Positions 1-64,000 of a stretch of 64,000 nucleotides of DNA are shown here, piece after piece. Position 1 is the stretch's first letter. Each line of letters starts with the position of its first letter. The stretch is from an uncultured Clostridia bacterium (GTDB taxonomy: Bacteria > Bacillota > Clostridia > TANB77 > CAG-508). The stretch is taken from contig CAMZHI010000003.1 of NCBI GenBank assembly GCA_947306755.1, positions 6,489 to 70,488 of the forward strand, given 5' to 3'. The translations under genes were made by a program, and so were the position numbers. Under the pieces are notes generated by a model that had not been told where the DNA came from, did not search any database, and worked only from the letters and a program-made list of their open reading frames with translations.

Positions 1-381
1 TAATCCAAAAAAATCTATTTCTTTTATATGTAAATAAGTTGCTTCTGCCATATTGGATAAAACATAAATTTTATAATCTTGAGATTTCAATTTTTTGGCA
101 ATATCAACAATACTTTTATTTACTTGTAAATTTTTATACCATTCATGCAAAGTTGTTTCAATTAAATTATAAAATACTTTATCATTTCTTTTTTGTATTT
201 CAATTATAGCTTCATCATTTGATATCATTCCTGTTTCCAACAACTTCCATTCTGGTGCTTTTAAAAATTTTTCTTCTATAAATATCTTTTCTTCTTCATT
301 TTTTGCATATTGTTTAATTATAGATGAGTGAGTACCTTTTATAATTACATTTCCTAAATCAAAAATTATATTTTTAATCAT
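1..381 (-). CDS. HAD-superfamily hydrolase, N-terminal ~127 codons (3' end lies beyond window start)
   Basis: Not in the ORF track. Own translation from ATG 381-379 gives MIKNIIFDLGNVIIKGTHSSIIKQYAK... IFDLGNV resembles HAD motif I. The start overlaps the stop of the upstream PHP gene by 8 nt. Confidence 0.5.
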   Translation of the reverse strand, partial: MIKNIIFDLGNVIIKGTHSSIIKQYAKNEEEKIFIEEKFLKAPEWKLLETGMISNDEAIIEIQKRNDKVFYNLIETTLHEWYKNLQVNKSIVDIAKKLKSQDYKIYVLSNMAEATYLHIKEIDFFGL

Positions 382-1255
382 CATTATTATTTCCTTTTCT
401 TAAACAAAACTTATCTAATATTTCTCCTAATTCGGTATGTCCTAAAGTTTGTCTTTTATCTGTATGAAAATCACTTCCACCACTCATAATTAAATTATTT
501 TGCTTGCAAAAATTTATTAAAAAATTTGCTTGTTCTTTATTATGCTTCGAATGAATACACTCAATTCCATCTAAAATATTTAGCTTATGCATTTCATTTA
601 AAAAATGGATATTATCGATAGATTTATATTCAAACACATGTGGTAAAACCACAATTCCACCTGCTTTATGTATTTCATTTGCTATTTCTACCGCAGTAGG
701 TAGTCCTTTTGTAAAATCAATATAAAATGGACTATTTGGATTTGTTACTTGTCCAAGCCAAAAACTATTTTTTCTGTCTTTTCCTAGTATTTTGTCTAAA
801 ATATCATCATTTTCTTTATGTTTCTGCATATCACTTTTTATAATATCATTTGCACGTTCACTTGGTTTTGTTATTTTCAAATCAGAACTTAGCTTTATTC
901 CCATTGTTTTGCAGACTTCTTTAAAAAATTCTAAATTCTTCTCTTCTTCTTTCATTAAGTCTTCTTTTGTTCTTTTGTCTATAAATTTACTATTTTTTAA
1001 TTTCTCAACATCAAAATTATAGCCTAATATATGAAAATCTCTTTTGTCATACACAAAATCAAATTCAATTCCTGTTATAATTTTTCCATTGTAGTATTTT
1101 TTTATGTCCATATCCTTTAATTCTTCATAAGCTCCTAAGACATTATGGTCACAAAATGAAATTGTATTAATATTTTCTTCCTCTGCCATTTTTAATATTT
1201 CTTTAACTGTATAATATCCATCTGAATGATTTGAGTGTATGTGTAAATCTATCAT
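374..1255 (-). CDS. PHP-domain phosphoesterase
   Basis: ORF 374..1273. The N-terminus MIDLHIHSNHSDG is the classic PHP metal-binding motif. Start set at the internal ATG (MIDLH), which follows an AAGGGCGG Shine-Dalgarno-like stretch. Confidence 0.7.
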   Translation of the reverse strand: MIDLHIHSNHSDGYYTVKEILKMAEEENINTISFCDHNVLGAYEELKDMDIKKYYNGKIITGIEFDFVYDKRDFHILGYNFDVEKLKNSKFIDKRTKEDLMKEEEKNLEFFKEVCKTMGIKLSSDLKITKPSERANDIIKSDMQKHKENDDILDKILGKDRKNSFWLGQVTNPNSPFYIDFTKGLPTAVEIANEIHKAGGIVVLPHVFEYKSIDNIHFLNEMHKLNILDGIECIHSKHNKEQANFLINFCKQNNLIMSGGSDFHTDKRQTLGHTELGEILDKFCLRKGNNNDD

Positions 1256-1476
1256 ATTAAACCGCCCTTTCATTTAATATGTTTATTTCTTAATTTTTTA
1301 AATCATTATTAGCACATGCTTCTTTGTTACTTGCCTTTATAATTTGGTATAACATACTTAAAACTTCATTTCCAACATTTATCATTCTAATTCATTATAC
1401 AACACATTTATAAAAATTAAAAGACTATCCCAAAATACTTTAGAATAATCTTTTTATATTTCATTTTACAGGATAT

Positions 1477-1888
1477 CTACTTTGATTTAATTACCTCTTT
1501 ATAAATCTTTGCAATATCATTTTCATCTTTAAATCTATTTTCCATAGGACACATTCCCGTATGCTCCTTATTTATTATAAATGGCACCTTTGTTTTATAC
1601 TCAAATTTTATATTATTTTGCTCTAATACAGGTATTGCATATTCACTTAAAACATCTGCATAAATTTCTTTTACACCTGAGACTGCTAGTAGACTTACTG
1701 CAAGTTTTCCAATTACTTTATCTGCAATACATGCTCCGATTAAGTGCATTTTCATCATTTTTTAATATTTCTTTGATATCCTTAATTCTATCTTGATAGT
1801 ATTCTTTTATTTCTCCATTTGAATATCCTACAACTAATGAAGCATTTTTTAAATACAATATTTCTTTTAATTCTTCTAATTTAGTCAT
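1477..1888 (-). pseudogene. DUF1893 (TM1506-like) gene split by a frameshift
   Basis: An ATG at 1888-1886 opens a 54-codon frame (MTKLEELKEILYLKNASLVVGYSNGEIKEYYQDRIKDIKEILKNDENAL...) that stops at about 1720. The rest (..LIGACIADKVIGK...TGMCPMENRF) is ORF 1477..1758 in another frame. The shift lies within about 1735-1763, which contains an A6 run. Confidence 0.5.
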
Positions 1889-2447
1889 CTAACTTTATCC
1901 CCTTCTTAACTATCATTGCTAAAACTGGTACTAAAGCAAGTTGAAGTATTATTCCTGGTATTCCTGATTTTATACTTTGCATTACAGAAATTCCATAGCC
2001 ATTTAATCCAAATAAATTAACTGATGCAAATAATACTCCTGCATATAGTATTCTTCCTAATATCATTGTAGCTATTAATGAAATATATGAATTAAATTTT
2101 TTATTAAATAATCCTAATAGAATTCCATATATAATTAATTCTATCAACATATATGGCATTCTAGCTAAAGCAGGCATTCCTGTTAATAAATAACTAAATA
2201 TAACTGAACTTCCCGCAACAATACAACTAGAAGTCATTCCAAAAACTATAGCTGAAATTAATACCATCAAATGCATTGGTAAAAATGTAACTCCTGCTGA
2301 ACTTCCAACTAATATATGAAATATTCTAGGAATAGCAATTCCTAACCCACTAAATAAAACTGTTCCTATTATATATTTTGCCTTTTTAGTAGATAATATT
2401 TCTACTAATTTATTTGTTTTTTTAACCGAATCTACTTTTTCCGTCAT
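1881..2447 (-). CDS. Polytopic membrane protein, ECF-transporter S-component-like
   Basis: ORF 1881..2468, five or six hydrophobic helices. Start placed at ATG (MTEKVD), 8 nt after GGGAGG. Its stop overlaps the start of the DUF1893 frame. Confidence 0.45.
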   Translation of the reverse strand: MTEKVDSVKKTNKLVEILSTKKAKYIIGTVLFSGLGIAIPRIFHILVGSSAGVTFLPMHLMVLISAIVFGMTSSCIVAGSSVIFSYLLTGMPALARMPYMLIELIIYGILLGLFNKKFNSYISLIATMILGRILYAGVLFASVNLFGLNGYGISVMQSIKSGIPGIILQLALVPVLAMIVKKGIKLDD

Positions 2448-2460
2448 TTTAAATTCCTCC

Positions 2461-3558
2461 CTATTCAAAAGTTTCTGATACTTTTGTTAATAAATTTCTA
2501 ATTTCTAAATGTTGTGGACATATTTTTTCACATTTTCCACATTTTATACAATCTGATGCTTTACCATTTCCATTTTGTGTATGAACATTATAATAATATC
2601 CTGCATTCCAATCTTGAAATTGAATTTTTGCATTATAGCAAGAAAACAAATCTGGAATTGATATTTTCATTGGGCATCCCTCTACACAATATCTACAAGC
2701 GGTACAAGGAATTCCGCCTGTATTTCTTAATAGTTCTCCTATCTTCAATACTGCTTCCATTTCTTTATCATTTAATGGATTAAACTCTTTCATATAATCT
2801 ACATTATCTTTAAGTTGTTCAAAATTACTCATACCTGATAAAACCTTATACATTCCATCAAAACTAGCTGCAAATCTAACAGCATAGCTTGCATAAGACA
2901 TACCTTGATTTAACTCATCAATTATTTTTTTTGCTTCATCTGGTAAATTTACCAATCCTCCCCCTTTTACAGGCTCCATTACTAAAATAGGTTTATTATA
3001 TTTACGACAAACTTCATATACTTTTTTAGATTGAACACTACTTGATAGATAATCTGCATAATTAAATTGAATTTGAACTATTTCTACTTCTGGATGGTCT
3101 GTTAATATTTGTTCTAGCATTTCTGCATTATCATGAAATGAAATACCTAAATGTTTTATTTTTCCTTCATTTTTAAGTTTTAAACACTCTTGATAAGCAT
3201 TTGTTTTTTGAAAATGCTGATATGTATTTCTATCTTGTGCATGCATTAAATAATAATCAAAATATTTAACACCACACCATTCTAATTGTTTTTCAAAAAA
3301 AGTTTTAATATCACTTTGTGAATTAAAGTATGGTTTAGTTAGTTTATTTGTTAAAACATAACTTTCTCTAGGATACCTTTTAGCTAAACATTCTCTAATT
3401 GCTATTTCGCTTTTTTCTCCCAAATATCCATGTGCAGTATCAAAATAGTTAAAACCTTGCTCCATATAATAATCTATCATCTTATTAAATTCATCATAGT
3501 TAACTTCTCCTTCATTCATCGGCAGTCTCATACATCCAAATCCTAATTTCTTTTCCAT
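2461..3558 (-). CDS. Aldo/keto reductase with C-terminal 4Fe-4S ferredoxin-type domain
   Basis: Has the AKR N-terminus (LGFGCMRLP, FDTAHGY) and two C-terminal Cys clusters (CTACRYCVEGCP, CIKCGKCEKICP). Confidence 0.8.
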   Translation of the reverse strand: MEKKLGFGCMRLPMNEGEVNYDEFNKMIDYYMEQGFNYFDTAHGYLGEKSEIAIRECLAKRYPRESYVLTNKLTKPYFNSQSDIKTFFEKQLEWCGVKYFDYYLMHAQDRNTYQHFQKTNAYQECLKLKNEGKIKHLGISFHDNAEMLEQILTDHPEVEIVQIQFNYADYLSSSVQSKKVYEVCRKYNKPILVMEPVKGGGLVNLPDEAKKIIDELNQGMSYASYAVRFAASFDGMYKVLSGMSNFEQLKDNVDYMKEFNPLNDKEMEAVLKIGELLRNTGGIPCTACRYCVEGCPMKISIPDLFSCYNAKIQFQDWNAGYYYNVHTQNGNGKASDCIKCGKCEKICPQHLEIRNLLTKVSETFE

Positions 3559-3673
3559 ATAGATTCTCCTTTTTCCAAGCTAGATTTTAATATAACTCTC
3601 ATACTCTCAAAATCATATCTAGTTTTCTATAATATATCATTTTATTGAATAGAATTCAACAAATTGTAAAAAT

Positions 3674-3695
3674 AAAGGGAGAAAAATCTCCCTTT
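3674..3695 (-). terminator. Rho-independent terminator after the ABC operon
   Basis: Perfect 9-bp stem AAAGGGAGA / TCTCCCTTT, followed by a T-run on the minus strand. Confidence 0.6.
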
Positions 3696-3718
3696 AAATA
3701 CTCAATTTTGTTTCTATA

Positions 3719-6292
3719 TTACTCATTTCCTTTTAAGCTTGATACCATGTCTATTTTCTTAATTTTTTTAGCTAAAAATTGATTTACAATGTAAACAACA
3801 ATAAATGTTCCAATACCGGAAAATATAAAGGTTGCTGGTTTTATCATTGCTTCAAAATCATAGCTATCTCCAATAGCATTTTTGAATATATAGTCTGTCA
3901 TATAGTTTCCTAGTGGTAAAGCAATAATTATTGCGAAAACACCAATCCATATATTTTGCTTTATAAATATTTTCTTTATTTGTTTATACTTAAAACCCAA
4001 AACTTTTAAAGTTGCAAATTGATATTCTTTTTCTGTAAATGATAATATTCCTAAATTATATATAATTACAACTGCAAGAATTATTGAAACTGCAATAAGT
4101 ACAATAATTAAAGAATACATCATATTTAACATACTATTCATACCATCTTCTAAATTCTTTTTAGTTTGAATAGTATTTACTCCTTCAATTTCTTTTATAT
4201 TACTTAAATCATTATTTGTATATACACTATCTGCTTTATATTCTTCATTCAAAGTATCGAAAAATATTTTAGTACAATTAAATGCCTGAGATTGTGGATC
4301 TCTATTTAATCCTACAATCTTTGTTTTATACCAATTATCTGAACCAACAATATGCCATTCTACAATATCTCCAATTTTCAAATTATTAACTTGTGCCATT
4401 TTTTCAGTAATATATAATCCATCATCTTTCATTTTAAATGGTGTTTTAGAATGATCTGTTACTTGTAATAATCCGTTTGAATCATTTATAGTTAAAGTTT
4501 TTATAACTATGTCATCCTTATTTTTAAATTCTATTCCAACTGTTTGTGATGTATTATTTCCATATTTTGAAATAATCTCATCATATTGTTTGTTTGTATA
4601 ATCAGAGCTTAAACTTAGCTTGTATCCAAAATTATTAATTGTTTCAAATTCCCATGCGACATATGCTTTTAATGAATCAAACATTCCAAATGCAGTAACA
4701 ACAAGCATTGTACAACCTGCAATTCCTACCACTGCCATAATTGTTCTTGCTTTTGAACGAGCTACATCTCTAATGTTCCATTTTGTAGATAGTGATAATT
4801 TATTAAATACTTTTTTAGTTGTAAAACCATTTTCTTTCACTTTCACTTTTGGTCTTTCAATTCTTAAAGCCTGTGCTGCTGGTTCTTTTAGTATTCTTCT
4901 GCATGACAAATATGTAACAAGTGTTATAATTATTACTATTCCTACTGCCACCTCATAAACAAGTGGAATTGTAACTATATTGTAATATGGAATTTCATAA
5001 TAAACCATTTCCATCTCTAAAAAGTAATTACCAATTAAAAGATTTCCTAACACTATTCCTAAAATACTAGCAATAATAGAAATAAATAAGCCATAATTTA
5101 CATACATCCTAGTTATTTTACTTTTTCTTATTCCAAGTGCTTTTAATGTTCCTATTTGTGTTCTTTCTTTTTTTACAAATCTATTCATTGTTGTTACAAC
5201 CGATAGAATTGCTATGAAAACAAATAGCCCAGAAAATACTCCTGAATAAGTATCTCCTTCTTCTGCCTCTCTTTTATATCCTTCATAAGAAAAATTATCA
5301 TCTCTTAATGTAGCTGTAATAATATCATTAACACTATCTTTTATTTTATTTTTAGTTTCATTTACTTTTGAAGTATCATCTACATCAGCTATTGCATAAG
5401 TAAATATATAGGTATCTTCTATTTTAAAATCTTTATCTAATGCTTTTATAAATTCTTCTTTATGCTCTTTATAGTTATCTAATAATTCCAATGCTTTTGA
5501 TAAATCAATATCATCAATTCCATCAATCTCATTTGTTATAATGCTTGGAATTTTTGAATAATCTGTTATTCCATATTTTGAAAGTATATCTTTCAAATCT
5601 TTTAAACTATTAATGGCATCTTGAACTTCATCTGTTTCTAACACCTTATCATATATATAATTCTTTGGAAATTCATTTATAGATAAATAGGCAAAGCCAT
5701 AATCATTATGAGCAGGAAATATTGCACTTTCATCTTTTATAAAATAAACATGATCTGGAACTTCTACTAACCCCATAACTTTTTCTTTAAAATTATTTCC
5801 TTCAATAGAAAGTTCTAACTCATCTCCTACTTTAATTCCTATATTTTTGGCTAAATAATAATCAAGCCATAATCCTGTTTTGTCTTTTGAATATTCTTCT
5901 CCGTCCATAAGATACATTCTGTTTATATCATTGGTTTCAATGAAATTACACTCAATTACTAAATCAGATATTGGTTTATTGTTATCAGGATTAATGAATC
6001 TTTCTGAATCAATTACATTAGCATTTATTGTAAGTAATCTTTCAACATTTTTTACATTATCAATTTTTTTTATTTCTTCTAATTTATCTACTTTAAAATT
6101 TTCAGATGTAAGCCATATATCTTGTAAATTTTGATTTTCATAATAGATTTTACTGCTTTCTCTCATCCCATCCATATAGGCATGAACACCTGCAAAAGCA
6201 AATACAGCTAAGAATACCATTAAAAATATAGTTATAAATTGTGATTTATTTTTCCAGATATCTCTAAATATCTTTTTATTTAATGTTCCCAT
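3719..6292 (-). CDS. ABC transporter permease, FtsX/MacB-type (two FtsX modules, large extracytoplasmic domains)
   Basis: 857 aa with two blocks of four TM helices in MacB/FtsX arrangement. Sits directly downstream of the ATPase gene. Confidence 0.8.
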
Positions 6293-6307
6293 ATTCTATT
6301 TCCTTTC

Positions 6308-7018
6308 TTACCATTTTATATCATCAATTTTTTTAGGACTTTCGTTTTTTATAACACTTTCTATTTTTCCATTCTTAACATGTACTACTGTATCGCTAAT
6401 TTCTGCAATTAAGCTATTGTGTGTTACTATTACAACTGTATTTGAACCATTATTGGCGTCACATTGTTTTCTTAGTAGTTTTAATACTTCTACTCCTGTT
6501 TTACTATCTAATGCTCCTGTTGGCTCATCACATAGTAATAATTTTGGATTCTTGGCAATAGCCCTTGCAATACTTACTCTTTGTTGCTCTCCTCCAGATA
6601 ATTGATTAGGAAATTTTTTAGAGTGTTCTAATAATCCCACTCCTTGTAATGCTTCATCTGTACTTATAGGGTTTTTCACTATATCTTTTACAATATCTAC
6701 ATTTTCTTTAACAGTTAAGCTAGGAAGAATATTATAAAACTGAAAAATAAATCCTACATTTTCTGCCCTATAATCTGAAAGTTTATTTTCATTATATTTA
6801 GAGATGTTTTCTCCATCAATAATTACTTCTCCATTTGTTGGAGTATCCATACCTCCTATTAAATTAAGTAATGTTGATTTTCCTGCCCCTGATGGTCCAA
6901 GAATAACTATCATTTCTCCTTTATTTAACGATAAGTCTATATTGTCTAAAGCTTTGAATTCGTTATCTCCTATTTTATAGACTTTACTAACATTTTTTAA
7001 TTCTACTATCTTTTCCAT
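6308..7018 (-). CDS. ABC transporter ATP-binding protein (MacB/LolD-like)
   Basis: Walker [10 protein letters not shown], signature LSGGEQQR, Walker [13 protein letters not shown]. Confidence 0.9.
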
Positions 7019-7034
7019 AAATCCTCCATTCTAT

Positions 7035-7058
7035 AAATGTGACAAATGTATCACATTT
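7035..7058. promoter_or_regulatory. Candidate TetR operator (inverted repeat AAATGTGA-N8-TCACATTT)
   Basis: Perfect 8-bp inverted repeat between the predicted -10 and the RBS of the ABC operon. The 10-mer TATCACATTT recurs at 7107-7116. Confidence 0.5.
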
Positions 7059-7061
7059 TCT

Positions 7062-7090
7062 ATTATATACGCTCAAAAATATAAAGTCAA
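7062..7090 (-). promoter_or_regulatory. Sigma-A type promoter of the ABC exporter operon
   Basis: The minus strand reads TTGACT-17 nt-TATAAT (-35 at 7090-7085, -10 at 7067-7062). Confidence 0.55.
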
Positions 7091-7094
7091 TAGA

Positions 7095-7116
7095 ATATGA
7101 CATATTTATCACATTT
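7095..7116. promoter_or_regulatory. Second, imperfect copy of the candidate TetR operator
   Basis: ATATGACATATTTATCACATTT shares TATCACATTT with the first site and lies just upstream of the -35. Confidence 0.35.
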
Positions 7117-7126
7117 ATTGTTACAA

Positions 7127-7382
7127 GATAATGGTTACGTGAAATGATATATAAGAAATAGTGATATATAAATAATCTAAGAAGTTTCGAATGTGATTGG
7201 AGAAGGGATAATCATTTCTTTAATATAAATTAATGAGGAAGCGATGGCTTGCGAAGCAAGAGCAGCGAGAGGCTCGTTAATTTATATTTTAGAAATGATA
7301 TCACTTCGTATTGAGCCGAGAAACTTTGAAGAGTATTTATATATCACTATTTTTATATTTTTTCTAGTGTAAACCATTATCC
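7127..7382. repeat. Long imperfect palindrome (~110-bp arms, 35-nt GC-richer centre), MITE-like or cruciform element
   Basis: The left arm from GATAATGGTTACG... pairs with the right arm ...GTAAACCATTATC. Matching blocks include AAATAGTGATATATAAATA and ATCATTTCT..AATATAAATTAA. The centre GCTTGCGAAGCAAGAGC is itself a small hairpin. Confidence 0.6.
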
Positions 7383-7394
7383 AGTTACCATTTA

Positions 7395-7422
7395 TTGACT
7401 TATATTTTTATTATGTTATAAT
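7395..7422 (+). promoter_or_regulatory. Sigma-A type promoter of the TetR gene
   Basis: TTGACT-16 nt-TATAAT, about 35 nt upstream of the GGAGG RBS. Confidence 0.5.
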
Positions 7423-7457
7423 TGTTTTAAATTTAGAGATTTTGGAGGATTACTTAT

Positions 7458-8066
7458 ATGTCTGAAGTTGAAATTAGAGAACCTAAACAAACGCGTTCTA
7501 TTGAAACTAAAGATAAAATCATAGAAGCAGGTTTTGAATTAATTTGTACTGATGGGTTTTATAATACAAACACTTCTAAAATAGCAAAAAAAGCAGGTGT
7601 CTCTACTGGAATCATATATCAATATTTTAAAGATAAAAAAGATATTTTGTTAAATGGTCTTGATAAATATGCAGATGATATTTTTTACCCTATGCTAAAT
7701 ATGTCTAATATAAAATTTGATAAAAACAATTTTGCAGATATAATGAAAAATATGATAAAAAAGTATATTAGTAATCATAAATTATCTCATACAGCTCATG
7801 AAGAAATTACTGCTTTGGCTCATTCTGATAAAGATGTAGCATATTTTTTCTATAAACGAGAAATGGATATGACTTATAAATTTGGATCTGCACTTACTGA
7901 AAATGGATTTGATATTGTAAATCTCAATGAGAAAGTTCATATTGTACTTGGATTAATTGATAATCTTTGTCATGAAATAGTTTACCACAAGCATAAGGAA
8001 TTGGATTATGAAATTATGACTGATGTTGTGGTAAATGAAATTGTAAATATATTAAAACAAGACTAG
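7458..8066 (+). CDS. TetR/AcrR family transcriptional regulator
   Basis: The N-terminal HTH (TSKIAKKAGVSTGIIYQYFKDK) is typical of TetR_N. Divergent from the ABC exporter. Confidence 0.85.
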   Translation: MSEVEIREPKQTRSIETKDKIIEAGFELICTDGFYNTNTSKIAKKAGVSTGIIYQYFKDKKDILLNGLDKYADDIFYPMLNMSNIKFDKNNFADIMKNMIKKYISNHKLSHTAHEEITALAHSDKDVAYFFYKREMDMTYKFGSALTENGFDIVNLNEKVHIVLGLIDNLCHEIVYHKHKELDYEIMTDVVVNEIVNILKQD

Positions 8067-8078
8067 CTTTAGCTAGTC
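8061..8078 (+). terminator. Hairpin overlapping the TetR stop codon
   Basis: GACTAGCT TT AGCTAGTC is a perfect 8-bp inverted repeat followed by a T-rich tract. Confidence 0.4.
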
Positions 8079-8157
8079 TCTATATTTTAAATTTCTTAGA
8101 AATCCCACCCATTTTTGTTTGTATATAATATTAAAATCTTACGATTACTTTAATTAA

Positions 8158-8634
8158 TTACAAATTTAACAATTCTTTTTTCTTTTTATTAAATTCTTCT
8201 TCAGTAATTATTCCTTCATCTAATAATTTTTTGTACTTTCTTATTTCATCAAAATTATCATTTTTGTTCTTTTTAGGAACAGCTTCTTCTTTCACTTCTT
8301 CTACATTATCTTCAGTTTTGCTTGGAAGTGAAGTAATCATCTTATTTAGAGTATTTTTAAGGAGTTCTATCTTCTTCTTTAAACTAAAGTTTTGGCCAAA
8401 AACTCCTGGATTATAGAAAAAATAATCACAATCAAACATATCGGTTGATTTTTTCCCTTTTGGAACAAACTGAACATAACCATATAATTTATTTGTTGCG
8501 CAATAAGTTTCTACTCTTGAATATTCTCTAAGATTAAGTACTCTATCTCCCATACTAATAAGACCTTTTTCTTTTCTTTTAGAAAGTTCATATGCTCGTT
8601 CTTCTTTTTTTTCTTTTATCTTTTCATTCATCAT
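8158..8634 (-). CDS. SHOCT-domain protein
   Basis: The C-terminus KYKKLLDEGIITEEEFNKKKKELL matches the SHOCT short oligomerisation motif. Overlaps the upstream gene by 4 nt. Confidence 0.6.
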   Translation of the reverse strand: MMNEKIKEKKEERAYELSKRKEKGLISMGDRVLNLREYSRVETYCATNKLYGYVQFVPKGKKSTDMFDCDYFFYNPGVFGQNFSLKKKIELLKNTLNKMITSLPSKTEDNVEEVKEEAVPKKNKNDNFDEIRKYKKLLDEGIITEEEFNKKKKELLNL

Positions 8635-9125
8635 TGATCTGCAGCCATAGATATACCTGTAGCGACAAGATTTCCTTTTACAAGACTTTTACCTAATCTT
8701 CCAATATTAGATAAAGTTTTAAGTTCATCATCATTATCGTCATCATCTATATCATGATCTATGTATTCATCAAATCTGCTAATCAATTCATCTTTTTTAG
8801 ATTCGCTTTTAGTAGTTACAATACAATAATCATTAAATACTAATAATTTTTGTCCTGCCTTTCCATCTAACGATGTTACAAATCCTTTATCTATATATTC
8901 ATTAAAATAGTCTTCCACAGATTTTTTAATTTGTATCATATTAGGATTTGAAGACACTATTGATAATACATTATTTTTAGTATTAACTAGTTCCTCCATT
9001 GATGTAAAATTTCTATCTTTCCAATCAGAAAGTCTTATTAGATTAGCACAATTTTTACATAAACAAACATCTGAAAAATTTGATGTAAAAAACACTTTCG
9101 CATTACATACTTTGCATATAGCCAT
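8631..9125 (-). CDS. Hypothetical protein with N-terminal zinc ribbon
   Basis: ORF 8631..9194. Start moved to ATG (MAICKVCNAKV...), 8 nt after GGAGG. Two CxxC pairs and an acidic D-rich tract. Confidence 0.5.
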   Translation of the reverse strand: MAICKVCNAKVFFTSNFSDVCLCKNCANLIRLSDWKDRNFTSMEELVNTKNNVLSIVSSNPNMIQIKKSVEDYFNEYIDKGFVTSLDGKAGQKLLVFNDYCIVTTKSESKKDELISRFDEYIDHDIDDDDNDDELKTLSNIGRLGKSLVKGNLVATGISMAADQ

Positions 9126-9288
9126 AATCATTACCTCCTCGTAATAGTCTTTGTTTTTTTCGCGAGTCTTATCTACAAGATAATTATACCACATTTTTAA
9201 ACTTTATGTGTTTCTTCTTATTGTCTATAATTTATAAATAAATTTCGAATATCCCTCTCAACAAAATAATACTTTTATGGTGTACTCA

Positions 9289-9420
9289 TTATATATATTT
9301 TACCCCTGTACCACCTGATGTGCAAAATGGAATTATTGTTTTACCATTTAAATTAGTTTTTTCCATAAAAGTTTGTATAATTCTAGGTGTATCTCCCCAC
9401 CAAATTGGATAACCTATTAG
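9289..9420 (-). pseudogene. Flavodoxin C-terminal fragment
   Basis: Own translation gives LIGYPIWWGDTPRIIQTFMEKTNLNGKTIIPFCTSGGTGVKYI*. It parallels IGYPIWWYQMP...IIPFNTHEGSGSSG of gene 16286..16924. No start codon or N-terminal half. Confidence 0.55.
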
Positions 9421-9440
9421 TATTTATTTTATTTAATAAT

Positions 9441-9490
9441 GGATTTAAGTGTAATCCCAAATGAATTGGCATCATTATAAATCCCCAGCT
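9441..9490 (-). pseudogene. DUF4405-like membrane protein fragment
   Basis: GTAATCCCAAATGAATTGGC resembles GTAATCCCAAATGCATTGAC inside gene 16921..17592 (peptide ..HLGLH..). The order fragment-then-flavodoxin-fragment mirrors the intact pair. Confidence 0.45.
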
Positions 9491-9499
9491 TATCAATCC

Positions 9500-10255
9500 C
9501 TATAAATAATTATATACTTCATCTTCAACTGGTTCTAGCCACTCATTTGTTGCATTCTCTCCTGGTATTTCTACTGCAATATGACTAAACCAAGAATCAT
9601 TTTTTGCTCCGTGCCAATATTTAACATTTGCAGGAATTACTACAATATCTCCAACTTTTAAGCTTCTAGCCTTTTTTCCTTCTTCTTGATACCAGCCTTC
9701 TCCTTCAACACAAATTAAAACTTGACCTCCACCTGTTGTAGCGTGGTGTATATGCCAATTGTTTCTACAACCCGGCTCAAAAGTTACATTTGCAAAACTA
9801 ACTCCTGATTCTGTTTTATCTAACATCTTTAAGTAAGAATTACCAATAAAATATTTAGCATAATTTACATTAGGCTCTCCCATCCCGAAAGCTCCTCCAT
9901 GCGTTGTTCCTTTATCTGTATTATTATTTTGTATTTCATCTGCATATACTTCTTTAACTAAATTAAATACTGCCCAAGCATTTGGCCATCCGCTATAGAA
10001 TGCTGCATGTGTAACAATTTCTGCCATCTCTGATAATGTAATTCCATTCTTTTTTGCATTCATAATATGATATTTTAATGAACTATCTACTAAACCTTTT
10101 CCCATAAATACACATATTGTTACTAAACTTCTATCTCTTAAAGATAGTTTATCTTCTCTTGACCAAACCTCTCCAAATAATACATCATCATTTAATTTAG
10201 CAAATTCTTCTGCAAAATCTCCTAATTGATCTCTACCTGCCGTCTGTTTCACCAT
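9500..10255 (-). CDS. Carboxymuconolactone decarboxylase-family domain fused to a cupin domain
   Basis: The N-terminal LGDFAEEFAKLNDDVLFGEVWSRE is typical of the CMD family. The C-terminus has a cupin pattern (NNWHIHH...GGGQVLICVEGEGW). Confidence 0.7.
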   Translation of the reverse strand: MVKQTAGRDQLGDFAEEFAKLNDDVLFGEVWSREDKLSLRDRSLVTICVFMGKGLVDSSLKYHIMNAKKNGITLSEMAEIVTHAAFYSGWPNAWAVFNLVKEVYADEIQNNNTDKGTTHGGAFGMGEPNVNYAKYFIGNSYLKMLDKTESGVSFANVTFEPGCRNNWHIHHATTGGGQVLICVEGEGWYQEEGKKARSLKVGDIVVIPANVKYWHGAKNDSWFSHIAVEIPGENATNEWLEPVEDEVYNYL

Positions 10256-10273
10256 TTTTATACCTCCATATAA

Positions 10274-10600
10274 TTATTTTTTTATATATTTGTTATCCTC
10301 TTCATTATTATCTTCTAAAATATATCTTTCCACCTTCATGTGTAAATCATATTTATTTCTTAATTCCATAATTTTATTCATAGTTTCAGATTTATGATGT
10401 TCATCTAATGCTTCTTGATTTTCCCAACTATCTATTAAAAGTATTGTTTCTTTATCATCTATTGGTTCAAAATATTCATATCTTAAATTTCCTTTTTTAT
10501 TTCTAATTTCTTGAACAACTCCTGAACTAACCATTTCTTCAGCAAATTTTCTTGCTGAACCATTTGAACCTGTATAATAAATATTTATTGTAAAAGCCAT
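10274..10600 (-). CDS. Antibiotic-biosynthesis-monooxygenase (ABM/Dabb) domain protein
   Basis: 108 aa with the ferredoxin-like ABM pattern (LLIDSWENQEALDEHHKSE). Confidence 0.55.
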   Translation of the reverse strand: MAFTINIYYTGSNGSARKFAEEMVSSGVVQEIRNKKGNLRYEYFEPIDDKETILLIDSWENQEALDEHHKSETMNKIMELRNKYDLHMKVERYILEDNNEEDNKYIKK

Positions 10601-10665
10601 ATTTCACCTCCAAATTATATTTATGTTATAGTTTTACACTCCTAACATTTTTTTGATTCCTATAT

Positions 10666-11649
10666 TTACAATTTCAAATTACTTACAGCCTCTTTTTGTG
10701 TAATTTCACTATCATTATTATCTATATCAATCAATTTGTATTTGATATTACCCATACCTAACTCATGCATATAAGAAAGTTGTCTTAATCCATGTCTTGT
10801 TTCAATTCTTTCTACAATATCATGATTTTCTTCTTTTTTCATTGCATAGATTAAATCCACACAAGCTGTATCTAAAGCACAAATATCTCTAGATGCCAAT
10901 ATACCAACATTTGGAGTTACTACAGGAGCTGCATTTATTCCTTCACAATCACATGAAACACTCATATTTCTCATTACGTTGATGAAAGTTATTTTATTTT
11001 TAAAATAATCAACTGTTGCTTTTGTACTTTCAGTCATTCTTTCCATAAATTCTTCTTCTGAAATAGACCATTGGCTTTTACCTGGATAGGTATGAATCAT
11101 TGCTTTTCCAATTCTTCCATCAGCACAACCAATTCCAAGATTTTTATTACTTCCTCCAAAACCACCCATAGCATGTCCTTTAAAATGTGTAAGTGCAATT
11201 AAAGAATCATAATTAACAATGTTTTTGCCCATAGTCATATGATTAAACCATTTACCATTTTTTATAGGTAAATCAACAGTTCCATTTTCATCTATAATAT
11301 CAACAGGGCAAAAATCCCAACCATTTATTTTTAAAGTCTCTCTATGTTGTTCTGTAGTATATCTATCACCATCATAATATGTGTTTGTCTCAATTACTGT
11401 TGCTTTTGGACATTCATCTTTTATAAAATCTTTTACCCACTCTCTTGGAATAATATTTGGCCCATGAGGCTCTCCTGTATGTAATTTAATTGCTATTTTT
11501 CCATCAATATTTTCATTTATTTTTTCATATATTTTCTTTAACCCCTCTGAACTTAAATCACGAGTAAAATACACCACTGATTCATCGCTATTTCTTTCAT
11601 TAAATGGAATATATATTTCTCCGCCAATTTTTGCTTTATTTTCTTCCAT
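10666..11649 (-). CDS. DUF362-like protein
   Basis: 327 aa. The pattern IAIKLHTGEP...THFKGHAMGGFGGSNKNLGIGC resembles the DUF362 family from memory. Not verified. Confidence 0.45.
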   Translation of the reverse strand: MEENKAKIGGEIYIPFNERNSDESVVYFTRDLSSEGLKKIYEKINENIDGKIAIKLHTGEPHGPNIIPREWVKDFIKDECPKATVIETNTYYDGDRYTTEQHRETLKINGWDFCPVDIIDENGTVDLPIKNGKWFNHMTMGKNIVNYDSLIALTHFKGHAMGGFGGSNKNLGIGCADGRIGKAMIHTYPGKSQWSISEEEFMERMTESTKATVDYFKNKITFINVMRNMSVSCDCEGINAAPVVTPNVGILASRDICALDTACVDLIYAMKKEENHDIVERIETRHGLRQLSYMHELGMGNIKYKLIDIDNNDSEITQKEAVSNLKL

Positions 11650-12045
11650 TTTGATTCCTCCTTGCTAAACTTATTTAACATTTCTTAATCATTTTCTTAT
11701 AACTTATATTATTTATAACCCACAAAACTCAATTACAAATATAATACCTAAAATTGAAGCTATTCCAAACCCTACAAATATTTTTATATCTTTTTTTCTA
11801 TATTTAAAAAATGCTACAATTAGAGAAATAATATTATATACTATTATTGATAATAGAGATATAATTTGCCATCCGCTATCTTTTGAAAAAGAAGTAGGAT
11901 ATTCCGGCTCTGGTGCATATTTTATTATTAAATCTGTTTGTCTTTATTATTTTATATAACAATATCATATTTTTCTTTTTATATCAATGTTTTTGTTGAT
12001 GGTTCCTATGTAATTATGCATTGCTTAGACGAATAACCTTATAAG

Positions 12046-12061
12046 ATAAATTGTAATTTAT
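12046..12061. repeat. Junction motif copy a (ATAAATTGTAATTTAT)
   Basis: Exact AAATTGTAATTT at 12048-12059. Its reverse complement supplies the TAA stop of gene 12058..12738. Confidence 0.8.
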
Positions 12062-12738
12062 TCTTCTCTCAAAAAAACATTTAACTTATTATAAAAATCT
12101 TTGCTATTAAAAATATAATTACAATGACCTGATTTTTCTAATATAAATAGTTTTGAATTTTTAATACTATTTGAAATATATTCTGCTTCATCTCTTGGAA
12201 CTAAATCTTTAATCCCCCCATTACAAACTAATGTAGGAATGTTGATTGTATTTAGTTCTTCTTTAGTTATAGAGTGTGATTCAAAATTTAACTTTTCAAA
12301 CATTTCATTACTTTTTTTACCTGGATACCAAGGTATTTTTTCCATAATTTTAGCATAATTAGGTTTTTCTATAACATTATTTCTTGCCACTCCACTACAA
12401 ATAACTAATTTTGATATACTATCTGGATAACGTATTGCAACATTTAATGCAACTGTTCCACCACCACTACAACCTAACAAAATTGGTCTATCCAAATTTA
12501 ATTTCTTTATAAACTCATAAACATCTTTTGCTGATTCCTCATAAGTTAATGTGCAATTTTTTTCGCTTTTACCACAACATCTTCTATCAAAAATATATAC
12601 TTTATACTTATCTTTTAATCTATTTGCAATAAATTTCATTAATCCTGTATTTACACTATTAGGATTTAACAAAATTATTGATTTTCCTTCTCCTAAAACT
12701 TCATAATGAATTTTTATATTGTTCACAATTATATCCAA
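12058..12738 (-). CDS. Alpha/beta hydrolase
   Basis: Nucleophile elbow LLGCSGGG and a C-terminal SGHC histidine region. 226 aa. Confidence 0.7.
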   Translation of the reverse strand: MDIIVNNIKIHYEVLGEGKSIILLNPNSVNTGLMKFIANRLKDKYKVYIFDRRCCGKSEKNCTLTYEESAKDVYEFIKKLNLDRPILLGCSGGGTVALNVAIRYPDSISKLVICSGVARNNVIEKPNYAKIMEKIPWYPGKKSNEMFEKLNFESHSITKEELNTINIPTLVCNGGIKDLVPRDEAEYISNSIKNSKLFILEKSGHCNYIFNSKDFYNKLNVFLREE

Positions 12739-12759
12739 ATTAATCTCCCCTACAACTTA

Positions 12760-12852
12760 CTATTTTTTGTTTGGTAAACCTTTACAAGTAATATTATCTA
12801 ATAAATCTAATTGTTCTAATATATACTCTTTATATTCTTTTGATGTTGCCAT
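12760..12852 (-). pseudogene. TfoX/Sxy N-terminal fragment (30 codons)
   Basis: Own translation gives MATSKEYKEYILEQLDLLDNITCKGLPNKK*. It matches the usual TfoX_N start (..SKEY.E.ILEQL..L..IT) and then terminates. Confidence 0.45.
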
Positions 12853-12863
12853 AATTAAATCTC

Positions 12864-12992
12864 CTAATTACATTTTCCACACCATCTGCAACCATTACAG
12901 CTATTTCTTCTTTTACAAGTTTTACATCCATGCCAAGGATTCCATATATCATTCATTTTATTATTATTTCCTTAATAGAACTATATCTTATT
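12864..12992 (-). pseudogene. Internally deleted copy of the DUF5131 gene plus its upstream region
   Basis: 12871-12928 is identical to 33173-33230 (the 3' end of gene 33154..33987). 12929-12992 is near-identical to 33959-34024 (5' end plus leader). The fused frame reads MNDIWNPWHGCKTCKRRNSCNGCRWCGKCN*. Confidence 0.8.
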
Positions 12993-13048
12993 TTTCTTAT
13001 TCATTATATTACATATTTATAAAAAATAAAAGACTCTCCTAGAATATT

Positions 13049-13073
13049 AAAAAGCAGGGATATTTCACCCTGC
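13049..13073 (-). terminator. Rho-independent terminator
   Basis: Stem GCAGGG / CCCTGC with T-runs on both strands, directly after the stop of ORF 13080..13511. Confidence 0.6.
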
Positions 13074-13079
13074 AATTTT

Positions 13080-13511
13080 TTATCTCATCCAGCTTACCCA
13101 TGAATGATTGGCTGTTATTAAATGTTCTATTGCTTTATCAATATTCTCAATCACTTTGTCGCTTTCAACTATCGTATTTATTTCATCTTCAGTTAATTCT
13201 TTAAATTCCACACTTATTTTTAAATTAGTTATTACTATCTTTTTAAAGTTATCATCCATTAATTCTAATGTTTCCTTTTTATCTAATAATCTGTTGTCTT
13301 CTAATTGTTTATAACATAGGCATAAAAGTTTTAGATATAATTCATTTTCTAATAATTCTTGTTTGTGATTCTTTAAGAATCTTAATAACTCATTATAATT
13401 GTAATTATTCTTTCTTAATCGGTTATAACCGACATTTTTTCTTAAATTATTTCGATAAATTGTAATTTTTAGTTCTAATACTTGTTTGCAATACCAAAAT
13501 CTTGTTAACAT
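13080..13511 (-). CDS. Hypothetical protein (K/E/L-rich, helical)
   Basis: 143-aa ORF followed by a terminator. Its first ~25 codons lie inside a repeat that occurs in truncated form at 15214-15274 and 31251-31300, so coding status is uncertain. Confidence 0.4.
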   Translation of the reverse strand: MLTRFWYCKQVLELKITIYRNNLRKNVGYNRLRKNNYNYNELLRFLKNHKQELLENELYLKLLCLCYKQLEDNRLLDKKETLELMDDNFKKIVITNLKISVEFKELTEDEINTIVESDKVIENIDKAIEHLITANHSWVSWMR

Positions 13512-13514
13512 CTC
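13454..13514. repeat. Junction motif copy b with extended ~60-bp repeat
   Basis: GATAAATTGTAATTT at 13454-13468, followed by GTTCTAATACTTGTTTGCAATACCAAAATCTTGTTAACATC. About 85-90 percent identical to 15214-15274. Confidence 0.8.
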
Positions 13515-13535
13515 AATAAATTTATCTTTCAGAAT

Positions 13536-15098
13536 TTATATGTTGTTATACTTATTTCTTTTAATTATAAAAGCTACAATTATTGTAGCAACTATTACAG
13601 TACCACAACTTACTGGTATTATAATTCCAGCATTAGGAAGTATTGTTTTAGCAGTAGTTGTATCTGTATTAGTTTCTAAAGACGTTGTTGCACCTTTGTA
13701 ATTAGTAGATGTTATTGCTGTACCATTTACATATAAAGTATGTCCGTTTAAGTTAATATTGCTATTATCTGAAACATCATTATTCAAAGATGTTATATAA
13801 GAATCTCCTGTTAAAGTTATGCCAGAACTACTATCTAATGTAATATTAATTGCTTTAGCTGTATTATCACTATTGATTGTTCCTGAATAACTACTTCCAT
13901 TTTTTAATGATAAATCTAATGTAGAAATATTATCAACTAAAATATCTCCTTCAATTTTTTGATTTTTTGCATTTAATGTAACATTTCCACCATTTGAACC
14001 TGATGTTCCCCATTTTGCTGCTCCTATTTTTAAAAATCCACCATCAGCATCATTATTTATTATTTCATTATTTTCTAGTTCAATAACTGTACTTGTATTA
14101 GTAACAAATATTATCTCGCCTTTATTATTTACTATTTTAGAATCTTTTGCAGTAAATGCCGATGTTCCCACATCAGCATCTCCTGACATTGATTGATATA
14201 TAAATATAGATTTATATGTTTCTGAATTTCCATTTAATTTTGTGTTTGTTGCTTCCATTGTTACATTATTTAAAGTTACAGAATTTTTTCCCTCTACAAC
14301 TACACCTTCTGAAGCTGTTGATGTTAAATTTGCATTATTTACCGTTATGTCTGCTGTTGAATAAATTACAGGTGAACCTGTTCCATGTGATGTATAAGTA
14401 CCACCATTTACAGTTAAAGTTCCTCCTCCTCTATCACTTCTTATTGGTGCTGATGAATTTCCATCTGTTTCTGCTGTTACATTATTCGCTGTTAAAGTTC
14501 CTCCTCCAGTTACCATTACAGCTCCTGAATTATTGCTTGATGTTTTAATATTGGTATCTGAAATATTTATTGTTCCATTTGAATAAGCAAATACACCATT
14601 TGCATGTGATCCATTTGTTGTAACATTTCCACCATTAATGTTTAGTGTTCCTTCTTTTACTAAAACAGCTGCATTAGTTCCATAAAAGTCAGAATTATCT
14701 CCATCTGAATCTCCTGATTTGGTAACTGTTGAATTTGAAATAGTTGATGTTCCACCTGTTACTAATAAAGCATTTTGAGAACCTGCCTCCGAAGAATAAG
14801 TTTGTCCATTATTTGTAGTATCACTTGATATTTCAGTTGCTCCTGTATGTGATACATTGCTACTTCCATTGTTTCCTCCTGGAGCTCCTTTATTTCCATC
14901 TGGTTTATTTGGTGGTGTTCCTCCATTTGAACTTGACATTTCTCCACTTGGCTTATCTGGTGGTGTTCCTCCATTTGAACTTGACATTTCTCCACTTGGC
15001 TTATCTGGTGGTGCAGCAAAAACTACTGTATAATTTAATGTTAATGTCAAAATAACAACAATAGATAAAATTGTTTTTGTAAATCTTTTCATATACAT
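13536..15098 (-). CDS. Secreted beta-helix, carbohydrate-binding (Cthe_2159-like) surface protein with a C-terminal sorting-signal-like anchor
   Basis: Signal peptide, duplicated PPDKPSGEMSSSNGGT, and G/N/T-rich repeats (GGTLT..NGG). The C-terminal LPNAG plus hydrophobic helix plus KRNK resembles an LPxTG-type signal. Family assigned from memory. Confidence 0.6.
   Translation of the reverse strand: MYMKRFTKTILSIVVILTLTLNYTVVFAAPPDKPSGEMSSSNGGTPPDKPSGEMSSSNGGTPPNKPDGNKGAPGGNNGSSNVSHTGATEISSDTTNNGQTYSSEAGSQNALLVTGGTSTISNSTVTKSGDSDGDNSDFYGTNAAVLVKEGTLNINGGNVTTNGSHANGVFAYSNGTINISDTNIKTSSNNSGAVMVTGGGTLTANNVTAETDGNSSAPIRSDRGGGTLTVNGGTYTSHGTGSPVIYSTADITVNNANLTSTASEGVVVEGKNSVTLNNVTMEATNTKLNGNSETYKSIFIYQSMSGDADVGTSAFTAKDSKIVNNKGEIIFVTNTSTVIELENNEIINNDADGGFLKIGAAKWGTSGSNGGNVTLNAKNQKIEGDILVDNISTLDLSLKNGSSYSGTINSDNTAKAINITLDSSSGITLTGDSYITSLNNDVSDNSNINLNGHTLYVNGTAITSTNYKGATTSLETNTDTTTAKTILPNAGIIIPVSCGTVIVATIIVAFIIKRNKYNNI
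14911..15006. repeat. Perfect 48-bp tandem duplication inside the surface-protein gene
   Basis: GGTGGTGTTCCTCCATTTGAACTTGACATTTCTCCACTTGGCTTATCT occurs twice, with partial units on both sides. It encodes the duplicated PPDKPSGEMSSSNGGT. Confidence 0.9.
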
Positions 15099-15213
15099 CT
15101 TCCTTTATTTTTTTAATTTATATTAAATATATTAAACAAACATTAAAATAACATTGAAAACTTTAATTTTTCATCATAACTTATTCGTATTTTCCAAATA
15201 TTCCGATAATTTT

Positions 15214-15274
15214 GATAAATTGTAATTTTTTGTTCTAATACTTGTTAACAACACCAAAATATTGTTAACATCTT
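15214..15274. repeat. Junction motif copy c with extended repeat
   Basis: GATAAATTGTAATTT at 15214-15228, followed by GTTCTAATACTTGTTAACAACACCAAAATATTGTTAACATC. Lies between genes 15279.. and ..15098. Confidence 0.8.
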
Positions 15275-15278
15275 AATC

Positions 15279-16265
15279 TTATTTTATACTTTTTCTTATA
15301 AATTCTTCTATTTTATCAAATGGTATAATATCTTTTTGGTCATACAAATCACAATGTGAAGCACCTTCTATTGAAAGAAATTCCTTATTATTTGCATATT
15401 TACTATCTTTAATCATATTTTCATAAGCATCTTTTCCAAAATAATATGAATGCGCTTTATCTCCATGCACTATCATTACTGCATTTCTTATTTCTTTTGC
15501 ATAATAGAATAATCTTGTATTTAAAAGTGATGTTCCTGCTGTAATATTCCATCCTCCATTAGAATTCAAACTTCTCTTATGGTATCCACGAGGAGTTTTA
15601 TAATATGCATAGTAATCTTTTACAAATTGTGGTGCATCTTCTGGTAGTGGATCTACAACTCCTCCACCTAATTTATATTCTCCTGCTTTAAAATCTTCTG
15701 TTCTTTGATTATTTATTGCTACTCTTTTATTATATCTTGCTTCTTCACTATCTTCTCCATCAAAATATCCATTCCCTGTAACTCTTGACATATCATACAT
15801 TGTTGATGCAATTGTAGCCTTTATTCTAGTATCTATACATGCTGTTTGAATAGCCATTCCACCCCAGCCACATATACCAATTATTGATATTTTTTCACTA
15901 TCAACATTTTCTAAATTTGACAAAAAGTCAACTGCTGATTGGAAATCTTCAACATTTATGTCTGGAGAGTTCATATATCTTGGTTCTCCTGTACTTTCTC
16001 CTGTAAAAGATGGATCAAATGCTATTGTTAGAAACCCTCTTTCTGCCATTTCTTGAGCATATAATCCTGAACTTTGTTCTTTTACTGCTCCAAAAGGTCC
16101 ACTTACTGCTATTGCAGGAAGTTTTCCATCATATTCTTTTGGGACATACATATCAGCTACTAATGTAATTCCAAAATGATTTTTAAAAGTTACTTTTTTA
16201 GACTCAACTTTTTCACTCTTTGGGAATACTTTATCCCATTCTTGATTTAATTTTAATTCTTCCAT
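15279..16265 (-). CDS. Alpha/beta hydrolase, dienelactone-hydrolase-like
   Basis: 328 aa. GICGWGG resembles the G-x-C-x-G nucleophile motif of the DLH family, and there is a C-terminal His (GASHCDLY). Confidence 0.6.
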   Translation of the reverse strand: MEELKLNQEWDKVFPKSEKVESKKVTFKNHFGITLVADMYVPKEYDGKLPAIAVSGPFGAVKEQSSGLYAQEMAERGFLTIAFDPSFTGESTGEPRYMNSPDINVEDFQSAVDFLSNLENVDSEKISIIGICGWGGMAIQTACIDTRIKATIASTMYDMSRVTGNGYFDGEDSEEARYNKRVAINNQRTEDFKAGEYKLGGGVVDPLPEDAPQFVKDYYAYYKTPRGYHKRSLNSNGGWNITAGTSLLNTRLFYYAKEIRNAVMIVHGDKAHSYYFGKDAYENMIKDSKYANNKEFLSIEGASHCDLYDQKDIIPFDKIEEFIRKSIK

Positions 16266-16285
16266 ATCTTAAATTCCTCCATATT

Positions 16286-16924
16286 TTAAATTCCTAATTT
16301 ATTTAACCAACTATCAACTTTACTGCTTTGGTCAGAAACCATATCTCCACCACGAATTGGTAATCCCTCAAGAACCTTTGCTTTTGGTTCTAATTTTTGA
16401 ATATCTTCATAAGTTCCTGAACTTCCTGAACCTTCATGAGTATTAAATGGTATTATGGTTTTGTCTGCAAAGTCATAATTATCAAATAATGTGTACATAG
16501 CCATTGGCATTTGATACCACCAAATTGGATATCCTATAAATATAGTATCATAATCATCTAAATTGATATTTAATGTTTTTAATTTTGGTCTATCATCATT
16601 CTCTTTCTCTTTTTTAGCATCATCTACTAATTCATTATAATCTGTTGGATATACTTTTTCTGTTTCAATTCTTATAAAATCTCCTCCAACTTTATCACTT
16701 ATAAGTTTTGCCAATTTTTGAGTATTTCCTGTTTCAGAAAAATAAATAACTAATATTTTATCACTATTTAAATTTAATTTTGCTTCTTTTCCTTGCTCAT
16801 CAGTAATTGTTGAATCTAAAGTTTGATTTTCTTCTGTATTAATGTTTTTAATAATAACAGCTCCTAATACTCCAACAACAACTAATGCAATTAAACAAAT
16901 AATTATTATTTTAACTTTATTCAT
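16286..16924 (-). CDS. Membrane-anchored flavodoxin-family protein
   Basis: N-terminal TM helix, then LVIYFSETGNTQKLA and GYPIWWYQMP flavodoxin motifs. Confidence 0.75.
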   Translation of the reverse strand: MNKVKIIIICLIALVVVGVLGAVIIKNINTEENQTLDSTITDEQGKEAKLNLNSDKILVIYFSETGNTQKLAKLISDKVGGDFIRIETEKVYPTDYNELVDDAKKEKENDDRPKLKTLNINLDDYDTIFIGYPIWWYQMPMAMYTLFDNYDFADKTIIPFNTHEGSGSSGTYEDIQKLEPKAKVLEGLPIRGGDMVSDQSSKVDSWLNKLGI

Positions 16925-17592
16925 AGATTATTCCTTCTTTCCCCAGTTTTCCACTTTATAATTTTCTCAATATTATAAGTAATTATTGATACTCCAAATA
17001 TTATCATAAAATTATTCCATAATGAAATCCAAATATTGTTTGTATAATTGCCAAATGATGCTTTTGCAATTAAATAATTAATTATATTTGTATCAAAGAA
17101 TAGTTTTATTCCATAGATTACAATTAATATTTGCAATAAATCCACTATATATTTTAAAATTTTATTCTTTTTTACTTTGCTAATTAACTTTGCAAAAATT
17201 GCTTTAAAATGTAATCCCAAATGCATTGACAAAAATATCATTCCCCAATAGCTAAAAAGTATATGGAGTTTACTAACTACTGCTCCATTAGAAATACTAA
17301 AAAAACTAAATAATTCTTTTGATATTGGTATTCCTAAAATTATTGTAAATAGCATAAATATTAAAAATCCTATATCAACAATTGTTAAGAAAGCTCTTGA
17401 AGAATTATATTTCCCTTTAAATAAATTTCTATAAAAATTTATATTTAAAATATTATGTATGATAAATAATATTAATAATACAATTCCTAATATTTCATGA
17501 ATTAATTGTCCTGTATATATTTTAGAATATTCTAATATCATAAATATAAACATTAAAAAATCTACTATTATTCTATATGCTTTATTTTTCAT
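16921..17592 (-). CDS. DUF4405-like integral membrane protein
   Basis: 223 aa, about 6 TM helices with conserved His residues (HEILG, HNILN, MHLGLH). Overlaps the flavodoxin gene by 4 nt. Confidence 0.5.
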   Translation of the reverse strand: MKNKAYRIIVDFLMFIFMILEYSKIYTGQLIHEILGIVLLILFIIHNILNINFYRNLFKGKYNSSRAFLTIVDIGFLIFMLFTIILGIPISKELFSFFSISNGAVVSKLHILFSYWGMIFLSMHLGLHFKAIFAKLISKVKKNKILKYIVDLLQILIVIYGIKLFFDTNIINYLIAKASFGNYTNNIWISLWNNFMIIFGVSIITYNIEKIIKWKTGERRNNL

Positions 17593-17603
17593 ATCATATC
17601 CTT

Positions 17604-18212
17604 TTAATTATCCAATTCTATTTTAACATCAAAGCTTCCACTTAATTTATCAATTTCACTAATTGTAGAAGTTATAACTCCAATATTAACTTGATCACCA
17701 TATTGTTCTGATATTTCTTCATCTTTGAAAAGAATTGTGTAATATGGTGCATCAATAGCATAATCAATATCTCCATTTAGCCAACCATAATGCACTTCAT
17801 CTTCGTTATATGGTAATTTTTCTGTTACTCCACAAAAGTCATGTGTATATCTTGATTCATGTTGTGTGATAGGCAACTTTTGAATCAAAGCTTTTGCTGT
17901 TTCCGAATCATTCAACACACCATAAATAACTGTGTCTCCAAAAGTCATTTTAATTTTTGTTCCACCAGTTACTACCCTTGTAGCTTTATTTTTATCTTGT
18001 GTTTGAATAGATTCTCCATCTCTCAGGCTATTTTTGGCTGTCTTTTTTTCATTATTATTTTGTGTACTTGCTTTTGCATTACTACTTAAATCACTACTAT
18101 ATTGATTTGTTTGAGAATTCTTTCCATTTTTATTAGATATAAAATATCCTCCTAAAACTAAAATAATCACAACTAATAGGGCTAAAATCACAATTATTAT
18201 TTTTTTATTCAT
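17604..18212 (-). CDS. Membrane-anchored cyclophilin-like-fold protein
   Basis: ORF 17604..18227. Start at ATG (MNKKIII) after GGAGGTG. TM anchor, low-complexity linker, then the pattern MTFGDTVIYGVLNDSETAKALIQKLP. Confidence 0.5.
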   Translation of the reverse strand: MNKKIIIVILALLVVIILVLGGYFISNKNGKNSQTNQYSSDLSSNAKASTQNNNEKKTAKNSLRDGESIQTQDKNKATRVVTGGTKIKMTFGDTVIYGVLNDSETAKALIQKLPITQHESRYTHDFCGVTEKLPYNEDEVHYGWLNGDIDYAIDAPYYTILFKDEEISEQYGDQVNIGVITSTISEIDKLSGSFDVKIELDN

Positions 18213-18228
18213 TAATCTCACCTCCAAA

Positions 18229-18771
18229 CTATATATTCTTTCCTAAATTATAGGCTTCTTCTAATTTATCTTTATGGCTCAATATATCTCCGACATCATT
18301 TGCACCAGTTCCTTTTACAACACCTTTTAAAGTTACGCCTTCAAAGCATTCTACCCAACCTTCAATATCTTTTATTGCTCCATCCATTGCTTTTGAATCT
18401 GTATCATTTGCTGCTGTTAGTAGGTAAACATCTTTAAAATTATGACCTACTCCATATATTGGATTCATTCTATCTAAAAATGTTTTTAACTGCCCACTTA
18501 CTGCATAATAATAAATTGGTGTTGCAAAGCATAGAACATCAGCTGTTCTAACCTTTTCCATTAATTCTTTTGCATCATCATCTATAACGCAATGATTTAA
18601 TTTTAAGCAAGCAAAACAACCTCTACAATAATTTAATGTAATATCACGAAGAAATATTGTTTCCACTTCATTTCCAGTTTCTTTTGCTCCTCTTATAAAT
18701 TCATTTGCCAAAGTTTCACTATTTCCATTTTTTCTAAAACTACTTGATACTACTACAACTTTTTTACTCAT
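18229..18771 (-). CDS. Flavodoxin-like FMN reductase / iron-sulfur flavoprotein-like
   Basis: VVVVSSSFRKNGNSETLA and CRGCFAC motifs. Confidence 0.7.
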   Translation of the reverse strand: MSKKVVVVSSSFRKNGNSETLANEFIRGAKETGNEVETIFLRDITLNYCRGCFACLKLNHCVIDDDAKELMEKVRTADVLCFATPIYYYAVSGQLKTFLDRMNPIYGVGHNFKDVYLLTAANDTDSKAMDGAIKDIEGWVECFEGVTLKGVVKGTGANDVGDILSHKDKLEEAYNLGKNI

Positions 18772-18827
18772 TTTTTAATTCCTCCTATTTATTTACTTAT
18801 TTTCAATTAATTCCATTTTCCTCTCCT

Positions 18828-19475
18828 TTAGTCTATACTTAATATTAAAGTTACATCTTCTGAACCTAATATATTCTTTAATTCAGCTCCACTTACATTT
18901 TGAACTTTTCCAAGTTTTGTATAACTCCATGAGTTTGAATTATAAAATAATGATATTTGATTTCCTTGATACAAAACTATATCTCCTGCTGATGTAGTTA
19001 TACTTTTATCATTTCTTGGTAAACTAAAGCCCAAATTACCTACTTTTTCAAATCCTCCATATTCGTTTGCATTGACTGAAATATCTCCATTCTTCAATCT
19101 TTCTACTAGGCTTTTTGTAGCTTCATTATCTTCTAATTTAACTTCTAAAACATTGTTATTAACTTTAATTTTTATCATATCTATATTTTCCTCTTTTATT
19201 TTTTCCGTTACTTGTTCTTGTATTGGAGTTTCTGTAGTTTTTTCTGTTTTTGTAGAATTAGTTTCAGTTGTAATATTTACATCTTCTATACTTTGATTAG
19301 AAGAAATATTTTTTTGTATATTCTCATTGCTTTTTATATTCTCCTTATTACTATAGTTTTGATTTGTTTCTAATTCGTTTCTATTTGTATTTTGTTTGTT
19401 AATTAAAATAATGGCAATTATTAGTGCTAAAATTATTAAACCTATAACGATATATATAATTAATTTCTTATTCAT
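18828..19475 (-). CDS. Membrane-anchored cyclophilin-like-fold protein (paralog of 17604..18212)
   Basis: TM anchor plus linker plus IKVNNNVLEVKLEDNEATKSLVERL...GDIVLYQGNQISLFY. Confidence 0.5.
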   Translation of the reverse strand: MNKKLIIYIVIGLIILALIIAIILINKQNTNRNELETNQNYSNKENIKSNENIQKNISSNQSIEDVNITTETNSTKTEKTTETPIQEQVTEKIKEENIDMIKIKVNNNVLEVKLEDNEATKSLVERLKNGDISVNANEYGGFEKVGNLGFSLPRNDKSITTSAGDIVLYQGNQISLFYNSNSWSYTKLGKVQNVSGAELKNILGSEDVTLILSID

Positions 19476-19487
19476 AACTTAAACTCC

Positions 19488-19724
19488 TCAAATTTTAAAA
19501 TTATTTTGAATGTCCAAAATTAAATAATCTAAATCATCAATCTCTTTTTTGTCTAATCTTAATTTTTTTAATAAATTTTCTTTGTGTTCCTTTAACATTG
19601 TTATTATTTCATCTTTTTGCCTTTGCTCATATAGTTCAAAAAAACTCTCAATTTGTTTCTTTTTACATCCACTATCAATTAAATTTTGTTTAATTGCATC
19701 TTTTAAGTCTTGTTCTCCCCTCAT
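19488..19724 (-). CDS. Small hypothetical protein, first gene of the redox operon
   Basis: 78-aa ORF with an RBS (AAGGAGAG), downstream of a TTGTCA-17-TATAAT promoter read on the minus strand. Confidence 0.4.
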   Translation of the reverse strand: MRGEQDLKDAIKQNLIDSGCKKKQIESFFELYEQRQKDEIITMLKEHKENLLKKLRLDKKEIDDLDYLILDIQNNFKI

Positions 19725-19783
19725 TTGTTCTTAACTCTCCTTTATTTTTTCAATTACATTATACTTTACTTTATTACAATTGA

Positions 19784-19799
19784 CAAATACTTATTTGTT
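19784..19799. promoter_or_regulatory. Candidate LysR-type binding site (ACAAATA-CT-TATTTGT)
   Basis: Perfect 7-bp inverted repeat in the divergent promoter region. Overlaps the -35 of the minus-strand promoter. Confidence 0.4.
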
Positions 19800-19813
19800 A
19801 TATGTATATATAA

Positions 19814-19842
19814 TTGACAGTTATTTGAAAATGTAATATAAT
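19814..19842 (+). promoter_or_regulatory. Consensus sigma-A promoter of the LysR gene
   Basis: TTGACA-17 nt-TATAAT exactly. Confidence 0.65.
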
Positions 19843-19869
19843 GTTTTTGATTTTTAAGGAGTGAAATGT

Positions 19870-20787
19870 ATGGAAATAAGCGATTTAAGATATTTTTTAG
19901 CTGTTGCTAGAGAAGAAAGTATAAAACTTGCATCAGAGTCTTTATATATTAGTCAACCAGGACTTACAAAGGTTATACAAAGATTAGAAAAAGAACTTGG
20001 AAAAGATTTATTTATTAGAAGTAACAGAAAAATAACTTTGACTAATGATGGTATATTATTAAGAAAAAGAGCTCAAGAAATTATAGATTTAGTTGATAAA
20101 ACAAGTAATGAATTTATACAAAATAATAATGATTTATCTGGCGAAATCTTAATTGGTGGTGGAGAGTCTGATGGGATGAAAATAATTACGCAAACTATGA
20201 AATCTCTTTCTGATAAATATCCCAAAATACATTTTCAAATGTATAGTGGAAACGGAGATGACATTTGTGAAAGAATTGATAAAGGTTTATTAGATTTTGG
20301 CGTTCTTATGGGAGTTGCAGATTTAAAAAAATATGATTTTATTAAACTTCCTTACTTTGATAATTGGGGCATATTAATGAAAAAAGATGATCCTTTTGTG
20401 GATAAAGAATATATAACATTAAATGATATGACCAAAATGCCTATTATTTTCCCTACTCAAACAAATGATGCTCCTAACTTAAAAAATTGGTTTGAAAATA
20501 GAAAACATGACTTAAACATTGTTGCAAAATACAATCTTATATATAATGCTGGTTTAATGGTGGAAGAAGGAATTGGAAATGCATTCTGTATTGATAATTT
20601 AATAAATACAACTAATATTAGTAATTTAGTTTTTAAACCTTTAAAACCCAAATTACTGTCTAACATTATGATTATATGGAAAAAATATCAAGTTTTTTCT
20701 GAGCCTAGTAAAAAATTTACAGAAGAATTAAAAAATAATATATCTAATAAACTGGAGGATGAAGTTAAAGAGGGTGTTCTAGAATAG
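19870..20787 (+). CDS. LysR family transcriptional regulator
   Basis: ORF 19861..20787, with start at ATG (MEISDLRYFLAVAREES). N-terminal LysR HTH plus a substrate-binding domain. Confidence 0.85.
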   Translation: MEISDLRYFLAVAREESIKLASESLYISQPGLTKVIQRLEKELGKDLFIRSNRKITLTNDGILLRKRAQEIIDLVDKTSNEFIQNNNDLSGEILIGGGESDGMKIITQTMKSLSDKYPKIHFQMYSGNGDDICERIDKGLLDFGVLMGVADLKKYDFIKLPYFDNWGILMKKDDPFVDKEYITLNDMTKMPIIFPTQTNDAPNLKNWFENRKHDLNIVAKYNLIYNAGLMVEEGIGNAFCIDNLINTTNISNLVFKPLKPKLLSNIMIIWKKYQVFSEPSKKFTEELKNNISNKLEDEVKEGVLE

Positions 20788-20799
20788 GAAACCCTCTTT
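20768..20799 (+). terminator. Hairpin overlapping the end of the LysR gene
   Basis: AAGAGGGT ... ACCCTCTT inverted repeat followed by a T-rich tract. Confidence 0.4.
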
Positions 20800-20830
20800 A
20801 TCATTTATTTAATATAAAATTTTATTTTTT

Positions 20831-20879
20831 TGTTCTCAATATCAAAATATTATAATCTAATTGCTAAATTGTAATTTAT
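20831..20879. repeat. Junction motif copy d
   Basis: Exact AAATTGTAATTT at 20866-20877. Its reverse complement supplies the TAA stop of gene 20876..21328. It is preceded by TGTTCTCAATATCAAAATAT, which resembles the extended repeat. Confidence 0.7.
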
Positions 20880-21328
20880 CTCTTTTTATATACAATTATT
20901 TCTGGATTATCACCATTTGGTCCATATTCACTTACAAGTATAAAATCCATATTTGCAACTATTCCAAAACATCTGATGATTTCTCCATCATTAAATTCAC
21001 TTTCTACTTGATTACCCAAATAAATATCGTTATCATCTAATAATTGAACTGTTTTACCATTCGGAATAGGATAATCTAAATTTACAAAGCAACCATTTAA
21101 TGGGTTTAAATCTTTTATTTTAGGCATACCTGGAATATCCAAACTGTTTATTTCATTTAATAATTGTAATTTAAATGCCTCATAATTATCTTTTCCACCT
21201 GTTAATATATATTTTGCAATAAAACATTGTTTTCCAAATGGGCATCCCCCAGTCACCTTACATCCCTTACAATTGTTGTTTTTTCCATAACCACAATTAC
21301 TGCAATTAGCTCCGCATATTGATTCCAT
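20876..21328 (-). CDS. DUF3795-like Cys-rich protein
   Basis: The N-terminal CGANCSNCGYGKNNNCKGCKVTGGCPFGKQC cluster is typical of DUF3795 (from memory). Confidence 0.5.
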   Translation of the reverse strand: MESICGANCSNCGYGKNNNCKGCKVTGGCPFGKQCFIAKYILTGGKDNYEAFKLQLLNEINSLDIPGMPKIKDLNPLNGCFVNLDYPIPNGKTVQLLDDNDIYLGNQVESEFNDGEIIRCFGIVANMDFILVSEYGPNGDNPEIIVYKKR

Positions 21329-21349
21329 ATTCTATTCCTCCTTAAATTT

Positions 21350-22072
21350 TTATATATTTTTCTTTCTTAAAACAATAGCAATAAAGTTTAAATATTTACA
21401 AGCACCTGCATCTATTGCTTTCTTATCATTTCTAGAATATTCATTATCACATTTTATCCAATCATTCCAACATTCTTCATTGCTTTCCATTTCATAAATT
21501 GAAACAATTTCGCTATCTTTAGATTTAGAAACAATATTTTTCCAATATTCTATATCATGAATATAGTCCAGTTGTTCTGGTGTCCAAGATAATAATAATT
21601 CTTCTGGAATATTATTGTGGCAGTCTTTTTTCATTCCTGGTACAACTATATAAATATATCCACCTTTTTTTATAAAAGGCAAAAGCTTTTCATCTAAATA
21701 TTTCTCATCTCTGCCAAAATAATTATAAGAATCTGTACTAACAACTGCATCAAAAAATTCTTTTTCATATTTTAAATCTGTTGCGTCCATTTTTACTGGA
21801 ATGATTTCTTCTTCTGTTAATCCCATTTCAGTAAAGAATTTTCTATTTTCTTCTGAATCACTCCAAAGGTCAGTTGCATAAACTTTAAATCCATATTCCT
21901 TTACTAAAAAAATTGATGTAATACCTTGTCCACTTCCTAAATCCATAACAACTGAACCTGATTTTATATTATTATCTTTCATAAGCTCTTCTTCTAATTT
22001 TAATGGATTAGGTCCCATAATTTTATCATTTATGAAATTTGTGTTATATTTTGCTGTTTTTTCATATTTCAT
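21350..22072 (-). CDS. Class I SAM-dependent methyltransferase
   Basis: Motif I VMDLGSGQG and post-I acidic residue (YATD). Confidence 0.7.
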   Translation of the reverse strand: MKYEKTAKYNTNFINDKIMGPNPLKLEEELMKDNNIKSGSVVMDLGSGQGITSIFLVKEYGFKVYATDLWSDSEENRKFFTEMGLTEEEIIPVKMDATDLKYEKEFFDAVVSTDSYNYFGRDEKYLDEKLLPFIKKGGYIYIVVPGMKKDCHNNIPEELLLSWTPEQLDYIHDIEYWKNIVSKSKDSEIVSIYEMESNEECWNDWIKCDNEYSRNDKKAIDAGACKYLNFIAIVLRKKNI

Positions 22073-22111
22073 TTTACATTCATCTCCTATTTTTTATTTA
22101 ATAATCTTATA

Positions 22112-24109
22112 TTAGTTTCTCTCTTTAATAATATTTCTGCTACACATATAAGTAATAACAAAATATATTCCATATATTGCAATTAAGAATGCAAATGTAA
22201 TAGCAGAACCATCTAAAATACTATTAACTCCTAAGCTACTTAATATAAATGTGCAAAACTTTAACCCAAATATAGTATGTATAATTGCAAGAGATAGCGG
22301 TAACATAAAGAATATAAATGTTTGTTTAAATAATGACTTATTTATATCTTTTTCATCTGCTCCTATTTGTCTTAATACTCTATATTTATTTTTATCATCT
22401 AAACAATCTGATAATTCTTTTAATGCTAAAATAGCTGATGATGAAATTAAAAAGATGATTCCTAAATATAATCCAATAAAAGTAACAATTGCTGAAAGCC
22501 CAACAGATGCTTCTTTAATTTCTAATTTTGTATCTTTTGTGATAGTAAAAATTGGCTTATAATTTTCTATTTTATTTTCAATATCTTCTATAACTTTTTC
22601 ATCATTTGTACTATAATTTCCAACTAATATCTGACTATGTTTATTATCATTTTCTATTATATTATCATTTACTACAAAAAATCCCAAATTGGTTGGATTA
22701 ACTCCTATTAGTATAAATCCATCAATAATTTTTTTGTATGGTTTTAACCTATTTCCAAATATATTAATGATACTATCTCTGTTTATTACCTCTTTATAAA
22801 TATCAGTTTCATAATTAGAAACAATTGCATATTCATCATTTTCTAATTTAATTGTATCGCAATTATAAATTTTAGCAAGTTTATTATAATCGCTTACACC
22901 TATAATATAAACTGGCGAATCATATCTAACATTAGGGTATCTATCCCTTACTTCATTCTCGTATTCTCCAAGAGATGATCCATAATTCAAATTCTTATCA
23001 TAATAATCTGTAACAATTGTTATATCCTTTGTATTATTTTTTATAATATTATCATCTTCTATAAACTCATTAATGTTAATACTTTTTGTTTCATCACTAT
23101 AATATCCAATCAATTCAAAATCAACAGGTGCATATTTATTAATAGATTCATTAAAGAAATTTTTTATTGTAAAAGCACTTGATAACAAGCACAATGTAAT
23201 AAATAACATTATACAAATTATTGAAATAGATATTACCATTGTATTAATTTTACTACTTATTTGTTTGAAAACAAATGTGTTTAAGTTTTTAGAATAAAGA
23301 TTATGACATTTTGATAATATTTTTAATATCATTCCAGCCACAGAGTAAAAGAATATGGCTGTTCCCAATACTCCGAGAGATATTGGAACTAATAGAATAC
23401 TTACCTCATACTTCAATAATTCATTAATTTTTTCTGTTACTAAATAATATGCTGTGCCTAGCATTAATACAGATATTATAAACAATATAACACAAATGAT
23501 AGTATTTTTTAATTTGATTTTTTCTTGTTTTTTACTTGCTTGTAATAAGTTTATTAATTTATTTTTACTAACTATAATTGTATTAAATATCATTACTATA
23601 AAATATATAATTCCAAAATAAATTATTGTTTTTATTGTAGCTGCCTTTGAAAAATTAAAAGTGAATTTAGTCATATCAGCTTCAAACATATTCGCAATAA
23701 ATATAGAAGTTATTTGTGATAATATAATTCCTAATAATAATCCTACCACTAATGATATTAAACCTATAATAAATGTTTCTATAAGTAAAACAAATGATAT
23801 TTTTCTTTTAGACATTCCAAGAGTCATATATATACCAAATTCTTTATTTCTCTTTTTAATTAAAAATCTCGAAGCATATATAATTAAAAAACCTAGTATT
23901 AATGACACAAACACCGAAACATACGATAACAATTGTATCATTAACTCAATCATTTCATTTTGTCTTGATGTTACTGTTAGCATTGCAGTTTGTGAATCCA
24001 TAGAGTTAAATATATAAAATATACATACCCCTAATATCAATGTTATAAAATATATTGCATAGTCTTTAAAACTTTTCTTAATATTTGAAATAGATAATTT
24101 ACAAAGCAT
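22112..24109 (-). CDS. BceB-type ABC permease (10 TM, FtsX domains, large extracellular loop)
   Basis: 665 aa with two FtsX-like modules separated by a ~220-aa loop. Overlaps the ATPase gene. Adjacent to a BceRS-like two-component system. Confidence 0.8.
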   Translation of the reverse strand: MLCKLSISNIKKSFKDYAIYFITLILGVCIFYIFNSMDSQTAMLTVTSRQNEMIELMIQLLSYVSVFVSLILGFLIIYASRFLIKKRNKEFGIYMTLGMSKRKISFVLLIETFIIGLISLVVGLLLGIILSQITSIFIANMFEADMTKFTFNFSKAATIKTIIYFGIIYFIVMIFNTIIVSKNKLINLLQASKKQEKIKLKNTIICVILFIISVLMLGTAYYLVTEKINELLKYEVSILLVPISLGVLGTAIFFYSVAGMILKILSKCHNLYSKNLNTFVFKQISSKINTMVISISIICIMLFITLCLLSSAFTIKNFFNESINKYAPVDFELIGYYSDETKSININEFIEDDNIIKNNTKDITIVTDYYDKNLNYGSSLGEYENEVRDRYPNVRYDSPVYIIGVSDYNKLAKIYNCDTIKLENDEYAIVSNYETDIYKEVINRDSIINIFGNRLKPYKKIIDGFILIGVNPTNLGFFVVNDNIIENDNKHSQILVGNYSTNDEKVIEDIENKIENYKPIFTITKDTKLEIKEASVGLSAIVTFIGLYLGIIFLISSSAILALKELSDCLDDKNKYRVLRQIGADEKDINKSLFKQTFIFFMLPLSLAIIHTIFGLKFCTFILSSLGVNSILDGSAITFAFLIAIYGIYFVITYMCSRNIIKERN

Positions 24110-24866
24110 CGTTTAAATCACCCCCTAATAGAGTGACAACTTCAATTATATTATCAAAGAAATCCTTTCTTGATTCAGCTCCTTTATGTATTTCATTAAA
24201 AATTTTTCCATCTTTTATAAATATTACACGAGAAGCATAACTTGCAGTAAAAGCATCATGTGTTACCATTAAAATAGTTGAATTTAATTCTTTATTTAAG
24301 TATTCAAAACTATTTAATAATTGGCGAGATGATTTAGAGTCCAATGCTCCTGTTGGTTCATCAGCAAGTATTAAACTAGGATTTGTAATAATTGCTCTTG
24401 CACTTGCAATTCTTTGTTTTTCTCCTCCACTCATTTGATATGGATATTTATTTAATATTGCTTTTATTCCTAATTTTTCAGCAATATCGCTTATTCTTTT
24501 ATTTTGTTCTTTATAAGAAATACCCTGAATAGATAATGCTAAAGATATGTTTTCATATCCTGTCAAAGTATCTAATAAATTAAAATCTTGGAAAATAAAC
24601 CCTAATTTATTTCTTCTAAATTTATTTAATTTATTTCCTTTTAATTTTGTTATATCATCTCCATCCACAAAAATGTGTCCACTTGTTACCTTATCAATTG
24701 TAGAAATCATATTTAAAAGAGTAGTTTTTCCAGAACCACTTGCTCCCATTATTGCAACAAACTCTCCTTTTTCTACTTCAAATGAAATATCATTAATAGC
24801 TTTTGTTAAACTTGATTTACTACCATAATATTTCTCTACTTTTTTTACACTTAATATTTTCTCCAT
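24099..24866 (-). CDS. BceA-type ABC ATP-binding protein
   Basis: Walker A GASGSGKTT, signature MSGGEKQR, Walker [13 protein letters not shown]. Start at ATG (MEKILSV) after AGGAG. Confidence 0.9.
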   Translation of the reverse strand: MEKILSVKKVEKYYGSKSSLTKAINDISFEVEKGEFVAIMGASGSGKTTLLNMISTIDKVTSGHIFVDGDDITKLKGNKLNKFRRNKLGFIFQDFNLLDTLTGYENISLALSIQGISYKEQNKRISDIAEKLGIKAILNKYPYQMSGGEKQRIASARAIITNPSLILADEPTGALDSKSSRQLLNSFEYLNKELNSTILMVTHDAFTASYASRVIFIKDGKIFNEIHKGAESRKDFFDNIIEVVTLLGGDLNDAL

Positions 24867-24937
24867 TCTTCTTGCTCCTTTCAATTTTAATTATAGTAAA
24901 ACAAGTTTGATTTGTCGTTGGATTAATATTACACAAC

Positions 24938-24953
24938 ATTACAATTTTGTAAT
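24938..24953. promoter_or_regulatory. Candidate BceR-type response-regulator box upstream of the ABC genes
   Basis: ATTACAATTTTGTAAT is a perfect palindrome, about 40 nt upstream of a TATAAT read on the minus strand. The same 14-mer TTACAATTTTGTAA occurs at 26697-26710. Confidence 0.55.
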
Positions 24954-24969
24954 ATTATGTACTTTTTCA

Positions 24970-25986
24970 TTACATTGCTCCTTTGTAAATATTATTTTTA
25001 CCAAATTCTAGTATTACTTTAGTATATTGATTTTCTTTGCTTTCAATACTAATATTGTGACCTAGTTTGTCACATAATTTCTTAATAATATATAATCCCA
25101 TTCCAGTTGATTTCACTTTATCTCTCCCATTTGTTCCAGTAAAAGATTTATCAAAAACTCTTTTTAAATCTTTTTCGGGGATACCTATTCCATTATCATA
25201 TATTTCTAGTATCACTTTATCTTTATTTTCTGAGCTTTCTATTTTTATAATTGATTCACTTTCTTTTTTATATTTAATGCTGTTATTAATAATTTGATTT
25301 ATTATAAACTCTAGCCATTTTTTATCAGAATTTGCACTAGTTGCTTTCAAATCAACTTCAAATTCTATATTGTTTTCAAGTAAATCGTCTTTATTTTTTA
25401 AACTAATATTTCTAACTACTTCTTTTAAATCAATTTCTGTAATTATAAAATCTTTTTCTGTATCTTCTGATCTAACATAATAAAGAATTTCATCTATATT
25501 ATTGTCTAGTCTCCTAATCTGACTTAAAAAAGATTTATCATACTTTTCTGGATTATTATGACATTTTAGAACCATACTTGAAATAGGGATTTTAGCTTCA
25601 TGAATCCATATCTCAACAAATTCTTTAAAATCATTAATGTTTTTTTGACTTATCTTTATGTTTTCTATCATTGATTTATTTATTTCATATAATGAATTAA
25701 CCATTATTTTCTCTTCATATGTAGTTGGCTCTGGCAGCGTTTCTAATATTAAAAACTTCTTATCAAGCTTTTCAAGATTATCCATAAATAATTTATAAAA
25801 CTTATTTTTTCTTATATAGCTAATAGCTAATATTAGCACTCCACTTAAAATAAAAAATATAAATGTTATTATTAATGCAATGCTTGGTGTTTTAAATGCA
25901 GCAAGCATTAATGCTATTAAGCTTGCAGTTACTAAATAAATTACTATACCTATTAAATTATCTTTTACATATTTTAAAAATTTCAT
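24970..25986 (-). CDS. BceS-type sensor histidine kinase (two TM, no sensing loop)
   Basis: Two N-terminal TM helices with a minimal loop, an H-box (IWIHEAKIP), and N/G boxes (NSIKY, DNGIGI, GTGMGL). Confidence 0.85.
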   Translation of the reverse strand: MKFLKYVKDNLIGIVIYLVTASLIALMLAAFKTPSIALIITFIFFILSGVLILAISYIRKNKFYKLFMDNLEKLDKKFLILETLPEPTTYEEKIMVNSLYEINKSMIENIKISQKNINDFKEFVEIWIHEAKIPISSMVLKCHNNPEKYDKSFLSQIRRLDNNIDEILYYVRSEDTEKDFIITEIDLKEVVRNISLKNKDDLLENNIEFEVDLKATSANSDKKWLEFIINQIINNSIKYKKESESIIKIESSENKDKVILEIYDNGIGIPEKDLKRVFDKSFTGTNGRDKVKSTGMGLYIIKKLCDKLGHNISIESKENQYTKVILEFGKNNIYKGAM

Positions 25987-26645
25987 ATTATTCTATATCC
26001 TATTCCTTTTCTTGTTTCTATAATATTATCATATCCAAGCTCAGAGAGTTTTGCTCTTAATCTGCTTATATTAACAGTTAAAGCATTTTCGTTTATATAT
26101 TCATCATTATTCCAAAGGTCAGTCATTATCTCATCCTTTGATACTATTCTGTCTTGATGATTTAAAAGCAAACTAAAGATTATTATTTCATTTTTAGTTA
26201 ATATCACTTCTGCATTTTTATTCTTCACTATTCCTTTTCCAATATCAAAGCTTAAATCTTTATATGAAATAATATTTGAATTTAGCTCACACCTTTTAAA
26301 AATAGCTGCAATCTTTAATAATAATATCGTTGGATTATATGGCTTTATTATATAATCATCTGCTCCATAAGAATAAGACAATACTTCATCAGTTTCGGAA
26401 GTTTTACTTGTAACCATAATAATAGGAACATTTGATTCTTTTCTTATCTCTTTTAGCAAAATTTCTCCGTTTAATATTGGAATATTAATATCAAGTAATA
26501 TAAGGTCTACTCCAGATTTTAATATTTCATTTTTAGCATTTTTGAAATCAGTTAATATAATTGCTTCATAATTTGAGCTTTTTAATAAATTATATAATTC
26601 TTCTGCTATAACTTTATCATCTTCGACTATCATTATTTTTTTCAT
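25983..26645 (-). CDS. OmpR-family response regulator (BceR-like)
   Basis: Receiver domain (MIVEDD...DLILLDINIP) plus a winged-helix output (LTKNEIIIFSLLL...RKGIGYR). Confidence 0.9.
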   Translation of the reverse strand: MKKIMIVEDDKVIAEELYNLLKSSNYEAIILTDFKNAKNEILKSGVDLILLDINIPILNGEILLKEIRKESNVPIIMVTSKTSETDEVLSYSYGADDYIIKPYNPTILLLKIAAIFKRCELNSNIISYKDLSFDIGKGIVKNKNAEVILTKNEIIIFSLLLNHQDRIVSKDEIMTDLWNNDEYINENALTVNISRLRAKLSELGYDNIIETRKGIGYRII

Positions 26646-26691
26646 TATGTTTAGACCTCCAAATTAATTATATCACACTTTTTATGAAAAT

Positions 26692-26713
26692 AACCTTACA
26701 ATTTTGTAAGGTT
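26692..26713. promoter_or_regulatory. Second BceR-type box (also a potential hairpin) upstream of the RR-HK operon
   Basis: AACCTTACAATTTTGTAAGGTT has a perfect 9-bp stem, about 22 nt upstream of a TATAAT read on the minus strand. Confidence 0.5.
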
Positions 26714-26751
26714 AAAATTAAAAATATTTTAGTATATAAATCCCTCTATTT

Positions 26752-26767
26752 AAATTGATTGTAATTT
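26752..26767. repeat. Degenerate junction motif copy e
   Basis: AAATTGATTGTAATTT, 4 nt from the stop of gene 26771..27484. Confidence 0.4.
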
Positions 26768-26770
26768 GTA

Positions 26771-27484
26771 TTAATGTTTTTTATAATTAATATTCGCTAA
26801 TTTTGCTTGTTTACACAAATCTTTTGTTTGAATCTTATATTTCTCTCCATCTTTTATAGTATAAGTTCCACATTGTCTAAATTCAAAATCTACATTTTTT
26901 CTTATACATTGTTCTCTAATATCTAATGCCCATTCATAATTGAATACTCTAGCATTTACATCTGATTCTCCTCCAACTACAACAAGTTCAATATCATCAA
27001 GATACTTTTCAATGTCTATTTTCTCTAATAATGGCTGTGCTGTTATACATTTATGTTTTATTGGTAAATCTTTAAAAATTGATAATTTAGAATCTGCATT
27101 TTTTTGATTTTCAATCGTACAACATACAACTACATTATCGTATCCATCTTCCCAATCATCTGGAATACATTTCATAAATCTATCAATTCTTTTTGTTAGA
27201 AATAAAAAAGTACACTCCTGCCTTTCTTTAATCATTTTCCAACAGTCTTTTCTCCACTCATCTGCTTCTTCTATTAGAAAATCAGTAGAAAAACATAAAT
27301 AAACAATTCCTGATTTCATCTTATAATTTCTGTTTTTTAATTTTTCTATTGGCTTTTCAAAATCTTTTGTCTTTACAATATTACTTGTATCTATATTTCT
27401 TTTTAAATCACCCTTATGAATGTAGCAATGTAGACAACCATCACTACATTTTTTACATCCTCGCCACGGATTCCACATTGCCAT
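26771..27484 (-). CDS. DUF5131 (phage Gp37/Gp68-like) family protein
   Basis: The N-terminus MWNPWRGCKKCSDGCLHCY is the family hallmark. Paralog of 33154..33987. Confidence 0.7.
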   Translation of the reverse strand: MAMWNPWRGCKKCSDGCLHCYIHKGDLKRNIDTSNIVKTKDFEKPIEKLKNRNYKMKSGIVYLCFSTDFLIEEADEWRKDCWKMIKERQECTFLFLTKRIDRFMKCIPDDWEDGYDNVVVCCTIENQKNADSKLSIFKDLPIKHKCITAQPLLEKIDIEKYLDDIELVVVGGESDVNARVFNYEWALDIREQCIRKNVDFEFRQCGTYTIKDGEKYKIQTKDLCKQAKLANINYKKH

Positions 27485-27497
27485 AATAAGCTCTCCT

Positions 27498-28001
27498 TTA
27501 TATATTATAATTTCTTGTTCTTATATAATTTCCTTCTTGTACTGCAGCAAATGTTGCAATACTGCATATGATAATTTCAAATATTATTGAATTAGTATTA
27601 GCTATTATAAAAGGTGTTATAAATAATATGAATCCTGTTATTTTGTTTGCAGTGGTATGTAATAATACTAATTTTTTGTAACAAATATAAGCACATATTA
27701 CATTAGTAACTTTTATTAAAGCAATAATAACTGTCCATATAATTATTCCCTTAGATAAATTTAAAGCAGGTAATATTTTAATAATTGCCACAATAACAAA
27801 TATTATATCAGATGCACTATCTAATCTAGCTCCTAGCTTACTTTCATTTTTACTTTTTCTTGCAATAAATCCATCTAGTATATCTGATATACCACAATAA
27901 ATATATATTATATAAAATGGGAAAGAAAATGTTTCTGAAATAGCTAATATTATTGACATTATTATTCTGCTAATAGATAAATAATTTGCTATATTTTTCA
28001 T
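27498..28001 (-). CDS. CDP-alcohol phosphatidyltransferase family protein
   Basis: DILDGFIARKSKNESKLGARLDSASD matches the D-G-x2-A-R-x8-G-x3-D-x3-D signature. Polytopic membrane protein. Confidence 0.75.
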   Translation of the reverse strand: MKNIANYLSISRIIMSIILAISETFSFPFYIIYIYCGISDILDGFIARKSKNESKLGARLDSASDIIFVIVAIIKILPALNLSKGIIIWTVIIALIKVTNVICAYICYKKLVLLHTTANKITGFILFITPFIIANTNSIIFEIIICSIATFAAVQEGNYIRTRNYNI

Positions 28002-28216
28002 TATATCCCACTTTCTATTTTTTGTATTAAAACATATTTCTCTTTTATTGATATTTTTACAACTTCATAGCCATATTCTAATAATTCTTTTTTGTATTTT
28101 AAAAATGAATGATCAATATCAAATCCTAAAATATTTCTTATTTCTTCATAAGGAATTTGATATTTTGCTTTTTGATTATCTTTAATGTATTTCCAAAATG
28201 GCTCATATTTACTCAT
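28001..28216 (-). CDS. Small hypothetical protein
   Basis: ORF 28001..28222 with start at MSKYEPFWKYI after GAGGT. Abuts the downstream gene. Confidence 0.45.
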   Translation of the reverse strand: MSKYEPFWKYIKDNQKAKYQIPYEEIRNILGFDIDHSFLKYKKELLEYGYEVVKISIKEKYVLIQKIESGI

Positions 28217-28233
28217 ATACATACCTCATAAAT

Positions 28234-28710
28234 TTATATTTCTATCAAACTCTTTTCAAAATCTTTAACATAGTATTTTATATTTTTTGTGCCTTTTGAA
28301 ATAATTGTGTGTCCTTCTTCTTCAAGTAATCTTTTTTGTAGTTCTATTGCCTCTGGATATTTAACATTTAATTCCCCATCTGATTTTAAAGTTCTCCAAT
28401 ATGGTGTAATATCTTCGTTTCTTTGATAACTAGCCCAAGCAACAATATTTACAAATATACCTGCTGTCATAGGATCAGTAAAATCAGCATTATTTTTCTT
28501 TGCTAAATAATCTCTCATTTGACTAACTGTGATAAGTTTTCCTTTTGGAACTTTTTTCATTAGTTCATCATAATAATGTGGTGGTGCAAAAAACATTTTA
28601 GTTCCACCATATTTTCTTATAGTCTTTTCATCTTCAACAATTTGAATTTTAGGCATATCCTTATTGTTTTTCATCATAGCGTTAAAATCTTTTTTACTCT
28701 CATTAGACAT
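28234..28710 (-). CDS. MGMT-family (alkyltransferase DNA-binding-domain-like) protein, no obvious PCHR active site
   Basis: The pattern KGKLITVSQMRDYLA...TPYWRTLKSDGELN resembles the MGMT DNA-binding domain. The catalytic Cys motif is not seen. Confidence 0.45.
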   Translation of the reverse strand: MSNESKKDFNAMMKNNKDMPKIQIVEDEKTIRKYGGTKMFFAPPHYYDELMKKVPKGKLITVSQMRDYLAKKNNADFTDPMTAGIFVNIVAWASYQRNEDITPYWRTLKSDGELNVKYPEAIELQKRLLEEEGHTIISKGTKNIKYYVKDFEKSLIEI

Positions 28711-28805
28711 ATTCTTATCTCTCCAATCTAAACAACAAATTACTATTTTTCTTTATACTACATGTTAACAATATTACTTATATTATTACTTAAATTCTGC
28801 TCATC

Positions 28806-28824
28806 TTTATAAATTGTAATTTAT
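28806..28824. repeat. Junction motif copy f
   Basis: Exact AAATTGTAATTT at 28811-28822. Its reverse complement supplies the TAA stop of gene 28821..29336. Confidence 0.8.
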
Positions 28825-29336
28825 TGTGATAATTCAAAATCAATTTCATACTTATCATCAACTAAAATATATCTTTGATTATACTTTTTACACATTTCTA
28901 AATTAGCATTATTCTCTTTTATTAGTTCTTCTTGTGATATATCCTCAAATTTTCTGCTTTCTATTGTATTACTATACATTTTAATATCAGAAAAATGTGT
29001 TCTAATATAGTTTTCTGTCATTATTAAACAAACATATTGTATTTTCTTTAAATACTCATCTTCAAAAGATTCTTTCCAATTAAAAGGAATGTAACATCCT
29101 TCAATAATAATATTTTGATTGTTTTCTATATTTGTTTTTATAATTTCTTTAACTATATTCCATAAATAATCTGTTAGTTTATCATCATCTTCTACTGTCA
29201 ATTGAGTATTTTCACTTCTTATTAGTCCCATCTTTAAATGATCTATTGATAAATATGGATATTTATACTTTTCTAATAGTTTTTGTGCTAATAAAGTTTT
29301 GCCTGTATGTGAACTTCCAGCTATTAAAATAACCAT
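28821..29336 (-). CDS. P-loop NTPase / kinase-like protein
   Basis: Walker A GSSHTGKT at the N-terminus. 171 aa. Confidence 0.55.
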   Translation of the reverse strand: MVILIAGSSHTGKTLLAQKLLEKYKYPYLSIDHLKMGLIRSENTQLTVEDDDKLTDYLWNIVKEIIKTNIENNQNIIIEGCYIPFNWKESFEDEYLKKIQYVCLIMTENYIRTHFSDIKMYSNTIESRKFEDISQEELIKENNANLEMCKKYNQRYILVDDKYEIDFELSQ

Positions 29337-29354
29337 AACTCCCTCCCATAGAAA

Positions 29355-29473
29355 TTACTATTTTATTGTATCTTTTATATCGCAATTTATTTTGCTTTTT
29401 ATTATATCAACTATAATTTTTGTATTTCCCGTATAAGAATAATATACTAATAATGTTTTTATTTTTTCTCCAT
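29355..29473 (-). pseudogene. Flavodoxin N-terminal fragment
   Basis: Own translation (after an interrupted MEKK*) gives KTLLVYYSYTGNTKIIVDIIKSKINCDIKDTIK. This is the flavodoxin FMN-loop motif, without the rest of the protein. Confidence 0.5.
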
Positions 29474-29510
29474 TCTAAATTATTTTAATCATTTTTTCAC
29501 TTTTCATATA

Positions 29511-29630
29511 TTAATATCCTAAACCTTTTAACCAATTTTCTACTGTACTTCTTGAGTTTTCTTGTCTTGCTTTTTTTCCTTGTATTGCTAATCCATTTGT
29601 ATTAACTGTACTTGTTTTCATTTTATTCAT
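29511..29630 (-). pseudogene. Flavodoxin remnant (start codon joined to C-terminal tail, 39 codons)
   Basis: MNKMKTSTVNTNGLAIQGKKARQENSRSTVENWLKGLGY*. The tail parallels LAIRGADCKNARNKIESWI of gene 29643..30167 and SKVDSWLNKLGI of gene 16286..16924. Confidence 0.5.
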
Positions 29631-29642
29631 TATTAATCACTC

Positions 29643-30167
29643 CTATATCCAACTTTCTATTTTATTACGAGCATTTTTGCAATCTGCACCTCTAATAGCT
29701 AAACAATCATTTAATACATTTGCTCCTTTGCATATTCTTTTTACATCACTTGGTACACTTGCGAGTCCAGAGCCTTCATGTGTTGTTACTATTCGAATAG
29801 TTTTTCCTGTGAAATCTAATTCTCTTAGAGCTGTTTCAAGTTCTGGTGCATATGTTCCCCAATATATTGGTGACATTATATAAATAACTTCATATTCTGA
29901 TATGTCTGAAATATTTTCTTTGATTGGTGCATTTCCCACCCTTTGCTTTGCCTCTTGAATGCAAGTATTATAATCTGCTGAATATGGTACCTGTGGCTCT
30001 ACTTTAAATAAATCTGCACCTGTAATATCTCTTACATATTCTGCAATATATTCTGTGTTTCCTTTATCAATATAACCAACTGCATAATTTTCATCTGCTC
30101 TTGAAAAGTATATAACTAAACTTTTCTTATCCTTATAACTTTCTTTGTTTCCTCCAAATAATCCCAT
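29643..30167 (-). CDS. Flavodoxin-family protein
   Basis: LVIYFSRADENY, IYWGTYAPE and THEGSGLAS motifs. Confidence 0.7.
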   Translation of the reverse strand: MGLFGGNKESYKDKKSLVIYFSRADENYAVGYIDKGNTEYIAEYVRDITGADLFKVEPQVPYSADYNTCIQEAKQRVGNAPIKENISDISEYEVIYIMSPIYWGTYAPELETALRELDFTGKTIRIVTTHEGSGLASVPSDVKRICKGANVLNDCLAIRGADCKNARNKIESWI

Positions 30168-30182
30168 TTTAATATCTCCCTT

Positions 30183-30563
30183 CTAATATGATGATGCTTT
30201 AGATTGTTTAATAATCCAAGTATCATTTACCTTTTCTAATAATACATCCTGTCTTAACTTCCACCATGATTTGCCAAATCCAAATGGAGAAGCAAGTGTT
30301 TTAGTTTTTCCAATTATTGTAGCCCTATCTCGATCTATATTTACTTCAATACTTTCATGAATTGATTCATAATAATTTAACTCTCCACTTAAAACTGAAT
30401 TTATATAATCTTGTTTTGATTGCCTTTTTCCCGTCATGTGAATAAGAACATAATCATCTGCAAGTATTTTATTTAATGTATCTACATCCTTATATATACT
30501 TGCATCACATAATTTTATATATAGTTCTTTAATAATATCTTTATCTTCCATATTACTTTTCAC
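30183..30563 (-). CDS. NTF2-like (SnoaL/DUF4440-type) protein
   Basis: 126 aa with an alpha+beta cone pattern (LADDYVLIHMTGKRQSKQDYI). Weak assignment by eye. Confidence 0.4.
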   Translation of the reverse strand: MKSNMEDKDIIKELYIKLCDASIYKDVDTLNKILADDYVLIHMTGKRQSKQDYINSVLSGELNYYESIHESIEVNIDRDRATIIGKTKTLASPFGFGKSWWKLRQDVLLEKVNDTWIIKQSKASSY

Positions 30564-31134
30564 CTTTCATATAAGGTTTAATTGCAATTAATATAAATTC
30601 TGTGGTTGTTTTCAAATGTTCTTGAGGGTCATACTTTTTGTCTGTCATGCACCAATTAAGCATCATTCCATAAATTGTATTTATAATGAAGCCCACTAAT
30701 TCTTCTATTGGTGTGTCCTTTTTTAGTTCTCCATTTTCTATGCTAGATTTTAATAACATTCTTATGCATTCAGAGTCATACCCTATTTTATCTAGCTCTA
30801 CTGGTTTTAAATTATTGACTATCCATTGTCTACATATTTCAACACCACAAGATTGAATTTGTTTCATTAATTCTTTATTAAAATATTCGATTTTATCTTT
30901 TAAAGGCTTATTTAACAATTCATCTTCATATTTTATATGTTTTTTTGAAACTAATTCTCCTATTATTTCTTCTTTTGTTTTGAAATATGTGTAAAAAGTT
31001 CCTTTTGCAACTCCAGCTTCTTCTGTTATATCTTGAATAGATGTTTCTCTAAAACCCTTTTTAGATATTACTTTTTTTGCAGCCTCAATTAAGTTTTCTC
31101 TAGTTTTTAAGGCTAATTCTTGCCTCATTGTCAT
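30553..31134 (-). CDS. TetR/AcrR family transcriptional regulator
   Basis: ORF 30553..31182. Start at ATG (MTMRQELALKTRENL), 9 nt after GGAGGTG. HTH is TSIQDITEEAGVAKGTFYTYFKTKEE. Confidence 0.8.
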   Translation of the reverse strand: MTMRQELALKTRENLIEAAKKVISKKGFRETSIQDITEEAGVAKGTFYTYFKTKEEIIGELVSKKHIKYEDELLNKPLKDKIEYFNKELMKQIQSCGVEICRQWIVNNLKPVELDKIGYDSECIRMLLKSSIENGELKKDTPIEELVGFIINTIYGMMLNWCMTDKKYDPQEHLKTTTEFILIAIKPYMKGEK

Positions 31135-31211
31135 TTGAACTATCACCTCCATTTTTCCACAGTATATCATTTTGTTGAACAAAAGTCAATGAACTTTATT
31201 CAACTTAATAT

Positions 31212-31236
31212 AAAAAAAAAGAGAGAAAATTCTCCC
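31212..31236 (-). terminator. Rho-independent terminator
   Basis: The minus strand reads GGGAGA-ATTT-TCTCTC followed by T9. Confidence 0.65.
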
Positions 31237-31250
31237 TTTAAAGTTTTATT

Positions 31251-31300
31251 TTGTTAGGAATGCCAAAATCTTGTAAACATCTTTATAAATTGTAATTTAT
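31251..31300. repeat. Junction motif copy g with partial extended repeat
   Basis: TTGTTAGGAATGCCAAAATCTTGTAAACATCTTTATAAATTGTAATTTAT. Exact 12-mer at 31287-31298, 9 nt after the stop of gene 31309... Confidence 0.8.
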
Positions 31301-31308
31301 CGTACCTA

Positions 31309-31839
31309 CTATATTTTTAATAAAACCCTAAATCCTCGATTTGAATAATAAGATTCTGCTCCATTATGAAATATAAATGTTCTATTATATTTTTTATCTC
31401 CAAATAATGCTCCACCTAATTTTCTAATTTCTATTGGAGTTAATATCCAGCTTGTAGACTTCAAATCAAAATCTCCCAATGATTGAAGATATTTATATTC
31501 TGCTTCATCCAATACTTTTACCATATTATTATTTGCTTCTGTTATAATATCCGAATTTGGTTTATTGCTTTTTCTACTATTCAAAGCATCTATATCATAA
31601 CAAAAACTTCTTCTTCCAACAGGAGATTCTATTGAAGTATCACAATAAACATACTTATCATTGTCTTTATCATACATAATAACATCAGGTTCTCCACCAG
31701 TTTCTTCCATATATTTTAAAGATGGAATTACCTCTCTTGTTATTCTTTTTTTTACATCATCCCACTTAATATCTTTATGCATATTTTTATTTTGAATAAA
31801 TCTTTTTTCTAAAATTAATATTATTTCATCATCACTCAT
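31309..31839 (-). CDS. DUF4256 family protein
   Basis: ORF 31309..31857 with start at MSDDEII. The motifs METGGEPDV, RRSFCYD, KLGGALFGD and HNGAESYY.RGFR match the DUF4256 pattern from memory. Confidence 0.65.
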   Translation of the reverse strand: MSDDEIILILEKRFIQNKNMHKDIKWDDVKKRITREVIPSLKYMEETGGEPDVIMYDKDNDKYVYCDTSIESPVGRRSFCYDIDALNSRKSNKPNSDIITEANNNMVKVLDEAEYKYLQSLGDFDLKSTSWILTPIEIRKLGGALFGDKKYNRTFIFHNGAESYYSNRGFRVLLKI

Positions 31840-31873
31840 ATTCATTCTCCTCCACAAATTACTATTTATCTAT

Positions 31874-32446
31874 TTATAATGCTAATATTCCCAAATGCTC
31901 TAATAAGATTTTTAATCCTATTATTATTAAAACAATACCTCCTGCAAGTTCTGCTCTGTTTTGAAATTTATCTCCAAATTTGTTTCCAATTATTACTCCT
32001 AAAAAAGACAATACAAAAGTAATTATTCCTATAATTGATATTGAAAGTAATAGATTAACTTCAAAAAAAGCAAATGTTACACCAACTGCTAATGCATCAA
32101 TACTTGTTGCAATAGCCAATAAAAGCATAGTTTTCACATCAACTTTATCATTTCTTTTTTCTACCTCATCATCTGTAGAATCTTTTATCATATTTCCACC
32201 AATTATTGCTAATAATATAAAAGCAATCCAATGGTCTACACTTTGAACAAATGAACTAAATGTACTCCCTAAAAAATATCCCAAAACTGGCATTAATGCT
32301 TGAAATACCCCAAAATATAATGCTATTGTTATTGCTTTTTTCCAATTTATTTTTTTCATTGATAGACCTTTACATATAGATACAGCAAAAGCATCCATAG
32401 CTAGTCCAACTCCTATTGCTATTATTTCAAATAATTCCATTTTCAT
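31874..32446 (-). CDS. mntP: Manganese efflux pump MntP
   Basis: GVGLAMDAFAVSI and ATSIDALAVG duplicated motifs. 6 TM helices, ~190 aa. Confidence 0.8.
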   Translation of the reverse strand: MKMELFEIIAIGVGLAMDAFAVSICKGLSMKKINWKKAITIALYFGVFQALMPVLGYFLGSTFSSFVQSVDHWIAFILLAIIGGNMIKDSTDDEVEKRNDKVDVKTMLLLAIATSIDALAVGVTFAFFEVNLLLSISIIGIITFVLSFLGVIIGNKFGDKFQNRAELAGGIVLIIIGLKILLEHLGILAL

Positions 32447-32474
32447 TTCTCCTATCTAAATGCAATATTACTAT

Positions 32475-33104
32475 TTATCTTATAAAATTAGTAAATGTTA
32501 TTTGTTCTTGTTCTGGCATTTGTATACCTGCTTTTCTTCCTGCTTCTTGACATTTTAAATAATAGGCCATATTTTTGCCTAGTATTCTCATTATTTGCAT
32601 CCCCTCTTCATCTTTTCTAACATCATCAGGAGTAGCACCATGTACCATATTCCAATATCTTGATGAAATTATAGGCATTTGATTCATTGCAAAGTATTTA
32701 TTTAATTGATCAAATGTAGCTGTTGTTCCTGCTCTTCTTGCAGATACTACGCTAGCTGCTGGTTTTAATCTAAATAATTCAGGATTTGTAAATGTTGAAT
32801 AAAATAGTCTATCCATAAAAGAACTTATTGAACCTGTTGCAGCTGCATAATGAACTGGACTTTCAAAAACAAATCCATCTGCTTCTTTGCATTTCTCTGC
32901 AAATTCATTTACTACATCATTAAACACACATTTACCATTTTCAAAGCATTTACCACAAGCGATACAACCTGATATAGGTTTTACTCCGACCCAAAATATT
33001 TCTGTTTCAATTCCTTCTTTGTTTAATTCTTTTGCGACCTCACTTAATGCGGTATAAGTACATCCTTCTTTATGAGGTCCTCCATTTACTAATAATACTT
33101 TCAT
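32475..33104 (-). CDS. Flavodoxin-like NAD(P)H-dependent FMN reductase
   Basis: MKVLLVNGGPHKEGCTY and CIACGKC motifs. Confidence 0.7.
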   Translation of the reverse strand: MKVLLVNGGPHKEGCTYTALSEVAKELNKEGIETEIFWVGVKPISGCIACGKCFENGKCVFNDVVNEFAEKCKEADGFVFESPVHYAAATGSISSFMDRLFYSTFTNPELFRLKPAASVVSARRAGTTATFDQLNKYFAMNQMPIISSRYWNMVHGATPDDVRKDEEGMQIMRILGKNMAYYLKCQEAGRKAGIQMPEQEQITFTNFIR

Positions 33105-33153
33105 TATATTTTCTCTCCTTTATAATTTACTTTATTTATCACTATCAATCAAA

Positions 33154-33987
33154 TTATTTACCAATGCTGTTGCATTTTCCACACCATCTGCAACCATTAC
33201 AGCTATTTCTTCTTTTACAAGTTTTACATCTTGGCTGAATTTTTATATCAGTTTCTTTATATATTAAAGGATTTTGTAGTTCTGATTTTAAAGCCATAAC
33301 TCTTTGATAAGCTTTTGGTATGTTATATGTTTTTCCATCTTTTATAAAAACGTTTCCTGTACCACAAAAATCAAACTTTACATTATATTTTATACATTCA
33401 TCATAAAGTTTTTTTACCCAATCATAATATAAAGGTCTATTTCCTTCATAATTTTCTCCATCAACCAGTACAATTTCAAAATTTCCTGTCTTTAAGTATT
33501 TATCTATTGTGATTTCGGAAATCATTGGAGCACACATTATTCCTTTATGCTTAAAAGGTAAATCTAATAGAATTGGTAATCGCTCATCTGCCCTTTTTTG
33601 GTTTTCTGCTGTAAATACCATTATTACATTTTCTAATCCATCTTCCCACCACTCGGGAAGATTATCTAATACTCTTTCTGCTCTTTTTGTTTGAAGCCAA
33701 AAAGTAACATCTGAGCGAGTTCTAATCATTTCCCATACTTCTTTTCGCCACTCATCTGCTTCCTCTAAAAAGAAATCGCTTGTCATACATACTCTGATTG
33801 TCGCTCCACTTGGAATTTTGTACTCTCCATTTCGACTTTTTTTAAGTGGTAAATTAAAATTGGTTTTTACTTTATAAATATTACTTCCATCTATATCCCT
33901 TTGGCTATCTAAAAAATACATATAGCAATTTTCACAGCCTTCGCTATATTTTTTGCATCCATGCCATGGATTCCATATATCATTCAT
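33154..33987 (-). CDS. DUF5131 (phage Gp37/Gp68-like) family protein with Cys-rich C-terminal tail
   Basis: N-terminus MNDIWNPWHGCKKYSEGCENCY. Tail CKTCKRRNSCNGCRWCGKC. Confidence 0.7.
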   Translation of the reverse strand: MNDIWNPWHGCKKYSEGCENCYMYFLDSQRDIDGSNIYKVKTNFNLPLKKSRNGEYKIPSGATIRVCMTSDFFLEEADEWRKEVWEMIRTRSDVTFWLQTKRAERVLDNLPEWWEDGLENVIMVFTAENQKRADERLPILLDLPFKHKGIMCAPMISEITIDKYLKTGNFEIVLVDGENYEGNRPLYYDWVKKLYDECIKYNVKFDFCGTGNVFIKDGKTYNIPKAYQRVMALKSELQNPLIYKETDIKIQPRCKTCKRRNSCNGCRWCGKCNSIGK

Positions 33988-34112
33988 TTTATAATTATTT
34001 CCTTAATAGAACTATATCTTATTATTAAATATATTTTTTGCATTTAATATGTTTTATTTATATCATAAATGCTTATTTATTTCAACGGTTTTGTGATTTG
34101 GAATTTTTTCTA

Positions 34113-34129
34113 GACCTTCGGGTTATGAG
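34113..34129. repeat. 17-bp direct repeat GACCTTCGGGTTATGAG (tRNA-Met anticodon-arm sequence), candidate att site
   Basis: Identical to 62659-62675, where it is contiguous with the 3' end of a tRNA-Met. Mobile-element genes start immediately to the right. Confidence 0.7.
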
Positions 34130-34330
34130 AAGTTACTGTAATTTAGTGAAATTAAGGGTTTTAGCTTATTTATCAATGAAAATTGGGGAAGATTATTTCG
34201 AACATTTGTGTCTTTTCAAGTCCTTTTAGGAGAATTTCTTCATCAACTTTTCCCCAATGAATTATACATGGCTTTTTATGGGTTAGTTTTTGAAATAAAA
34301 ACAATCAAAATTTATATTAGGAGGTTTACT

Positions 34331-34687
34331 GTGATTAATATAACTTATCATAAGGAAGGAGATTATTTGATTCCTGATTTGATTATGGAGAAATCTAATT
34401 CAACTTATAATGTTGGAAAATATGGACATTTAAGAAATAAATTCTTAAAAGAACATAAAAGAGGATTATATACTAAATTAATGATTAATGGAAATTTAAC
34501 AGATCATTTAATTGATATTGATAAAACTGCTACTGCAAGAGTTAAAAATATAATTAATAAACTTGCTAAAACAGAAAATGTGAATGAAGATTTAAAACAA
34601 TCTAACCAATTTGAATGGGTTAGATGTATGAATAATATTAAAAACAGAGCTGAAGAAATTGTTTTTAATGAATTAATATATGTGTAG
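34331..34687 (+). CDS. tnpV: Transposon-associated protein TnpV
   Basis: ORF 34208..34687. Start at GTG (VINITYHKEGDYLIPDL) after AGGAGG. The pattern ITYHKEGDY...GKYG.LR..FLKEH...EIVFNELIY is typical of TnpV. Confidence 0.7.
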   Translation: MINITYHKEGDYLIPDLIMEKSNSTYNVGKYGHLRNKFLKEHKRGLYTKLMINGNLTDHLIDIDKTATARVKNIINKLAKTENVNEDLKQSNQFEWVRCMNNIKNRAEEIVFNELIYV

Positions 34688-34700
34688 GAGGAAATGGAAA

Positions 34701-34991
34701 ATGAGTTTTAGAGAAGTAAATGATGATATTTTAAAAGAGTTTTGGGAATACAGAGACCAAACTGCATTTGCATTTATGACTAAAGAAGATAAAAAACATA
34801 TGATTTATTTTGATGAAATTACAAGCAAAATCTTAAACAGCATTCCTAAACAAAATAGGAAGTTTGTGCAACAGCAACTAAATAAGCTTGATGATAATTT
34901 TTCTGAGTATGTTGGGTATTGGAGTGAGAAGTATTATAGGAATGGATTTTGTGATGGAGTGCAAATGATGTGTGGATGTTTTGAGGAATAG
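34701..34991 (+). CDS. Small mobile-element protein (same loose family as 52778..53032 and 53636..53905)
   Basis: ORF 34680..34991 with start at ATG (MSFREVN). Central L..L....K..L..LDD and C-terminal F..GF motif. Confidence 0.45.
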   Translation: MSFREVNDDILKEFWEYRDQTAFAFMTKEDKKHMIYFDEITSKILNSIPKQNRKFVQQQLNKLDDNFSEYVGYWSEKYYRNGFCDGVQMMCGCFEE

Positions 34992-35048
34992 CTAAAACAA
35001 AAGTGTGAATCTTTACTTTTGTATAAAGTACAATTTTCACACTTTTTA

Positions 35049-35708
35049 TTATGTATCAAGAACATTATTATTACACTTATCAATTTTCGTAATAAAATCT
35101 ATTTTTATATTATTTTTAGGGTTTTTATATTCTTTATTGCAAAACTCTATAAAATCTTGCAACTGTTCCTTAGCCTTTGAAGTTTTTATTATTTTTTGAT
35201 AAGTTTTCTCTAGCCCATAAAAATCTATTAAATTTTCTATCGCCAATCGTAATATTGTAAACATTAATTTATATTGTTTTGAAATAATTGTATGTTGTTT
35301 TCTGTTAATTCTTAGAACATATTTGTCTATTGGATATCTTGCATTAATCATTGTATTATCTCCATAAATTCCTTCCAAATAGTTTATACATTCTTCAATC
35401 CTTAAAAGCTGGTTATTAACTGAATTAATATTTAAGTATTTTATATATTTCCTCCTAACACCTTGTACTAATTCTAAACTTTTATGGTTATCAATTTTCA
35501 AAGTATGTGCTGTTTCTTCTATTTCAAAAAAATCTTGTAAAATTGCTTTTAAATGGTTTTCAATATATTGCATTATTAGTGCTGTTAATGGAGATAATAC
35601 TTCATTAACATTTTCAATTTCTAATAATTTCTTAATTGCTTTTTTATACTCAGAATTATACTTTAAAACCTCTTTATATAATTCTTCTTTCCTACTTTGA
35701 AACTCCAT
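35049..35708 (-). CDS. Hypothetical helical protein, possible HEPN-like
   Basis: 219 aa. Last gene of the Fic operon (16-nt gap). INARYPID loosely resembles the RYP signature seen in some HEPN domains. Weak. Confidence 0.35.
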   Translation of the reverse strand: MEFQSRKEELYKEVLKYNSEYKKAIKKLLEIENVNEVLSPLTALIMQYIENHLKAILQDFFEIEETAHTLKIDNHKSLELVQGVRRKYIKYLNINSVNNQLLRIEECINYLEGIYGDNTMINARYPIDKYVLRINRKQHTIISKQYKLMFTILRLAIENLIDFYGLEKTYQKIIKTSKAKEQLQDFIEFCNKEYKNPKNNIKIDFITKIDKCNNNVLDT

Positions 35709-35724
35709 GTTCTCATACTCCTTT

Positions 35725-36654
35725 TTATTCTTTATGCCCTTTTATAAGCTCATAAATTGGTAAAATTTCAACTTTATCAGGTTCAATATTGTAAATAATC
35801 CTTGCCCTGAATTCTTCCAATTTTAATTGCATCATATCACTAAATTCTCTATAAATTATCTTTGAGTCTTCAGTTTCTTCAATTCTAAAAATATAATCTT
35901 GTAATTTCAGTATTTCTGATAAAACTACAGCTTGTCTTCCTTCTCCTTCTTTGTAATATCTAAAATGTCTTGCAGCTTCTTGTATTTTTATACGTAAATC
36001 ATATAATTTTTGAAATAGTTCATATGTTTTTATATAATTAGCATTTCCTGTAAAAAACTCTACATCTCCTAAGATAAAATTCAAATTATCTGTACTTTGA
36101 TTTAAATAATTCAAATACTGATCCACTATTGTATTAATCTTTTTAGTATTTTTACTATATAACTCTTCAATCTTTTCATCTATATATTTTTTACATGCAT
36201 CTTTAGATATCTTTCCTAGTAACTCTTTATTATCTTCTTTTATTTGCTCTCTTATTAATTTAGTATTTTCAAATTCTCTTGCGGGAATTTCTAGTTTAAT
36301 TTGTTTATAATACTCTGTTATCCCTATTTTTCTTCTTTGTTCGTTTATGAACTTTACAAAAATGTCTTTATCATAATCTATATTCATATAGTCTATACTA
36401 TTCAATCCTATAATCAATTTTCTACATTCATTCCAATATTGTTCTAATACTCTTTTTCTCTCAACTTTATAGGCAGATATATAGAAAAATACTGTAACAA
36501 TTGAACTACAAAATGATCCTAAAAAAACATCTTTCATAAATCCAGTGAAATTATTTGAATACTTTATATCTAATACTTTAAATAATATAGCCATTATAAA
36601 AAGTATACTTGAAATCATAATAGCTAGTTTTGATGCCTTACAATTAACTTTCAT
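35725..36654 (-). CDS. Hypothetical membrane protein (2 N-terminal TM helices plus coiled-coil-like cytoplasmic region)
   Basis: 309 aa. TM segments LAIMISSILFIMAILF and FLGSFCSSIVTVFFYISAY. 11 nt after the Fic gene. Confidence 0.45.
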   Translation of the reverse strand: MKVNCKASKLAIMISSILFIMAILFKVLDIKYSNNFTGFMKDVFLGSFCSSIVTVFFYISAYKVERKRVLEQYWNECRKLIIGLNSIDYMNIDYDKDIFVKFINEQRRKIGITEYYKQIKLEIPAREFENTKLIREQIKEDNKELLGKISKDACKKYIDEKIEELYSKNTKKINTIVDQYLNYLNQSTDNLNFILGDVEFFTGNANYIKTYELFQKLYDLRIKIQEAARHFRYYKEGEGRQAVVLSEILKLQDYIFRIEETEDSKIIYREFSDMMQLKLEEFRARIIYNIEPDKVEILPIYELIKGHKE

Positions 36655-36665
36655 AATTACCTCTT

Positions 36666-37598
36666 CTATTTTAAATAATACTCTATTATTTTAATATACT
36701 GATCCTGTGCATTTAAACAGGTATCAATTAAATATCCTTTTTCTCTATTACTTTGATATTCTTTTAAGCCCCTGTAATAAAATAGTTTATCTTTATCTAG
36801 AATAATAAACGGAATTATATTATTTTTTAAACATTCTTTAAATGCAATTATTCTACCAACTCTGCCATTACAATCTTGAAATGGATGTATTTTTTCAAAT
36901 CTAGCATGAAATTCAATTATTTCGTGAATAGTTATCTGTATCAAAGAATTATACCATTCTACTAATTTTTGCATATTTTTTTGAACATCCTTTGGAGCTG
37001 TTGTTTTCATATCACCAACTGAATTTGGTAGTTGTTTATATTCTCCTACATTAAACCACTCTTTTTGTGCATCAGAAGTTCCTGTTTTTAGTATTTTATG
37101 AAATTTCTTTATCATATCTTCTGTTAATTCATCATTAGCAACATCAATCATATAATCAATTAGTTTAAAGTGATTTGTTGTTTCTATAATATCATTAACA
37201 TTTGCAATTGTTTTATCTTCAAATAAAATTGTATTAGTTTCAAATATATATCGTGTTTGCTCTTCTGTTAATGTACTTCCTTCAATATGATTAGTATTAT
37301 ATGTGAAAGCAATTTGCGTATTATGATATAGATTACCTTTTAATTTCATATCCTTTTGTTCTCTTAATATATCTAACACATTTATATTTGAAATATCAAA
37401 TTCTTTTTCATCACTTAATAATTCATCAATTGATATCTCAAATAATTCAGCTAATCTTTTTAAAGACTCAATATTTGGCTCTAATGCTCCTGATTCATAT
37501 TTAGAAATAGTTGCAGGACTAACATTTAATATATCAGCAACTTCATTTTGAGTCATTCTTTTCTTTTCTCTATATAATTTAATTTTATCTCCTAACAT
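36666..37598 (-). CDS. XRE-type HTH fused to a Fic (AMPylase-family) domain
   Basis: N-terminal LYREKKRMTQNEVADILNVSPATISKYESG. Fic motif HPFQDCNGRVGR (canonical HPFx[D/E]GNGR, with C replacing G). Confidence 0.75.
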   Translation of the reverse strand: MLGDKIKLYREKKRMTQNEVADILNVSPATISKYESGALEPNIESLKRLAELFEISIDELLSDEKEFDISNINVLDILREQKDMKLKGNLYHNTQIAFTYNTNHIEGSTLTEEQTRYIFETNTILFEDKTIANVNDIIETTNHFKLIDYMIDVANDELTEDMIKKFHKILKTGTSDAQKEWFNVGEYKQLPNSVGDMKTTAPKDVQKNMQKLVEWYNSLIQITIHEIIEFHARFEKIHPFQDCNGRVGRIIAFKECLKNNIIPFIILDKDKLFYYRGLKEYQSNREKGYLIDTCLNAQDQYIKIIEYYLK

Positions 37599-37640
37599 AA
37601 TAAAAACTCTCCTTTTTGATTATAATACTATTATATCATA

Positions 37641-37696
37641 TTATTTCCAAAAAAGAAAGTATTTATTCGGCGTTTTGTATTTTATTTCCAAAAAAG
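37641..37696. promoter_or_regulatory. Two 15-bp direct repeats (TTATTTCCAAAAAAG) in the Fic operon promoter region
   Basis: Copies at 37641-37655 and 37682-37696. The downstream copy overlaps a TTGGAA-17-TATTAT promoter read on the minus strand. Confidence 0.45.
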
Positions 37697-37789
37697 ATTT
37701 ATATACATTTCAAATTCTCTTGACATTACCAATAATAAAGTGATTAATAACAATAATTTTTATGGAAATAACTTATTGGAAGTTATATA

Positions 37790-38650
37790 TTATTTCTTAC
37801 TAACATATGTAAGTATTCTTTTACCTAAAAGAGTAATATGAAACCTGTCTATATTTAAATTATTAGCTGTACCAACAGTTACCAAATAATCAACTTGTAA
37901 AACCCCTAAATCATTTAATTTCATAAGTGACTTTGCAAATAAAGCTCCATAGAATGATTCTTCATCATCATTTAAAAGTAGTAAATAATTTAATGGTATT
38001 TCAGGAAATTGACAAAAAGTTCTAAAATCTTTCCAAAAAATAGTAGTATTCTTTAATATAATATTTCTATCTATAAAATCCATTTTTAGCATTTTTAATT
38101 CATTTTTATGATTATTATTATACTTTTCTATTTTTAAATTTTCTTTTTTATTTTTTTCTATATTTAGCTTTTTTTCTTTGCTTTTAAATATATACTCATT
38201 TTTGAATCCCGCATCTAGAAAGGATTTTATTTTTTTTAATAAAATAATATCATTGCTGTTTAAACTTTCAATTATTTCACAAAGTTCTTCTTCTAAATTA
38301 TGTTCTTCTTTCATTATACAATCAATAAATATAGAAATGTATATATCAACCGTTTCAGGTATACATTTTATAATTATATGTTGTAATGAATTCGAAATAA
38401 AGTATTTTTCATGCTCTGGTAAAGTTATTATTTTCTCTTTAAATTCGTCTATAGATATTTTTTTATTCTTTAATTCTTTTTCTATCTTTTTAATTCTTTT
38501 TACTATATCGTTGTCTGAAATTAGTCCCACCACTCTTCTTATAGCATATGTAATTAATGGTATAGCACTAAAGGCTGGATTAACTAATCCCAAAACATTA
38601 GATGATGCATCTGCAAAGTTTATCACATTTTCTATCTTTTCTTTTTTCAT
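37790..38650 (-). CDS. Hypothetical protein (last gene of five-gene operon)
   Basis: 286 aa, no recognisable catalytic motif. The C-terminal LMKLNDLGVLQVDY...ITLLGKRIL has a winged-helix-like flavour. Confidence 0.4.
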   Translation of the reverse strand: MKKEKIENVINFADASSNVLGLVNPAFSAIPLITYAIRRVVGLISDNDIVKRIKKIEKELKNKKISIDEFKEKIITLPEHEKYFISNSLQHIIIKCIPETVDIYISIFIDCIMKEEHNLEEELCEIIESLNSNDIILLKKIKSFLDAGFKNEYIFKSKEKKLNIEKNKKENLKIEKYNNNHKNELKMLKMDFIDRNIILKNTTIFWKDFRTFCQFPEIPLNYLLLLNDDEESFYGALFAKSLMKLNDLGVLQVDYLVTVGTANNLNIDRFHITLLGKRILTYVSKK

Positions 38651-38688
38651 AATTTCTCCTTTTTTAAGCTAATTACATTTACAACTTA

Positions 38689-40101
38689 TCAAATTTTTAT
38701 ATTATCTATCATTCTTTCAAAACAATCTTTATCTAATCCAAAATTGATTAAATAAAACTTATTAATTATATCATTATTATCAAAAATCTCCCCACAATTC
38801 TTACAAAATAAAGATGCTTTATATTCCATTTCTATTTTTAAATTTGCATTATTTACATTACTATTTATAATTTTTATATCTCCAAATCTTGTTATGTTGT
38901 ATTCTAGTGGATCTATAATTTTTAGTTTTTCCAATTCAATCAAATAGTTTTTAACAGCATCATATTTTGAATCCCATATTTCATCTTTACTATAATCAAA
39001 TTCCTTAAAATACTTTAATCCAGAATACTTTTCAACCCATGAAATTATTTTAGCTAATTGAATATTCTTCCCTTCTCTATTTAATATAAACATATCATAT
39101 ATAGCCTTTTGCCATGTTTCTCTAGTGCAATCAAATGCATATTCTCCTTTAACTGGTATATTATACACACTTATACTATTTTTTATATTTTTTTTACTGT
39201 AGTCATCTACTACACTTAAAAATTTATTCACTTTCTTCCTTTTTAAATCTTCTTTATGTTCTATAGCATATTTTCTTTTTTCTTCCTTTTGCTGTTCTTG
39301 AATCATCTTTATTCTTTCTTCATATTCTTTTTTTCTATTTTCTAAATCTCTTTTTTCACACAACTCTTTTTTTGTGTATTTCTCATTTAATACAAAATGC
39401 TTTGTATTATATACTTTATCATATATTTTTCTTTCTTCATTCTCTACTCTTGTTTTAAAAATCCATCCTCTTATAGCGTTAAATAGTATATATTTGTCCA
39501 AATCGAAATCATCTTTTTGCATATCTTCTTTAATAAAACTTAAACATATTTCAATCATATCTATTTTAGATTTTTTAACCTTTTCTTCTTTTTGTTTATC
39601 AACTTCATGTGTAACAAAAATCTCTATTGCTAACTTTTTATTGCCTATTTCAACAATGCAATCTGGAATAAAATCATCAATCCTTACTTCATTTTCTACC
39701 CATTTATACGGATATATACTCTCTTTTATAAAGAATTGATTTGTAATTCGTTCATTATTTTCATTTTCCCACCTATAAATATCTTGAATAAGCGGCATAT
39801 TTACCTCATCAAATCGTAAATACTCACCTACAGTTAAGTCTGGTAATAAAATCTTGTTATTCTTTTTAATTAATTCTTTTGCATATAAATGTAAACTAGT
39901 TTCAAAATTTCCATTACATTGCTTATTGCTCAGATGAGAAAAATGCCATTTGTTTTTTTCTCCCATTCTTGGAATTAATTTTTCACCACATTCTGGACAA
40001 TAACAGTTTTTATAATTTTCCCTATTGTTTATATCTCCTGTTTTTATATAAATCATTTCCTTCTTTTGATTTATAGCAAATGGATTTTTAAATTTTTGCA
40101 T
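38689..40101 (-). CDS. CoiA-like nuclease-family protein
   Basis: YCPECGEKLIPRMGEKNKWHFSH...ETSLHLYAKE and LAIEIFVTHEVDKQK resemble the competence protein CoiA family (zinc ribbon plus PD-(D/E)xK-like core). Confidence 0.55.
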   Translation of the reverse strand: MQKFKNPFAINQKKEMIYIKTGDINNRENYKNCYCPECGEKLIPRMGEKNKWHFSHLSNKQCNGNFETSLHLYAKELIKKNNKILLPDLTVGEYLRFDEVNMPLIQDIYRWENENNERITNQFFIKESIYPYKWVENEVRIDDFIPDCIVEIGNKKLAIEIFVTHEVDKQKEEKVKKSKIDMIEICLSFIKEDMQKDDFDLDKYILFNAIRGWIFKTRVENEERKIYDKVYNTKHFVLNEKYTKKELCEKRDLENRKKEYEERIKMIQEQQKEEKRKYAIEHKEDLKRKKVNKFLSVVDDYSKKNIKNSISVYNIPVKGEYAFDCTRETWQKAIYDMFILNREGKNIQLAKIISWVEKYSGLKYFKEFDYSKDEIWDSKYDAVKNYLIELEKLKIIDPLEYNITRFGDIKIINSNVNNANLKIEMEYKASLFCKNCGEIFDNNDIINKFYLINFGLDKDCFERMIDNIKI

Positions 40102-40164
40102 CTATTTCCTCCCAAAATTCATAAAAAGATAATTAGAGTTCTTCTAATTATCTTTTGTAAAAAA

Positions 40165-42123
40165 CTACTCATATTTATATTCTTCACTATCTTCTGCAAC
40201 CATTAAGACATCATTATCTTCTTCATCAATTGAATATGTAATCTCATTCTTTTGATTCAATCTTTTCTTTAAATAATCTGATAAGTTTTTATCTGTACAA
40301 TAAATATAACAGCCTTTCTGTCCTCTTGTCATTAATGTTCTATATGTATTCTTAATTATTTCATCTGCTATTGTATTAGCTTTTTCAGAGTCCTCTCTAC
40401 TTAACTTATTAATACCTTTTATAGATTGATCTGTTTTAGCTCTTTTTGTTACATCTGTAATTATCTTACCATTCTCGTACCTTAAGTCATCTCCAATAAT
40501 TACACCAATATAATCAAATTCTAGTCCTTGAGCAGTATGTATACATCCAATTTCATTTACTGATTCAGCATCTATCGCCCATGTTTGGCTATTTCCAAGA
40601 TTCCAACTCATTGCAAAATCATATTCTGGAATAGTTATATCATATACATCTGTTTTGTTTTTTCCATCTTTTATCCAGTTCCAGCAATATCCTGCTAATA
40701 ATCTTGCTTTATTATTTATTTTATTTTTTTCAAGTATTAAATCTCTTACTTCGTTTGGAGTATCACATACCTTGATGTCATAATCCAAGTCAAAACCATC
40801 ACTATTGGCTGTCCTTCTAATTTCTAATACATCATCTAACCATGCAATATATCCATCTGAACCATTACATCTAAACTGCGATTCCAATTCCATTATTTCT
40901 GATTCTGCATTAGCTTGTTTTATATATTTTTGTATTTCATCAATACTCCCTATATCCTTTAAGGTTACTCTTTGTGATTCATCTATGAAAAATATTGAAA
41001 ATTTAGAAGCTTTAATAATCTCTTTTATTTGATTTTCTCCTAAGTTTTGAAACATTCCAGATTTCGCATTTAATCTATGTGCTTCATCTACAATTAAAAC
41101 ATCAAATTCATTTTCTGCAGATTCTACAAATGAACCCGAACCTTTAAATAAATTATTAATTCTTGTTTTTCTAAAATCTCCACTTAATTTAGTTGCATAT
41201 ACATTTCTTGGTGCTGCATTTTTTGTAACATATGAACAAACCATATTTTCATTAGTTAATTTTACTAAAAGATTAATTGCTAAAACTGATTTTCCCGTTC
41301 CAGGTCCACCTTTAACAACTAAAACTCTTTTATTTCCATCTCTATATGATTTCCTTGCCATTTCTAATGCTGTTTCATATACAAGTTTTTGATCATCTAT
41401 CATTACAAATTCTTCATTACCTTTTAACATACTTGTTAATGCATCTTGTAATGATTTAGAAGGTCTAATTTTTCCATTTTCAATCATATATAGTGTCTCT
41501 TTATCATCACCATATTTTATGTATCTATTTATAAAGTCTCTTAATTTTTCTACATCTCCCTTTATAAATGCAGGTGCTTTATCTAAGTAGTATTTATAAT
41601 TATCTGCTAATAATGTTGGAGGTGTTACTGTTAAATAATTATGAAGGTATGCACATGGATGTAAATCTATTTGTCTTTCTTGCACTGTTTCATTATAGTC
41701 TTCTATTGTTGTTGCATAAGACCATGCTTGATATGAAGGATGTGCTACTTCCCTTAATGCATGTCCTGTATACGCTTGTACAATTCCATCTTTCCCTTCA
41801 ACTATATCAGCCTCTGTCCATTGTTTTAATTCAACAATAATAGCAGTATTTTTAAGTTTTCCATCTTTACCTGTAATTATAAAATCTACTCTTTTAGATG
41901 TATTTGGAATTTTGAATTCAATTGCAATTCCTACATTCCCTGGTATATTGTTATCAATTAAAACTTTCATCATATATTGCATAGAATTATTCCATGCTTT
42001 TCTTTCATTTTGAGATGTATGATATCCCATCTTTTCATAAAATCTTCTATCTATATTTTCTTCAATTCTATCTTGCACAACATCTTCTACAAACAGTTGC
42101 TTTGTTGCTTCATATACTATCAT
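40165..42123 (-). CDS. DUF2075-type nuclease-helicase (N-terminal PD-(D/E)xK-like module plus SF1 P-loop ATPase)
   Basis: ORF 40165..42138 with start at MIVYEAT. VDFIITG...IIVELKQW (D..E.K), Walker A GGPGTGKS, Walker B LIVDEAHRL, C-terminal QGLEFDYIGVIIG. Confidence 0.75.
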   Translation of the reverse strand: MIVYEATKQLFVEDVVQDRIEENIDRRFYEKMGYHTSQNERKAWNNSMQYMMKVLIDNNIPGNVGIAIEFKIPNTSKRVDFIITGKDGKLKNTAIIVELKQWTEADIVEGKDGIVQAYTGHALREVAHPSYQAWSYATTIEDYNETVQERQIDLHPCAYLHNYLTVTPPTLLADNYKYYLDKAPAFIKGDVEKLRDFINRYIKYGDDKETLYMIENGKIRPSKSLQDALTSMLKGNEEFVMIDDQKLVYETALEMARKSYRDGNKRVLVVKGGPGTGKSVLAINLLVKLTNENMVCSYVTKNAAPRNVYATKLSGDFRKTRINNLFKGSGSFVESAENEFDVLIVDEAHRLNAKSGMFQNLGENQIKEIIKASKFSIFFIDESQRVTLKDIGSIDEIQKYIKQANAESEIMELESQFRCNGSDGYIAWLDDVLEIRRTANSDGFDLDYDIKVCDTPNEVRDLILEKNKINNKARLLAGYCWNWIKDGKNKTDVYDITIPEYDFAMSWNLGNSQTWAIDAESVNEIGCIHTAQGLEFDYIGVIIGDDLRYENGKIITDVTKRAKTDQSIKGINKLSREDSEKANTIADEIIKNTYRTLMTRGQKGCYIYCTDKNLSDYLKKRLNQKNEITYSIDEEDNDVLMVAEDSEEYKYE

Positions 42124-42154
42124 AATAATTGCCCCCATTAATTATTATTTACTT

Positions 42155-42730
42155 TTAATCTAATACATCAAATTGTCTGCTCACTTTAAGTCCCATTGTA
42201 TCATTATCATATGCTATACTAATATTAGCACATTCGCTCATAATATAATTCAATAACTTTAAGCTTTCTTCAAATTGTTTATTTAATTTTTCAAAATCTA
42301 AATCAAAAATTTCTTCCTCTTCTAGAGCATATACAACATCAATATGTCCAAACATTCTATCTCTGAATATCTTTATATTTTCTTCTAGTTCAACATATTC
42401 CTCAAGCTCCTTTCTTATTATTTTTACAACTTTATTTAAATCAGAAATACCTTCACTTTCACTTATATTCAAAAGTTTTACAATAGATGCACACGCTTTA
42501 TCTTTGTCAAACAAATTTCCCATGCCTATAACAATTCTGTATCTCATACTATCTAAAACAGTTCCAAATAATTTAGGATATTCATCAAATTTTTCAAGCA
42601 ACTCTTCATTTTCAATATCACAACATTTATTGTATTGAATTATGGCCTCTCTTATATTTTTGCATTCTAAATAAATTGTAGATAATACATTTTGTAATCT
42701 AGATGCCTTTTTTCCATTTATATATAACAT
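42155..42730 (-). CDS. Hypothetical protein, HEPN (AbiU2-like) candidate
   Basis: 191 aa. GNLFDKDKACASIVKLLN and FRDRMFGHID (R-x5-H) resemble the AbiU2-type HEPN pattern from memory. Confidence 0.4.
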   Translation of the reverse strand: MLYINGKKASRLQNVLSTIYLECKNIREAIIQYNKCCDIENEELLEKFDEYPKLFGTVLDSMRYRIVIGMGNLFDKDKACASIVKLLNISESEGISDLNKVVKIIRKELEEYVELEENIKIFRDRMFGHIDVVYALEEEEIFDLDFEKLNKQFEESLKLLNYIMSECANISIAYDNDTMGLKVSRQFDVLD

Positions 42731-42738
42731 TTTCCCCC

Positions 42739-43053
42739 CTATAGTTTGTTATATTTTGTACTAACTCCCTTAGCTTTTTCTACTGGATATTTTTTTCTTG
42801 TTTTGTCCAATTTCTTTAAAATTATTTCTTTAGGATCTACTCCTAATTTCATAGCCATTTGAATGCAATATGTAAAAACGTCTGCCAATTCTTCGCATAC
42901 TTCTTCTTTATCATAATCATTATTCCATTGAAAACACTCTAAAAGCTCACCAGCTTCAATAGAAATTGATTTTGCTAAATTTTCAGGAGAATGAAATTGA
43001 TCCCAATCTCTTTCCTTATTAAAAATATCTATTTCTTTTATTAATTCTTCCAT
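42739..43053 (-). CDS. MazG-like nucleotide pyrophosphohydrolase
   Basis: FNKERDWDQFHSPENLAKSISIEAGELLECFQW and EELADVFTY are typical of small all-alpha MazG-type NTP pyrophosphatases. Confidence 0.8.
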   Translation of the reverse strand: MEELIKEIDIFNKERDWDQFHSPENLAKSISIEAGELLECFQWNNDYDKEEVCEELADVFTYCIQMAMKLGVDPKEIILKKLDKTRKKYPVEKAKGVSTKYNKL

Positions 43054-43269
43054 CTTTACCTCTCAAAACATTATAATTACTCTAGTATATGTTATATCAC
43101 AAAATTGATTTTTAAACAACATACCTTCCAGTATTTTGAAATAATCTGAATAAATTGATTTAATTCTTATAATATTTTTGTATGTATTAAAATTATATAA
43201 AAAATATTTATTAAATATATTGAATTTATTTTTAATATGTATTATAATTATTTTCATAGGAGGAAGCTT

Positions 43270-43449
43270 ATGAAAAAAGTTGGAAGGCCAAAAGGAAAAA
43301 ATAAAGATACTCGCCTAAATATTATGATATCATCTGATTTAAAAAATGAATTTCAAAAAATAGTATCACAAAATGGTTCAAATGTTTCTGTAAAAATTTG
43401 TGAGCTTATTGTTAATTATATAAAAGAACAAAAGGAGGAAAATAAATGA
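43270..43449 (+). CDS. Small ribbon-helix-helix-like DNA-binding protein upstream of the methyltransferase
   Basis: ORF 43237..43449 with start at ATG (MKKVGRPKGKNKDTRLNIMISSDLKNEFQ) after AGGAGG. Overlaps the methyltransferase start (ATGA). Confidence 0.5.
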   Translation: MKKVGRPKGKNKDTRLNIMISSDLKNEFQKIVSQNGSNVSVKICELIVNYIKEQKEENK

Positions 43450-44579
43450 ATGTAATAGATTTATTTGCAGGATGTGGAGGTTTAAGTCTAGGTTTTGAAA
43501 TGGCTGGATTCAATATTCCTCTTGCAATTGAAAAAGACGAATGGGCGTCTGAAACATACAAAAAAAATCACCCTTCAACAAAAGTATTAACTGGTGATAT
43601 TACACAAATAGTTGATTTAGAAAATTTAATTTCAAAAAAAGATTTACCAATTGATGGAATAATTGGTGGTCCTCCTTGTCAAGGTTTTTCATTAAGTGGT
43701 AACAGAGATAAAAATGATCCCAGAAATAGTTTATTTATGGAATTCGTTAGATTCGTTAAATATTTTAAGCCAAAATTTTTTGTAATGGAAAATGTTACAG
43801 GAATTTTATCAATGAAAACAAAAGATAATAAAAGCGTAAAAGATCTTATTCTTTCAGAATATGATACTGCAGGATATAATGTTAAAATTTGTAGATTAAA
43901 TGCAGCTGAATACGGTGTTCCTCAATCTCGATTAAGAATTGTATTTATTGGTATTAGAAAAGATATACCTTTTAATGAAGAAAAAATAGGACCTATTCCG
44001 TTTTTATTTGGGAAAGACCAAGTTACAATAGAACAAGCAATTATGGACTTACCTCAAATAGATTCTGGTGAAGGAAAAGATTTTATAGAATATTCTCAAA
44101 AACCTAAAAGCAATTATCAAAAATGGGCTAGAAATAATAGCGATGGTGTATATAATCATATAGCAATGCGACATACTAAAAGACTCATTGAGCGTTTTAA
44201 AAATATAGACTTTGGGCAATCTGTTGCTGATGTCGATGAATGTCATCAACAAAGAAAAAGAGGTGATGCGTCAAAAATCAGTGGAAAAGTATTTTCACAA
44301 AATAATATGCGTCCATATCCAAATAAACCATCTCCTACTGTTCCAGCAAGTTTTCAAAGTAATTTTATACACCCGTACCTTAATCGTAATTTTACTGCAA
44401 GAGAAGGAGCAAGATTACAATCCTTCCCTGATACTTATATATTTTGTGGCAAAAGAACTACAATGTCTTGGGAAAAAAATCTTTCTCAATACCAACAAAT
44501 TGGCAATGCAGTACCTCCTCTATTAGCTAAAGCAATTGCTAAAAATATAATTGAATATATAAAAGAACTAGGATTTTAA
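43446..44579 (+). CDS. DNA (cytosine-5)-methyltransferase
   Basis: Motif I DLFAGCGG, motif IV GGPPCQGFS, ENV, QxRxR (QSRLR), and C-terminal QIGNAVPP. Confidence 0.95.
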   Translation: MNVIDLFAGCGGLSLGFEMAGFNIPLAIEKDEWASETYKKNHPSTKVLTGDITQIVDLENLISKKDLPIDGIIGGPPCQGFSLSGNRDKNDPRNSLFMEFVRFVKYFKPKFFVMENVTGILSMKTKDNKSVKDLILSEYDTAGYNVKICRLNAAEYGVPQSRLRIVFIGIRKDIPFNEEKIGPIPFLFGKDQVTIEQAIMDLPQIDSGEGKDFIEYSQKPKSNYQKWARNNSDGVYNHIAMRHTKRLIERFKNIDFGQSVADVDECHQQRKRGDASKISGKVFSQNNMRPYPNKPSPTVPASFQSNFIHPYLNRNFTAREGARLQSFPDTYIFCGKRTTMSWEKNLSQYQQIGNAVPPLLAKAIAKNIIEYIKELGF

Positions 44580-44598
44580 TTCTAGTTCTCTTTATATA

Positions 44599-45393
44599 TT
44601 AATCATTCGGTTTCAATAACTTTCCAGGATATAATATTTCTTCGAATATAGTTGATTCATCAATTGCATTCACGATTTCTTCATAATATGATTTTAATAC
44701 CTTGAAAGAAATTGGATCTTCATTGTTATCTCCTCTATTTCTCAATACAAACATTTCATCTAATGCATTATCATGTCTAGCAGCTAATATTTTTTCTTCA
44801 GCCACAACAATACCTTCCATCAAAATATATGTTCTCGCATTAGGTGTTGCATTTTTTATTTGCATACTTGAATATTTAACCTCACCAAACATAGTAGCAT
44901 CTAAATATGTTTTAACCTCAACGCAAACTATTGGAATTATTAAATCTATTGAATTTTTACTATCAATTGTTATATTCACTTTTTTTCCTATACAAAAATC
45001 AACATCTTTTGTTAGAATATCTATATCAAGTTCATTATTAATTTTCATCCCGGCAAAAATACCTTTATTAAATATTCCTAAAGCCCCGCTTTTTATTGGC
45101 TCTATATCCTTAAATAAATATGTGCTAATCTCTTCTATAAAAGTAGATCTAAATTTTGATTGTGATTTTATACCTACTTCACTCTCAAATGTATTTATTT
45201 CGTTAATATAATCATCCATTATTTTTGCTGCTTTTTTAAATGTTTTCTCATCTTCACTAGAAAAAGTAATACTATTAAGTTTATCCTTGACTTTTAAATA
45301 TTTTTCTTCATAAAACTTTTTTATTTCTTCACCTTTCCCATTATAGTTGTTTCTTATTTTAGCTTGATAATTGTTTTCGTGTATATATAACAT
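44599..45393 (-). CDS. Probable type II restriction endonuclease (PD-(D/E)xK)
   Basis: Convergent with the m5C methyltransferase (19-nt gap). DLIIPIVCVEVKTYLD fits a D...E-x-K catalytic core. Confidence 0.55.
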   Translation of the reverse strand: MLYIHENNYQAKIRNNYNGKGEEIKKFYEEKYLKVKDKLNSITFSSEDEKTFKKAAKIMDDYINEINTFESEVGIKSQSKFRSTFIEEISTYLFKDIEPIKSGALGIFNKGIFAGMKINNELDIDILTKDVDFCIGKKVNITIDSKNSIDLIIPIVCVEVKTYLDATMFGEVKYSSMQIKNATPNARTYILMEGIVVAEEKILAARHDNALDEMFVLRNRGDNNEDPISFKVLKSYYEEIVNAIDESTIFEEILYPGKLLKPND

Positions 45394-45969
45394 TTTAATC
45401 TCCTCCTTTTTATATTATAGTATATATGCTTAATTTTGTAAACTTTAAAAATGTTGAACTTCTATTTTTTTTATTATTGCTCTATTTTAAATAAAGGGGC
45501 TGGGAGTTACTCCCATAAATCAAAAAATACCTTTTGTGTACACAAATGGGAATCTTGCTGTTATCTATATGTTAAAAAAATAGATTAATTCTATATAATA
45601 TTTGCATTTAAAATATTGCTTATTGGTTATAATTTTTGCAATCTAAAAATAGTTATTTTTTGTTGATATATCAAGCCTTAGATAGATAATTCTCCCGAGG
45701 AGACTTTATTGTGGTATCATGTTTCTAATGCATTTTGATTTCATTAATAATTTTAATGATAATTTTTAAATAAGAGCTCTATAAATTCAATTAGTTTTAT
45801 CGCTATTTTCAGCTTATCTCAGCAGTTTTATAGATTTTTCTCATCATGAGAATTTTTGAATTTTTATATAATTACCTTTCTTGTTAAATATCATTATATA
45901 TGCTATACTGTCTATAAAGAAAAAATATATAAGGATATATGAAAAAATATTTTTCATGGAGGAATAACT

Positions 45970-46569
45970 ATGGATAATAATGATAAAAAAATTTGGAAAA
46001 AATGGTGGTTCTGGTCTATAATTTTTTTAATAATTATAATATCACCATTTATTAATACAAATAATCCCAATTCTAATCAAACTAATAATGAAACACAAAC
46101 TGTAAATGAACCTATAAATAATGAAGTAAAAGAAATTGAATATGCTGAAGATAATTTAATTAATAAATTCATTACTGATTTCAAATCTTCTTCAAGTTAT
46201 GAACTAACTGATATAGAGAAAGGAAACATTAATACTAAATATTTTGCTTATATAAATGGACAATACTGTGAGTTTTTAAACTCAACAGGATCTCTAGCTA
46301 ATTGTTTTAATATAACAATATATGGTGGAAATGAAGAAGAAGATATTAATAAAATAATTAATGTTTATAAAGAAGTAATAAAAGCTTTGGATTCAAGTAT
46401 TTCTGAATCATATATAAATGATGCTATTATGGAACATATTAAAAGTCCATCTAACAGTTTTAAAATTAATGATAGTATAAGTGTAAAATTATATCCTATT
46501 GTTGAATTATCTTATGGAAAATCTAAGTGTAAAATTGAAATAACGACAACAATTTATAATAAAAAATAA
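45970..46569 (+). CDS. Membrane-anchored hypothetical protein
   Basis: 199 aa. N-terminal TM WWFWSIIFLIIIISPFI followed by an N/T-rich linker. Confidence 0.45.
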   Translation: MDNNDKKIWKKWWFWSIIFLIIIISPFINTNNPNSNQTNNETQTVNEPINNEVKEIEYAEDNLINKFITDFKSSSSYELTDIEKGNINTKYFAYINGQYCEFLNSTGSLANCFNITIYGGNEEEDINKIINVYKEVIKALDSSISESYINDAIMEHIKSPSNSFKINDSISVKLYPIVELSYGKSKCKIEITTTIYNKK

Positions 46570-46579
46570 ATTACAATTC
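46567..46579. repeat. Junction motif copy in opposite orientation (TAAATTACAATTC)
   Basis: Supplies the TAA stop of plus-strand gene 45970..46569. Same gene-relative orientation as copies a, d and f. Confidence 0.5.
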
Positions 46580-46611
46580 AAAAATCAGCACAAACGCATT
46601 GGAATCAAAGG

Positions 46612-46651
46612 GATTGCTCAATTATTCCCCATTGGGAACTTATGAGCAATC
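46612..46651 (+). terminator. Long hairpin followed by a T-rich tract
   Basis: GATTGCTCA ... TGAGCAATC with inner TTCCC/GGGAA pairing, then CTTTCTTATT. Confidence 0.5.
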
Positions 46652-46740
46652 TTTCTTATTATACAGCAGAGTTAATATAATTATCAACAAATTTATTAAA
46701 TTCTTTTTCATTTACCATTACTCACAACCCTACTTATTCA

Positions 46741-47264
46741 CAATAAACTGATCAAAAAAATCTGGTGGATATTGTCTTTGTTCATAATTTACATACCCAC
46801 TTTTGTATTTATTATTTTCTATTATATTCTTTTCTTTTATTTTTTCTTCTGTTCCGTTACCGTAACGTTACATCAACGTTATTTTCATTTTTCTGATTTT
46901 CTCTAAATCTTCTTTGTCTTTCTCTATTTTGTTCTAACATTTTTTCATATTTATCAGCACTTTGATACTTCTCCCAATTTTTAATTATGTATGTATTATT
47001 TTCAAATATAATCATTTCGCAATGGATTAACTTATCCAATATATTTTTAATTTTTTTGTTGGTTTTTTGTGTAATCTTTGCAAGATCTTCCACAGTTAAT
47101 GGTTGATTTGTTGAAAACATTATCTTTCCACCTTGCGCGCTTGTCCCAGCAATTGTTAATAATTGAATCCATATTCTAAATATTGTATCTCCATCACGCT
47201 CTTTTAATAATAGTTGAATTTTAGGATTTCCAAATATACTTGTAAAAATCTTAATCCATTGCAT
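46741..47264 (-). pseudogene. Phage replisome-organizer gene with a frameshift near its 3' end
   Basis: ORF 46857..47264 (MQWIKIFTSIFGNPKIQLLLKERDGDTIFRIWIQLLTIAG is typical of the replisome organizer N-terminus) stops at ..NVDVTLR*. The expected tail (NGTEEKIKEK...YVNYEQRQYPPDFFDQFIVNK*) continues in the +1 frame to 46741. Confidence 0.6.
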
Positions 47265-47281
47265 ACAGTCATTCTCCTTTC

Positions 47282-47485
47282 TTACTTATTTAATGAATTT
47301 TCTTCTTTTGCACTTAAGTATTCATCTAAAGCTTTAACTCTAAATAACACTCTTCCACCAACTCTTGCACATGGTATTTGTTTTCTTCTAACTAATTGAT
47401 TTACTAACCAATATGAAACTCCTAAATACTCAGCTGTTTCTTTCATTGTTAGTGTTATTCTTTCAACTTTTGGTAGTTCGTTCAT
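47282..47485 (-). CDS. Excisionase-family (MerR-like HTH) DNA-binding protein
   Basis: LTMKETAEYLGVSYWLVNQLVRRKQIPCARVGGRVLFRVKALDEYL matches the excisionase HTH pattern. Confidence 0.8.
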   Translation of the reverse strand: MNELPKVERITLTMKETAEYLGVSYWLVNQLVRRKQIPCARVGGRVLFRVKALDEYLSAKEENSLNK

Positions 47486-47505
47486 AAAATCACCTCCTCA
47501 TTTTT

Positions 47506-47575
47506 ATGCACATTTCAGCACAAATCAGCACAAATTTGCACAAAATTACACAAATCAGCAAATTTCAGCATTTTT
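47506..47575. repeat. Seven ~10-bp iteron-like repeats (CAGCACAAAT variants)
   Basis: TGCACATTT CAGCACAAAT CAGCACAAATT TGCACAAAAT TACACAAAT CAGCAAATTT CAGCATTTTT. A single related copy, AATCAGCACAAA, sits at 46583-46594. Confidence 0.7.
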
Positions 47576-47706
47576 AATGTTTTTTTGTTATATGCTTTGT
47601 ATAATGTAACTAGCTAATTACTAATTGTTATTTTAATTGTCTATTTAAGAATTAAAAACCATACAAATGAAAAAAATATTTATTTTTGAGTTGTAGGGGG
47701 TATTTT

Positions 47707-48693
47707 ATGATTTCAAATATTGAAATGTTTTTTGATTTTAAAAATTCTAAAGAATACATTTCTAGCTATTCATTAGAAAAAGTTGACGATAATAAAATAA
47801 GAATAAAAACAACTTATCCAAAGAAACAAGAATTAGGAAACTTTTTACTAGATTTTATGAACACAGAGTTTAATGACCATATAGATTTTACTATTTTTGT
47901 TAAAGATTATCTATTTATTCATTTATTAAGCTTATATGATAATACTATTGTAGGTGATATGAATAATTATTCTGTTGTATTAAATAGAGAATATTTACAA
48001 GACTTTATTGACTGGATATATGATGAATTATCATTAGATTTTTCAATGCTTAAAATTAGATTAGAACAAGTTTTTACAAATAGCTATTATAAGAACATCT
48101 TAAATATTACTGATATTTTAGATAAGGATTATGATATTATAGAAGACCTTGCTGAAAAAGAACATAATTACTCTGCTATAAACACTATATTAGAAGAAAA
48201 TCCTACATTATTTATAAATTATAATTTAAACACATTTTTTATGAACAATATACCTGAAAACCTATCAGCAAATTACACATTTTCTTCGGATTCTGTTGAA
48301 AACTTTTTATACTGTATTGTAAAAGAATTAATAAGTAATATTAAGAATATAAAATTTGAATGTTGTAAAAATTGTAACTATTGGTTTATACACACTAAAA
48401 ACAAAGAACAGCAATATTGTGATGACCTATATACTGATACTAAAACTTGTTTTGAAATTGCAAAAGAAGAACGTGATAGAAAAAATGAAAAAGATGATAT
48501 TTTTTTGCAAAAATGCAGAAAAAGATATAAAAATTTGCACAAACAAATCTCAATAGGTGCTTCTGAAAAAGTAGAAAATCGTTTTAGAATTTTTAAAGAA
48601 GAATATCCTGTTTATCAGAAAAGATATAAAGAAGGATTAATAACAGGTGAAGAATTGATGGATTGGCTTGAATTCATGAGATCAAAAAAATAA
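47707..48693 (+). CDS. Hypothetical mobile-element protein with a C-terminal Cys cluster
   Basis: ORF 47686..48693 with start at ATG (MISNIEMFFDF) after GGGGG. Contains CCKNCNYWF...YCDD...CFE. Confidence 0.5.
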   Translation: MISNIEMFFDFKNSKEYISSYSLEKVDDNKIRIKTTYPKKQELGNFLLDFMNTEFNDHIDFTIFVKDYLFIHLLSLYDNTIVGDMNNYSVVLNREYLQDFIDWIYDELSLDFSMLKIRLEQVFTNSYYKNILNITDILDKDYDIIEDLAEKEHNYSAINTILEENPTLFINYNLNTFFMNNIPENLSANYTFSSDSVENFLYCIVKELISNIKNIKFECCKNCNYWFIHTKNKEQQYCDDLYTDTKTCFEIAKEERDRKNEKDDIFLQKCRKRYKNLHKQISIGASEKVENRFRIFKEEYPVYQKRYKEGLITGEELMDWLEFMRSKK

Positions 48694-48710
48694 AACTAAA
48701 TATTTTAGTT

Positions 48711-49745
48711 TTATTTTTTTTCAAATACTTTATTATCTCCTAAATATGTAGTAGCATTGGTTTTCAGCATTATTATTTTATTTTCAAGTAAATCTAAAAA
48801 ATTAAGATTTTCATATACAACATTTCTTAATTCTTCATAGTTAATTGCTACAATTATGGTACCGTTCATTAAATAATTTGCATTTGCTACTTTCAATGCT
48901 GGTTTGGTTGGATCTTTTATTGCAACTATAATACCACTCTTTGATTTAAATATATTCAAAATCCCTTGTATTTTGTGATAATATGTATTTCCTGGACTTG
49001 ATTTTTCATTTTTGCATTCTACAATAATTAGACTTCCTAATTCATTTAAAAAATATGGTATTCCAATTCTCAATTTATTTTTAACTAAACAATCAATTTC
49101 ATTTGTTTCTGTCCTGACATTAGCAGATTCAAAAACTTTAACTATTCTTAAAACATATTCTGTAAAATCTCTTAATTGATTTCCCAAAGCCGTAGTATTA
49201 TTTTCTTTTTGTCCTATTTTTTCAAATAATTTTATCATGTCATTTTTTTGTTCTTCTGTAGGTCTATAAAAAATGTCATTTGGGTTTAAAATCTTATCCT
49301 CAAAAAATCCTCTTAAAGAATCTGTATCAGTATAACTCAAATTTTTTTTTATATTATTTGAATCAATTATATCTGATTCAATTTTCTTTTTTTTATATAA
49401 TATTTGAATATCCTCATCTGTTATTTCCAAATTCTCAAATTCACAAGCATCACAATTATTAATATCATTAATCTCATTGTACAAATCTTCTATTGAAACA
49501 ATTTTTATAACATGATTACATTCTGGACATTTTATAGCATATCTACGCTCTAAAATATCTAAACTAACAGAATCTTCTAAAATAGATTTTGCCATACTAA
49601 ATTCAATGTCCAATTCATTAGTTGCTTTTGCTATTGAAATCCTGTCACTTATCCTCGATGGAATGTTATATAACCATGAATCATATTTTTCAATTATTTT
49701 TTTGTCATATTTTTTTTCAAGAGTTAATAATGTTTGATAATACAT
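48711..49745 (-). CDS. Zinc-ribbon protein with C-terminal PD-(D/E)xK (Mrr-like) nuclease domain
   Basis: CPECNHVI...CDACEFENL ribbon. NEIDCLVKN...LIIVECKNEK fits a D...E-x-K core, followed by GIIVAIK...ANANY as in Mrr-type catalytic domains. Confidence 0.55.
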   Translation of the reverse strand: MYYQTLLTLEKKYDKKIIEKYDSWLYNIPSRISDRISIAKATNELDIEFSMAKSILEDSVSLDILERRYAIKCPECNHVIKIVSIEDLYNEINDINNCDACEFENLEITDEDIQILYKKKKIESDIIDSNNIKKNLSYTDTDSLRGFFEDKILNPNDIFYRPTEEQKNDMIKLFEKIGQKENNTTALGNQLRDFTEYVLRIVKVFESANVRTETNEIDCLVKNKLRIGIPYFLNELGSLIIVECKNEKSSPGNTYYHKIQGILNIFKSKSGIIVAIKDPTKPALKVANANYLMNGTIIVAINYEELRNVVYENLNFLDLLENKIIMLKTNATTYLGDNKVFEKK

Positions 49746-50880
49746 TATTTATATCCTCCTCTATTACATAAGCTTCAAACCTTACGCAACAAAATTTTCT
49801 TTTTACCGAAATTTTAGCTCTAAAAGTATTTGAATTAAAATGTCCCTTTTGCTTTCTAGCATAAACTAAAAATATTCCATCACACGTTCCTTCATATTTT
49901 ATTGATTTTTTGTTGTCAAAAAACTTTTCTTTACATTGTAAAGGTTCATGTGATGTAGTTGTTTCTTCTACCTTAGTCATTTCACTATCTGTAGCAATTA
50001 ATTTATATGGATACGCTTCTCTGTCATTCATAAAAATATCTTTATTTTTAATATTTATTGAAATATATTTTTCAATAAATATTTTCATATCTTCTTTTGC
50101 TTTCTCAAAATTTATAGGATTATTAATTTCTAACATATCTAAAGTAGTATTTATAAAAGAGTCTATATATTCATCCATTTCAACAATTTTATTTTCAATT
50201 GATTCAGGCGTAAATGTATATTTTTCTAAAATATTATAAATTGACTTTTTTACGCTTTCAATATATTCTTCTTTATCTATTTTTTTTGCATTAAGATTCT
50301 TTTCAACATATTCAACAGCTTCTATTATAAGATTATCTGTTGAAGTATTATATCCTATTTCATCTATGTTTTCCGAACTTACTGTATGAATATTAGTTTT
50401 GGATTTTGCCCTACCAAAAATTAATTTTTTATTTAAATCAATATCTACAAATATAGGATAAATTATTCTGCTTTTTACATCTTTTTTTTCTTCGATCAAA
50501 AAAATAGTAAAAACAAATTCAATTTTATTATTAATAATATTCATACTTTGTAAATTAAGTCCATTTCCTTTTGTAATATTAGAATATAATTTTCTATTTC
50601 TACATTCTTTAAATGTTTGCTGAAGTGTATCATAGTTAGGTTTTGTTGTAAATTCAATCTTCCTAAACAAAATATTTTTCATTCCTTGTTTTAAAACTAC
50701 CTCTAACCAATCTTCAACCTTTGATTTATTTTCATTATTTTCTTGTGCAAATTCATTTATTGCTTTTAACAAATCCATTCTCATACATTGACTTTTTATT
50801 TTGTTATTAGTACAAAATTCTATTAAAACAGGATTAGTAATATAATTTTCCGTTTCATTAGCCCAACAATCTGGTATCAT
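49717..50880 (-). CDS. Hypothetical 387-aa protein, translationally coupled to the nuclease gene
   Basis: No recognisable motif. Its 3' end overlaps the start of 48711..49745 by 29 nt. Confidence 0.5.
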   Translation of the reverse strand: MIPDCWANETENYITNPVLIEFCTNNKIKSQCMRMDLLKAINEFAQENNENKSKVEDWLEVVLKQGMKNILFRKIEFTTKPNYDTLQQTFKECRNRKLYSNITKGNGLNLQSMNIINNKIEFVFTIFLIEEKKDVKSRIIYPIFVDIDLNKKLIFGRAKSKTNIHTVSSENIDEIGYNTSTDNLIIEAVEYVEKNLNAKKIDKEEYIESVKKSIYNILEKYTFTPESIENKIVEMDEYIDSFINTTLDMLEINNPINFEKAKEDMKIFIEKYISINIKNKDIFMNDREAYPYKLIATDSEMTKVEETTTSHEPLQCKEKFFDNKKSIKYEGTCDGIFLVYARKQKGHFNSNTFRAKISVKRKFCCVRFEAYVIEEDINNVLSNIINS

Positions 50881-50946
50881 TATTATTCCCCCTCATTTTA
50901 CATTTTATTATAATATTTTTTTGTTTTTTTTTCAATATAGTATTCC

Positions 50947-50981
50947 ACAAATTACAAAATTTGTTAAATCTTGTAATTTGT
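50947..50981. promoter_or_regulatory. Perfect 11-bp inverted repeat ACAAATTACAA-N13-TTGTAATTTGT in a divergent promoter region
   Basis: Lies between the two-gene module (minus strand) and the integrase gene (plus strand). The right arm abuts a TATAAT. Confidence 0.45.
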
Positions 50982-51115
50982 TATAATTTTTCCCCCGAAT
51001 AAAACTAATTCTAATTATTATTAAATTGTCGGGTTTTGTTTTCTTTTTCCACCATGCTACAATAAAATCATAGTAATACACTCTATTACTAAATAAAACG
51101 AAAGGAGGCAAAAAG

Positions 51116-52312
51116 TTGACTGGTAGTATTGAAAAGCATGGAAAGAACAGTTACAGATTAGTAGTATTTAAAGGCTATGATTTAGATGGAAAATCTATAA
51201 AACATCAAAAAACAATACACTGTAAAAATAAATCAGAAGCAAGAACAGAACTTGCAAAATACATTGCACAAGTAGAAAATGGATTTGTAGTTGATGGAAC
51301 TGTCCCAACATTTAAAGAATTCGTTGAAATATGGAAAAGAGATTATGGACTAAAAGAACTTGCACCATCTACATATAGCAGATATAAAGGAATGTTAGAT
51401 TCTAGAATTCTTCCCTACTTCGGACATTTTAAGTTAAATAAAATAAGACCTATTGATATTATGCAGTTTTACAACTTGCTAGATGAAGACACACAAATAG
51501 TTAGAAAGAAAAACAACAATGGAAAGAAAACAAGAAAGCCATTATCAAAGAAAACAATTTTAGAACATCATAGACTTTTGCACGCAATGCTAACTAAAGC
51601 TGTTTATTGGCAAATGATTGTAAATAATCCTGCAGAACGAGTGCAACCACCTAAAGCACCTAAACCAAAAAGAGATTGCTATGATGAAGTACAGACTAGA
51701 ATTCTAATTGATAATTTAGAAAAACTAACAGGTAATGACATCAAATACAAAGTTGCAGTTTTACTAGACATATTCATAGGTGCAAGGCTCGGAGAACTAG
51801 CTGGACTTGAATGGTCTGACATAGATTTAAAAAACGGAATTATCAGCATAAACAAATCAAGTCAATATTTATCTGACAAAGGAATATTTACCAAAAGTCC
51901 TAAAACAGAAAGTTCAATTCGTGAAGTCGCTATCCCCGATTTTATCGTTTCTTTACTTGAGGAATATAAGTTATGGTATGAAGAACAAAAATCGATTGTA
52001 GGCGATTTCTGGCACGATTCTGATAGGTTGTTTGTACAAGTAGATGGCAAACCAATTACACCATCAACAATTAGTAAATGGTTTGAAAAATTTATTAAGC
52101 AAATTGGCTTACCTGTTATAACATTTCACGGCTTACGCCATACAAATGCAACATTGCTTATAGCTCAACAAGTAGATGTAGCAACTGTATCGGCAAGACT
52201 TGGTCATGCGCAAATTACTACAACCTATAATTTTTATGTACATCCTTTAAAATCACACGATAAACACGCAGGAAATGTACTAGAAAATTTATTAGTTACA
52301 AACGCACATTAA
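51116..52312 (+). CDS. Tyrosine site-specific integrase
   Basis: N-terminal SAM-like/AP2-like domain. Catalytic region GARLGE...HGLRHTNATLL...LGHAQITTTYNFYVH (R, HxxR, Y). TTG start after AAAGGAGG. Confidence 0.9.
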   Translation: MTGSIEKHGKNSYRLVVFKGYDLDGKSIKHQKTIHCKNKSEARTELAKYIAQVENGFVVDGTVPTFKEFVEIWKRDYGLKELAPSTYSRYKGMLDSRILPYFGHFKLNKIRPIDIMQFYNLLDEDTQIVRKKNNNGKKTRKPLSKKTILEHHRLLHAMLTKAVYWQMIVNNPAERVQPPKAPKPKRDCYDEVQTRILIDNLEKLTGNDIKYKVAVLLDIFIGARLGELAGLEWSDIDLKNGIISINKSSQYLSDKGIFTKSPKTESSIREVAIPDFIVSLLEEYKLWYEEQKSIVGDFWHDSDRLFVQVDGKPITPSTISKWFEKFIKQIGLPVITFHGLRHTNATLLIAQQVDVATVSARLGHAQITTTYNFYVHPLKSHDKHAGNVLENLLVTNAH

Positions 52313-52519
52313 CAATTCAATATTACTAAATCTTTTTTGTACCTCATAATTATCAGCACTGATTTTTATTGAAATTTATAGTATTACAAAGGTCAAGTTT
52401 GAGGAGTTCATCCCCAATTTCTCTCCAAATTGACATAAGAGGCCAATTTTTAGTGATTATAGCAACCTTTAAGCAAAATAAAAAAATCACTAAAACCGTT
52501 ATGGTTCTAGTGATTAAAC

Positions 52520-52533
52520 TTTGGTTGCGGGGG
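52520..52533. repeat. 14-bp direct repeat TTTGGTTGCGGGGG (3' end of tRNA-Met incl. CCA), candidate attL of the inner element
   Basis: Identical to 62629-62642. Sequence to its right is unrelated to a tRNA. Confidence 0.7.
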
Positions 52534-52655
52534 ACAATTCTTTGTATTTCAAGTAGTTTTGAGTGATTTTATAGATATTTTATTTCAATGATTTTTAATC
52601 TATTTTAAGAATCCTATGAATTAAAAATTTATACGAGGTATTTTAAAATATTCTT

Positions 52656-52678
52656 ACACTGCATTAATTACTGCATTA
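52656..52678. promoter_or_regulatory. Two direct copies of ACTGCATTA, candidate arm-type integrase sites (left end)
   Basis: ACACTGCATTAATTACTGCATTA. The same motif pair is in the same orientation at 62548-62569, next to the second integrase. Confidence 0.5.
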
Positions 52679-52777
52679 CTTCTTTAAGAAGCGGCTATTA
52701 TTTTAAGTACAACTTGCCTAGTACCTCAAAATATGGTATTTATTAAATATCAAAGGTCGCAGTAGGAGGTGTAGAAA

Positions 52778-53032
52778 ATGGATCAAGCTTTAAATGATTT
52801 TATAAACAAAAGGATAGACAGCAATTATGACAGGTTACGACAGGATAAAGAATGGAGTACAACTAATGAAGAATATAAGAAATTCTATAATGAACTGTAT
52901 CACAAATTACCAGTTGAACAGAAGGAGCAATTAGATAACATTATCGACTTGAAGAATAACCTAATAGATTATGAAAGCGTCTTTGCATATAGAATTGGTA
53001 TAAATGATATGTTAAAGTTATTTAAGTTATAA
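52778..53032 (+). CDS. Small mobile-element protein (family of 34701..34991)
   Basis: 84 aa with an AGGAGG RBS, followed by the hairpin AGAGTGT...ACACTCT. Confidence 0.45.
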   Translation: MDQALNDFINKRIDSNYDRLRQDKEWSTTNEEYKKFYNELYHKLPVEQKEQLDNIIDLKNNLIDYESVFAYRIGINDMLKLFKL

Positions 53033-53211
53033 TTTTATTTTTGTCTGCTATTATAATAAACCCTAATGAGAGTGTATCCCTTAACACTCTTATTTTTTAT
53101 GTGCAATTACAATTATAAGCACACTTTGAAAACTGCGTAAAATAATGGTATTTATTATGTTAGATAGTTATATTTTATGAACTAATCAATATGAATAAGG
53201 AAGGTGTTAAG

Positions 53212-53613
53212 ATGTCAGTTATTACAAAGCAAGAGATTAATACCATTAATGGTAAATGTAACAACGGTTGGTACTTGGATGTACAATATTATATGTTTCA
53301 TAATGAGAGGACCTTAATTAAGCAAATACCTATTGATGATGAATATTATCTTGAATTTAGGTTGTGTTACAGCAATAGAAAGCAAATAATAGTCCATATA
53401 AGCAAGTTTCGTAAAGAACCTAACAAGAATTATGCTGTAACTACTGGAATGGGTAAAACGGCAATTATAGATGAAACAGAGTACAAGAGAAAGAACATCA
53501 ATAATCTGTTTACATTTACAAACAGACTAACTAATCTCAAGTTAATGGATTTAAACAACAAGACAAAGGTTAATAGTGGCTATGGGTTAATTATGCCTAG
53601 TGAAGAATTTTAA
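53212..53613 (+). CDS. Hypothetical protein
   Basis: ORF 53191..53613 with start at ATG (MSVITKQ) after AAGGAAGG. Confidence 0.4.
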   Translation: MSVITKQEINTINGKCNNGWYLDVQYYMFHNERTLIKQIPIDDEYYLEFRLCYSNRKQIIVHISKFRKEPNKNYAVTTGMGKTAIIDETEYKRKNINNLFTFTNRLTNLKLMDLNNKTKVNSGYGLIMPSEEF

Positions 53614-53635
53614 TGTATGAAAGGAGATTAGAATA

Positions 53636-53905
53636 TTGTCAGCAGAGATTATAAAGGATATAAATACAAATTATGTTGATGGGCCTAGTACAATGCCAAG
53701 GAAATATTTTTTGTTGAATGATAGGATAGAAGTATTACATACTCAATTAAGACAGAGATTAAAGAGTAAGAAGGATAAGAAGAAACTGGACAAGTTAGTA
53801 GATATAATTTCACAAACAAATTCTATGGAATGTGATGAACAATTTGTATCTGGATTTGTGTTAGCAACTCGCATTATGTCAGAAGTATTAAATTATAAAA
53901 TATAA
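53636..53905 (+). CDS. Small mobile-element protein (family of 34701..34991)
   Basis: 89 aa, TTG start after AAAGGAG. Central LRQRLKSKKDKKKLDKLVD and C-terminal FVSGFVLATRIM. Confidence 0.4.
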   Translation: MSAEIIKDINTNYVDGPSTMPRKYFLLNDRIEVLHTQLRQRLKSKKDKKKLDKLVDIISQTNSMECDEQFVSGFVLATRIMSEVLNYKI

Positions 53906-54127
53906 TCAAATAAGAATATAGCAGATGGATCAAGTCTATCTGCTATGATAATATTATGCTATATTGCTTGTAGGACTTTACTGTTGCCACTGTGAAGCAT
54001 TATAATATAATAGGTTGAAAATTTTTCGCCATATAGTACATATATCTTAAAATCAAAGTTCGTTACTTTACTCATATTTAATAATAATTACTTGTAGATA
54101 GCAATGACTAATATTTACTATAAGAAT

Positions 54128-54355
54128 TTACTCTCTTGTTAGCAAGTCAGATATATCACATTCTAGTGCTTCGCATAACTCATCTAAATCTTGATATAAA
54201 ACAGACTTATTAACTTGATTTATCATATTCTGAAAATTAGTATAGTTCATTAGCTTTTCGCCCTTAATAGCACGAATATTATTTAATTTATTGAATAAAG
54301 CATATCTTGTATAACCTCTGCTCTCTAATAATGAAATAACATTTAATTTCAACAT
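54128..54355 (-). CDS. Small Cro/CI-type HTH transcriptional regulator
   Basis: 75 aa. The LLESRGYTRYALFNKL...ELCEALECDISDLL pattern is that of short XRE-like regulators. Confidence 0.55.
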   Translation of the reverse strand: MLKLNVISLLESRGYTRYALFNKLNNIRAIKGEKLMNYTNFQNMINQVNKSVLYQDLDELCEALECDISDLLTRE

Positions 54356-54561
54356 AGTTGTAACCCCTTTGTATTAATATTTGAATACAGTCTATAAAAT
54401 ATTCACAAAAAAGATAACTCTTTTAAGAATGCTCACTTAACTATTTACTTTTTGAATATTTTATGGTATATTGTATTTAATAATTTCAAAAAATGTTGTA
54501 TAATGTCATTAGAGATAAAAACATTAAAATTAATAAAAAATTACAAAGGAGGAAATGTATT

Positions 54562-55989
54562 ATGTTTTGTTCGAATTGTGGTAAAGAAGTTTCAAATAGT
54601 CAAAATTATTGTGAATATTGCGGAACTAAAGTAATGAAAAATAATATCAATAAAGATACCAGTATAAAGTTAGATGAATTAGAAATAAATAATGTAATTA
54701 AAACAAAGGCTAAAAACAATACATCATCAAAAGAAATTCAGAAAAATGTAATAAGAATTTCTTTTACCAAGTTTATACTACTAGTAGTGTTATTTGTGTT
54801 GTTTTTTATAATACTAATATCAATTTCAACTTTAAGTAGAAATAGTAAGACGGTAAGTCAAAATAATTCAATAAATATAGAAATCCCAAGTTTTAATAAC
54901 AATATTAATATTTCTGGAATAACACAAGAAGAACGACAAGAATTAACATCAATATTAAAGAATTTTAATTCCTCAAGATATAATTGTAAATTGACAGATA
55001 AAATTGGAAAATACTATCAAGATTTCGGGATGTTTTACACTATATCAGAGTCGAGAACCAATATAAACGAAAAGGGTTATATCGATGAATTATACTATAG
55101 TCTTATTGATAAAAAAAACAATGAAAATAAAAGTATAGAAGTAAATTTAACTTATACTTTTGACAATAAAGGTAGACCTATTAAAATCCGATTTGATGAT
55201 ACTAAATCTACTGTTATTGAATATAACGCTTTTTCAAAAAATGCTTTATACGAAATATCTTACTTAGATAACGGAATGATAGAAACTATAAATTGTACTC
55301 TATATAAGGATAATACAAGAGTAGAGTATCATTTTTCTTATAAGGAAAATAATGACTATGACAAGATTAAAGTATTATTTTATGGTAAGGATTATGTTAA
55401 AGATGCTAATCATCTAATATCATTTGACTATTTAGATAACAAAATTTTGATGTCCAAAGGCGAAGGTATAAAATTTTATTTTCAAAAAGATGATATGATA
55501 AGTCAAAATAGTCTATCAGAATACTTTAATACACTGTTATTTCAATCGTTTATAGAAATAGATGAAACAACAATAATTAACCAGAATCGAATTCCATTAT
55601 TGGAAATATTCTTTCCATTTACAATAAAGAAATCACTTTACTGTAAATACATAAGTGAATTTTATTATTCATATAATGAAGATGGACTTGAAGATATGTC
55701 ATATAATAGCGACTATACAATAAAATCAAAATATGATTATATAAAAGCTGATAACAAGCTAATGAAGATTGAAACTAATTATAAAGATAATAATGTCACA
55801 AAATCATATACCATTTTTACTTATAATGAACATAATCAAATAGAAAGTATTTATGAAGTAAATAATATTGAAGATTTTAAGAAAAGTGCCAACACTAAAA
55901 AGTATCTTATGCAGATTTGGGGTAAAGATAGTAAGTTCTTAAGTAGAGAGTTTTATACATTTTGCAGTAATTATCGGAGAAGTTATTGA
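54562..55989 (+). CDS. Zinc-ribbon, single-pass membrane protein with large extracytoplasmic domain
   Basis: ORF 54493..55989 with start at ATG (MFCSNCGKEVSNSQNYCEYCG) after AAGGAGG. TM is FILLVVLFVLFFIILISI. Confidence 0.55.
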   Translation: MFCSNCGKEVSNSQNYCEYCGTKVMKNNINKDTSIKLDELEINNVIKTKAKNNTSSKEIQKNVIRISFTKFILLVVLFVLFFIILISISTLSRNSKTVSQNNSINIEIPSFNNNINISGITQEERQELTSILKNFNSSRYNCKLTDKIGKYYQDFGMFYTISESRTNINEKGYIDELYYSLIDKKNNENKSIEVNLTYTFDNKGRPIKIRFDDTKSTVIEYNAFSKNALYEISYLDNGMIETINCTLYKDNTRVEYHFSYKENNDYDKIKVLFYGKDYVKDANHLISFDYLDNKILMSKGEGIKFYFQKDDMISQNSLSEYFNTLLFQSFIEIDETTIINQNRIPLLEIFFPFTIKKSLYCKYISEFYYSYNEDGLEDMSYNSDYTIKSKYDYIKADNKLMKIETNYKDNNVTKSYTIFTYNEHNQIESIYEVNNIEDFKKSANTKKYLMQIWGKDSKFLSREFYTFCSNYRRSY

Positions 55990-56391
55990 CTCATACACTA
56001 CTGAAGATTGCTATGCTAATATTGTTTTGATAGAAGATAGCAAATATGATAGCGTATACAAAGAACTATCAAAAGATGATAGAATTTCAAGAATAATAAA
56101 TGATAGACAAACATTAGAAGAATATCAAGAAGGTTTAAAAGAAGGGTTAGATTAGTCAAAGAATGATTAAAATATAAAAAAAAAACTATATCATTTATTG
56201 TTTAAATTGTGAAAAAATATCAGATATGATAGCATTTATAAAAATTGATCAAAAACGCTAAAATTTCAAATGTAATAACCAATAGACAAGCTTTAGAATA
56301 TTATCAAGAAGCGGTTAGTTTAAATTTTGATTAAAAATTGTAATTGAAACTTGTAAAGAGTTATCAAATAAAAATATTAGGAGGAATGAAA

Positions 56392-56610
56392 ATGAAAGAG
56401 AAGAAGAAAATACCTTTATGGGCTGATATTATAATTGCAGTGGTAATTGCTGGAATAGTAATTATAGTTTTATCTACAATTAATGATTATCAAAGAGAGA
56501 AAAAGAGAAAAATGTATTATGAACAATATACAAGTAATTCAAGCAACATTAATAATGTAAATTCTAATAAAACTAGAGTTTTGGATCCATCTACATATAC
56601 ACCAGAATAA
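56392..56610 (+). CDS. Small single-pass membrane protein
   Basis: ORF 56344..56610 with start at ATG (MKEKKKIPLWADIIIAVVIAGIVIIVL), 7 nt after AGGAGG. Confidence 0.45.
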   Translation: MKEKKKIPLWADIIIAVVIAGIVIIVLSTINDYQREKKRKMYYEQYTSNSSNINNVNSNKTRVLDPSTYTPE

Positions 56611-56679
56611 AAATCCTAAAATTGAGTACAAATGGCGATAGTTTTATATTTCTGATATTTAAATAATGGGTGAATCACA

Positions 56680-57855
56680 ATGGAAATTAAAACTTATGGA
56701 GCTAATAAAATTGGTGGATGTATAACAGAAATTAGAAGCGGAAACACTAGAATAATTTTTGATTATGGGAATAATTTAGATGATTCTCCTCAAATAGACC
56801 TTGAAGGCTTAACCTATGGAACACCACAATATAATGCAGTGTTTATATCACACTACCATCTCGACCATATAGGCGCTATTGATAGAGTATTGAAAGATAT
56901 CCCTATTTATATAGAGAAAACAACAAAGATACTTTATGACATTATCTGTGATTTTCAAAGTAAACCAAGAGTCAATGTAAAAACATTTGCTTTTAATAAA
57001 CCTATTACTCTTTTAAATGATATAAAGATTACACCTTATTTGGTGGATCACTCTGCTTATAATTCCTGTATGTTTGTAATAGATGATGGCAAAGAAAAAG
57101 CACTGTATACGGGAGATTTCAGAAACAACGGATATACTGGTAATAGATTACTACCTACATTTGAAGCAATAGGAAAAGTGGATTACCTAATTACAGAAGG
57201 CACCAATATTACAAACGATAACACTCATATTATTAGAAAAGAGAGTAGTCTTGTAAATGATTTTGTAAGAATAATACAAAAATATAATCAAGTCCTTGTA
57301 TTGATGTCTGCATCTAATATTGATAGAGTTACAACACTATTAAAGGCTTGTAATAAAACAGGCCATACTTTAATTGAAGATATTTATATGGCACATCTCA
57401 CGACAACAATATTTAAGACTGATAATGTTAATGTTCCTAATCCTATAAGTTACGATAATGTTATGGTTTATAAGCCTATTTATTTTAACAAGAAGGACAC
57501 AGAGGTTAAGGATAAGTATTTGAACTGTTTTAATGATAAGAATAATAGCGACATGTTATATAAGCCGTTCATTATGAATATTAGAACAAGTATGCTAGGC
57601 GATTTAAGGATGTTTAAGAGAAAGCATATCTTGACTAATTCTTGTCTAATTTATTCAATGTGGGATGGATACAAGCAACAAGAAGATATAAAGAACTTCT
57701 TAAAGTCTGTTAAAGCACTAGGTATTACAATAATAGAAACAGATATACACGCAACAGGACACGCAAGTAAAGAACTTCTAAAAGAGATTATAGAAATTAC
57801 TGGCTGTTCAAAAGTTTATATTATTCATTCTAATTTAAAAGCTAATAAAAATTGA
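56680..57855 (+). CDS. Metallo-beta-lactamase-fold hydrolase
   Basis: The HxHxDH motif SHYHLDHIG, later DHSAYNS and TGDF motifs, and a C-terminal HATGHAS. Confidence 0.7.
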   Translation: MEIKTYGANKIGGCITEIRSGNTRIIFDYGNNLDDSPQIDLEGLTYGTPQYNAVFISHYHLDHIGAIDRVLKDIPIYIEKTTKILYDIICDFQSKPRVNVKTFAFNKPITLLNDIKITPYLVDHSAYNSCMFVIDDGKEKALYTGDFRNNGYTGNRLLPTFEAIGKVDYLITEGTNITNDNTHIIRKESSLVNDFVRIIQKYNQVLVLMSASNIDRVTTLLKACNKTGHTLIEDIYMAHLTTTIFKTDNVNVPNPISYDNVMVYKPIYFNKKDTEVKDKYLNCFNDKNNSDMLYKPFIMNIRTSMLGDLRMFKRKHILTNSCLIYSMWDGYKQQEDIKNFLKSVKALGITIIETDIHATGHASKELLKEIIEITGCSKVYIIHSNLKANKN

Positions 57856-58230
57856 TACAAAGATTTTTTGAAATGAAAAATATAATGAGATATTATTCGT
57901 AGTTAAAGATGGAAGTGACAATGTTAAAATTATAAAACTACTCTTATATCGGCCGAAAGATATAGTTTTATAAATAAAGTGTCAGAAATCATAGGAATTA
58001 CAATATCATATTGTACCTATAACTTCCTCGAGAATTGGAAATAAAAATATTCTTAATAATAAGAAGAAAGAAAATATTATTAATATTAGTTATGCTACCA
58101 TAAATAATAATTTTATCAATAATGATAATATTAATGTTTATGCTATTGCCAATGGTAATATTAAAGAGAAAGAGAATTTGAAGTTTTACGATAAGATAAA
58201 AAAGAATGATATACTAATGATAAAATGATA

Positions 58231-58284
58231 ATGCTATGTAAATATATGAACGTAAGATTCCAAAATAAATACAATGCACCTATC
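58231..58284. repeat. Direct repeat copy 1 in the non-coding region
   Basis: ATGCTATGT-AAATATATGAACGTAAGATTCCAAAATAAATACAA.. About 85 percent identical to 58571-58640, which carries a 16-nt insertion. Confidence 0.7.
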
Positions 58285-58570
58285 ATTAATTAAAATGTAA
58301 AATAAAGTGTCGGTTTATTAAAAACAATACACATATAAGTACAATAAAGATTACATATTACAAAGTTAACACAAACTATATTAAGTAAAAGTCAAACTGG
58401 TAAAATGTTAAATTAAAAATTAGTTAGAGATTAAAGTTATAACTCTAATATAGAAAAGTATAAAATAAATAAAATATAGATTAAAATGAAGTTAATCTAC
58501 ATAATGTTGATAATTAAGATAATAAAAATAAAGTAGATAGAAAGAAAGAGAATTATATTAGTTTAAAGGT

Positions 58571-58640
58571 ATGCTATGTTTAAGATGATGTTAAGTAAAT
58601 ATATGAACGTGAGTTTCCCAATAAATACAAAACATCTATC
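58571..58640. repeat. Direct repeat copy 2 in the non-coding region
   Basis: ATGCTATGT[ttaagatgatgttaag]TAAATATATGAACGTGAGTTTCCCAATAAATACAA.. Confidence 0.7.
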
Positions 58641-58747
58641 CTTGAAACATAGTAATACCCACCAAAGATACGCCAGCTAATGCTAAAGCCTAATGTTAAA
58701 GCTAAAGTCTAAAGATTAAGTTTAATCAAGCTATTAAGAAAGCACAC

Positions 58748-58806
58748 CACTATTCCACTATGCTACTAAACCACAATATCTGGTATGGTGGCATAGTGGA
58801 ATAGTG
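58748..58806. ncRNA. Strong 16-19-bp hairpin, candidate structured RNA or protein-binding palindrome
   Basis: CACTATTCCACTATGC ... GCATAGTGGAATAGTG are perfect 16-bp arms with a 27-nt loop. A terminator-like hairpin follows 12 nt downstream. Confidence 0.35.
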
Positions 58807-58817
58807 AAAGGCTAAAT

Positions 58818-58840
58818 AAAAGAGCTAAAATAGCTCTTTT
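58818..58840. terminator. Bidirectional rho-independent terminator
   Basis: AAAAGAGCTA AAA TAGCTCTTTT with T-runs on both strands. Directly after the stop of 58845..59447. Confidence 0.6.
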
Positions 58841-58844
58841 ATTT

Positions 58845-60005
58845 TTAATTATTTTCATCATAAAGCCTTTTCCAAAGATAGTTTTCAAAGGTCATACTAT
58901 TATTAATAAATTTGTCGTCCTTATCTGCAAGAAAAGTTTGATAAATGCCCAAACATCTATTATTATCAAAACTAGAATTAGAATAATAAGTACTTCTAAC
59001 TCCTTTAAAAGAATATCTTTCTGACCTATAACCTAACGCTAAAATTTGTTTACCAAATTGAGCATTGCAAACTTCTTTATAATTGTTTTCTTGACACCAT
59101 TTACAATATTCTGAATAATATTGAGTTTTTCCTATAAAAGTATTTATTGGAAACAGAGTACAAAATTCCAATACACTATTACATTGCATAAAATAATTAT
59201 GTGTTTCTAATTCTATATTGCTAGGAATTGTAAATTTGCCATTCTTTAATACTCTATAAAATGCTAATATTGATTTAGTAGCAATAATTTGTAATGCAAG
59301 AGGTCTGCATAGTTTATTACCTATATCAATATCACGATTACCGGTATTGTCTGTAAATGTAGCATTAAAAGGAATTACAACAAATCGATCTGTTATGTGT
59401 AGCCCTGTTTCTTTGAAATTAATTGATTCATTTATAGAAAATAACATCGTAGTGCATGATTTTAAATAATCATTTCTTCCTTTAGCCTCTAATGAAATAG
59501 GTTCACCTGATATTATTCTTGTTATAATTGATGTATTAATGTATTTAGGTTGCTTTTGGTCTTCTGATATGTTAACTGTACATCCGTTTTAATTTCTCAA
59601 TCGTGTTTTTGCTTCCAGATTTATTCCCCGATAATTGTTCTAAATGTTCATGTGAACATTGATTTCCTAACATTGCTTCTAATATACGAAATATTTTAGA
59701 TTTTCCATTTCTTCCGATTTCCGCTTAAATATAAATGCTTTATTTAGTTTTGATGTTTTAAACAATGAATATCCTATTACTTCATAAAGTAATGTTTCAA
59801 TTCCTTTATCACTGCAACTAATACTATCAAAGAAATAATTAACAAGTTCTAGTTCCCTTGAATTATCTAAAAGTACATTTATATCATTATAAGGTACACT
59901 CAATTTTGCAATTATATTAGATAGCTTATCAATTTCTGTTTTATAATTATTTATTTGTATTATTTTTTCTTCTTTATTAAGATTTTTTATTTCTGTTAAA
60001 GTCAT
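58845..60005 (-). pseudogene. P4-family primase / D5-like helicase gene disrupted by frameshifts and stops
   Basis: ORF 59679..60005 ends at ..KAFIFKRKSEEM, where a Walker A is expected. GNGKSKIFRILEAMLGN is readable in another frame around 59640-59700. ORF 58845..59447 carries the C-terminal primase-family region (FVVIPFNATF...YSEYCKWCQENNYK). Confidence 0.6.
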
Positions 60006-60316
60006 TATCTTTTCCCCCTTAAATTATTTTTTGAGCAGTCTAGCAATTCATTTCTCTTATCTCTCTTTTGGCTATACCAGTTAATAATCGAATTTATTTC
60101 TGCCACTTTAGTTTTGCCTACGTCTTCACTTGGGAAGCTTGGAAGTAGGTAAATTTTTCTTGCAGTGGCTAATGAACAATTGCGAATTTCTGCAAATTCC
60201 TTTATGGTTACAAAATGTATCATTTTAGATTTATCTTCCATCAATTTAAGTTTCTCTAGTAGCTCATCTAATTTTCTTATGTTTAAATCAATGTCAGTAT
60301 CGACATAAAAAGTCAT
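60005..60316 (-). CDS. Small HTH (excisionase/AlpA-like) DNA-binding protein
   Basis: ORF 60005..60349 with start at ATG (MTFYVD) after AGGAGGTG. HTH is VTIKEFAEIRNCSLATARKIY. Its stop overlaps the primase start (TAATG). Confidence 0.5.
   Translation of the reverse strand: MTFYVDTDIDLNIRKLDELLEKLKLMEDKSKMIHFVTIKEFAEIRNCSLATARKIYLLPSFPSEDVGKTKVAEINSIINWYSQKRDKRNELLDCSKNNLRGKR
60023..60049. repeat. 27-bp inverted repeat, left copy
   Basis: ATTATTTTTTGAGCAGTCTAGCAATTC is the exact reverse complement of 61213-61239. Confidence 0.95.
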
Positions 60317-60516
60317 ATCAGACACCTCCTTTCTTACTGGACTTGACATTTTATTTAAAATGTAGTATTGTATAGGAAATCTTACAGTAAGTACGTTTCC
60401 TACAAGGAGAATATTACCACATATTTATTCTAAAAAACGAATATAGCCTAAAAGGATTTAATTACCATAGTTTAATAAAAAAATTTCATATAGGAAATGA
60501 AAGGAGATAACGAATC

Positions 60517-61188
60517 ATGAATGATGAAAAAAAGGCAAATAATGAAAAGTTAAAAAATGACTTAAAAAATACTTTTGCTGACATATTAGATGATTTAGTA
60601 GAAGATGAAAAAAAGAAAACAGGACTAGGTAACAATCAAATTGCCGACGAAATAGGAATTGGACAAGGACAATTAAGTAAACATCTAAATGCTCAAGCGG
60701 AGTTAAAAATAAGCAGTTTAGTAAAAATCGCAAAATATTTTGGGGTTAGCACTGATTATCTGCTAGGTTTAACAAAATTAAAAAGTCCTAATGAAGATTA
60801 TAAAACTGTTCACAAAGTTTTGAATTTATCAGATGGCTCTATTAAGAATGTTAAAGCAATGAATAAAAACAATGATGGATTTGCCTATGTATTAAATCTT
60901 CTGCTAGATAATACAGAAGAAACATCAAAGTATTTCAAAAGTTGCATATTAAATATTATTAAATACTTATCTGATATGTCAAATGCCGATGCAGAAGCAA
61001 ATGATAGTTACGATGATTATAATCCATTTTCTATAGAAAGTTTAGAAAAAGATATAGAAGAAGGAAATAACCCTTATAAGATTAAGAATGCAAAAGAACT
61101 AGAAGCTGTACATCTATTTAGAATAACTAATATTACAACAGCATTAGCTAAAAAAATAAAAGAAAAATATCTATCAGATATTAAATAA
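60517..61188 (+). CDS. XRE-family HTH repressor-like protein
   Basis: HTH is NQIADEIGIGQGQLSKHLNAQAELKISSLVKIAKYFGVSTDYLLG. 223 aa. Confidence 0.7.
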   Translation: MNDEKKANNEKLKNDLKNTFADILDDLVEDEKKKTGLGNNQIADEIGIGQGQLSKHLNAQAELKISSLVKIAKYFGVSTDYLLGLTKLKSPNEDYKTVHKVLNLSDGSIKNVKAMNKNNDGFAYVLNLLLDNTEETSKYFKSCILNIIKYLSDMSNADAEANDSYDDYNPFSIESLEKDIEEGNNPYKIKNAKELEAVHLFRITNITTALAKKIKEKYLSDIK

Positions 61189-61212
61189 AAAAACAGGGAA
61201 TATTTTTTGGAC

Positions 61213-61239
61213 GAATTGCTAGACTGCTCAAAAAATAAT
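61213..61239. repeat. 27-bp inverted repeat, right copy
   Basis: GAATTGCTAGACTGCTCAAAAAATAAT. Lies between the repressor gene and the integrase gene. Confidence 0.95.
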
Positions 61240-61324
61240 CCCTTTGAAAATCAAGAGTGATTTTCTATACTTAATTATAGTATAAAAAATCATTCTTGTA
61301 AAGCAAAAGGAGTGATTTTTTATT

Positions 61325-62539
61325 ATGGGAAGAAATAGAAAAAGAACGAAACAAGTTGGAAATGGCGAAGGCTCATTATATTACAGCGATACTCTATCTT
61401 GTTGGGTATTTCAATATTATGATACAAACGGAAAAAGGCAAACTATGAAGCAAAAGAAAAAGGAAAGCACAAAGGATTTTAAAGCAAGAGTTACAAAGGT
61501 TAAAAATAGTCTTAATAATGGAACTTACATAAGTAAAAGCTCTGAAACGGTTGTATCTCTTGCTAAACATTATATCAAATTAAAATATGAAGATGGAACA
61601 ACAAGTGCTAGGAGTTATGGGCGAGAATTATCTACTTTAAAACAATTAGAAAAAACTTGTTATAATTTTTGTTATCTGCCTATTCAACAGGTAACAATAA
61701 AGCATATAGAAGATGCAAAAAAAGAATTAAAGATATACTCAAATTCCGTTATTGATAAAATATGGCAGATGTTACACAAAACATTTAAAATAGCTTGTTC
61801 TCCATCAAGAAAAATATTACTGTATAATATAATGGAAGATATAAACTTGAAGAAACCTATATCAAGTACACCAAGTAAAAAAGTAAAGCCCTTGACTAAA
61901 AATGAATGTAGACGATTAACGCATATTCTTGACAATGAAGAAAGAAATCATAAATATAGAAATCTATTAAAACTACATCTTATAGCTGGTTCAAGGATTG
62001 GCGAAACCCTTGCTCGTTCTGAAAATGACTTTGATGAAGAAAACAACACATTTAATATTTGGAATACACTAACTCAAGATGATAAATATCATGTTATTTG
62101 GAGTGAACACACAAAAACATACAATAAACTTTCTGGTGTAGATGAAGGACAAAGATTTTTGCCACTAGATAACCCTATATTTGCTGAAATAGCTGATATA
62201 GTAAAAGAAGAAAAAGCAAAAAAGGTAAAAAGTATAAATAATGTTCATAATGTACTATTTTGGGATTATAAGAATGACACTTTTATTTCTCCTAAAGAGA
62301 TTAATTCGTGGTTATATAGACTTGAAGCGAAATATCACATATTAGATAAGGATGATGGCGAAAATTTGACAACACATAGAATAAGGCACTATGCTATAAC
62401 ACATTGGTCTGAACTAGGTATTCCTAAAAGGGTTATTCAATATCTTGCAGGACACGTTGAAGGAAGTACAATAACAGATGAAGTTTATATCGAAACATCA
62501 TTTGATTTTGTAAAAAATACATTGTGTAAAATATCTTAA
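61325..62539 (+). CDS. Tyrosine site-specific integrase
   Basis: Catalytic region GSRIGE...HRIRHYAITHW...LAGHVEGSTITDEVYIE (R, HxxR, H, Y). Ends 90 nt from the tRNA-derived repeat. Confidence 0.85.
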   Translation: MGRNRKRTKQVGNGEGSLYYSDTLSCWVFQYYDTNGKRQTMKQKKKESTKDFKARVTKVKNSLNNGTYISKSSETVVSLAKHYIKLKYEDGTTSARSYGRELSTLKQLEKTCYNFCYLPIQQVTIKHIEDAKKELKIYSNSVIDKIWQMLHKTFKIACSPSRKILLYNIMEDINLKKPISSTPSKKVKPLTKNECRRLTHILDNEERNHKYRNLLKLHLIAGSRIGETLARSENDFDEENNTFNIWNTLTQDDKYHVIWSEHTKTYNKLSGVDEGQRFLPLDNPIFAEIADIVKEEKAKKVKSINNVHNVLFWDYKNDTFISPKEINSWLYRLEAKYHILDKDDGENLTTHRIRHYAITHWSELGIPKRVIQYLAGHVEGSTITDEVYIETSFDFVKNTLCKIS

Positions 62540-62547
62540 AAAAAACG

Positions 62548-62569
62548 TTACTGCATACTTACTGCATTA
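62548..62569. promoter_or_regulatory. Two direct copies of TTACTGCAT(T)A, candidate arm-type integrase sites (right end)
   Basis: TTACTGCATACTTACTGCATTA. Matches the pair at 52656-52678. Confidence 0.5.
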
Positions 62570-62630
62570 AATAATAAGAAAAAAGATACATTAAATGCTG
62601 ATATTTTAAGCAAAATGTATCTTTTTAGTT

Positions 62631-62675
62631 TGGTTGCGGGGGTAAGACTCGAACTTACGACCTTCGGGTTATGAG
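62631..62675 (-). other. 3' 45 nt of a tRNA-Met(CAU) (anticodon loop to CCA), no 5' half, att-site remnant
   Basis: The minus strand reads CTCATAACCCGAAGGTCGTAAGTTCGAGTCTTACCCCCGCAACCA. It has a CAT anticodon loop, T-arm GTAAG-TTCGAGT-CTTAC, and an acceptor 3' strand plus CCA. Upstream sequence is the end of a protein gene, not a D-arm. Confidence 0.8.
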
Positions 62676-62682
62676 TTCCTAT

Positions 62683-63588
62683 TCACGGATTACATCTCTT
62701 GCATGGAGCATACCCTTTTAAAATCAAATCATTTCTTGACCCTTCATACTCTTGTTTATTTTTTTCACTTATCTGCTTTACACTTCCACAACTTGGATAG
62801 TGAAATTTTTTTGTATTTGTATTAAGAACATAACTAGAACTAATATCTTTGTTTGTAGATGCTGAACTTGATGTTGATTGAGAATTTGATGATGGCTTTT
62901 TATTTGTATTTACATTAGCAGAAGATTTTTCATTATTATTTGAACCAGAACTATCTTTTTGATTTTTCTCTATATTTTTTTTTTCTTGTTCATCTTTTTC
63001 GTTCTCTATGTTTGATTTATTGTCAGCTTCTTGAATTTTTGTATTATTTTCTTCAATTTCTATTTGATCTTCTTTTTTTGTATCATTTTTAGTTTCTTCA
63101 TCATTATGTGTATCAGTATGAACTTCATTCTCGTTAGTTTTATCTGATTTTTCAAAGTCAGTGTCTTGGATATTTTGTTTTTCTTCAAAATCATTTTCAT
63201 TTTTTTCTTCATGTTCTATTTCATTTTCTTTATTTCTATCACCATAATTTTTAGCTATATATGTATTGTTTGAATATGTATTTATAAATGTTGGAACTAT
63301 AGTTCCAATCCCTATTCCTATAAAACTAATCATAATAGTCATTACTGAAGCAATTAAATATTTTTTTAATTGGTTTTTAGTATATTTAATCGGTTTTAAT
63401 TCAGGCATTTTTTGTTTTTTAAATACATTTTTTATTTTATATTTAACTTTTTCTAATCCTTTTAATGAGTTAATTCGTTCTAGCTCCGCTTTTATTCTTT
63501 CATTTTCTCTTATTTTATTAAATTGTATTATCCAAAACACTGTTACAAAAATAGCAAATAAACAAAGCAACATAAAAAATATAACCAT
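62683..63588 (-). CDS. Membrane-anchored low-complexity protein with C-terminal Ada-type zinc-binding motif
   Basis: Two TM helices, an E/K/N/D-rich spacer, and a C-terminal FHYPSCGSVKQI...GYAPCKRCNP. Confidence 0.55.
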   Translation of the reverse strand: MVIFFMLLCLFAIFVTVFWIIQFNKIRENERIKAELERINSLKGLEKVKYKIKNVFKKQKMPELKPIKYTKNQLKKYLIASVMTIMISFIGIGIGTIVPTFINTYSNNTYIAKNYGDRNKENEIEHEEKNENDFEEKQNIQDTDFEKSDKTNENEVHTDTHNDEETKNDTKKEDQIEIEENNTKIQEADNKSNIENEKDEQEKKNIEKNQKDSSGSNNNEKSSANVNTNKKPSSNSQSTSSSASTNKDISSSYVLNTNTKKFHYPSCGSVKQISEKNKQEYEGSRNDLILKGYAPCKRCNP

Positions 63589-63707
63589 TATTATTTCCTA
63601 ACCTTTCAATCGTTCCATCTTCCAAATAAGATGCTATATGCCCATCACAAAATTTTTTTCCTCATTTAATATTCTTTTTATTACCAAAATAATCATCTCC
63701 TAATTCA

Positions 63708-64000
63708 CTATTTTTCATCTAACTTCTCTGTATACCTACATTTTGGATAATTATAACATCCTAAAAAGTCTCCATATTTTCCTTTTCTTTCAATTAACCT
63801 TCCTCCACATTTTGGACAAATTTTATCTTCAGATGGATTTTTATTTAATGATTTTTTTATATTGTTAACATGATTAAAATTTCTATTAAAACTTTTGTCT
63901 TGTAATGCTTCTATCTTTTTCATTAAATCATTTATATCTTCTTGTATAATAGTTTCTGTATATTCATTTATTATTTTACTAACTAGATTTCTAGTGTTTG
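63708..64000 (-). CDS. Protein with topoisomerase-type C4 zinc finger (5' end may lie beyond the window)
   Basis: CPKCGGRLIERKGKYGDFLGCYNYPKCRY. The frame stays open upstream of the first ATG (63923) to the window edge. Confidence 0.5.
   Translation of the reverse strand, partial: NTRNLVSKIINEYTETIIQEDINDLMKKIEALQDKSFNRNFNHVNNIKKSLNKNPSEDKICPKCGGRLIERKGKYGDFLGCYNYPKCRYTEKLDEK

Follow-up and report, generated by a model that had tools for sequence, protein, structure and literature searches.

Two overlapping genes, termed A and B here, were examined in a 64,000-nt stretch of DNA (the window) from an uncultured Clostridia bacterium. The pair is best read as an undescribed module of the abortive-infection type, for which we infer the function of a sensor joined to a swappable effector. 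The cassette most likely serves as an anti-phage system, acting by abortive infection or superinfection exclusion, and moderate confidence can be placed in this assignment. In the proposed mechanism, A would be a non-enzymatic sensor or regulator that binds nucleic acids through a SAP-like motif and a body resembling RdgC and CENP-N. It would associate with the conserved winged-helix and zinc-ribbon module at the N-terminus of B. Once A meets an infection signal, the C-terminal effector of B would be released or activated. The best guess for this signal is foreign DNA ends, intermediates of replication or recombination, or a phage protein that acts on them. The effector encoded in the window is a PD-(D/E)xK nuclease, which would cleave DNA. 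One or two predicted membrane helices take its place in a sister clade, and these would damage the membrane. DNA binding by A, its contact with B, the nature of the trigger, what the nuclease acts on, and protection against phage are all parts of this proposal.

Gene organization and regulatory sequences

Gene A (49717..50880, minus strand) encodes a protein of 387 aa, the proposed DNA-binding sensor or regulator. Gene B (48711..49745, minus strand) encodes a protein of 344 aa, the proposed adaptor and effector. A first-pass annotation of this DNA had described two genes overlapping by 29 nt, and the ORF coordinates agree, with a shared stretch at 49717-49745. Its placement of the pair between an integrase and regulatory or replication genes was also correct. 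The integrase (51116..52312, plus strand; PF00589, 2.5e-26) lies on one side. On the other side, family matches identified a DUF6076 gene (47686..48693, plus strand), a HTH_17/Tn916-Xis-like gene (47282..47485, minus strand), and a Phage_rep_org_N (replisome-organiser) gene (46857..47264, minus strand). The position had been described as one where integrative elements commonly carry defence cargo, and the neighbouring genes are indeed defence and mobile-element cargo: a type II restriction-modification (R-M) pair, a HEPN AbiU2, a Schlafen-like helicase, a CoiA-like protein, and Fic are found near the pair in the window. A search for direct repeats over 28-53 kb, as att sites of the integrative element, returned only A+T-rich, chance-like pairs, and the window contains no tRNA genes.

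The cassette is best explained as a self-contained unit of about 2.25 kb, with its own sigma-A-type promoter, A, B translationally coupled to A, and a hairpin. The promoter-like site (50907..50935, minus strand) consists of TTGAAA and TATAAT separated by 17 nt (11/12 matches). The ribosome-binding site of gene A, as read from the sequence, is TGAGGGGG (50888..50895, minus strand), 7 nt from the ATG at 50880, and its GGGGG run is invariant in a 4-locus alignment. The predicted promoter and ribosome-binding site are conserved across differing insertion contexts. The block of -35, -10, and ribosome-binding site upstream of A is kept in L010, L011, and L039, and the sequence farther upstream diverges. 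The putative ribosome-binding site of gene B, GAGGAGG (49755..49761, minus strand), lies 9 nt from B's ATG and was likewise read from the sequence. It is embedded in conserved EED codons near the end of A, where E374 and D376 are nearly invariant.

An A+T-only hairpin with 17-nt arms and a 3-nt loop (48684..48720) spans the stop codons of the convergent B and DUF6076 genes. Its perfect inverted-repeat registers pair 48684-48690 with 48704-48710. This hairpin is likely a terminator common to both genes; a G+C-based terminator scan did not call it.

The first-pass annotation had also assigned a perfect 11-bp inverted repeat to the promoter region of the module. The repeat (50947..50981) is real, with perfect 11-nt arms at 50947-50957 and 50971-50981 that extend to 16 nt at 94% complementarity (50947-50962 and 50966-50981), but it is probably no part of the module. 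On the plus strand, the repeat overlaps a TGnTATAAT element, TGTTATAAT at 50979-50987, which is oriented toward the integrase. It is kept in L010, which has the same integrase neighbour, and is not conserved in L011 and L039, where the same cassette and promoter have other neighbours. Because the repeat is conserved only where the integrase adjoins, and not along with the cassette, it was rejected as an operator of the module. It probably goes with the integrase promoter, of which it would form a part. The repeat modestly exceeds chance: an 11-nt repeat of this kind would turn up at least once in 235 nt of equal dinucleotide composition with a probability of 0.024, and the whole window holds such repeats at 7 loci (22 registers, compared with about 2 registers expected).

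Proteins A and B

Protein A appears to belong to a compact family that has no Pfam, NCBIfam, or PADLOC model. A profile search with A against 1.84 billion cluster representatives gave only 271 matches. Among the 150 of these that were listed, all full-length relatives are about 400 aa and the shorter ones resemble fragments. No recognisable motif had been seen in A at first; this has to be revised, since a SAP-like N-terminus and a fold weakly like that of RdgC and CENP-N were found. The SAP-like helix-extended-helix region lies at about aa 13-47 (50740..50844, minus strand). PF18953 (SAP_new25) matches nine of 45 family members (best 8e-6) and PF02037 (SAP) matches three of the 45. The family profile also matches the SAP domain of Ku70 (1jjr) at an E of 0.017, and one relative carries the NCBI name 'SAP domain-containing'. 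The window's own A had no SAP-profile match at E<=1 in a Pfam scan.

The AF2 model of A has a pLDDT of 90.2 and a pTM of 0.87. The body of the protein (aa 68-386; 49723..50679, minus strand) is modelled as two beta-sheet/helix halves around a helical insert, and this predicted fold weakly resembles RdgC and CENP-N. Foldseek matched A to CENP-N (PDB 7pkn_N; E 3e-4, prob 0.99, TM 0.29/0.33) and to RdgC (PDB 2owl_A; E 1.4e-3, prob 1.0, TM 0.33/0.41). The RdgC-type matches as a whole reach Foldseek probabilities of 0.97-1.0, but their TM-scores are only 0.30-0.41 (0.29-0.41 with CENP-N included) and the rmsd is 9-11 Å. The best BFVD matches include phage proteins named 'Exonuclease' (prob 0.98, TM 0.35), a name that may derive from the Pfam RdgC family, 'Putative exonuclease, RdgC'. 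Homology to RdgC by profile comparison was rejected at the sequence level: hhalign against Escherichia coli RdgC gave a probability of 0.06%, and PF04381 (RdgC) matched none of the 45 family members. This weak resemblance, unsupported by sequence, counts against the preferred reading of the pair.

RdgC is a dsDNA-binding ring protein, as reported in structure papers from 2007. Across almost the whole of A, the best structural matches are RdgC (PF04381; PDB 2owl, 2owy) and the related CENP-L/N fold. However, A carries in addition a SAP-like N-terminus and a long helical insert, and the RdgC gene is stand-alone and chromosomal, without a nuclease partner. The A family has two conserved basic motifs, GRAKSKSN and FFDNKK. 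No catalytic signature is seen in A, and Pfam scans found no NTPase domain and no known modified-base reader such as SRA or YTH. Protein A is described here as a putative DNA-binding protein.

The combination of a zinc ribbon with a PD-(D/E)xK nuclease in B, which had been proposed from the sequence, is upheld by conserved residues and the predicted fold. The AF2 model of B has a pLDDT of 86.7 and a pTM of 0.80. Its secondary structure suggests a winged-helix-like N-terminal domain (aa 1-61; 49563..49745, minus strand). The B family profile has a weak match to the winged-helix protein eS25 (E 0.05), and Pfam Ribosomal_S25 matches B relatives below threshold. A four-cysteine zinc ribbon follows (aa 65-119; 49389..49553, minus strand), with the pairs CPEC (aa 73-76) and CDAC (aa 98-101), and beta-hairpins are present in this region of the model. 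Of the four cysteines, C73 is conserved in at least 90% of 54 B sequences, and C76, C98, and C101 show no variation among them.

The nuclease domain of B (aa 184-333; 48747..49196, minus strand) carries D218, E243, and K245. These residues, together with C244, N246, and E247, are invariant in the 54 B sequences, down to 25% identity. In the model, D218 and E243-C-K245 fall in predicted strands 216-223 and 239-245. The AF2 model and Foldseek indicate a restriction-endonuclease-like alpha/beta fold. Matches were obtained to the N-terminal domain of Rpb5 (prob 1.0) and NucC (6q1h/6p7p; prob 0.95-0.97), and further ones to MspJI, Can1, EcoT38I, and Cdn1. The nuclease domain is regarded as confirmed because of its predicted fold and its invariant D...ExK, and B is credible as an active nuclease. 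An Mrr-like core had been claimed for B. The strings NEIDCLV, IIVECKNEK, and GIIVAIK are present exactly as quoted in the first-pass annotation, and they lie in a nuclease domain, but the Pfam model Mrr_cat (PF04471) matches B only below threshold (17.3 bits, E 5e-3, aa 234-307 only; gathering threshold 21 bits). For PF26783/DUF8255, some B relatives have precomputed matches labelled 'faint', which were absent from independent Pfam scans.

Neither protein appears to be represented by an existing model. Searches of PADLOC 2.0, Pfam-A, NCBIfam (June 2026), and PHROGs with A and B gave nothing above threshold, whole family alignments included. In PADLOC-DB 2.0.0 (2023), A had no matches and its relatives had only single, scattered, weak ones. 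For B, there was PDC-S02 at an E of 0.014 over 52 residues, in only three of 54 members. Sequence and profile searches of the PDB with A and B gave only the hints of Ku70 SAP and eS25. Literature word searches that combined RdgC, SAP, or Clostridium with defence terms found no description of the pair, and a recent description is possible.

Pairing, effector exchange, and related systems

A relative of B lies directly downstream of the A relative, on the same strand, in 36/36 loci from public assemblies and species-representative genomes that carry an A relative, down to 29% identity. These loci are L001-L037, in which L016 is the same place as L008. The first nine (L001-L009) came from look-ups of four contigs with A homologues, and L010-L037 came from a genome scan of species-representative genomes. 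The order of A then B was also found in all 33 IMG/VR viral contigs. Five GenBank phage records show the same pairing. Starting from distant B relatives, an A gene was found upstream in both of two look-ups. The overlap of A and B recurs in nearly all loci and is typically 29-32 nt by called genes. A and B are a genuine operon-like pair. The first-pass annotation had made its proposal dependent on co-occurrence outside this genome, and such co-occurrence is found. Against the defence reading, several copies are pseudogenised, with A truncated in L021 and L022 and split in L045, and B split in L035.

The two proteins appear to have diverged together. Pairwise distances among A proteins correlate with those among the first 125 aa of B at r = 0.91, and the two trees agree. 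It is rather unlikely that the pair is solely a toxin-antitoxin or addiction module that stabilises its carrier, with B as the toxin, A as a large protein antitoxin, and no dedicated anti-phage role. Such a module could be recognised in an overlapping two-gene operon with its own predicted promoter, in the exchangeable and potentially toxic effector domain of B, and in a cassette that is found on mobile elements only. The tight co-divergence is in keeping with it as well, and this and the gene overlap are the sole signs of interaction. However, typical labile antitoxins do not resemble A, which is about 400 aa, with a highly conserved length and a complex fold. The regulator-first order and the SAP-like region suit a sensor equally well. 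Since many toxin-antitoxin modules prove to be abortive-infection systems, this explanation overlaps the reading as a sensor and effector and does not exclude it.

The C-terminus of B is not the same in all loci. A membrane-type partner is present in L008/L016 (9184-9990 in L008), L017, L030, L032, and L037 and in the viral loci L068, L069, L070, L072, L076, and L082. In these proteins, the winged helix and zinc ribbon are kept, and the C-terminus has one or two predicted hydrophobic helices and lacks ExK. The clade is old, as identities of A within it reach down to about 40%. A constant module that is joined to a nuclease in some cases and to a membrane effector in others is a hallmark of abortive-infection systems. 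The swap from nuclease to membrane effector strengthens the defence reading. The original proposal of a novel sensor-plus-nuclease defence pair is partly supported, by the pairing, the nuclease, the lack of a model match, the mobile context, and this swap.

A further possibility is that B cleaves DNA recognised by A as an atypical restriction enzyme, either modification-dependent (type IV) or associated with a methyltransferase. R-M genes adjoin the pair in the window as well as in L039-L047. A sister element that shares the backbone has the pair at another position, next to a D12 methyltransferase with an AlwI endonuclease and UvrD with a KAP NTPase. The sub-threshold Mrr_cat match and the fold matches of B to MspJI and EcoT38I point in the same direction. 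However, no methyltransferase is linked consistently. The adjoining R-M pairs are already complete on their own, as a C5 methyltransferase with a Bpu10I-like endonuclease in the window and as a D12 methyltransferase with AlwI. In addition, A has no known modified-base reader (SRA, YTH) or NTPase domain, and the membrane-helix variant would be unable to restrict DNA. A restriction enzyme is therefore considered very unlikely. A D12 methyltransferase is near the pair in four of the 36 loci, which leaves some room for a restriction-type function.

The sensor and effector reading can be compared with several known systems. KELShedu comprises a dsDNA-binding protein and a nuclease that form a complex and act by abortive infection, as described in the preprint (bioRxiv 10.1101/2025.09.13.674623). 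The same logic is proposed for A and B. As in Shedu, a PD-(D/E)xK effector is combined with an N-terminal regulatory module. However, B has no match to DUF4263 (PF14082) of SduA at E<=1, and no Shedu models were among the PADLOC matches of B and 54 relatives. KELA is a 12.6-kDa WYL-like protein, whereas A has 387 aa and is SAP-like and RdgC-like. The N-terminal domain of KELB is a beta-sheet, whereas B has a winged helix and a zinc ribbon. In the sections of the preprint that were consulted, no swap from nuclease to membrane effector is reported for KELShedu, and the word 'transmembrane' does not occur.

The nuclease domain of B also resembles NucC, Can1, and Cdn1 of CBASS and type III CRISPR in fold, at low TM-scores (0.28-0.41). 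Effector swapping, with a constant module and either a nuclease or a membrane effector, is shared with CBASS, Thoeris, and Pycsar. However, there is no cyclase, CARF, SAVED, or other nucleotide-signal domain in A or B, and the constant module of the present cassette, with its winged helix and zinc ribbon, is joined to the effector in a single protein. With Mrr-type (type IV) enzymes, B shares a winged-helix-type DNA-binding region before a D...ExK core, and Mrr_cat is its nearest Pfam model. Unlike Mrr, B has an obligate partner gene and a zinc ribbon, and its nuclease is swapped for membrane helices in one clade.

It is put forward tentatively that A represents a new class of sensor, in which SAP and an RdgC/CENP-N-like DNA clamp would act on phage DNA ends or intermediates of replication or recombination, and a winged-helix/zinc-ribbon adaptor would lead to interchangeable effectors. 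The pair would then be a defence system with no homology to described ones, which temperate phages of gut-dwelling and clostridial Bacillota would have invented and spread as a weapon against other phages. Should A prove to be a sensor, an RdgC/CENP-N-like fold would be added to those known from immune sensors. The winged-helix/zinc-ribbon module would represent a new kind of adaptor, linking a sensor to one effector or another.

Carriers and insertion sites

The cassette is best explained as accessory (moron-site) cargo that temperate phages, prophages, and small integrative elements carry in Clostridia. The cargo slot of an integrative element had been suggested as its typical site. Phage records and neighbour counts do not agree with this and show a module carried mainly by phages. 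The commonest families among the 143 genes nearest to the pair in the 36 loci are terminase, portal, ClpP, endolysins, D12 methyltransferase, integrases/recombinases, and cI-type HTH. The lysis genes and the integrase flank the pair in Clostridium phage CP51 (genes phiCP51_0027/0028), and terL and portal flank it in Coprococcus phage NatCom_10489. Placement between terL and portal, with the pair on their strand, was seen in at least five loci (L019, L020, L053, L062, and L067). Adjacency to known defence genes or mobile-element hotspots is a generic criterion for defence systems, and the pair has such neighbours by a qualitative assessment. Relatives of A are rare, occurring in 5 of 50,697 phage records. 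No near-identical DNA was found in GenBank phages, and no relatives of A were found on plasmids.

Terminase or portal genes are among the two nearest neighbours in about 16 of the 36 loci. Many copies are inside or beside the phage packaging module, which is compatible with a phage-serving function and speaks against the defence reading. The pair could serve its carrier phage as a packaging helper (compare the HNH proteins beside terminases), as a pair for recombination or end protection, in the degradation of host DNA, or in counter-defence. The position between terL and portal is consistent with such a service, and features of RdgC and of Ku-type SAP domains are those of recombination and end-binding proteins. 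However, core functions stay put, whereas the insertion site of the pair varies among phages: after the lysin, beside the integrase, before terS, and between terL and portal. The element in the window and its relatives carry the pair without structural or packaging genes. In addition, membrane helices replace the nuclease in a clade that is still sited just before terS, and the family is rare. A service to the carrier phage is considered unlikely.

Insertion between conserved phage genes (terL/portal, before terS) is also seen for free-standing homing endonuclease genes, and B joins DNA-binding modules to a nuclease. The cassette could accordingly be a selfish homing-type nuclease that would spread by cleaving phage genomes that lack it and would bring the host no benefit. 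This appears highly improbable, as a conserved partner gene of 400 aa is foreign to homing endonucleases and the membrane-type variants have no nuclease. The cassette also has its own predicted promoter and is found outside phage cores. Both the packaging and the homing roles were given less weight in view of the membrane-type variants and of carriers that have no packaging genes.

For the preferred reading as a defence system, the identity of the carriers is of interest. These include phages of Clostridium perfringens, Coprococcus, and Blautia. Because real phages of these hosts carry the cassette, it probably shapes which phages can superinfect lysogens, and it bears on phage therapy of C. 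perfringens and on gut phage ecology. Knowledge of defence systems is poor for Clostridia and gut Lachnospiraceae compared with E. coli and Bacillus. The small size (2.25 kb), the cassette's own predicted promoter, and the clear catalytic residues make the hypothesis directly testable.

Defence hotspots of prophages and satellites have been described for P2 and P4 of E. coli (Rousset et al. 2022, PMC9122126). Like the cargo of those hotspots, the cassette is accessory and variable and occupies fixed positions in temperate phages and satellites, next to integrases and behind the lysis genes at the end of the genome. It differs in its carriers, which are Clostridia phages and a small element with int, xis, and a replisome organiser, and in that it is also located around terminase genes.

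Gene pair, promoter unit, and neighbours in the window

Two overlapping genes, A (49717..50880, - strand, 387 aa) and B (48711..49745, - strand, 344 aa), were found as open reading frames exactly as the first-pass annotation had placed them, with 29 nt shared. That annotation had set the pair between an integrase and regulatory and replication genes, and these neighbours were confirmed as a tyrosine integrase (51116..52312, +), a DUF6076 protein convergent with B (47686..48693, +), an HTH_17/Tn916-Xis-like protein (47282..47485, -), and a Phage_rep_org_N protein (46857..47264, -). The G+C content of the window is low, about 21-34% per 1-kb step and mainly 23-30%.

Upstream of A is the region's best promoter-like site (TTGAAA, 17 nt, TATAAT; 50935..50907, - strand), followed on the same strand by a strong ribosome-binding site, TGAGGGGG. 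The ribosome-binding site of B, GAGGAGG, lies 9 nt ahead of its ATG. It is embedded within the conserved EED codons that end A, which suggests that A and B are translationally coupled. The stop codons of B and the DUF6076 gene both fall within an A+T hairpin with 17-nt arms (48684-48720). Promoter, ribosome-binding site, A, and B are all kept in three other loci, L010, L011, and L039. Since the DNA further upstream of the promoter is unrelated in L011 and L039, the mobile unit is promoter, A, and B.

A perfect inverted repeat had also been assigned to the promoter region of this module. The repeat does exist, with perfect 11-nt arms that can be extended to 16-nt arms of 94% complementarity. 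In a region of equal size and composition, chance would produce it with P ~0.024, which makes it modestly improbable. It is outside the promoter-A-B unit, and L010 alone retains it, in a place where the neighbour is again the integrase. It overlaps a TGTTATAAT element (50979-50987, + strand) facing the integrase. We would tentatively assign it to regulation of the integrase and not to the module. Other perfect inverted repeats, of 14 nt, are present inside A (50050-50083) and near the start of a helicase gene (40124-40156), among only 7 such loci in the 64-kb window.

Defence-type genes form a run to the left of the module, within 15 kb of it (36666-45393). These encode a Fic protein with an N-terminal HTH (36666-37598), a CoiA_N-like protein of 470 aa (38689-40101), a Schlafen-group-3/DUF2075-like helicase (40165-42138) with HEPN AbiU2 directly after it (42155-42730), and a type II restriction-modification pair (43446-45393) of C5 methyltransferase (43446-44579) and Bpu10I-like endonuclease (44599-45393). 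The helicase and AbiU2 may be a separate system. Between the restriction-modification pair and the replication genes is a protein of 199 aa (45970-46569) whose N-terminal segment is hydrophobic and which has weak PHROG matches, including the "superinfection exclusion" family phrog_4980 (E 5.5e-4). Further left are a transposon-encoded TnpV gene (34208-34687) and a DUF5131 phage-type gene (33154-33987). A search for the integrative element's far boundary turned up neither a convincing direct repeat nor a tRNA gene. After the first integrase there seems to be a second small mobile element (52700-62539). Its genes include two for DUF6809 proteins, each preceded by one of two similar repeats (52700-52745 and 53112-53157, 72%), and one for a Cro/C1 HTH protein. 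It also encodes a zinc-ribbon membrane protein of 498 aa, a protein with the MBL fold (56680-57855), a Pox_D5-like fragment (58845-59447), and another HTH protein, as well as a second tyrosine integrase (61325-62539).

Putative roles of proteins A and B

No curated family reaches its threshold for B. Mrr_cat scored 17.3 bits, below the cut-off of 21, and PADLOC PDC-S02 matches weakly (E 0.014). The two CxxC pairs (CPEC and CDAC) and the nuclease-core strings (NEIDCLV, IIVECKNEK, and GIIVAIK) noticed earlier are all present. Across 54 aligned relatives, with identities as low as 25%, C76, C98, C101, D218, E243, C244, K245, N246, and E247 are invariant, and C73 is at least 90% conserved. The AF2 model of B (pLDDT 86.7, pTM 0.80) has four parts: aa 1-61 are winged-helix-like, aa 65-119 form a zinc ribbon, and a disordered linker leads to an alpha/beta domain (aa 184-333). 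Foldseek matched this last domain to the Rpb5 N-terminal domain, NucC, MspJI, Can1, EcoT38I, and Cdn1. The conserved residues and the modelled fold make B credible as an active PD-(D/E)xK nuclease, with two N-terminal modules that could bind nucleic acid or protein.

Protein A has no match in the family libraries. Its family is compact: 1.84 billion cluster representatives, searched with a profile, gave only 271 proteins; among the 150 matches listed, the full-length proteins are all about 400 aa with a single architecture, and the shorter ones are fragment-like. In the AF2 model, which is confident (pLDDT 90.2, pTM 0.87), a helical region at the N-terminus is followed by a beta-rich half, and a helical insert separates this from a second half of alpha/beta type. 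The N-terminal region resembles a SAP domain (SAP_new25 in 9 of 45 relatives, best 8e-6; SAP in 3 of 45), and the family profile weakly matches the Ku70 SAP domain (E 0.017). For the body of A, the best structure matches are CENP-N and Escherichia coli RdgC, with probabilities of 0.99-1.0 and TM scores of only 0.29-0.41. Phage proteins named "Exonuclease" are among the top structural matches in BFVD. Profile comparison of A with RdgC found nothing, and A has no sequence link to the RdgC family; any relation would at most be distant and at the level of the fold. The conserved motifs of A are Lys/Arg-rich (GRAKSKSN and FFDNKK), with no recognisable catalytic signature. We read A as a probable non-enzymatic nucleic-acid-binding protein.

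Co-occurrence and phage carriage

The two genes travel together. Four distant relatives of A (Clostridium perfringens, Clostridium butyricum, a Bacillota MAG, and Hungatella) always have next to them an overlapping partner of about 350 aa, with 31-35% identity to B over its full length. A relative of B was directly downstream at 28 of 28 loci in a one-genome-per-species scan and at 33 of 33 in IMG/VR. Starting from two distant Lachnospiraceae relatives of B, an A gene of about 401-403 aa was found to precede, with a 32-nt overlap. The distances of A and of the B N-terminus are correlated (r = 0.91), and the trees are congruent.

Nearly all hosts belong to the Clostridia; a "Bacteroidaceae" bin and a "Paenibacillaceae" bin are possible binning artefacts. 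The former, L010 (CAVFFR010000051.1), has the same integrase-A-B layout, its A and B being 86% and 76% identical to those of the Clostridium-like window, and a binning error in that MAG is the likeliest explanation of its label. Several copies appear to be pseudogenes or frameshifted, with assembly error as a possible cause: L021/L022 (A truncated, 135 aa), L036 (A of 225 aa), L045 (A split), L035 (B in two ORFs, 9187-10208), and L063 (partner of 186 aa).

A sister element, with A 81% identical, shares the DUF6076/HTH_17/replisome-organiser backbone and carries other cargo, UvrD with a KAP NTPase and a D12 methyltransferase with AlwI, while A and B are at another position. In Clostridium phage vB_CpeS-CP51 the pair is phiCP51_0027/0028, both annotated "hypothetical," between an amidase/PH-domain protein and the integrase. 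The pair separates terL from portal in Coprococcus phage NatCom_10489, and A is also present in Coprococcus phage NatCom_24345 and Blautia phage NatCom_27009. No A relatives were found on plasmids. The two nearest ORFs on each side were assigned to Pfam families at 36 non-redundant loci; the commonest were terminase subunits, portal, ClpP, endolysins, D12 methyltransferase, integrases/recombinases, and cI-type HTH. It follows that phages carry the cassette as accessory cargo, at several classical moron sites. The cargo slot proposed for it in an integrative element holds for its place beside the integrase in the window, but the isolated phages and phage-gene neighbours make phage cargo the better description.

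A 212-aa bacterial PH-domain protein (bPH_3, PH_gly_zipper) follows the endolysin and directly precedes the pair in the C. perfringens prophages L001/L002/L003 (7051-7689 or 5706-6344) and in phage CP51 (L052, 5027-5665). L049 and L050 likewise have PH_gly_zipper proteins close to the pair. The PH-domain gene may be another accessory or exclusion gene. A D12-class (Dam-like) methyltransferase recurs in unrelated carriers, among the two nearest neighbours at 4 of 36 loci. It looks orphan in L004 (11989-12744), L006 (10301-11158), and L008 (6995-7750) and is part of an AlwI restriction-modification pair in L039 (6657-7790).

Membrane-type partners and possible function

In one clade the partner of A is a protein of 260-298 aa in which winged helix and four-cysteine ribbon are both preserved. 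A charged linker and then hydrophobic helices of about 20-25 residues stand where the ExK nuclease domain (E243-C-K245 of B) was. A hydropathy scan predicted one or two helices per protein, and two were seen by eye in L008, L017, and L030. This membrane-type partner was found in L008 (the same place as L016; 9184-9990), L017 (9175-10044), L030 (9169-9957), L032 (9178-9984), and L037 (9166-9981), and in the viral loci L068, L069, L070, L072, L076, and L082. In L008, L017, and L030 it directly precedes the gene for the small terminase subunit. The B tree shows the clade as monophyletic. It is also old, its A identities reaching as low as about 40%, and selection has therefore kept the membrane version.

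Abortive-infection immunity, such as CBASS, Thoeris, Pycsar, retrons, and Avs, characteristically joins alternative toxic effectors to one unchanging sensor and adaptor. The effector swap is therefore a strong new argument for the defence pair that the first-pass annotation had proposed, an idea that survives all computational tests applied to this real and conserved feature. The best-supported reading, and a reasonably probable one, is that the pair forms a defence or exclusion module, borne by phages and so far undescribed, in which A would be the DNA-sensing or regulating subunit and B the adaptor plus effector. A pure addiction toxin-antitoxin pair, which overlaps mechanistically with this module, is unlikely. 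A function in the phage's own DNA metabolism or packaging is rather improbable, given the membrane-type clade and carriers that lack packaging genes. The same two observations make an atypical restriction enzyme very unlikely and a homing cassette scarcely probable at all. Alternative toxic effectors on one sensor and adaptor are likewise hard to reconcile with a packaging, recombination, or homing role.

The pair falls into no family against which it was compared. DUF4263 (the Shedu family domain) is absent from it, PADLOC 2.0 gave no consistent match, and word searches of the literature found no description of it. Its undescribed status, judged by PADLOC 2.0 and these searches, is provisional. 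Closest in logic are the effector-swapping abortive-infection systems and Shedu/KELShedu, in which a DNA-binding partner accompanies a PD-(D/E)xK nuclease (bioRxiv 10.1101/2025.09.13.674623). A sensor-plus-effector defence operon on mobile elements is of a known kind, but both protein families and the adaptor are provisionally new.

Follow-up and report, generated by a model that had tools for sequence, protein, structure and literature searches.

The window, i.e., the complete 64-kb stretch of DNA analyzed here, contains an island of about 10 kb that is integrated at a tRNA gene and carries a primase gene, with the gene order integrase, XRE-family regulator, small HTH protein and DUF5906 primase (Table 1). 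This is the layout of tRNA-integrated primase islands (P4-like or PICI-like), with 14-bp direct repeats (TTTGGTTGCGGGGG) at positions 52520 and 62629. An intact tRNA is absent at the integrase end, where only a 3′ half is present. The relatives of the island adjoin intact tRNA-Leu, tRNA-Arg, tRNA-Tyr and tRNA-Gln genes (the latter next to tRNA-His). No capsid or terminase-type genes are seen among the annotated ORFs of the island, and scans of IMG/VR with an HTH profile and the SL1 motif (see below) did not find related elements, the single match being an unrelated RdRp contig.

The original prediction, made from this DNA alone, described a small HTH gene on the minus strand next to an XRE gene and a tyrosine integrase gene on the plus strand, and this arrangement is confirmed. 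The primase gene that it named is, however, broken: it is read as two ORFs, one of 108 aa and one of 200 aa, with the residues that correspond to positions 97–140 of an intact homologue (Walker A motif included) in another frame. Since the primase of the window is a pseudogene, the small RNA circuit proposed below may be decaying. The small HTH protein appears excisionase- or AlpA-like by eye and has only a weak PHROG match.

A 27-bp inverted repeat flanks the regulatory part of the island. The sequence ATTATTTTTTGAGCAGTCTAGCAATTC of the left arm is the exact reverse complement of the right arm (27/27), and the 1163 nt between the arms comprise the divergent promoters and the two regulator genes. 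There are no other copies of the 27-mer in the 64-kb window, even with up to three mismatches allowed, and no such repeat arose in 100 dinucleotide-preserving shuffles. The repeat is thus perfect and non-accidental, as had been claimed, and both copies are kept in relatives. The left arm encodes the last HTH codons (ELLDCSKNN) and lies 4 nt from the Shine-Dalgarno sequence of the primase gene (GGGGG, 60014–60018). The small ORF would also remain intact after a notional flip, as stated originally, with a new tail (PFENQE-stop) that ends 64 nt before the integrase ATG.

Table 1. Features of the island discussed in the text (positions in the window; a dot in the strand column denotes a feature without strand).
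Feature	Position	Strand	Remarks
Left copy of 14-bp direct repeat (tRNA 3′ end)	52520–52533	.	Likely left att boundary of the ~10-kb island
D5/P4-type primase-helicase gene (DUF5906 in intact relatives)	58845–60005	-	Frameshifts around Walker A motif
Small HTH gene, 103 aa	60005–60316	-	AGGAGG 8 nt before ATG; stop overlaps primase start (TAATG)
Left arm of inverted repeat	60023–60049	-	Reads GAAUUGCUAGACUGCUCAAAAAAUAAU on the minus-strand HTH-primase mRNA; proposed small RNA target
Divergent promoter/operator region between HTH and XRE genes	60317–60516	.	Repeated TAGGAAA motifs, read from sequence
XRE-family regulator, 223 aa	60517–61188	+	Convergent with candidate small RNA
Candidate small RNA gene, ~85 nt	61183–61272	-	Covariance model, fold, pairing, G-U asymmetry
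U-run of candidate small RNA (A-run on plus strand)	61187–61193	-	Overlaps XRE stop codon
SL2 (terminator hairpin) of candidate small RNA	61196–61242	-	
Right arm of inverted repeat	61213–61239	-	5′ stem and loop of SL2, terminator stem-loop of candidate small RNA
SL1 of candidate small RNA	61246–61265	-	
47-bp palindrome (hairpin 2)	61252–61298	.	Between small RNA and integrase start
Candidate small RNA promoter	61274–61302	-	-35 TTTACA (61297–61302), 17-nt spacer, -10 TATAAT (61274–61279)
Tyrosine integrase of island, 404 aa	61325–62539	+	
3′ half of tRNA, CAU anticodon loop (Met-like)	62629–62675	-	Abuts integrase; first 14 nt are the right direct-repeat copy

The right arm is part of a compact unit that has the appearance of a small RNA gene. 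Its putative promoter matches the consensus at 11 of 12 positions. Across 15 aligned lineages TTTACA is invariant, while the -10 hexamer reads TATAAT in 14 and TATACT in one (L070); the 17-nt spacing holds in those lineages that were checked. The order promoter, SL1, SL2, U-run is kept upstream of the integrase in the 15 aligned lineages. The hairpin and its run of five to seven U residues share the strand of the promoter, the U-run is present on this strand only, and the unit contains no ORFs, as is consistent with a gene that has its own promoter and an intrinsic terminator. A covariance model matches 21 related loci upstream of the integrase with 60–109 bits, the window's own match scoring 106 bits.

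The candidate RNA folds with -22.7 kcal/mol (z = -5.74). Bases pair in 96.8% of the cells, compared to 49–66% when the partner is slid, and double changes occur at four pairs. For SL1, 17 G-U cells and one mismatch are counted on the small-RNA strand vs. 0 and 18 on the opposite strand; the corresponding numbers for SL2 are 22 and 8 vs. 4 and 26. The summed G-U asymmetry (39 vs. 4) favors the minus strand, and pairing, asymmetry and fold together support a conserved secondary structure on the small-RNA strand. No Rfam family matched: a cmscan of positions 59900–61400 at E ≤ 10 gave only sub-threshold palindrome matches to miRNA models, and the P4-type immunity RNAs C4 and IsrK were not matched. 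The SL2 loop (19–21 nt) is unusually large for an intrinsic terminator.

Further roles were considered for two hairpins. Hairpin 1 as a plus-strand terminator of the XRE gene was ruled out, as the plus side has no U-run. Hairpin 2 overlaps both the small-RNA promoter and a weak promoter-like site on the plus strand (TTGAAA-16-TATACT, 61244–61271), and its arms change together between lineages. When considered as part of the small RNA, it showed no strand preference, and half of it sits in the promoter spacer; possible roles are an operator or a leader structure of the integrase.

The two arms of the inverted repeat change together across relatives, with at least five sequence types and a co-variation that spans 14–27 nt. 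The type 1 arm (TTGCTAGACTGCTC) is found in the window and in lineages L002, L012, L015, L021, L030, and L063. Both arms carry AGAGTTTGCGGAACTGATAAAAAATA (26 nt) in L013 and AGTTGTCAGGCTAC in L014, the arms of L028 (AGTTATCCAGACTTGCTC) have one or two mismatches, and L031 has an identical 1-nt insertion in each arm. The arm pair of L008 is mismatched, and the mismatches just beyond the core in L012, L015, and L028 show no G-U bias. Predicted duplexes are stronger for cognate than for non-cognate pairs (-46 vs. -27.5 kcal/mol in L013, -40 vs. -30 in L014, and -42 vs. -30 in L028). A scan of the whole locus gives the HTH 3′ end as the clear best pairing site for the small RNA. Besides co-varying between relatives, this complementarity lies near a ribosome-binding site: the target ends 0–30 nt before the start or the ribosome-binding site of the next gene in the window and in L002, L063, L012, L013, L028, and L031, despite the differing HTH tails encoded there; L014 has a longer distance, of about 110 nt, to the start of the following ORF. 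In seven lineages with the small RNA (L017, L018, L019, L020, L027, L032, and L055), no trans target was detectable at the HTH 3′ end and scans of each complete locus gave no convincing alternative, so that the ancestral role of the small RNA may be purely cis, on the integrase leader. The perfect complementarity of 24–27 nt exceeds most seeds of trans-acting small RNAs; gene conversion could also keep such identity.

The most likely explanation of the 27-bp repeat is a gene for a small regulatory RNA with its presumed binding site on the messenger of the replication gene, rather than a purpose-built flip switch. We give a probability of roughly 0.6 to the reading that one arm belongs to a small antisense RNA gene and the other is its target in trans, the pair controlling the replication gene of the island. 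From the sequence features we infer that the small RNA is transcribed, that it pairs in vivo and that this has a regulatory outcome. On the strand opposite the integrase, a strong promoter close upstream of that gene would drive an RNA of about 85 nt, which would begin with hairpin SL1 at its 5′ end and finish with the terminator hairpin SL2, whose loop is large and whose U-run falls at the XRE stop codon. The 5′ stem and loop of SL2 would pair over 27 nt with the divergent HTH-primase mRNA where its HTH ORF ends. As this pairing would lie 4 nt from the primase ribosome-binding site, translation of the HTH ORF may remain unfinished and the coupled initiation of the primase may be blocked; cleavage or termination of the mRNA would be an alternative outcome. 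As long as the repressor side is active, the replication module would in this way be kept silent. The small RNA would also be cis-antisense to any read-through from the XRE gene to the integrase gene, and its variable loop could provide specificity between related islands.

The same repeat had originally been interpreted as the border of an invertible switch, an interpretation that is supported only in part. The exact predicted junctions of the flipped state do occur in three lineages, namely in four short contigs of L006/L007, L033, and L071 (L006, ERZ827440; L007, SAMEA3449302; L033, OLWB01017304; L071, ERZ27261099), against more than 100 contigs in the orientation of the window, including all long ones and all Logan contigs (k = 31). 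Each flipped contig shows one junction and none extends to the second. On the switch-segment side of the repeat they are 99.8–100% identical to normal contigs; beyond the repeat, L033 and L071 are still 100% identical, while the identity between L006 and L002 drops to 80.6%. The alternative HTH tails differ between them (NIPL in L006, NNPLENQE in L071, and a predicted NNPFENQE in the window). Exact-protein look-ups for the window's own lineage gave only three to four contigs, all in its orientation, a result without power to reveal a flip. A search with the integrase N-terminus returned truncated integrase fragments, pseudogenes and contig ends plus one locus in normal orientation (L069), with no flipped loci among the matches. 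We should note that the assemblers behind the flipped contigs start at k = 21, below the length of the repeat. At this k, a de Bruijn mis-join at the repeat is expected to yield short contigs with one junction, and assembly chimeras account for the four contigs at least as well as a real inversion. As flipped contigs exist, recombination at the repeat may also matter.

Such recombination could be occasional and non-programmed, with the repeat itself owing its existence to the small RNA and its target. In that case the 24–27 identical bases would now and then be used for template switching or for recombination that depends on RecA, which would generate rare, probably defective variants. This explanation, which we consider unlikely, is compatible with the antisense reading and takes in the four flipped contigs. 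It also agrees with the observation that in L015, L016, and L021 the HTH-side homology continues past the repeat for about 45 nt into small-RNA 5′ sequence, which attests to an old rearrangement between the two sites. However, such inversions are expected to be very infrequent, and a clone in the flipped state must dominate its sample to be assembled. Low-coverage assembly chimeras explain three or four short contigs more simply. Because every divergent lineage has the same orientation, selection seems to act against the flipped state.

The programmed switch of the original prediction is an improbable reading. In this reading the 1.16-kb segment with both regulators and the divergent promoters would be flipped by a site-specific recombinase, which could come from the host or be the integrase next to it, and the flip would exchange the promoters driving the integrase and the primase operon. 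The perfect repeat indeed adjoins a tyrosine recombinase, the small HTH ORF survives in either orientation, exact recombinant junctions are seen in three lineages, and co-variation of the arms is also predicted by the need for homology at a crossover site. Yet this co-variation (14–26 nt) far exceeds a crossover region of 2–8 bp, neither dyad symmetry nor paired half-sites were found in the 17-nt shared core, and the HTH arm has no hairpin stems in the very lineages with flipped contigs. The prevalence of a single orientation and the nature of the few flipped contigs likewise argue against it, as does the fact that the right arm belongs to a conserved unit of promoter, stem-loop and U-run, which lies on the strand not used by the integrase.

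The integrase fares no better as the partner of such a switch, and nothing in these comparisons points to a role as invertase. One repeat type accompanies integrases that are only 31–51% identical, integrases that are 99% identical (L008 and L030) accompany different loops, and integrases 84–93% identical to those of L002/L063 occur without the second arm. Repeat types that are unrelated to the integrase clade are expected for an RNA–RNA code, not for a recombinase site. A dedicated invertase matching the repeats was not found either, the only recombinase of the island being the tRNA-targeting integrase, whose att repeat is unrelated. A resolvase located 2 kb past the integrase in L063/L067 was discarded as a candidate since neither the window nor any of the other loci has it, and the repeat as a secondary integrase site akin to att/tRNA was rejected on a match of only five bases (AGACT, by eye).

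It is similarly doubtful that the whole regulatory cassette undergoes a genuine, reversible inversion for which the small-RNA gene and its target would also serve as crossover sites. If this were true, the flipped state would fuse the excisionase-like HTH gene upstream of the integrase, direct the repressor promoter to the primase operon and leave the small RNA without a terminator, which would amount to a DNA toggle between maintenance and excision wiring of the mobile element. Finally, it is very improbable that the repeat serves protein binding, with both copies being XRE/HTH operators or integrase arm sites and the switch region looped between them. An identical pair does flank the divergent promoters and is conserved even at synonymous codon positions, but the core has no dyad symmetry, the sequence is wholly different between lineages with similar HTH proteins, one repeat type occurs with XRE proteins from three different families, and an RNA is indicated by the promoter, the U-run and a G-U pattern specific to one strand.

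The antisense reading has its closest parallel in satellite phage P4. In P4 immunity, the CI RNA pairs with seqA and seqC ahead of the replication genes, and relatives of P4 are heteroimmune. Phage P4 uses antisense-RNA regulation (CI RNA, seqA) (PMC3632133). Both systems have an integrative element, a P4/D5-type primase and an RNA, here a candidate, whose exposed sequence is complementary to the transcript of the replication gene; in both, the RNA and its targets look like inverted repeats in the DNA, and relatives carry different matched sequences. Unlike in P4, however, the host is Gram-positive, there is no sequence or Rfam relationship, and the RNA has its own putative promoter 1.2 kb away by the integrase, whereas the P4 RNA arises by processing of the leader of its own target transcript. 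The effect proposed here is on translational coupling at the ribosome-binding site, in contrast to the demonstrated termination in P4.

A second parallel is plasmid copy control (CopA/CopT-tap-repA of R1, and pT181 and pIP501), in which a stem-loop RNA pairs upstream of the replication gene and the loop sets specificity. The proposed pairing is likewise just upstream of a replication gene whose translation would be coupled to a small upstream ORF. The plasmid RNAs are cis-encoded opposite their target. In the island, by contrast, the proposed target is another, inverted copy at a distance of 1.2 kb, and the small RNA would have the repressor-integrase read-through as its cis partner.

The locus shares with invertons (fimS with FimB/E, the RecV switches of C. 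difficile, the R64 shufflon, and intragenic invertons) the inverted repeats, the promoter-bearing segment, the adjoining tyrosine recombinase and an arm within coding sequence, so that a flip would recode the C-terminus. It differs from them in that recombinase half-sites are not recognizable and that repeat type and recombinase clade do not co-vary. The inverton surveys consulted report prophage inversions at tail-fiber-type genes only (PMC5903667, PMC9881135). Searches of the literature gave no precedent for an invertible lysogeny or immunity module. In the integration-dependent immunity of mycobacteriophages, the recombination site lies in the 3′ end of a regulator gene and recombination alters the C-terminal tail. 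The candidate recombination site here is also at the 3′ end of a regulator gene, but the mycobacteriophage case concerns attP integration and a tail change with demonstrated function, while an inversion would be involved here and the alternative tails are not conserved.

In raw sequence, a trans-encoded small RNA with its target is indistinguishable from an inverton, and inverted repeats of 21–30 nt can yield flipped contigs in low-coverage de Bruijn assemblies. Assembly-based inverton surveys should therefore control for small-RNA/target pairs as well as for flipped-contig artefacts. If the small RNA is real, it represents an uncatalogued RNA family with at least 21 related loci in genome bins of uncultured gut Clostridia and in gut metagenomes. 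The replication of small tRNA-integrated islands would then be subject to an additional RNA layer, whose specificity loop is hypervariable and co-evolving. The logic of phage P4 and plasmids would thereby extend to Gram-positive gut elements, which lie in tandem at one tRNA and hence have to tell self from neighbor.

The two arms of the 27-bp inverted repeat, which had been read as the borders of a possible invertible switch, are better explained as a candidate antisense small RNA and its target on the HTH-primase mRNA. The repeat itself was borne out: the arms are perfectly complementary with 1163 nt between them, and no further copy is present in the window, even at three mismatches. It is also not accidental, with 0 occurrences in 100 shuffles. 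The predicted coupling of the HTH gene to the primase gene holds for the overlap of stop and start codons, but the primase gene is broken in the window. Measured against an intact homologue of 406 aa, residues 97-140, with the Walker A motif among them, are found in another frame. The lineage of related loci L008 and L030 has the same break site (pieces of 76, 68, and 224 aa), and the gene is intact in loci L063 (406 aa) and L012 (418 aa). This comparison covers the window, L008, L030, L072, and relatives; the breakage could represent a recurrent decay hotspot or programmed frameshifting. The short-spaced inverted repeat next to the primase pseudogene may serve as a terminator or as an origin-like element.

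Features of the repeat region and its island (window positions, unless a related locus or contig, L plus number, is named)
Feature	Position	Strand	Characteristics
Left arm	60023-60049		ATTATTTTTTGAGCAGTCTAGCAATTC
Right arm	61213-61239		reverse complement of left arm
HTH gene	60005-60316	minus	103 aa; stop overlaps primase-helicase ATG (TAATG)
XRE-family gene	60517-61188	plus	
Tyrosine integrase gene	61325-62539	plus	
D5/P4-type primase-helicase gene	58845-60005		frameshifted around Walker A motif (GNGRNGKS)
Inverted repeat	58748-58806		26 nt, 88% complementary, 7-nt spacer (CACTATTCCACTATGCTACTAAACCA / TGGTATGGTGGCATAGTGGAATAGTG); gene-free stretch just downstream of primase pseudogene
Promoter of candidate small RNA		opposite to integrase	invariant TTTACA, 17 nt, -10 hexamer TATAAT (14 lineages) or TATACT (one)
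SL1		small-RNA strand	8-bp hairpin, ~7 nt past -10 hexamer
SL2		small-RNA strand	large-looped hairpin, after SL1
U-run		small-RNA strand	5-7 U; overlaps XRE stop codon
Palindrome	61252-61298		47 bp; between candidate small RNA and integrase start
Island	52520-62642		~10 kb
tRNA-end repeat	52520-52533		14 bases (TTTGGTTGCGGGGG); just past second integrase gene
Second integrase gene	51116-52312		tyrosine type, 398 aa, SAM-like N domain
tRNA anticodon-arm piece	34113-34129		17 nt of the same tRNA (GACCTTCGGGTTATGAG)
Island cargo	56680-57855 and 52778-53905		kept in relatives
Small RNA, mismatched lineage	L008 5042-5134		
HTH arm, mismatched lineage	L008 6271-6288		
Inverted SL1 copy	L015 5872-5954; L016 532-614; L021 near 6274		diverged, ~45 nt
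Covariance-model match	L037 1569-1659		distant and weak (33.8 bits); upstream of a different integrase clade
Complement in HTH-like gene	L037 2968		20 nt (TGCGGAACGACACACATTAT); within 5' part of gene
Serine recombinase gene	L063 8708-9424; L067 3736-4452		238 aa (Resolvase domain); adjoining DnaB_C fragment; 2 kb beyond integrase

When the 175 nt preceding the integrase gene were aligned for 15 lineages, the right arm proved to be the loop and one stem of a conserved hairpin, SL2 (GGGAATATTTTTTG, 19-21 nt, CAAAAAATAATCCC). Even relatives without the repeat sequence of the window keep this hairpin, whose stems change in concert. Judged from its sequence, the region opposite the integrase forms a canonical small gene, with a putative promoter, two hairpins, and a U-run. 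The window's 86-nt version folds into exactly SL1 and SL2 (-22.7 kcal/mol, z = -5.74). Paired cells in the alignment amount to 96.8%, against 49-66% with the partners slid, and double changes occur in four pairs. On the small-RNA strand, SL1 has 17 G-U cells and one mismatch (0 and 18 on the opposite strand) and SL2 has 22 and eight (four and 26 on the opposite strand). This asymmetry, the most telling evidence, fits a putative RNA from this strand and neither a DNA palindrome nor an RNA from the plus strand. A covariance model derived from the alignment found the candidate small RNA in 21 loci; no Rfam family matches it. The arms of the neighboring 47-bp palindrome also change together between lineages (CAAGAGTGA/TCACTCTTG, CAAAAAGTGA/TCACTTTTTG, CAAGAAATGA/TCATTTCTTG) but show no strand preference; it may be an operator spanning the back-to-back promoters, or else a hairpin in the integrase leader.

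As part of the minus-strand HTH-primase mRNA, the left arm is the exact complement of the 5' stem and loop of SL2. It lies inside the HTH open reading frame, and 4 nt separate its end from the primase Shine-Dalgarno sequence that follows. Lineages with a differing SL2 loop carry a matching inverted copy at the HTH 3' end of the same locus: AGAGTTTGCGGAACTGATAAAAAATA (26 nt) in L013, AGTTGTCAGGCTAC in L014, AGTTATCCAGACTTGCTC in L028 (1-2 mismatches), and, in L031, the window's type, with an identical 1-nt insertion in each arm. This co-variation is the decisive observation for a predicted RNA-target pair. Since the encoded tails are wholly different (ELLDCS, ESLRN, SCQAT), the constraint is on the nucleic acid and not on the protein. 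Predicted duplex energies of cognate versus non-cognate pairs are -46 versus -27.5, -40 versus -30, and -42 versus -30 kcal/mol, and a scan of each whole locus gave the HTH 3' end as the outstanding pairing site. No G-U bias is seen in the mismatches flanking the paired core. One lineage (L008, L009, L029) is mismatched, combining an HTH arm of the window's type with a small-RNA loop of another type (GTCGCCAAACATAC) that is common to L017 and L032. In seven RNA-carrying lineages no trans target was detected, and the cis role may therefore be ancestral. The weak match in locus L037 and the complement in its HTH-like gene may extend the arrangement to islands further removed, in which the target position differs.

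The flipped layout expected by the original prediction (HTH-repeat-integrase or XRE-repeat-primase) does occur in relatives. The repeat-encoded LLDCS motif is kept in HTH homologues while the sequences after it differ; two homologues are identical up to this region and continue with KRG versus NIPL. Contigs L002-L005 have the window's layout, whereas in L006/L007 the HTH gene continues across the repeat and into the integrase gene. In L033, the repeat connects XRE to primase; this contig has a 24-nt overlap with the normal contigs L063-L066 (identity 100% on the primase side and 99.7-99.9% on the segment side). In L071, the repeat connects HTH to integrase, and a 27-nt overlap with normal contigs is flanked by 100% identity on either side. 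The junctions are thus present in three lineages, but on four short contigs (576-2850 nt) with one junction each, which are suspected chimeras. Because the HTH-repeat-primase and XRE-repeat-integrase paths cross the repeat in the same direction, a de Bruijn mis-join yields exactly the flipped junctions; the contigs were built by metaSPAdes or MEGAHIT with a starting k of 21, which is below the repeat length (24-27). They stop 32 nt (L033), 190 nt (L071), and ~560 nt (L006) short of the second junction, and a coverage gap there is required by the chimera model and not by a real flipped genome. L006 has a k-mer coverage of 1.77 and shares its first base and entire sequence with L007, so both probably represent one sample assembled twice. 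No flipped orientation was found among Logan (k=31) contigs. The window's orientation was found in 24 of 24 contigs examined from the L063 lineage, in 24 of 24 from the L030 lineage, and in every long contig of all lineages. The chance that any flipped contig is real is roughly one in four. A Logan contig of the window's own lineage (L081, k=31, 1785 nt) stops 13 nt past the XRE stop codon, immediately ahead of the terminator hairpin. Several other contigs likewise end near this hairpin, possibly because coverage drops at the palindrome.

A real but accidental inversion across the repeat is unlikely, even though a perfect inverted repeat of 24-27 nt can recombine; it would be compatible with the small-RNA reading, the two not being exclusive. 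The inverted SL1 copy beyond the repeat on the HTH side in L015, L016, and L021 reveals an old DNA exchange between the two sites and an ancestral duplication of at least 60 nt. The resting orientation is the same in every divergent lineage, and a flip would cut the candidate small RNA from its terminator and place the primase under the repressor promoter, which argues for an accident and not a designed state.

Programmed inversion of the segment between the arms, which takes the flipped junctions of three lineages at face value, is unlikely, since several findings speak against a recombinase site: integrases of three clades (only 31-51% identical) accompany the window's repeat type; 99%-identical integrases (L008, L030) have different loops, the pair being matched in L030 and mismatched in L008; integrases 84-93% identical to those of L002 and L063 go without any second arm; the 17-nt shared core lacks dyad symmetry; the HTH arm has nothing in common with the hairpin stems in L002 and L063, two lineages in which flipped contigs occur; co-variation spans 14-26 nt, far beyond the need of a crossover region; and the only other recombinase seen, the resolvase near L063, is limited to one lineage. 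This resolvase (L063/L067) probably belongs to a neighboring element.

The integrase is abutted by a tRNA 3' half whose anticodon loop reads CAU, and no intact tRNA is present within the window. As the tRNA end is repeated past the second integrase gene, the inverted repeat sits in an island, which is one of at least two tandem elements at one tRNA site. The tRNA pieces and the second integrase suggest a tandem array at one tRNA with the intact copy outside the window. The relatives, which come from genome bins of uncultured Clostridia in human and animal guts, have a common gene order (integrase, XRE, HTH, primase, metallo-beta-lactamase-fold gene, small HTH_26 gene, zinc-ribbon genes) and adjoin intact tRNA-Leu, Arg, Tyr, or Gln (next to His) genes, depending on integrase clade. 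The cargo includes a 391-aa metallo-beta-lactamase-fold protein (a faint Anti-Pycsar Apyc1 match is among those precomputed for relatives), two DUF6809 proteins, a 75-aa HTH_26 protein, and zinc-ribbon membrane proteins.

We infer that, as long as the XRE side of the switch is active, the candidate small RNA would be transcribed from a promoter of its own. Its exposed loop would pair with the end of the HTH open reading frame in any leaky HTH-primase transcript, and either provoke cleavage or prevent primase synthesis from being started by translational coupling. It would also be antisense to XRE-to-integrase read-through, and its variable loop could let tandem or competing islands avoid cross-talk. 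The R1 CopA-tap-repA system of plasmid copy control has a similar logic without sequence relationship to the candidate. The same is true for P4 immunity, which involves antisense-RNA regulation (PMC3632133). Neither an invertible immunity cassette nor a description of this candidate RNA emerged from searches of inverton surveys and phage literature. Only read-level evidence of true, reversible flipping would lend the case high significance; from the sequences compared here, the candidate likely represents antisense-RNA control in mobile elements, a known principle, with an unusual trans layout resembling that of an inverton.
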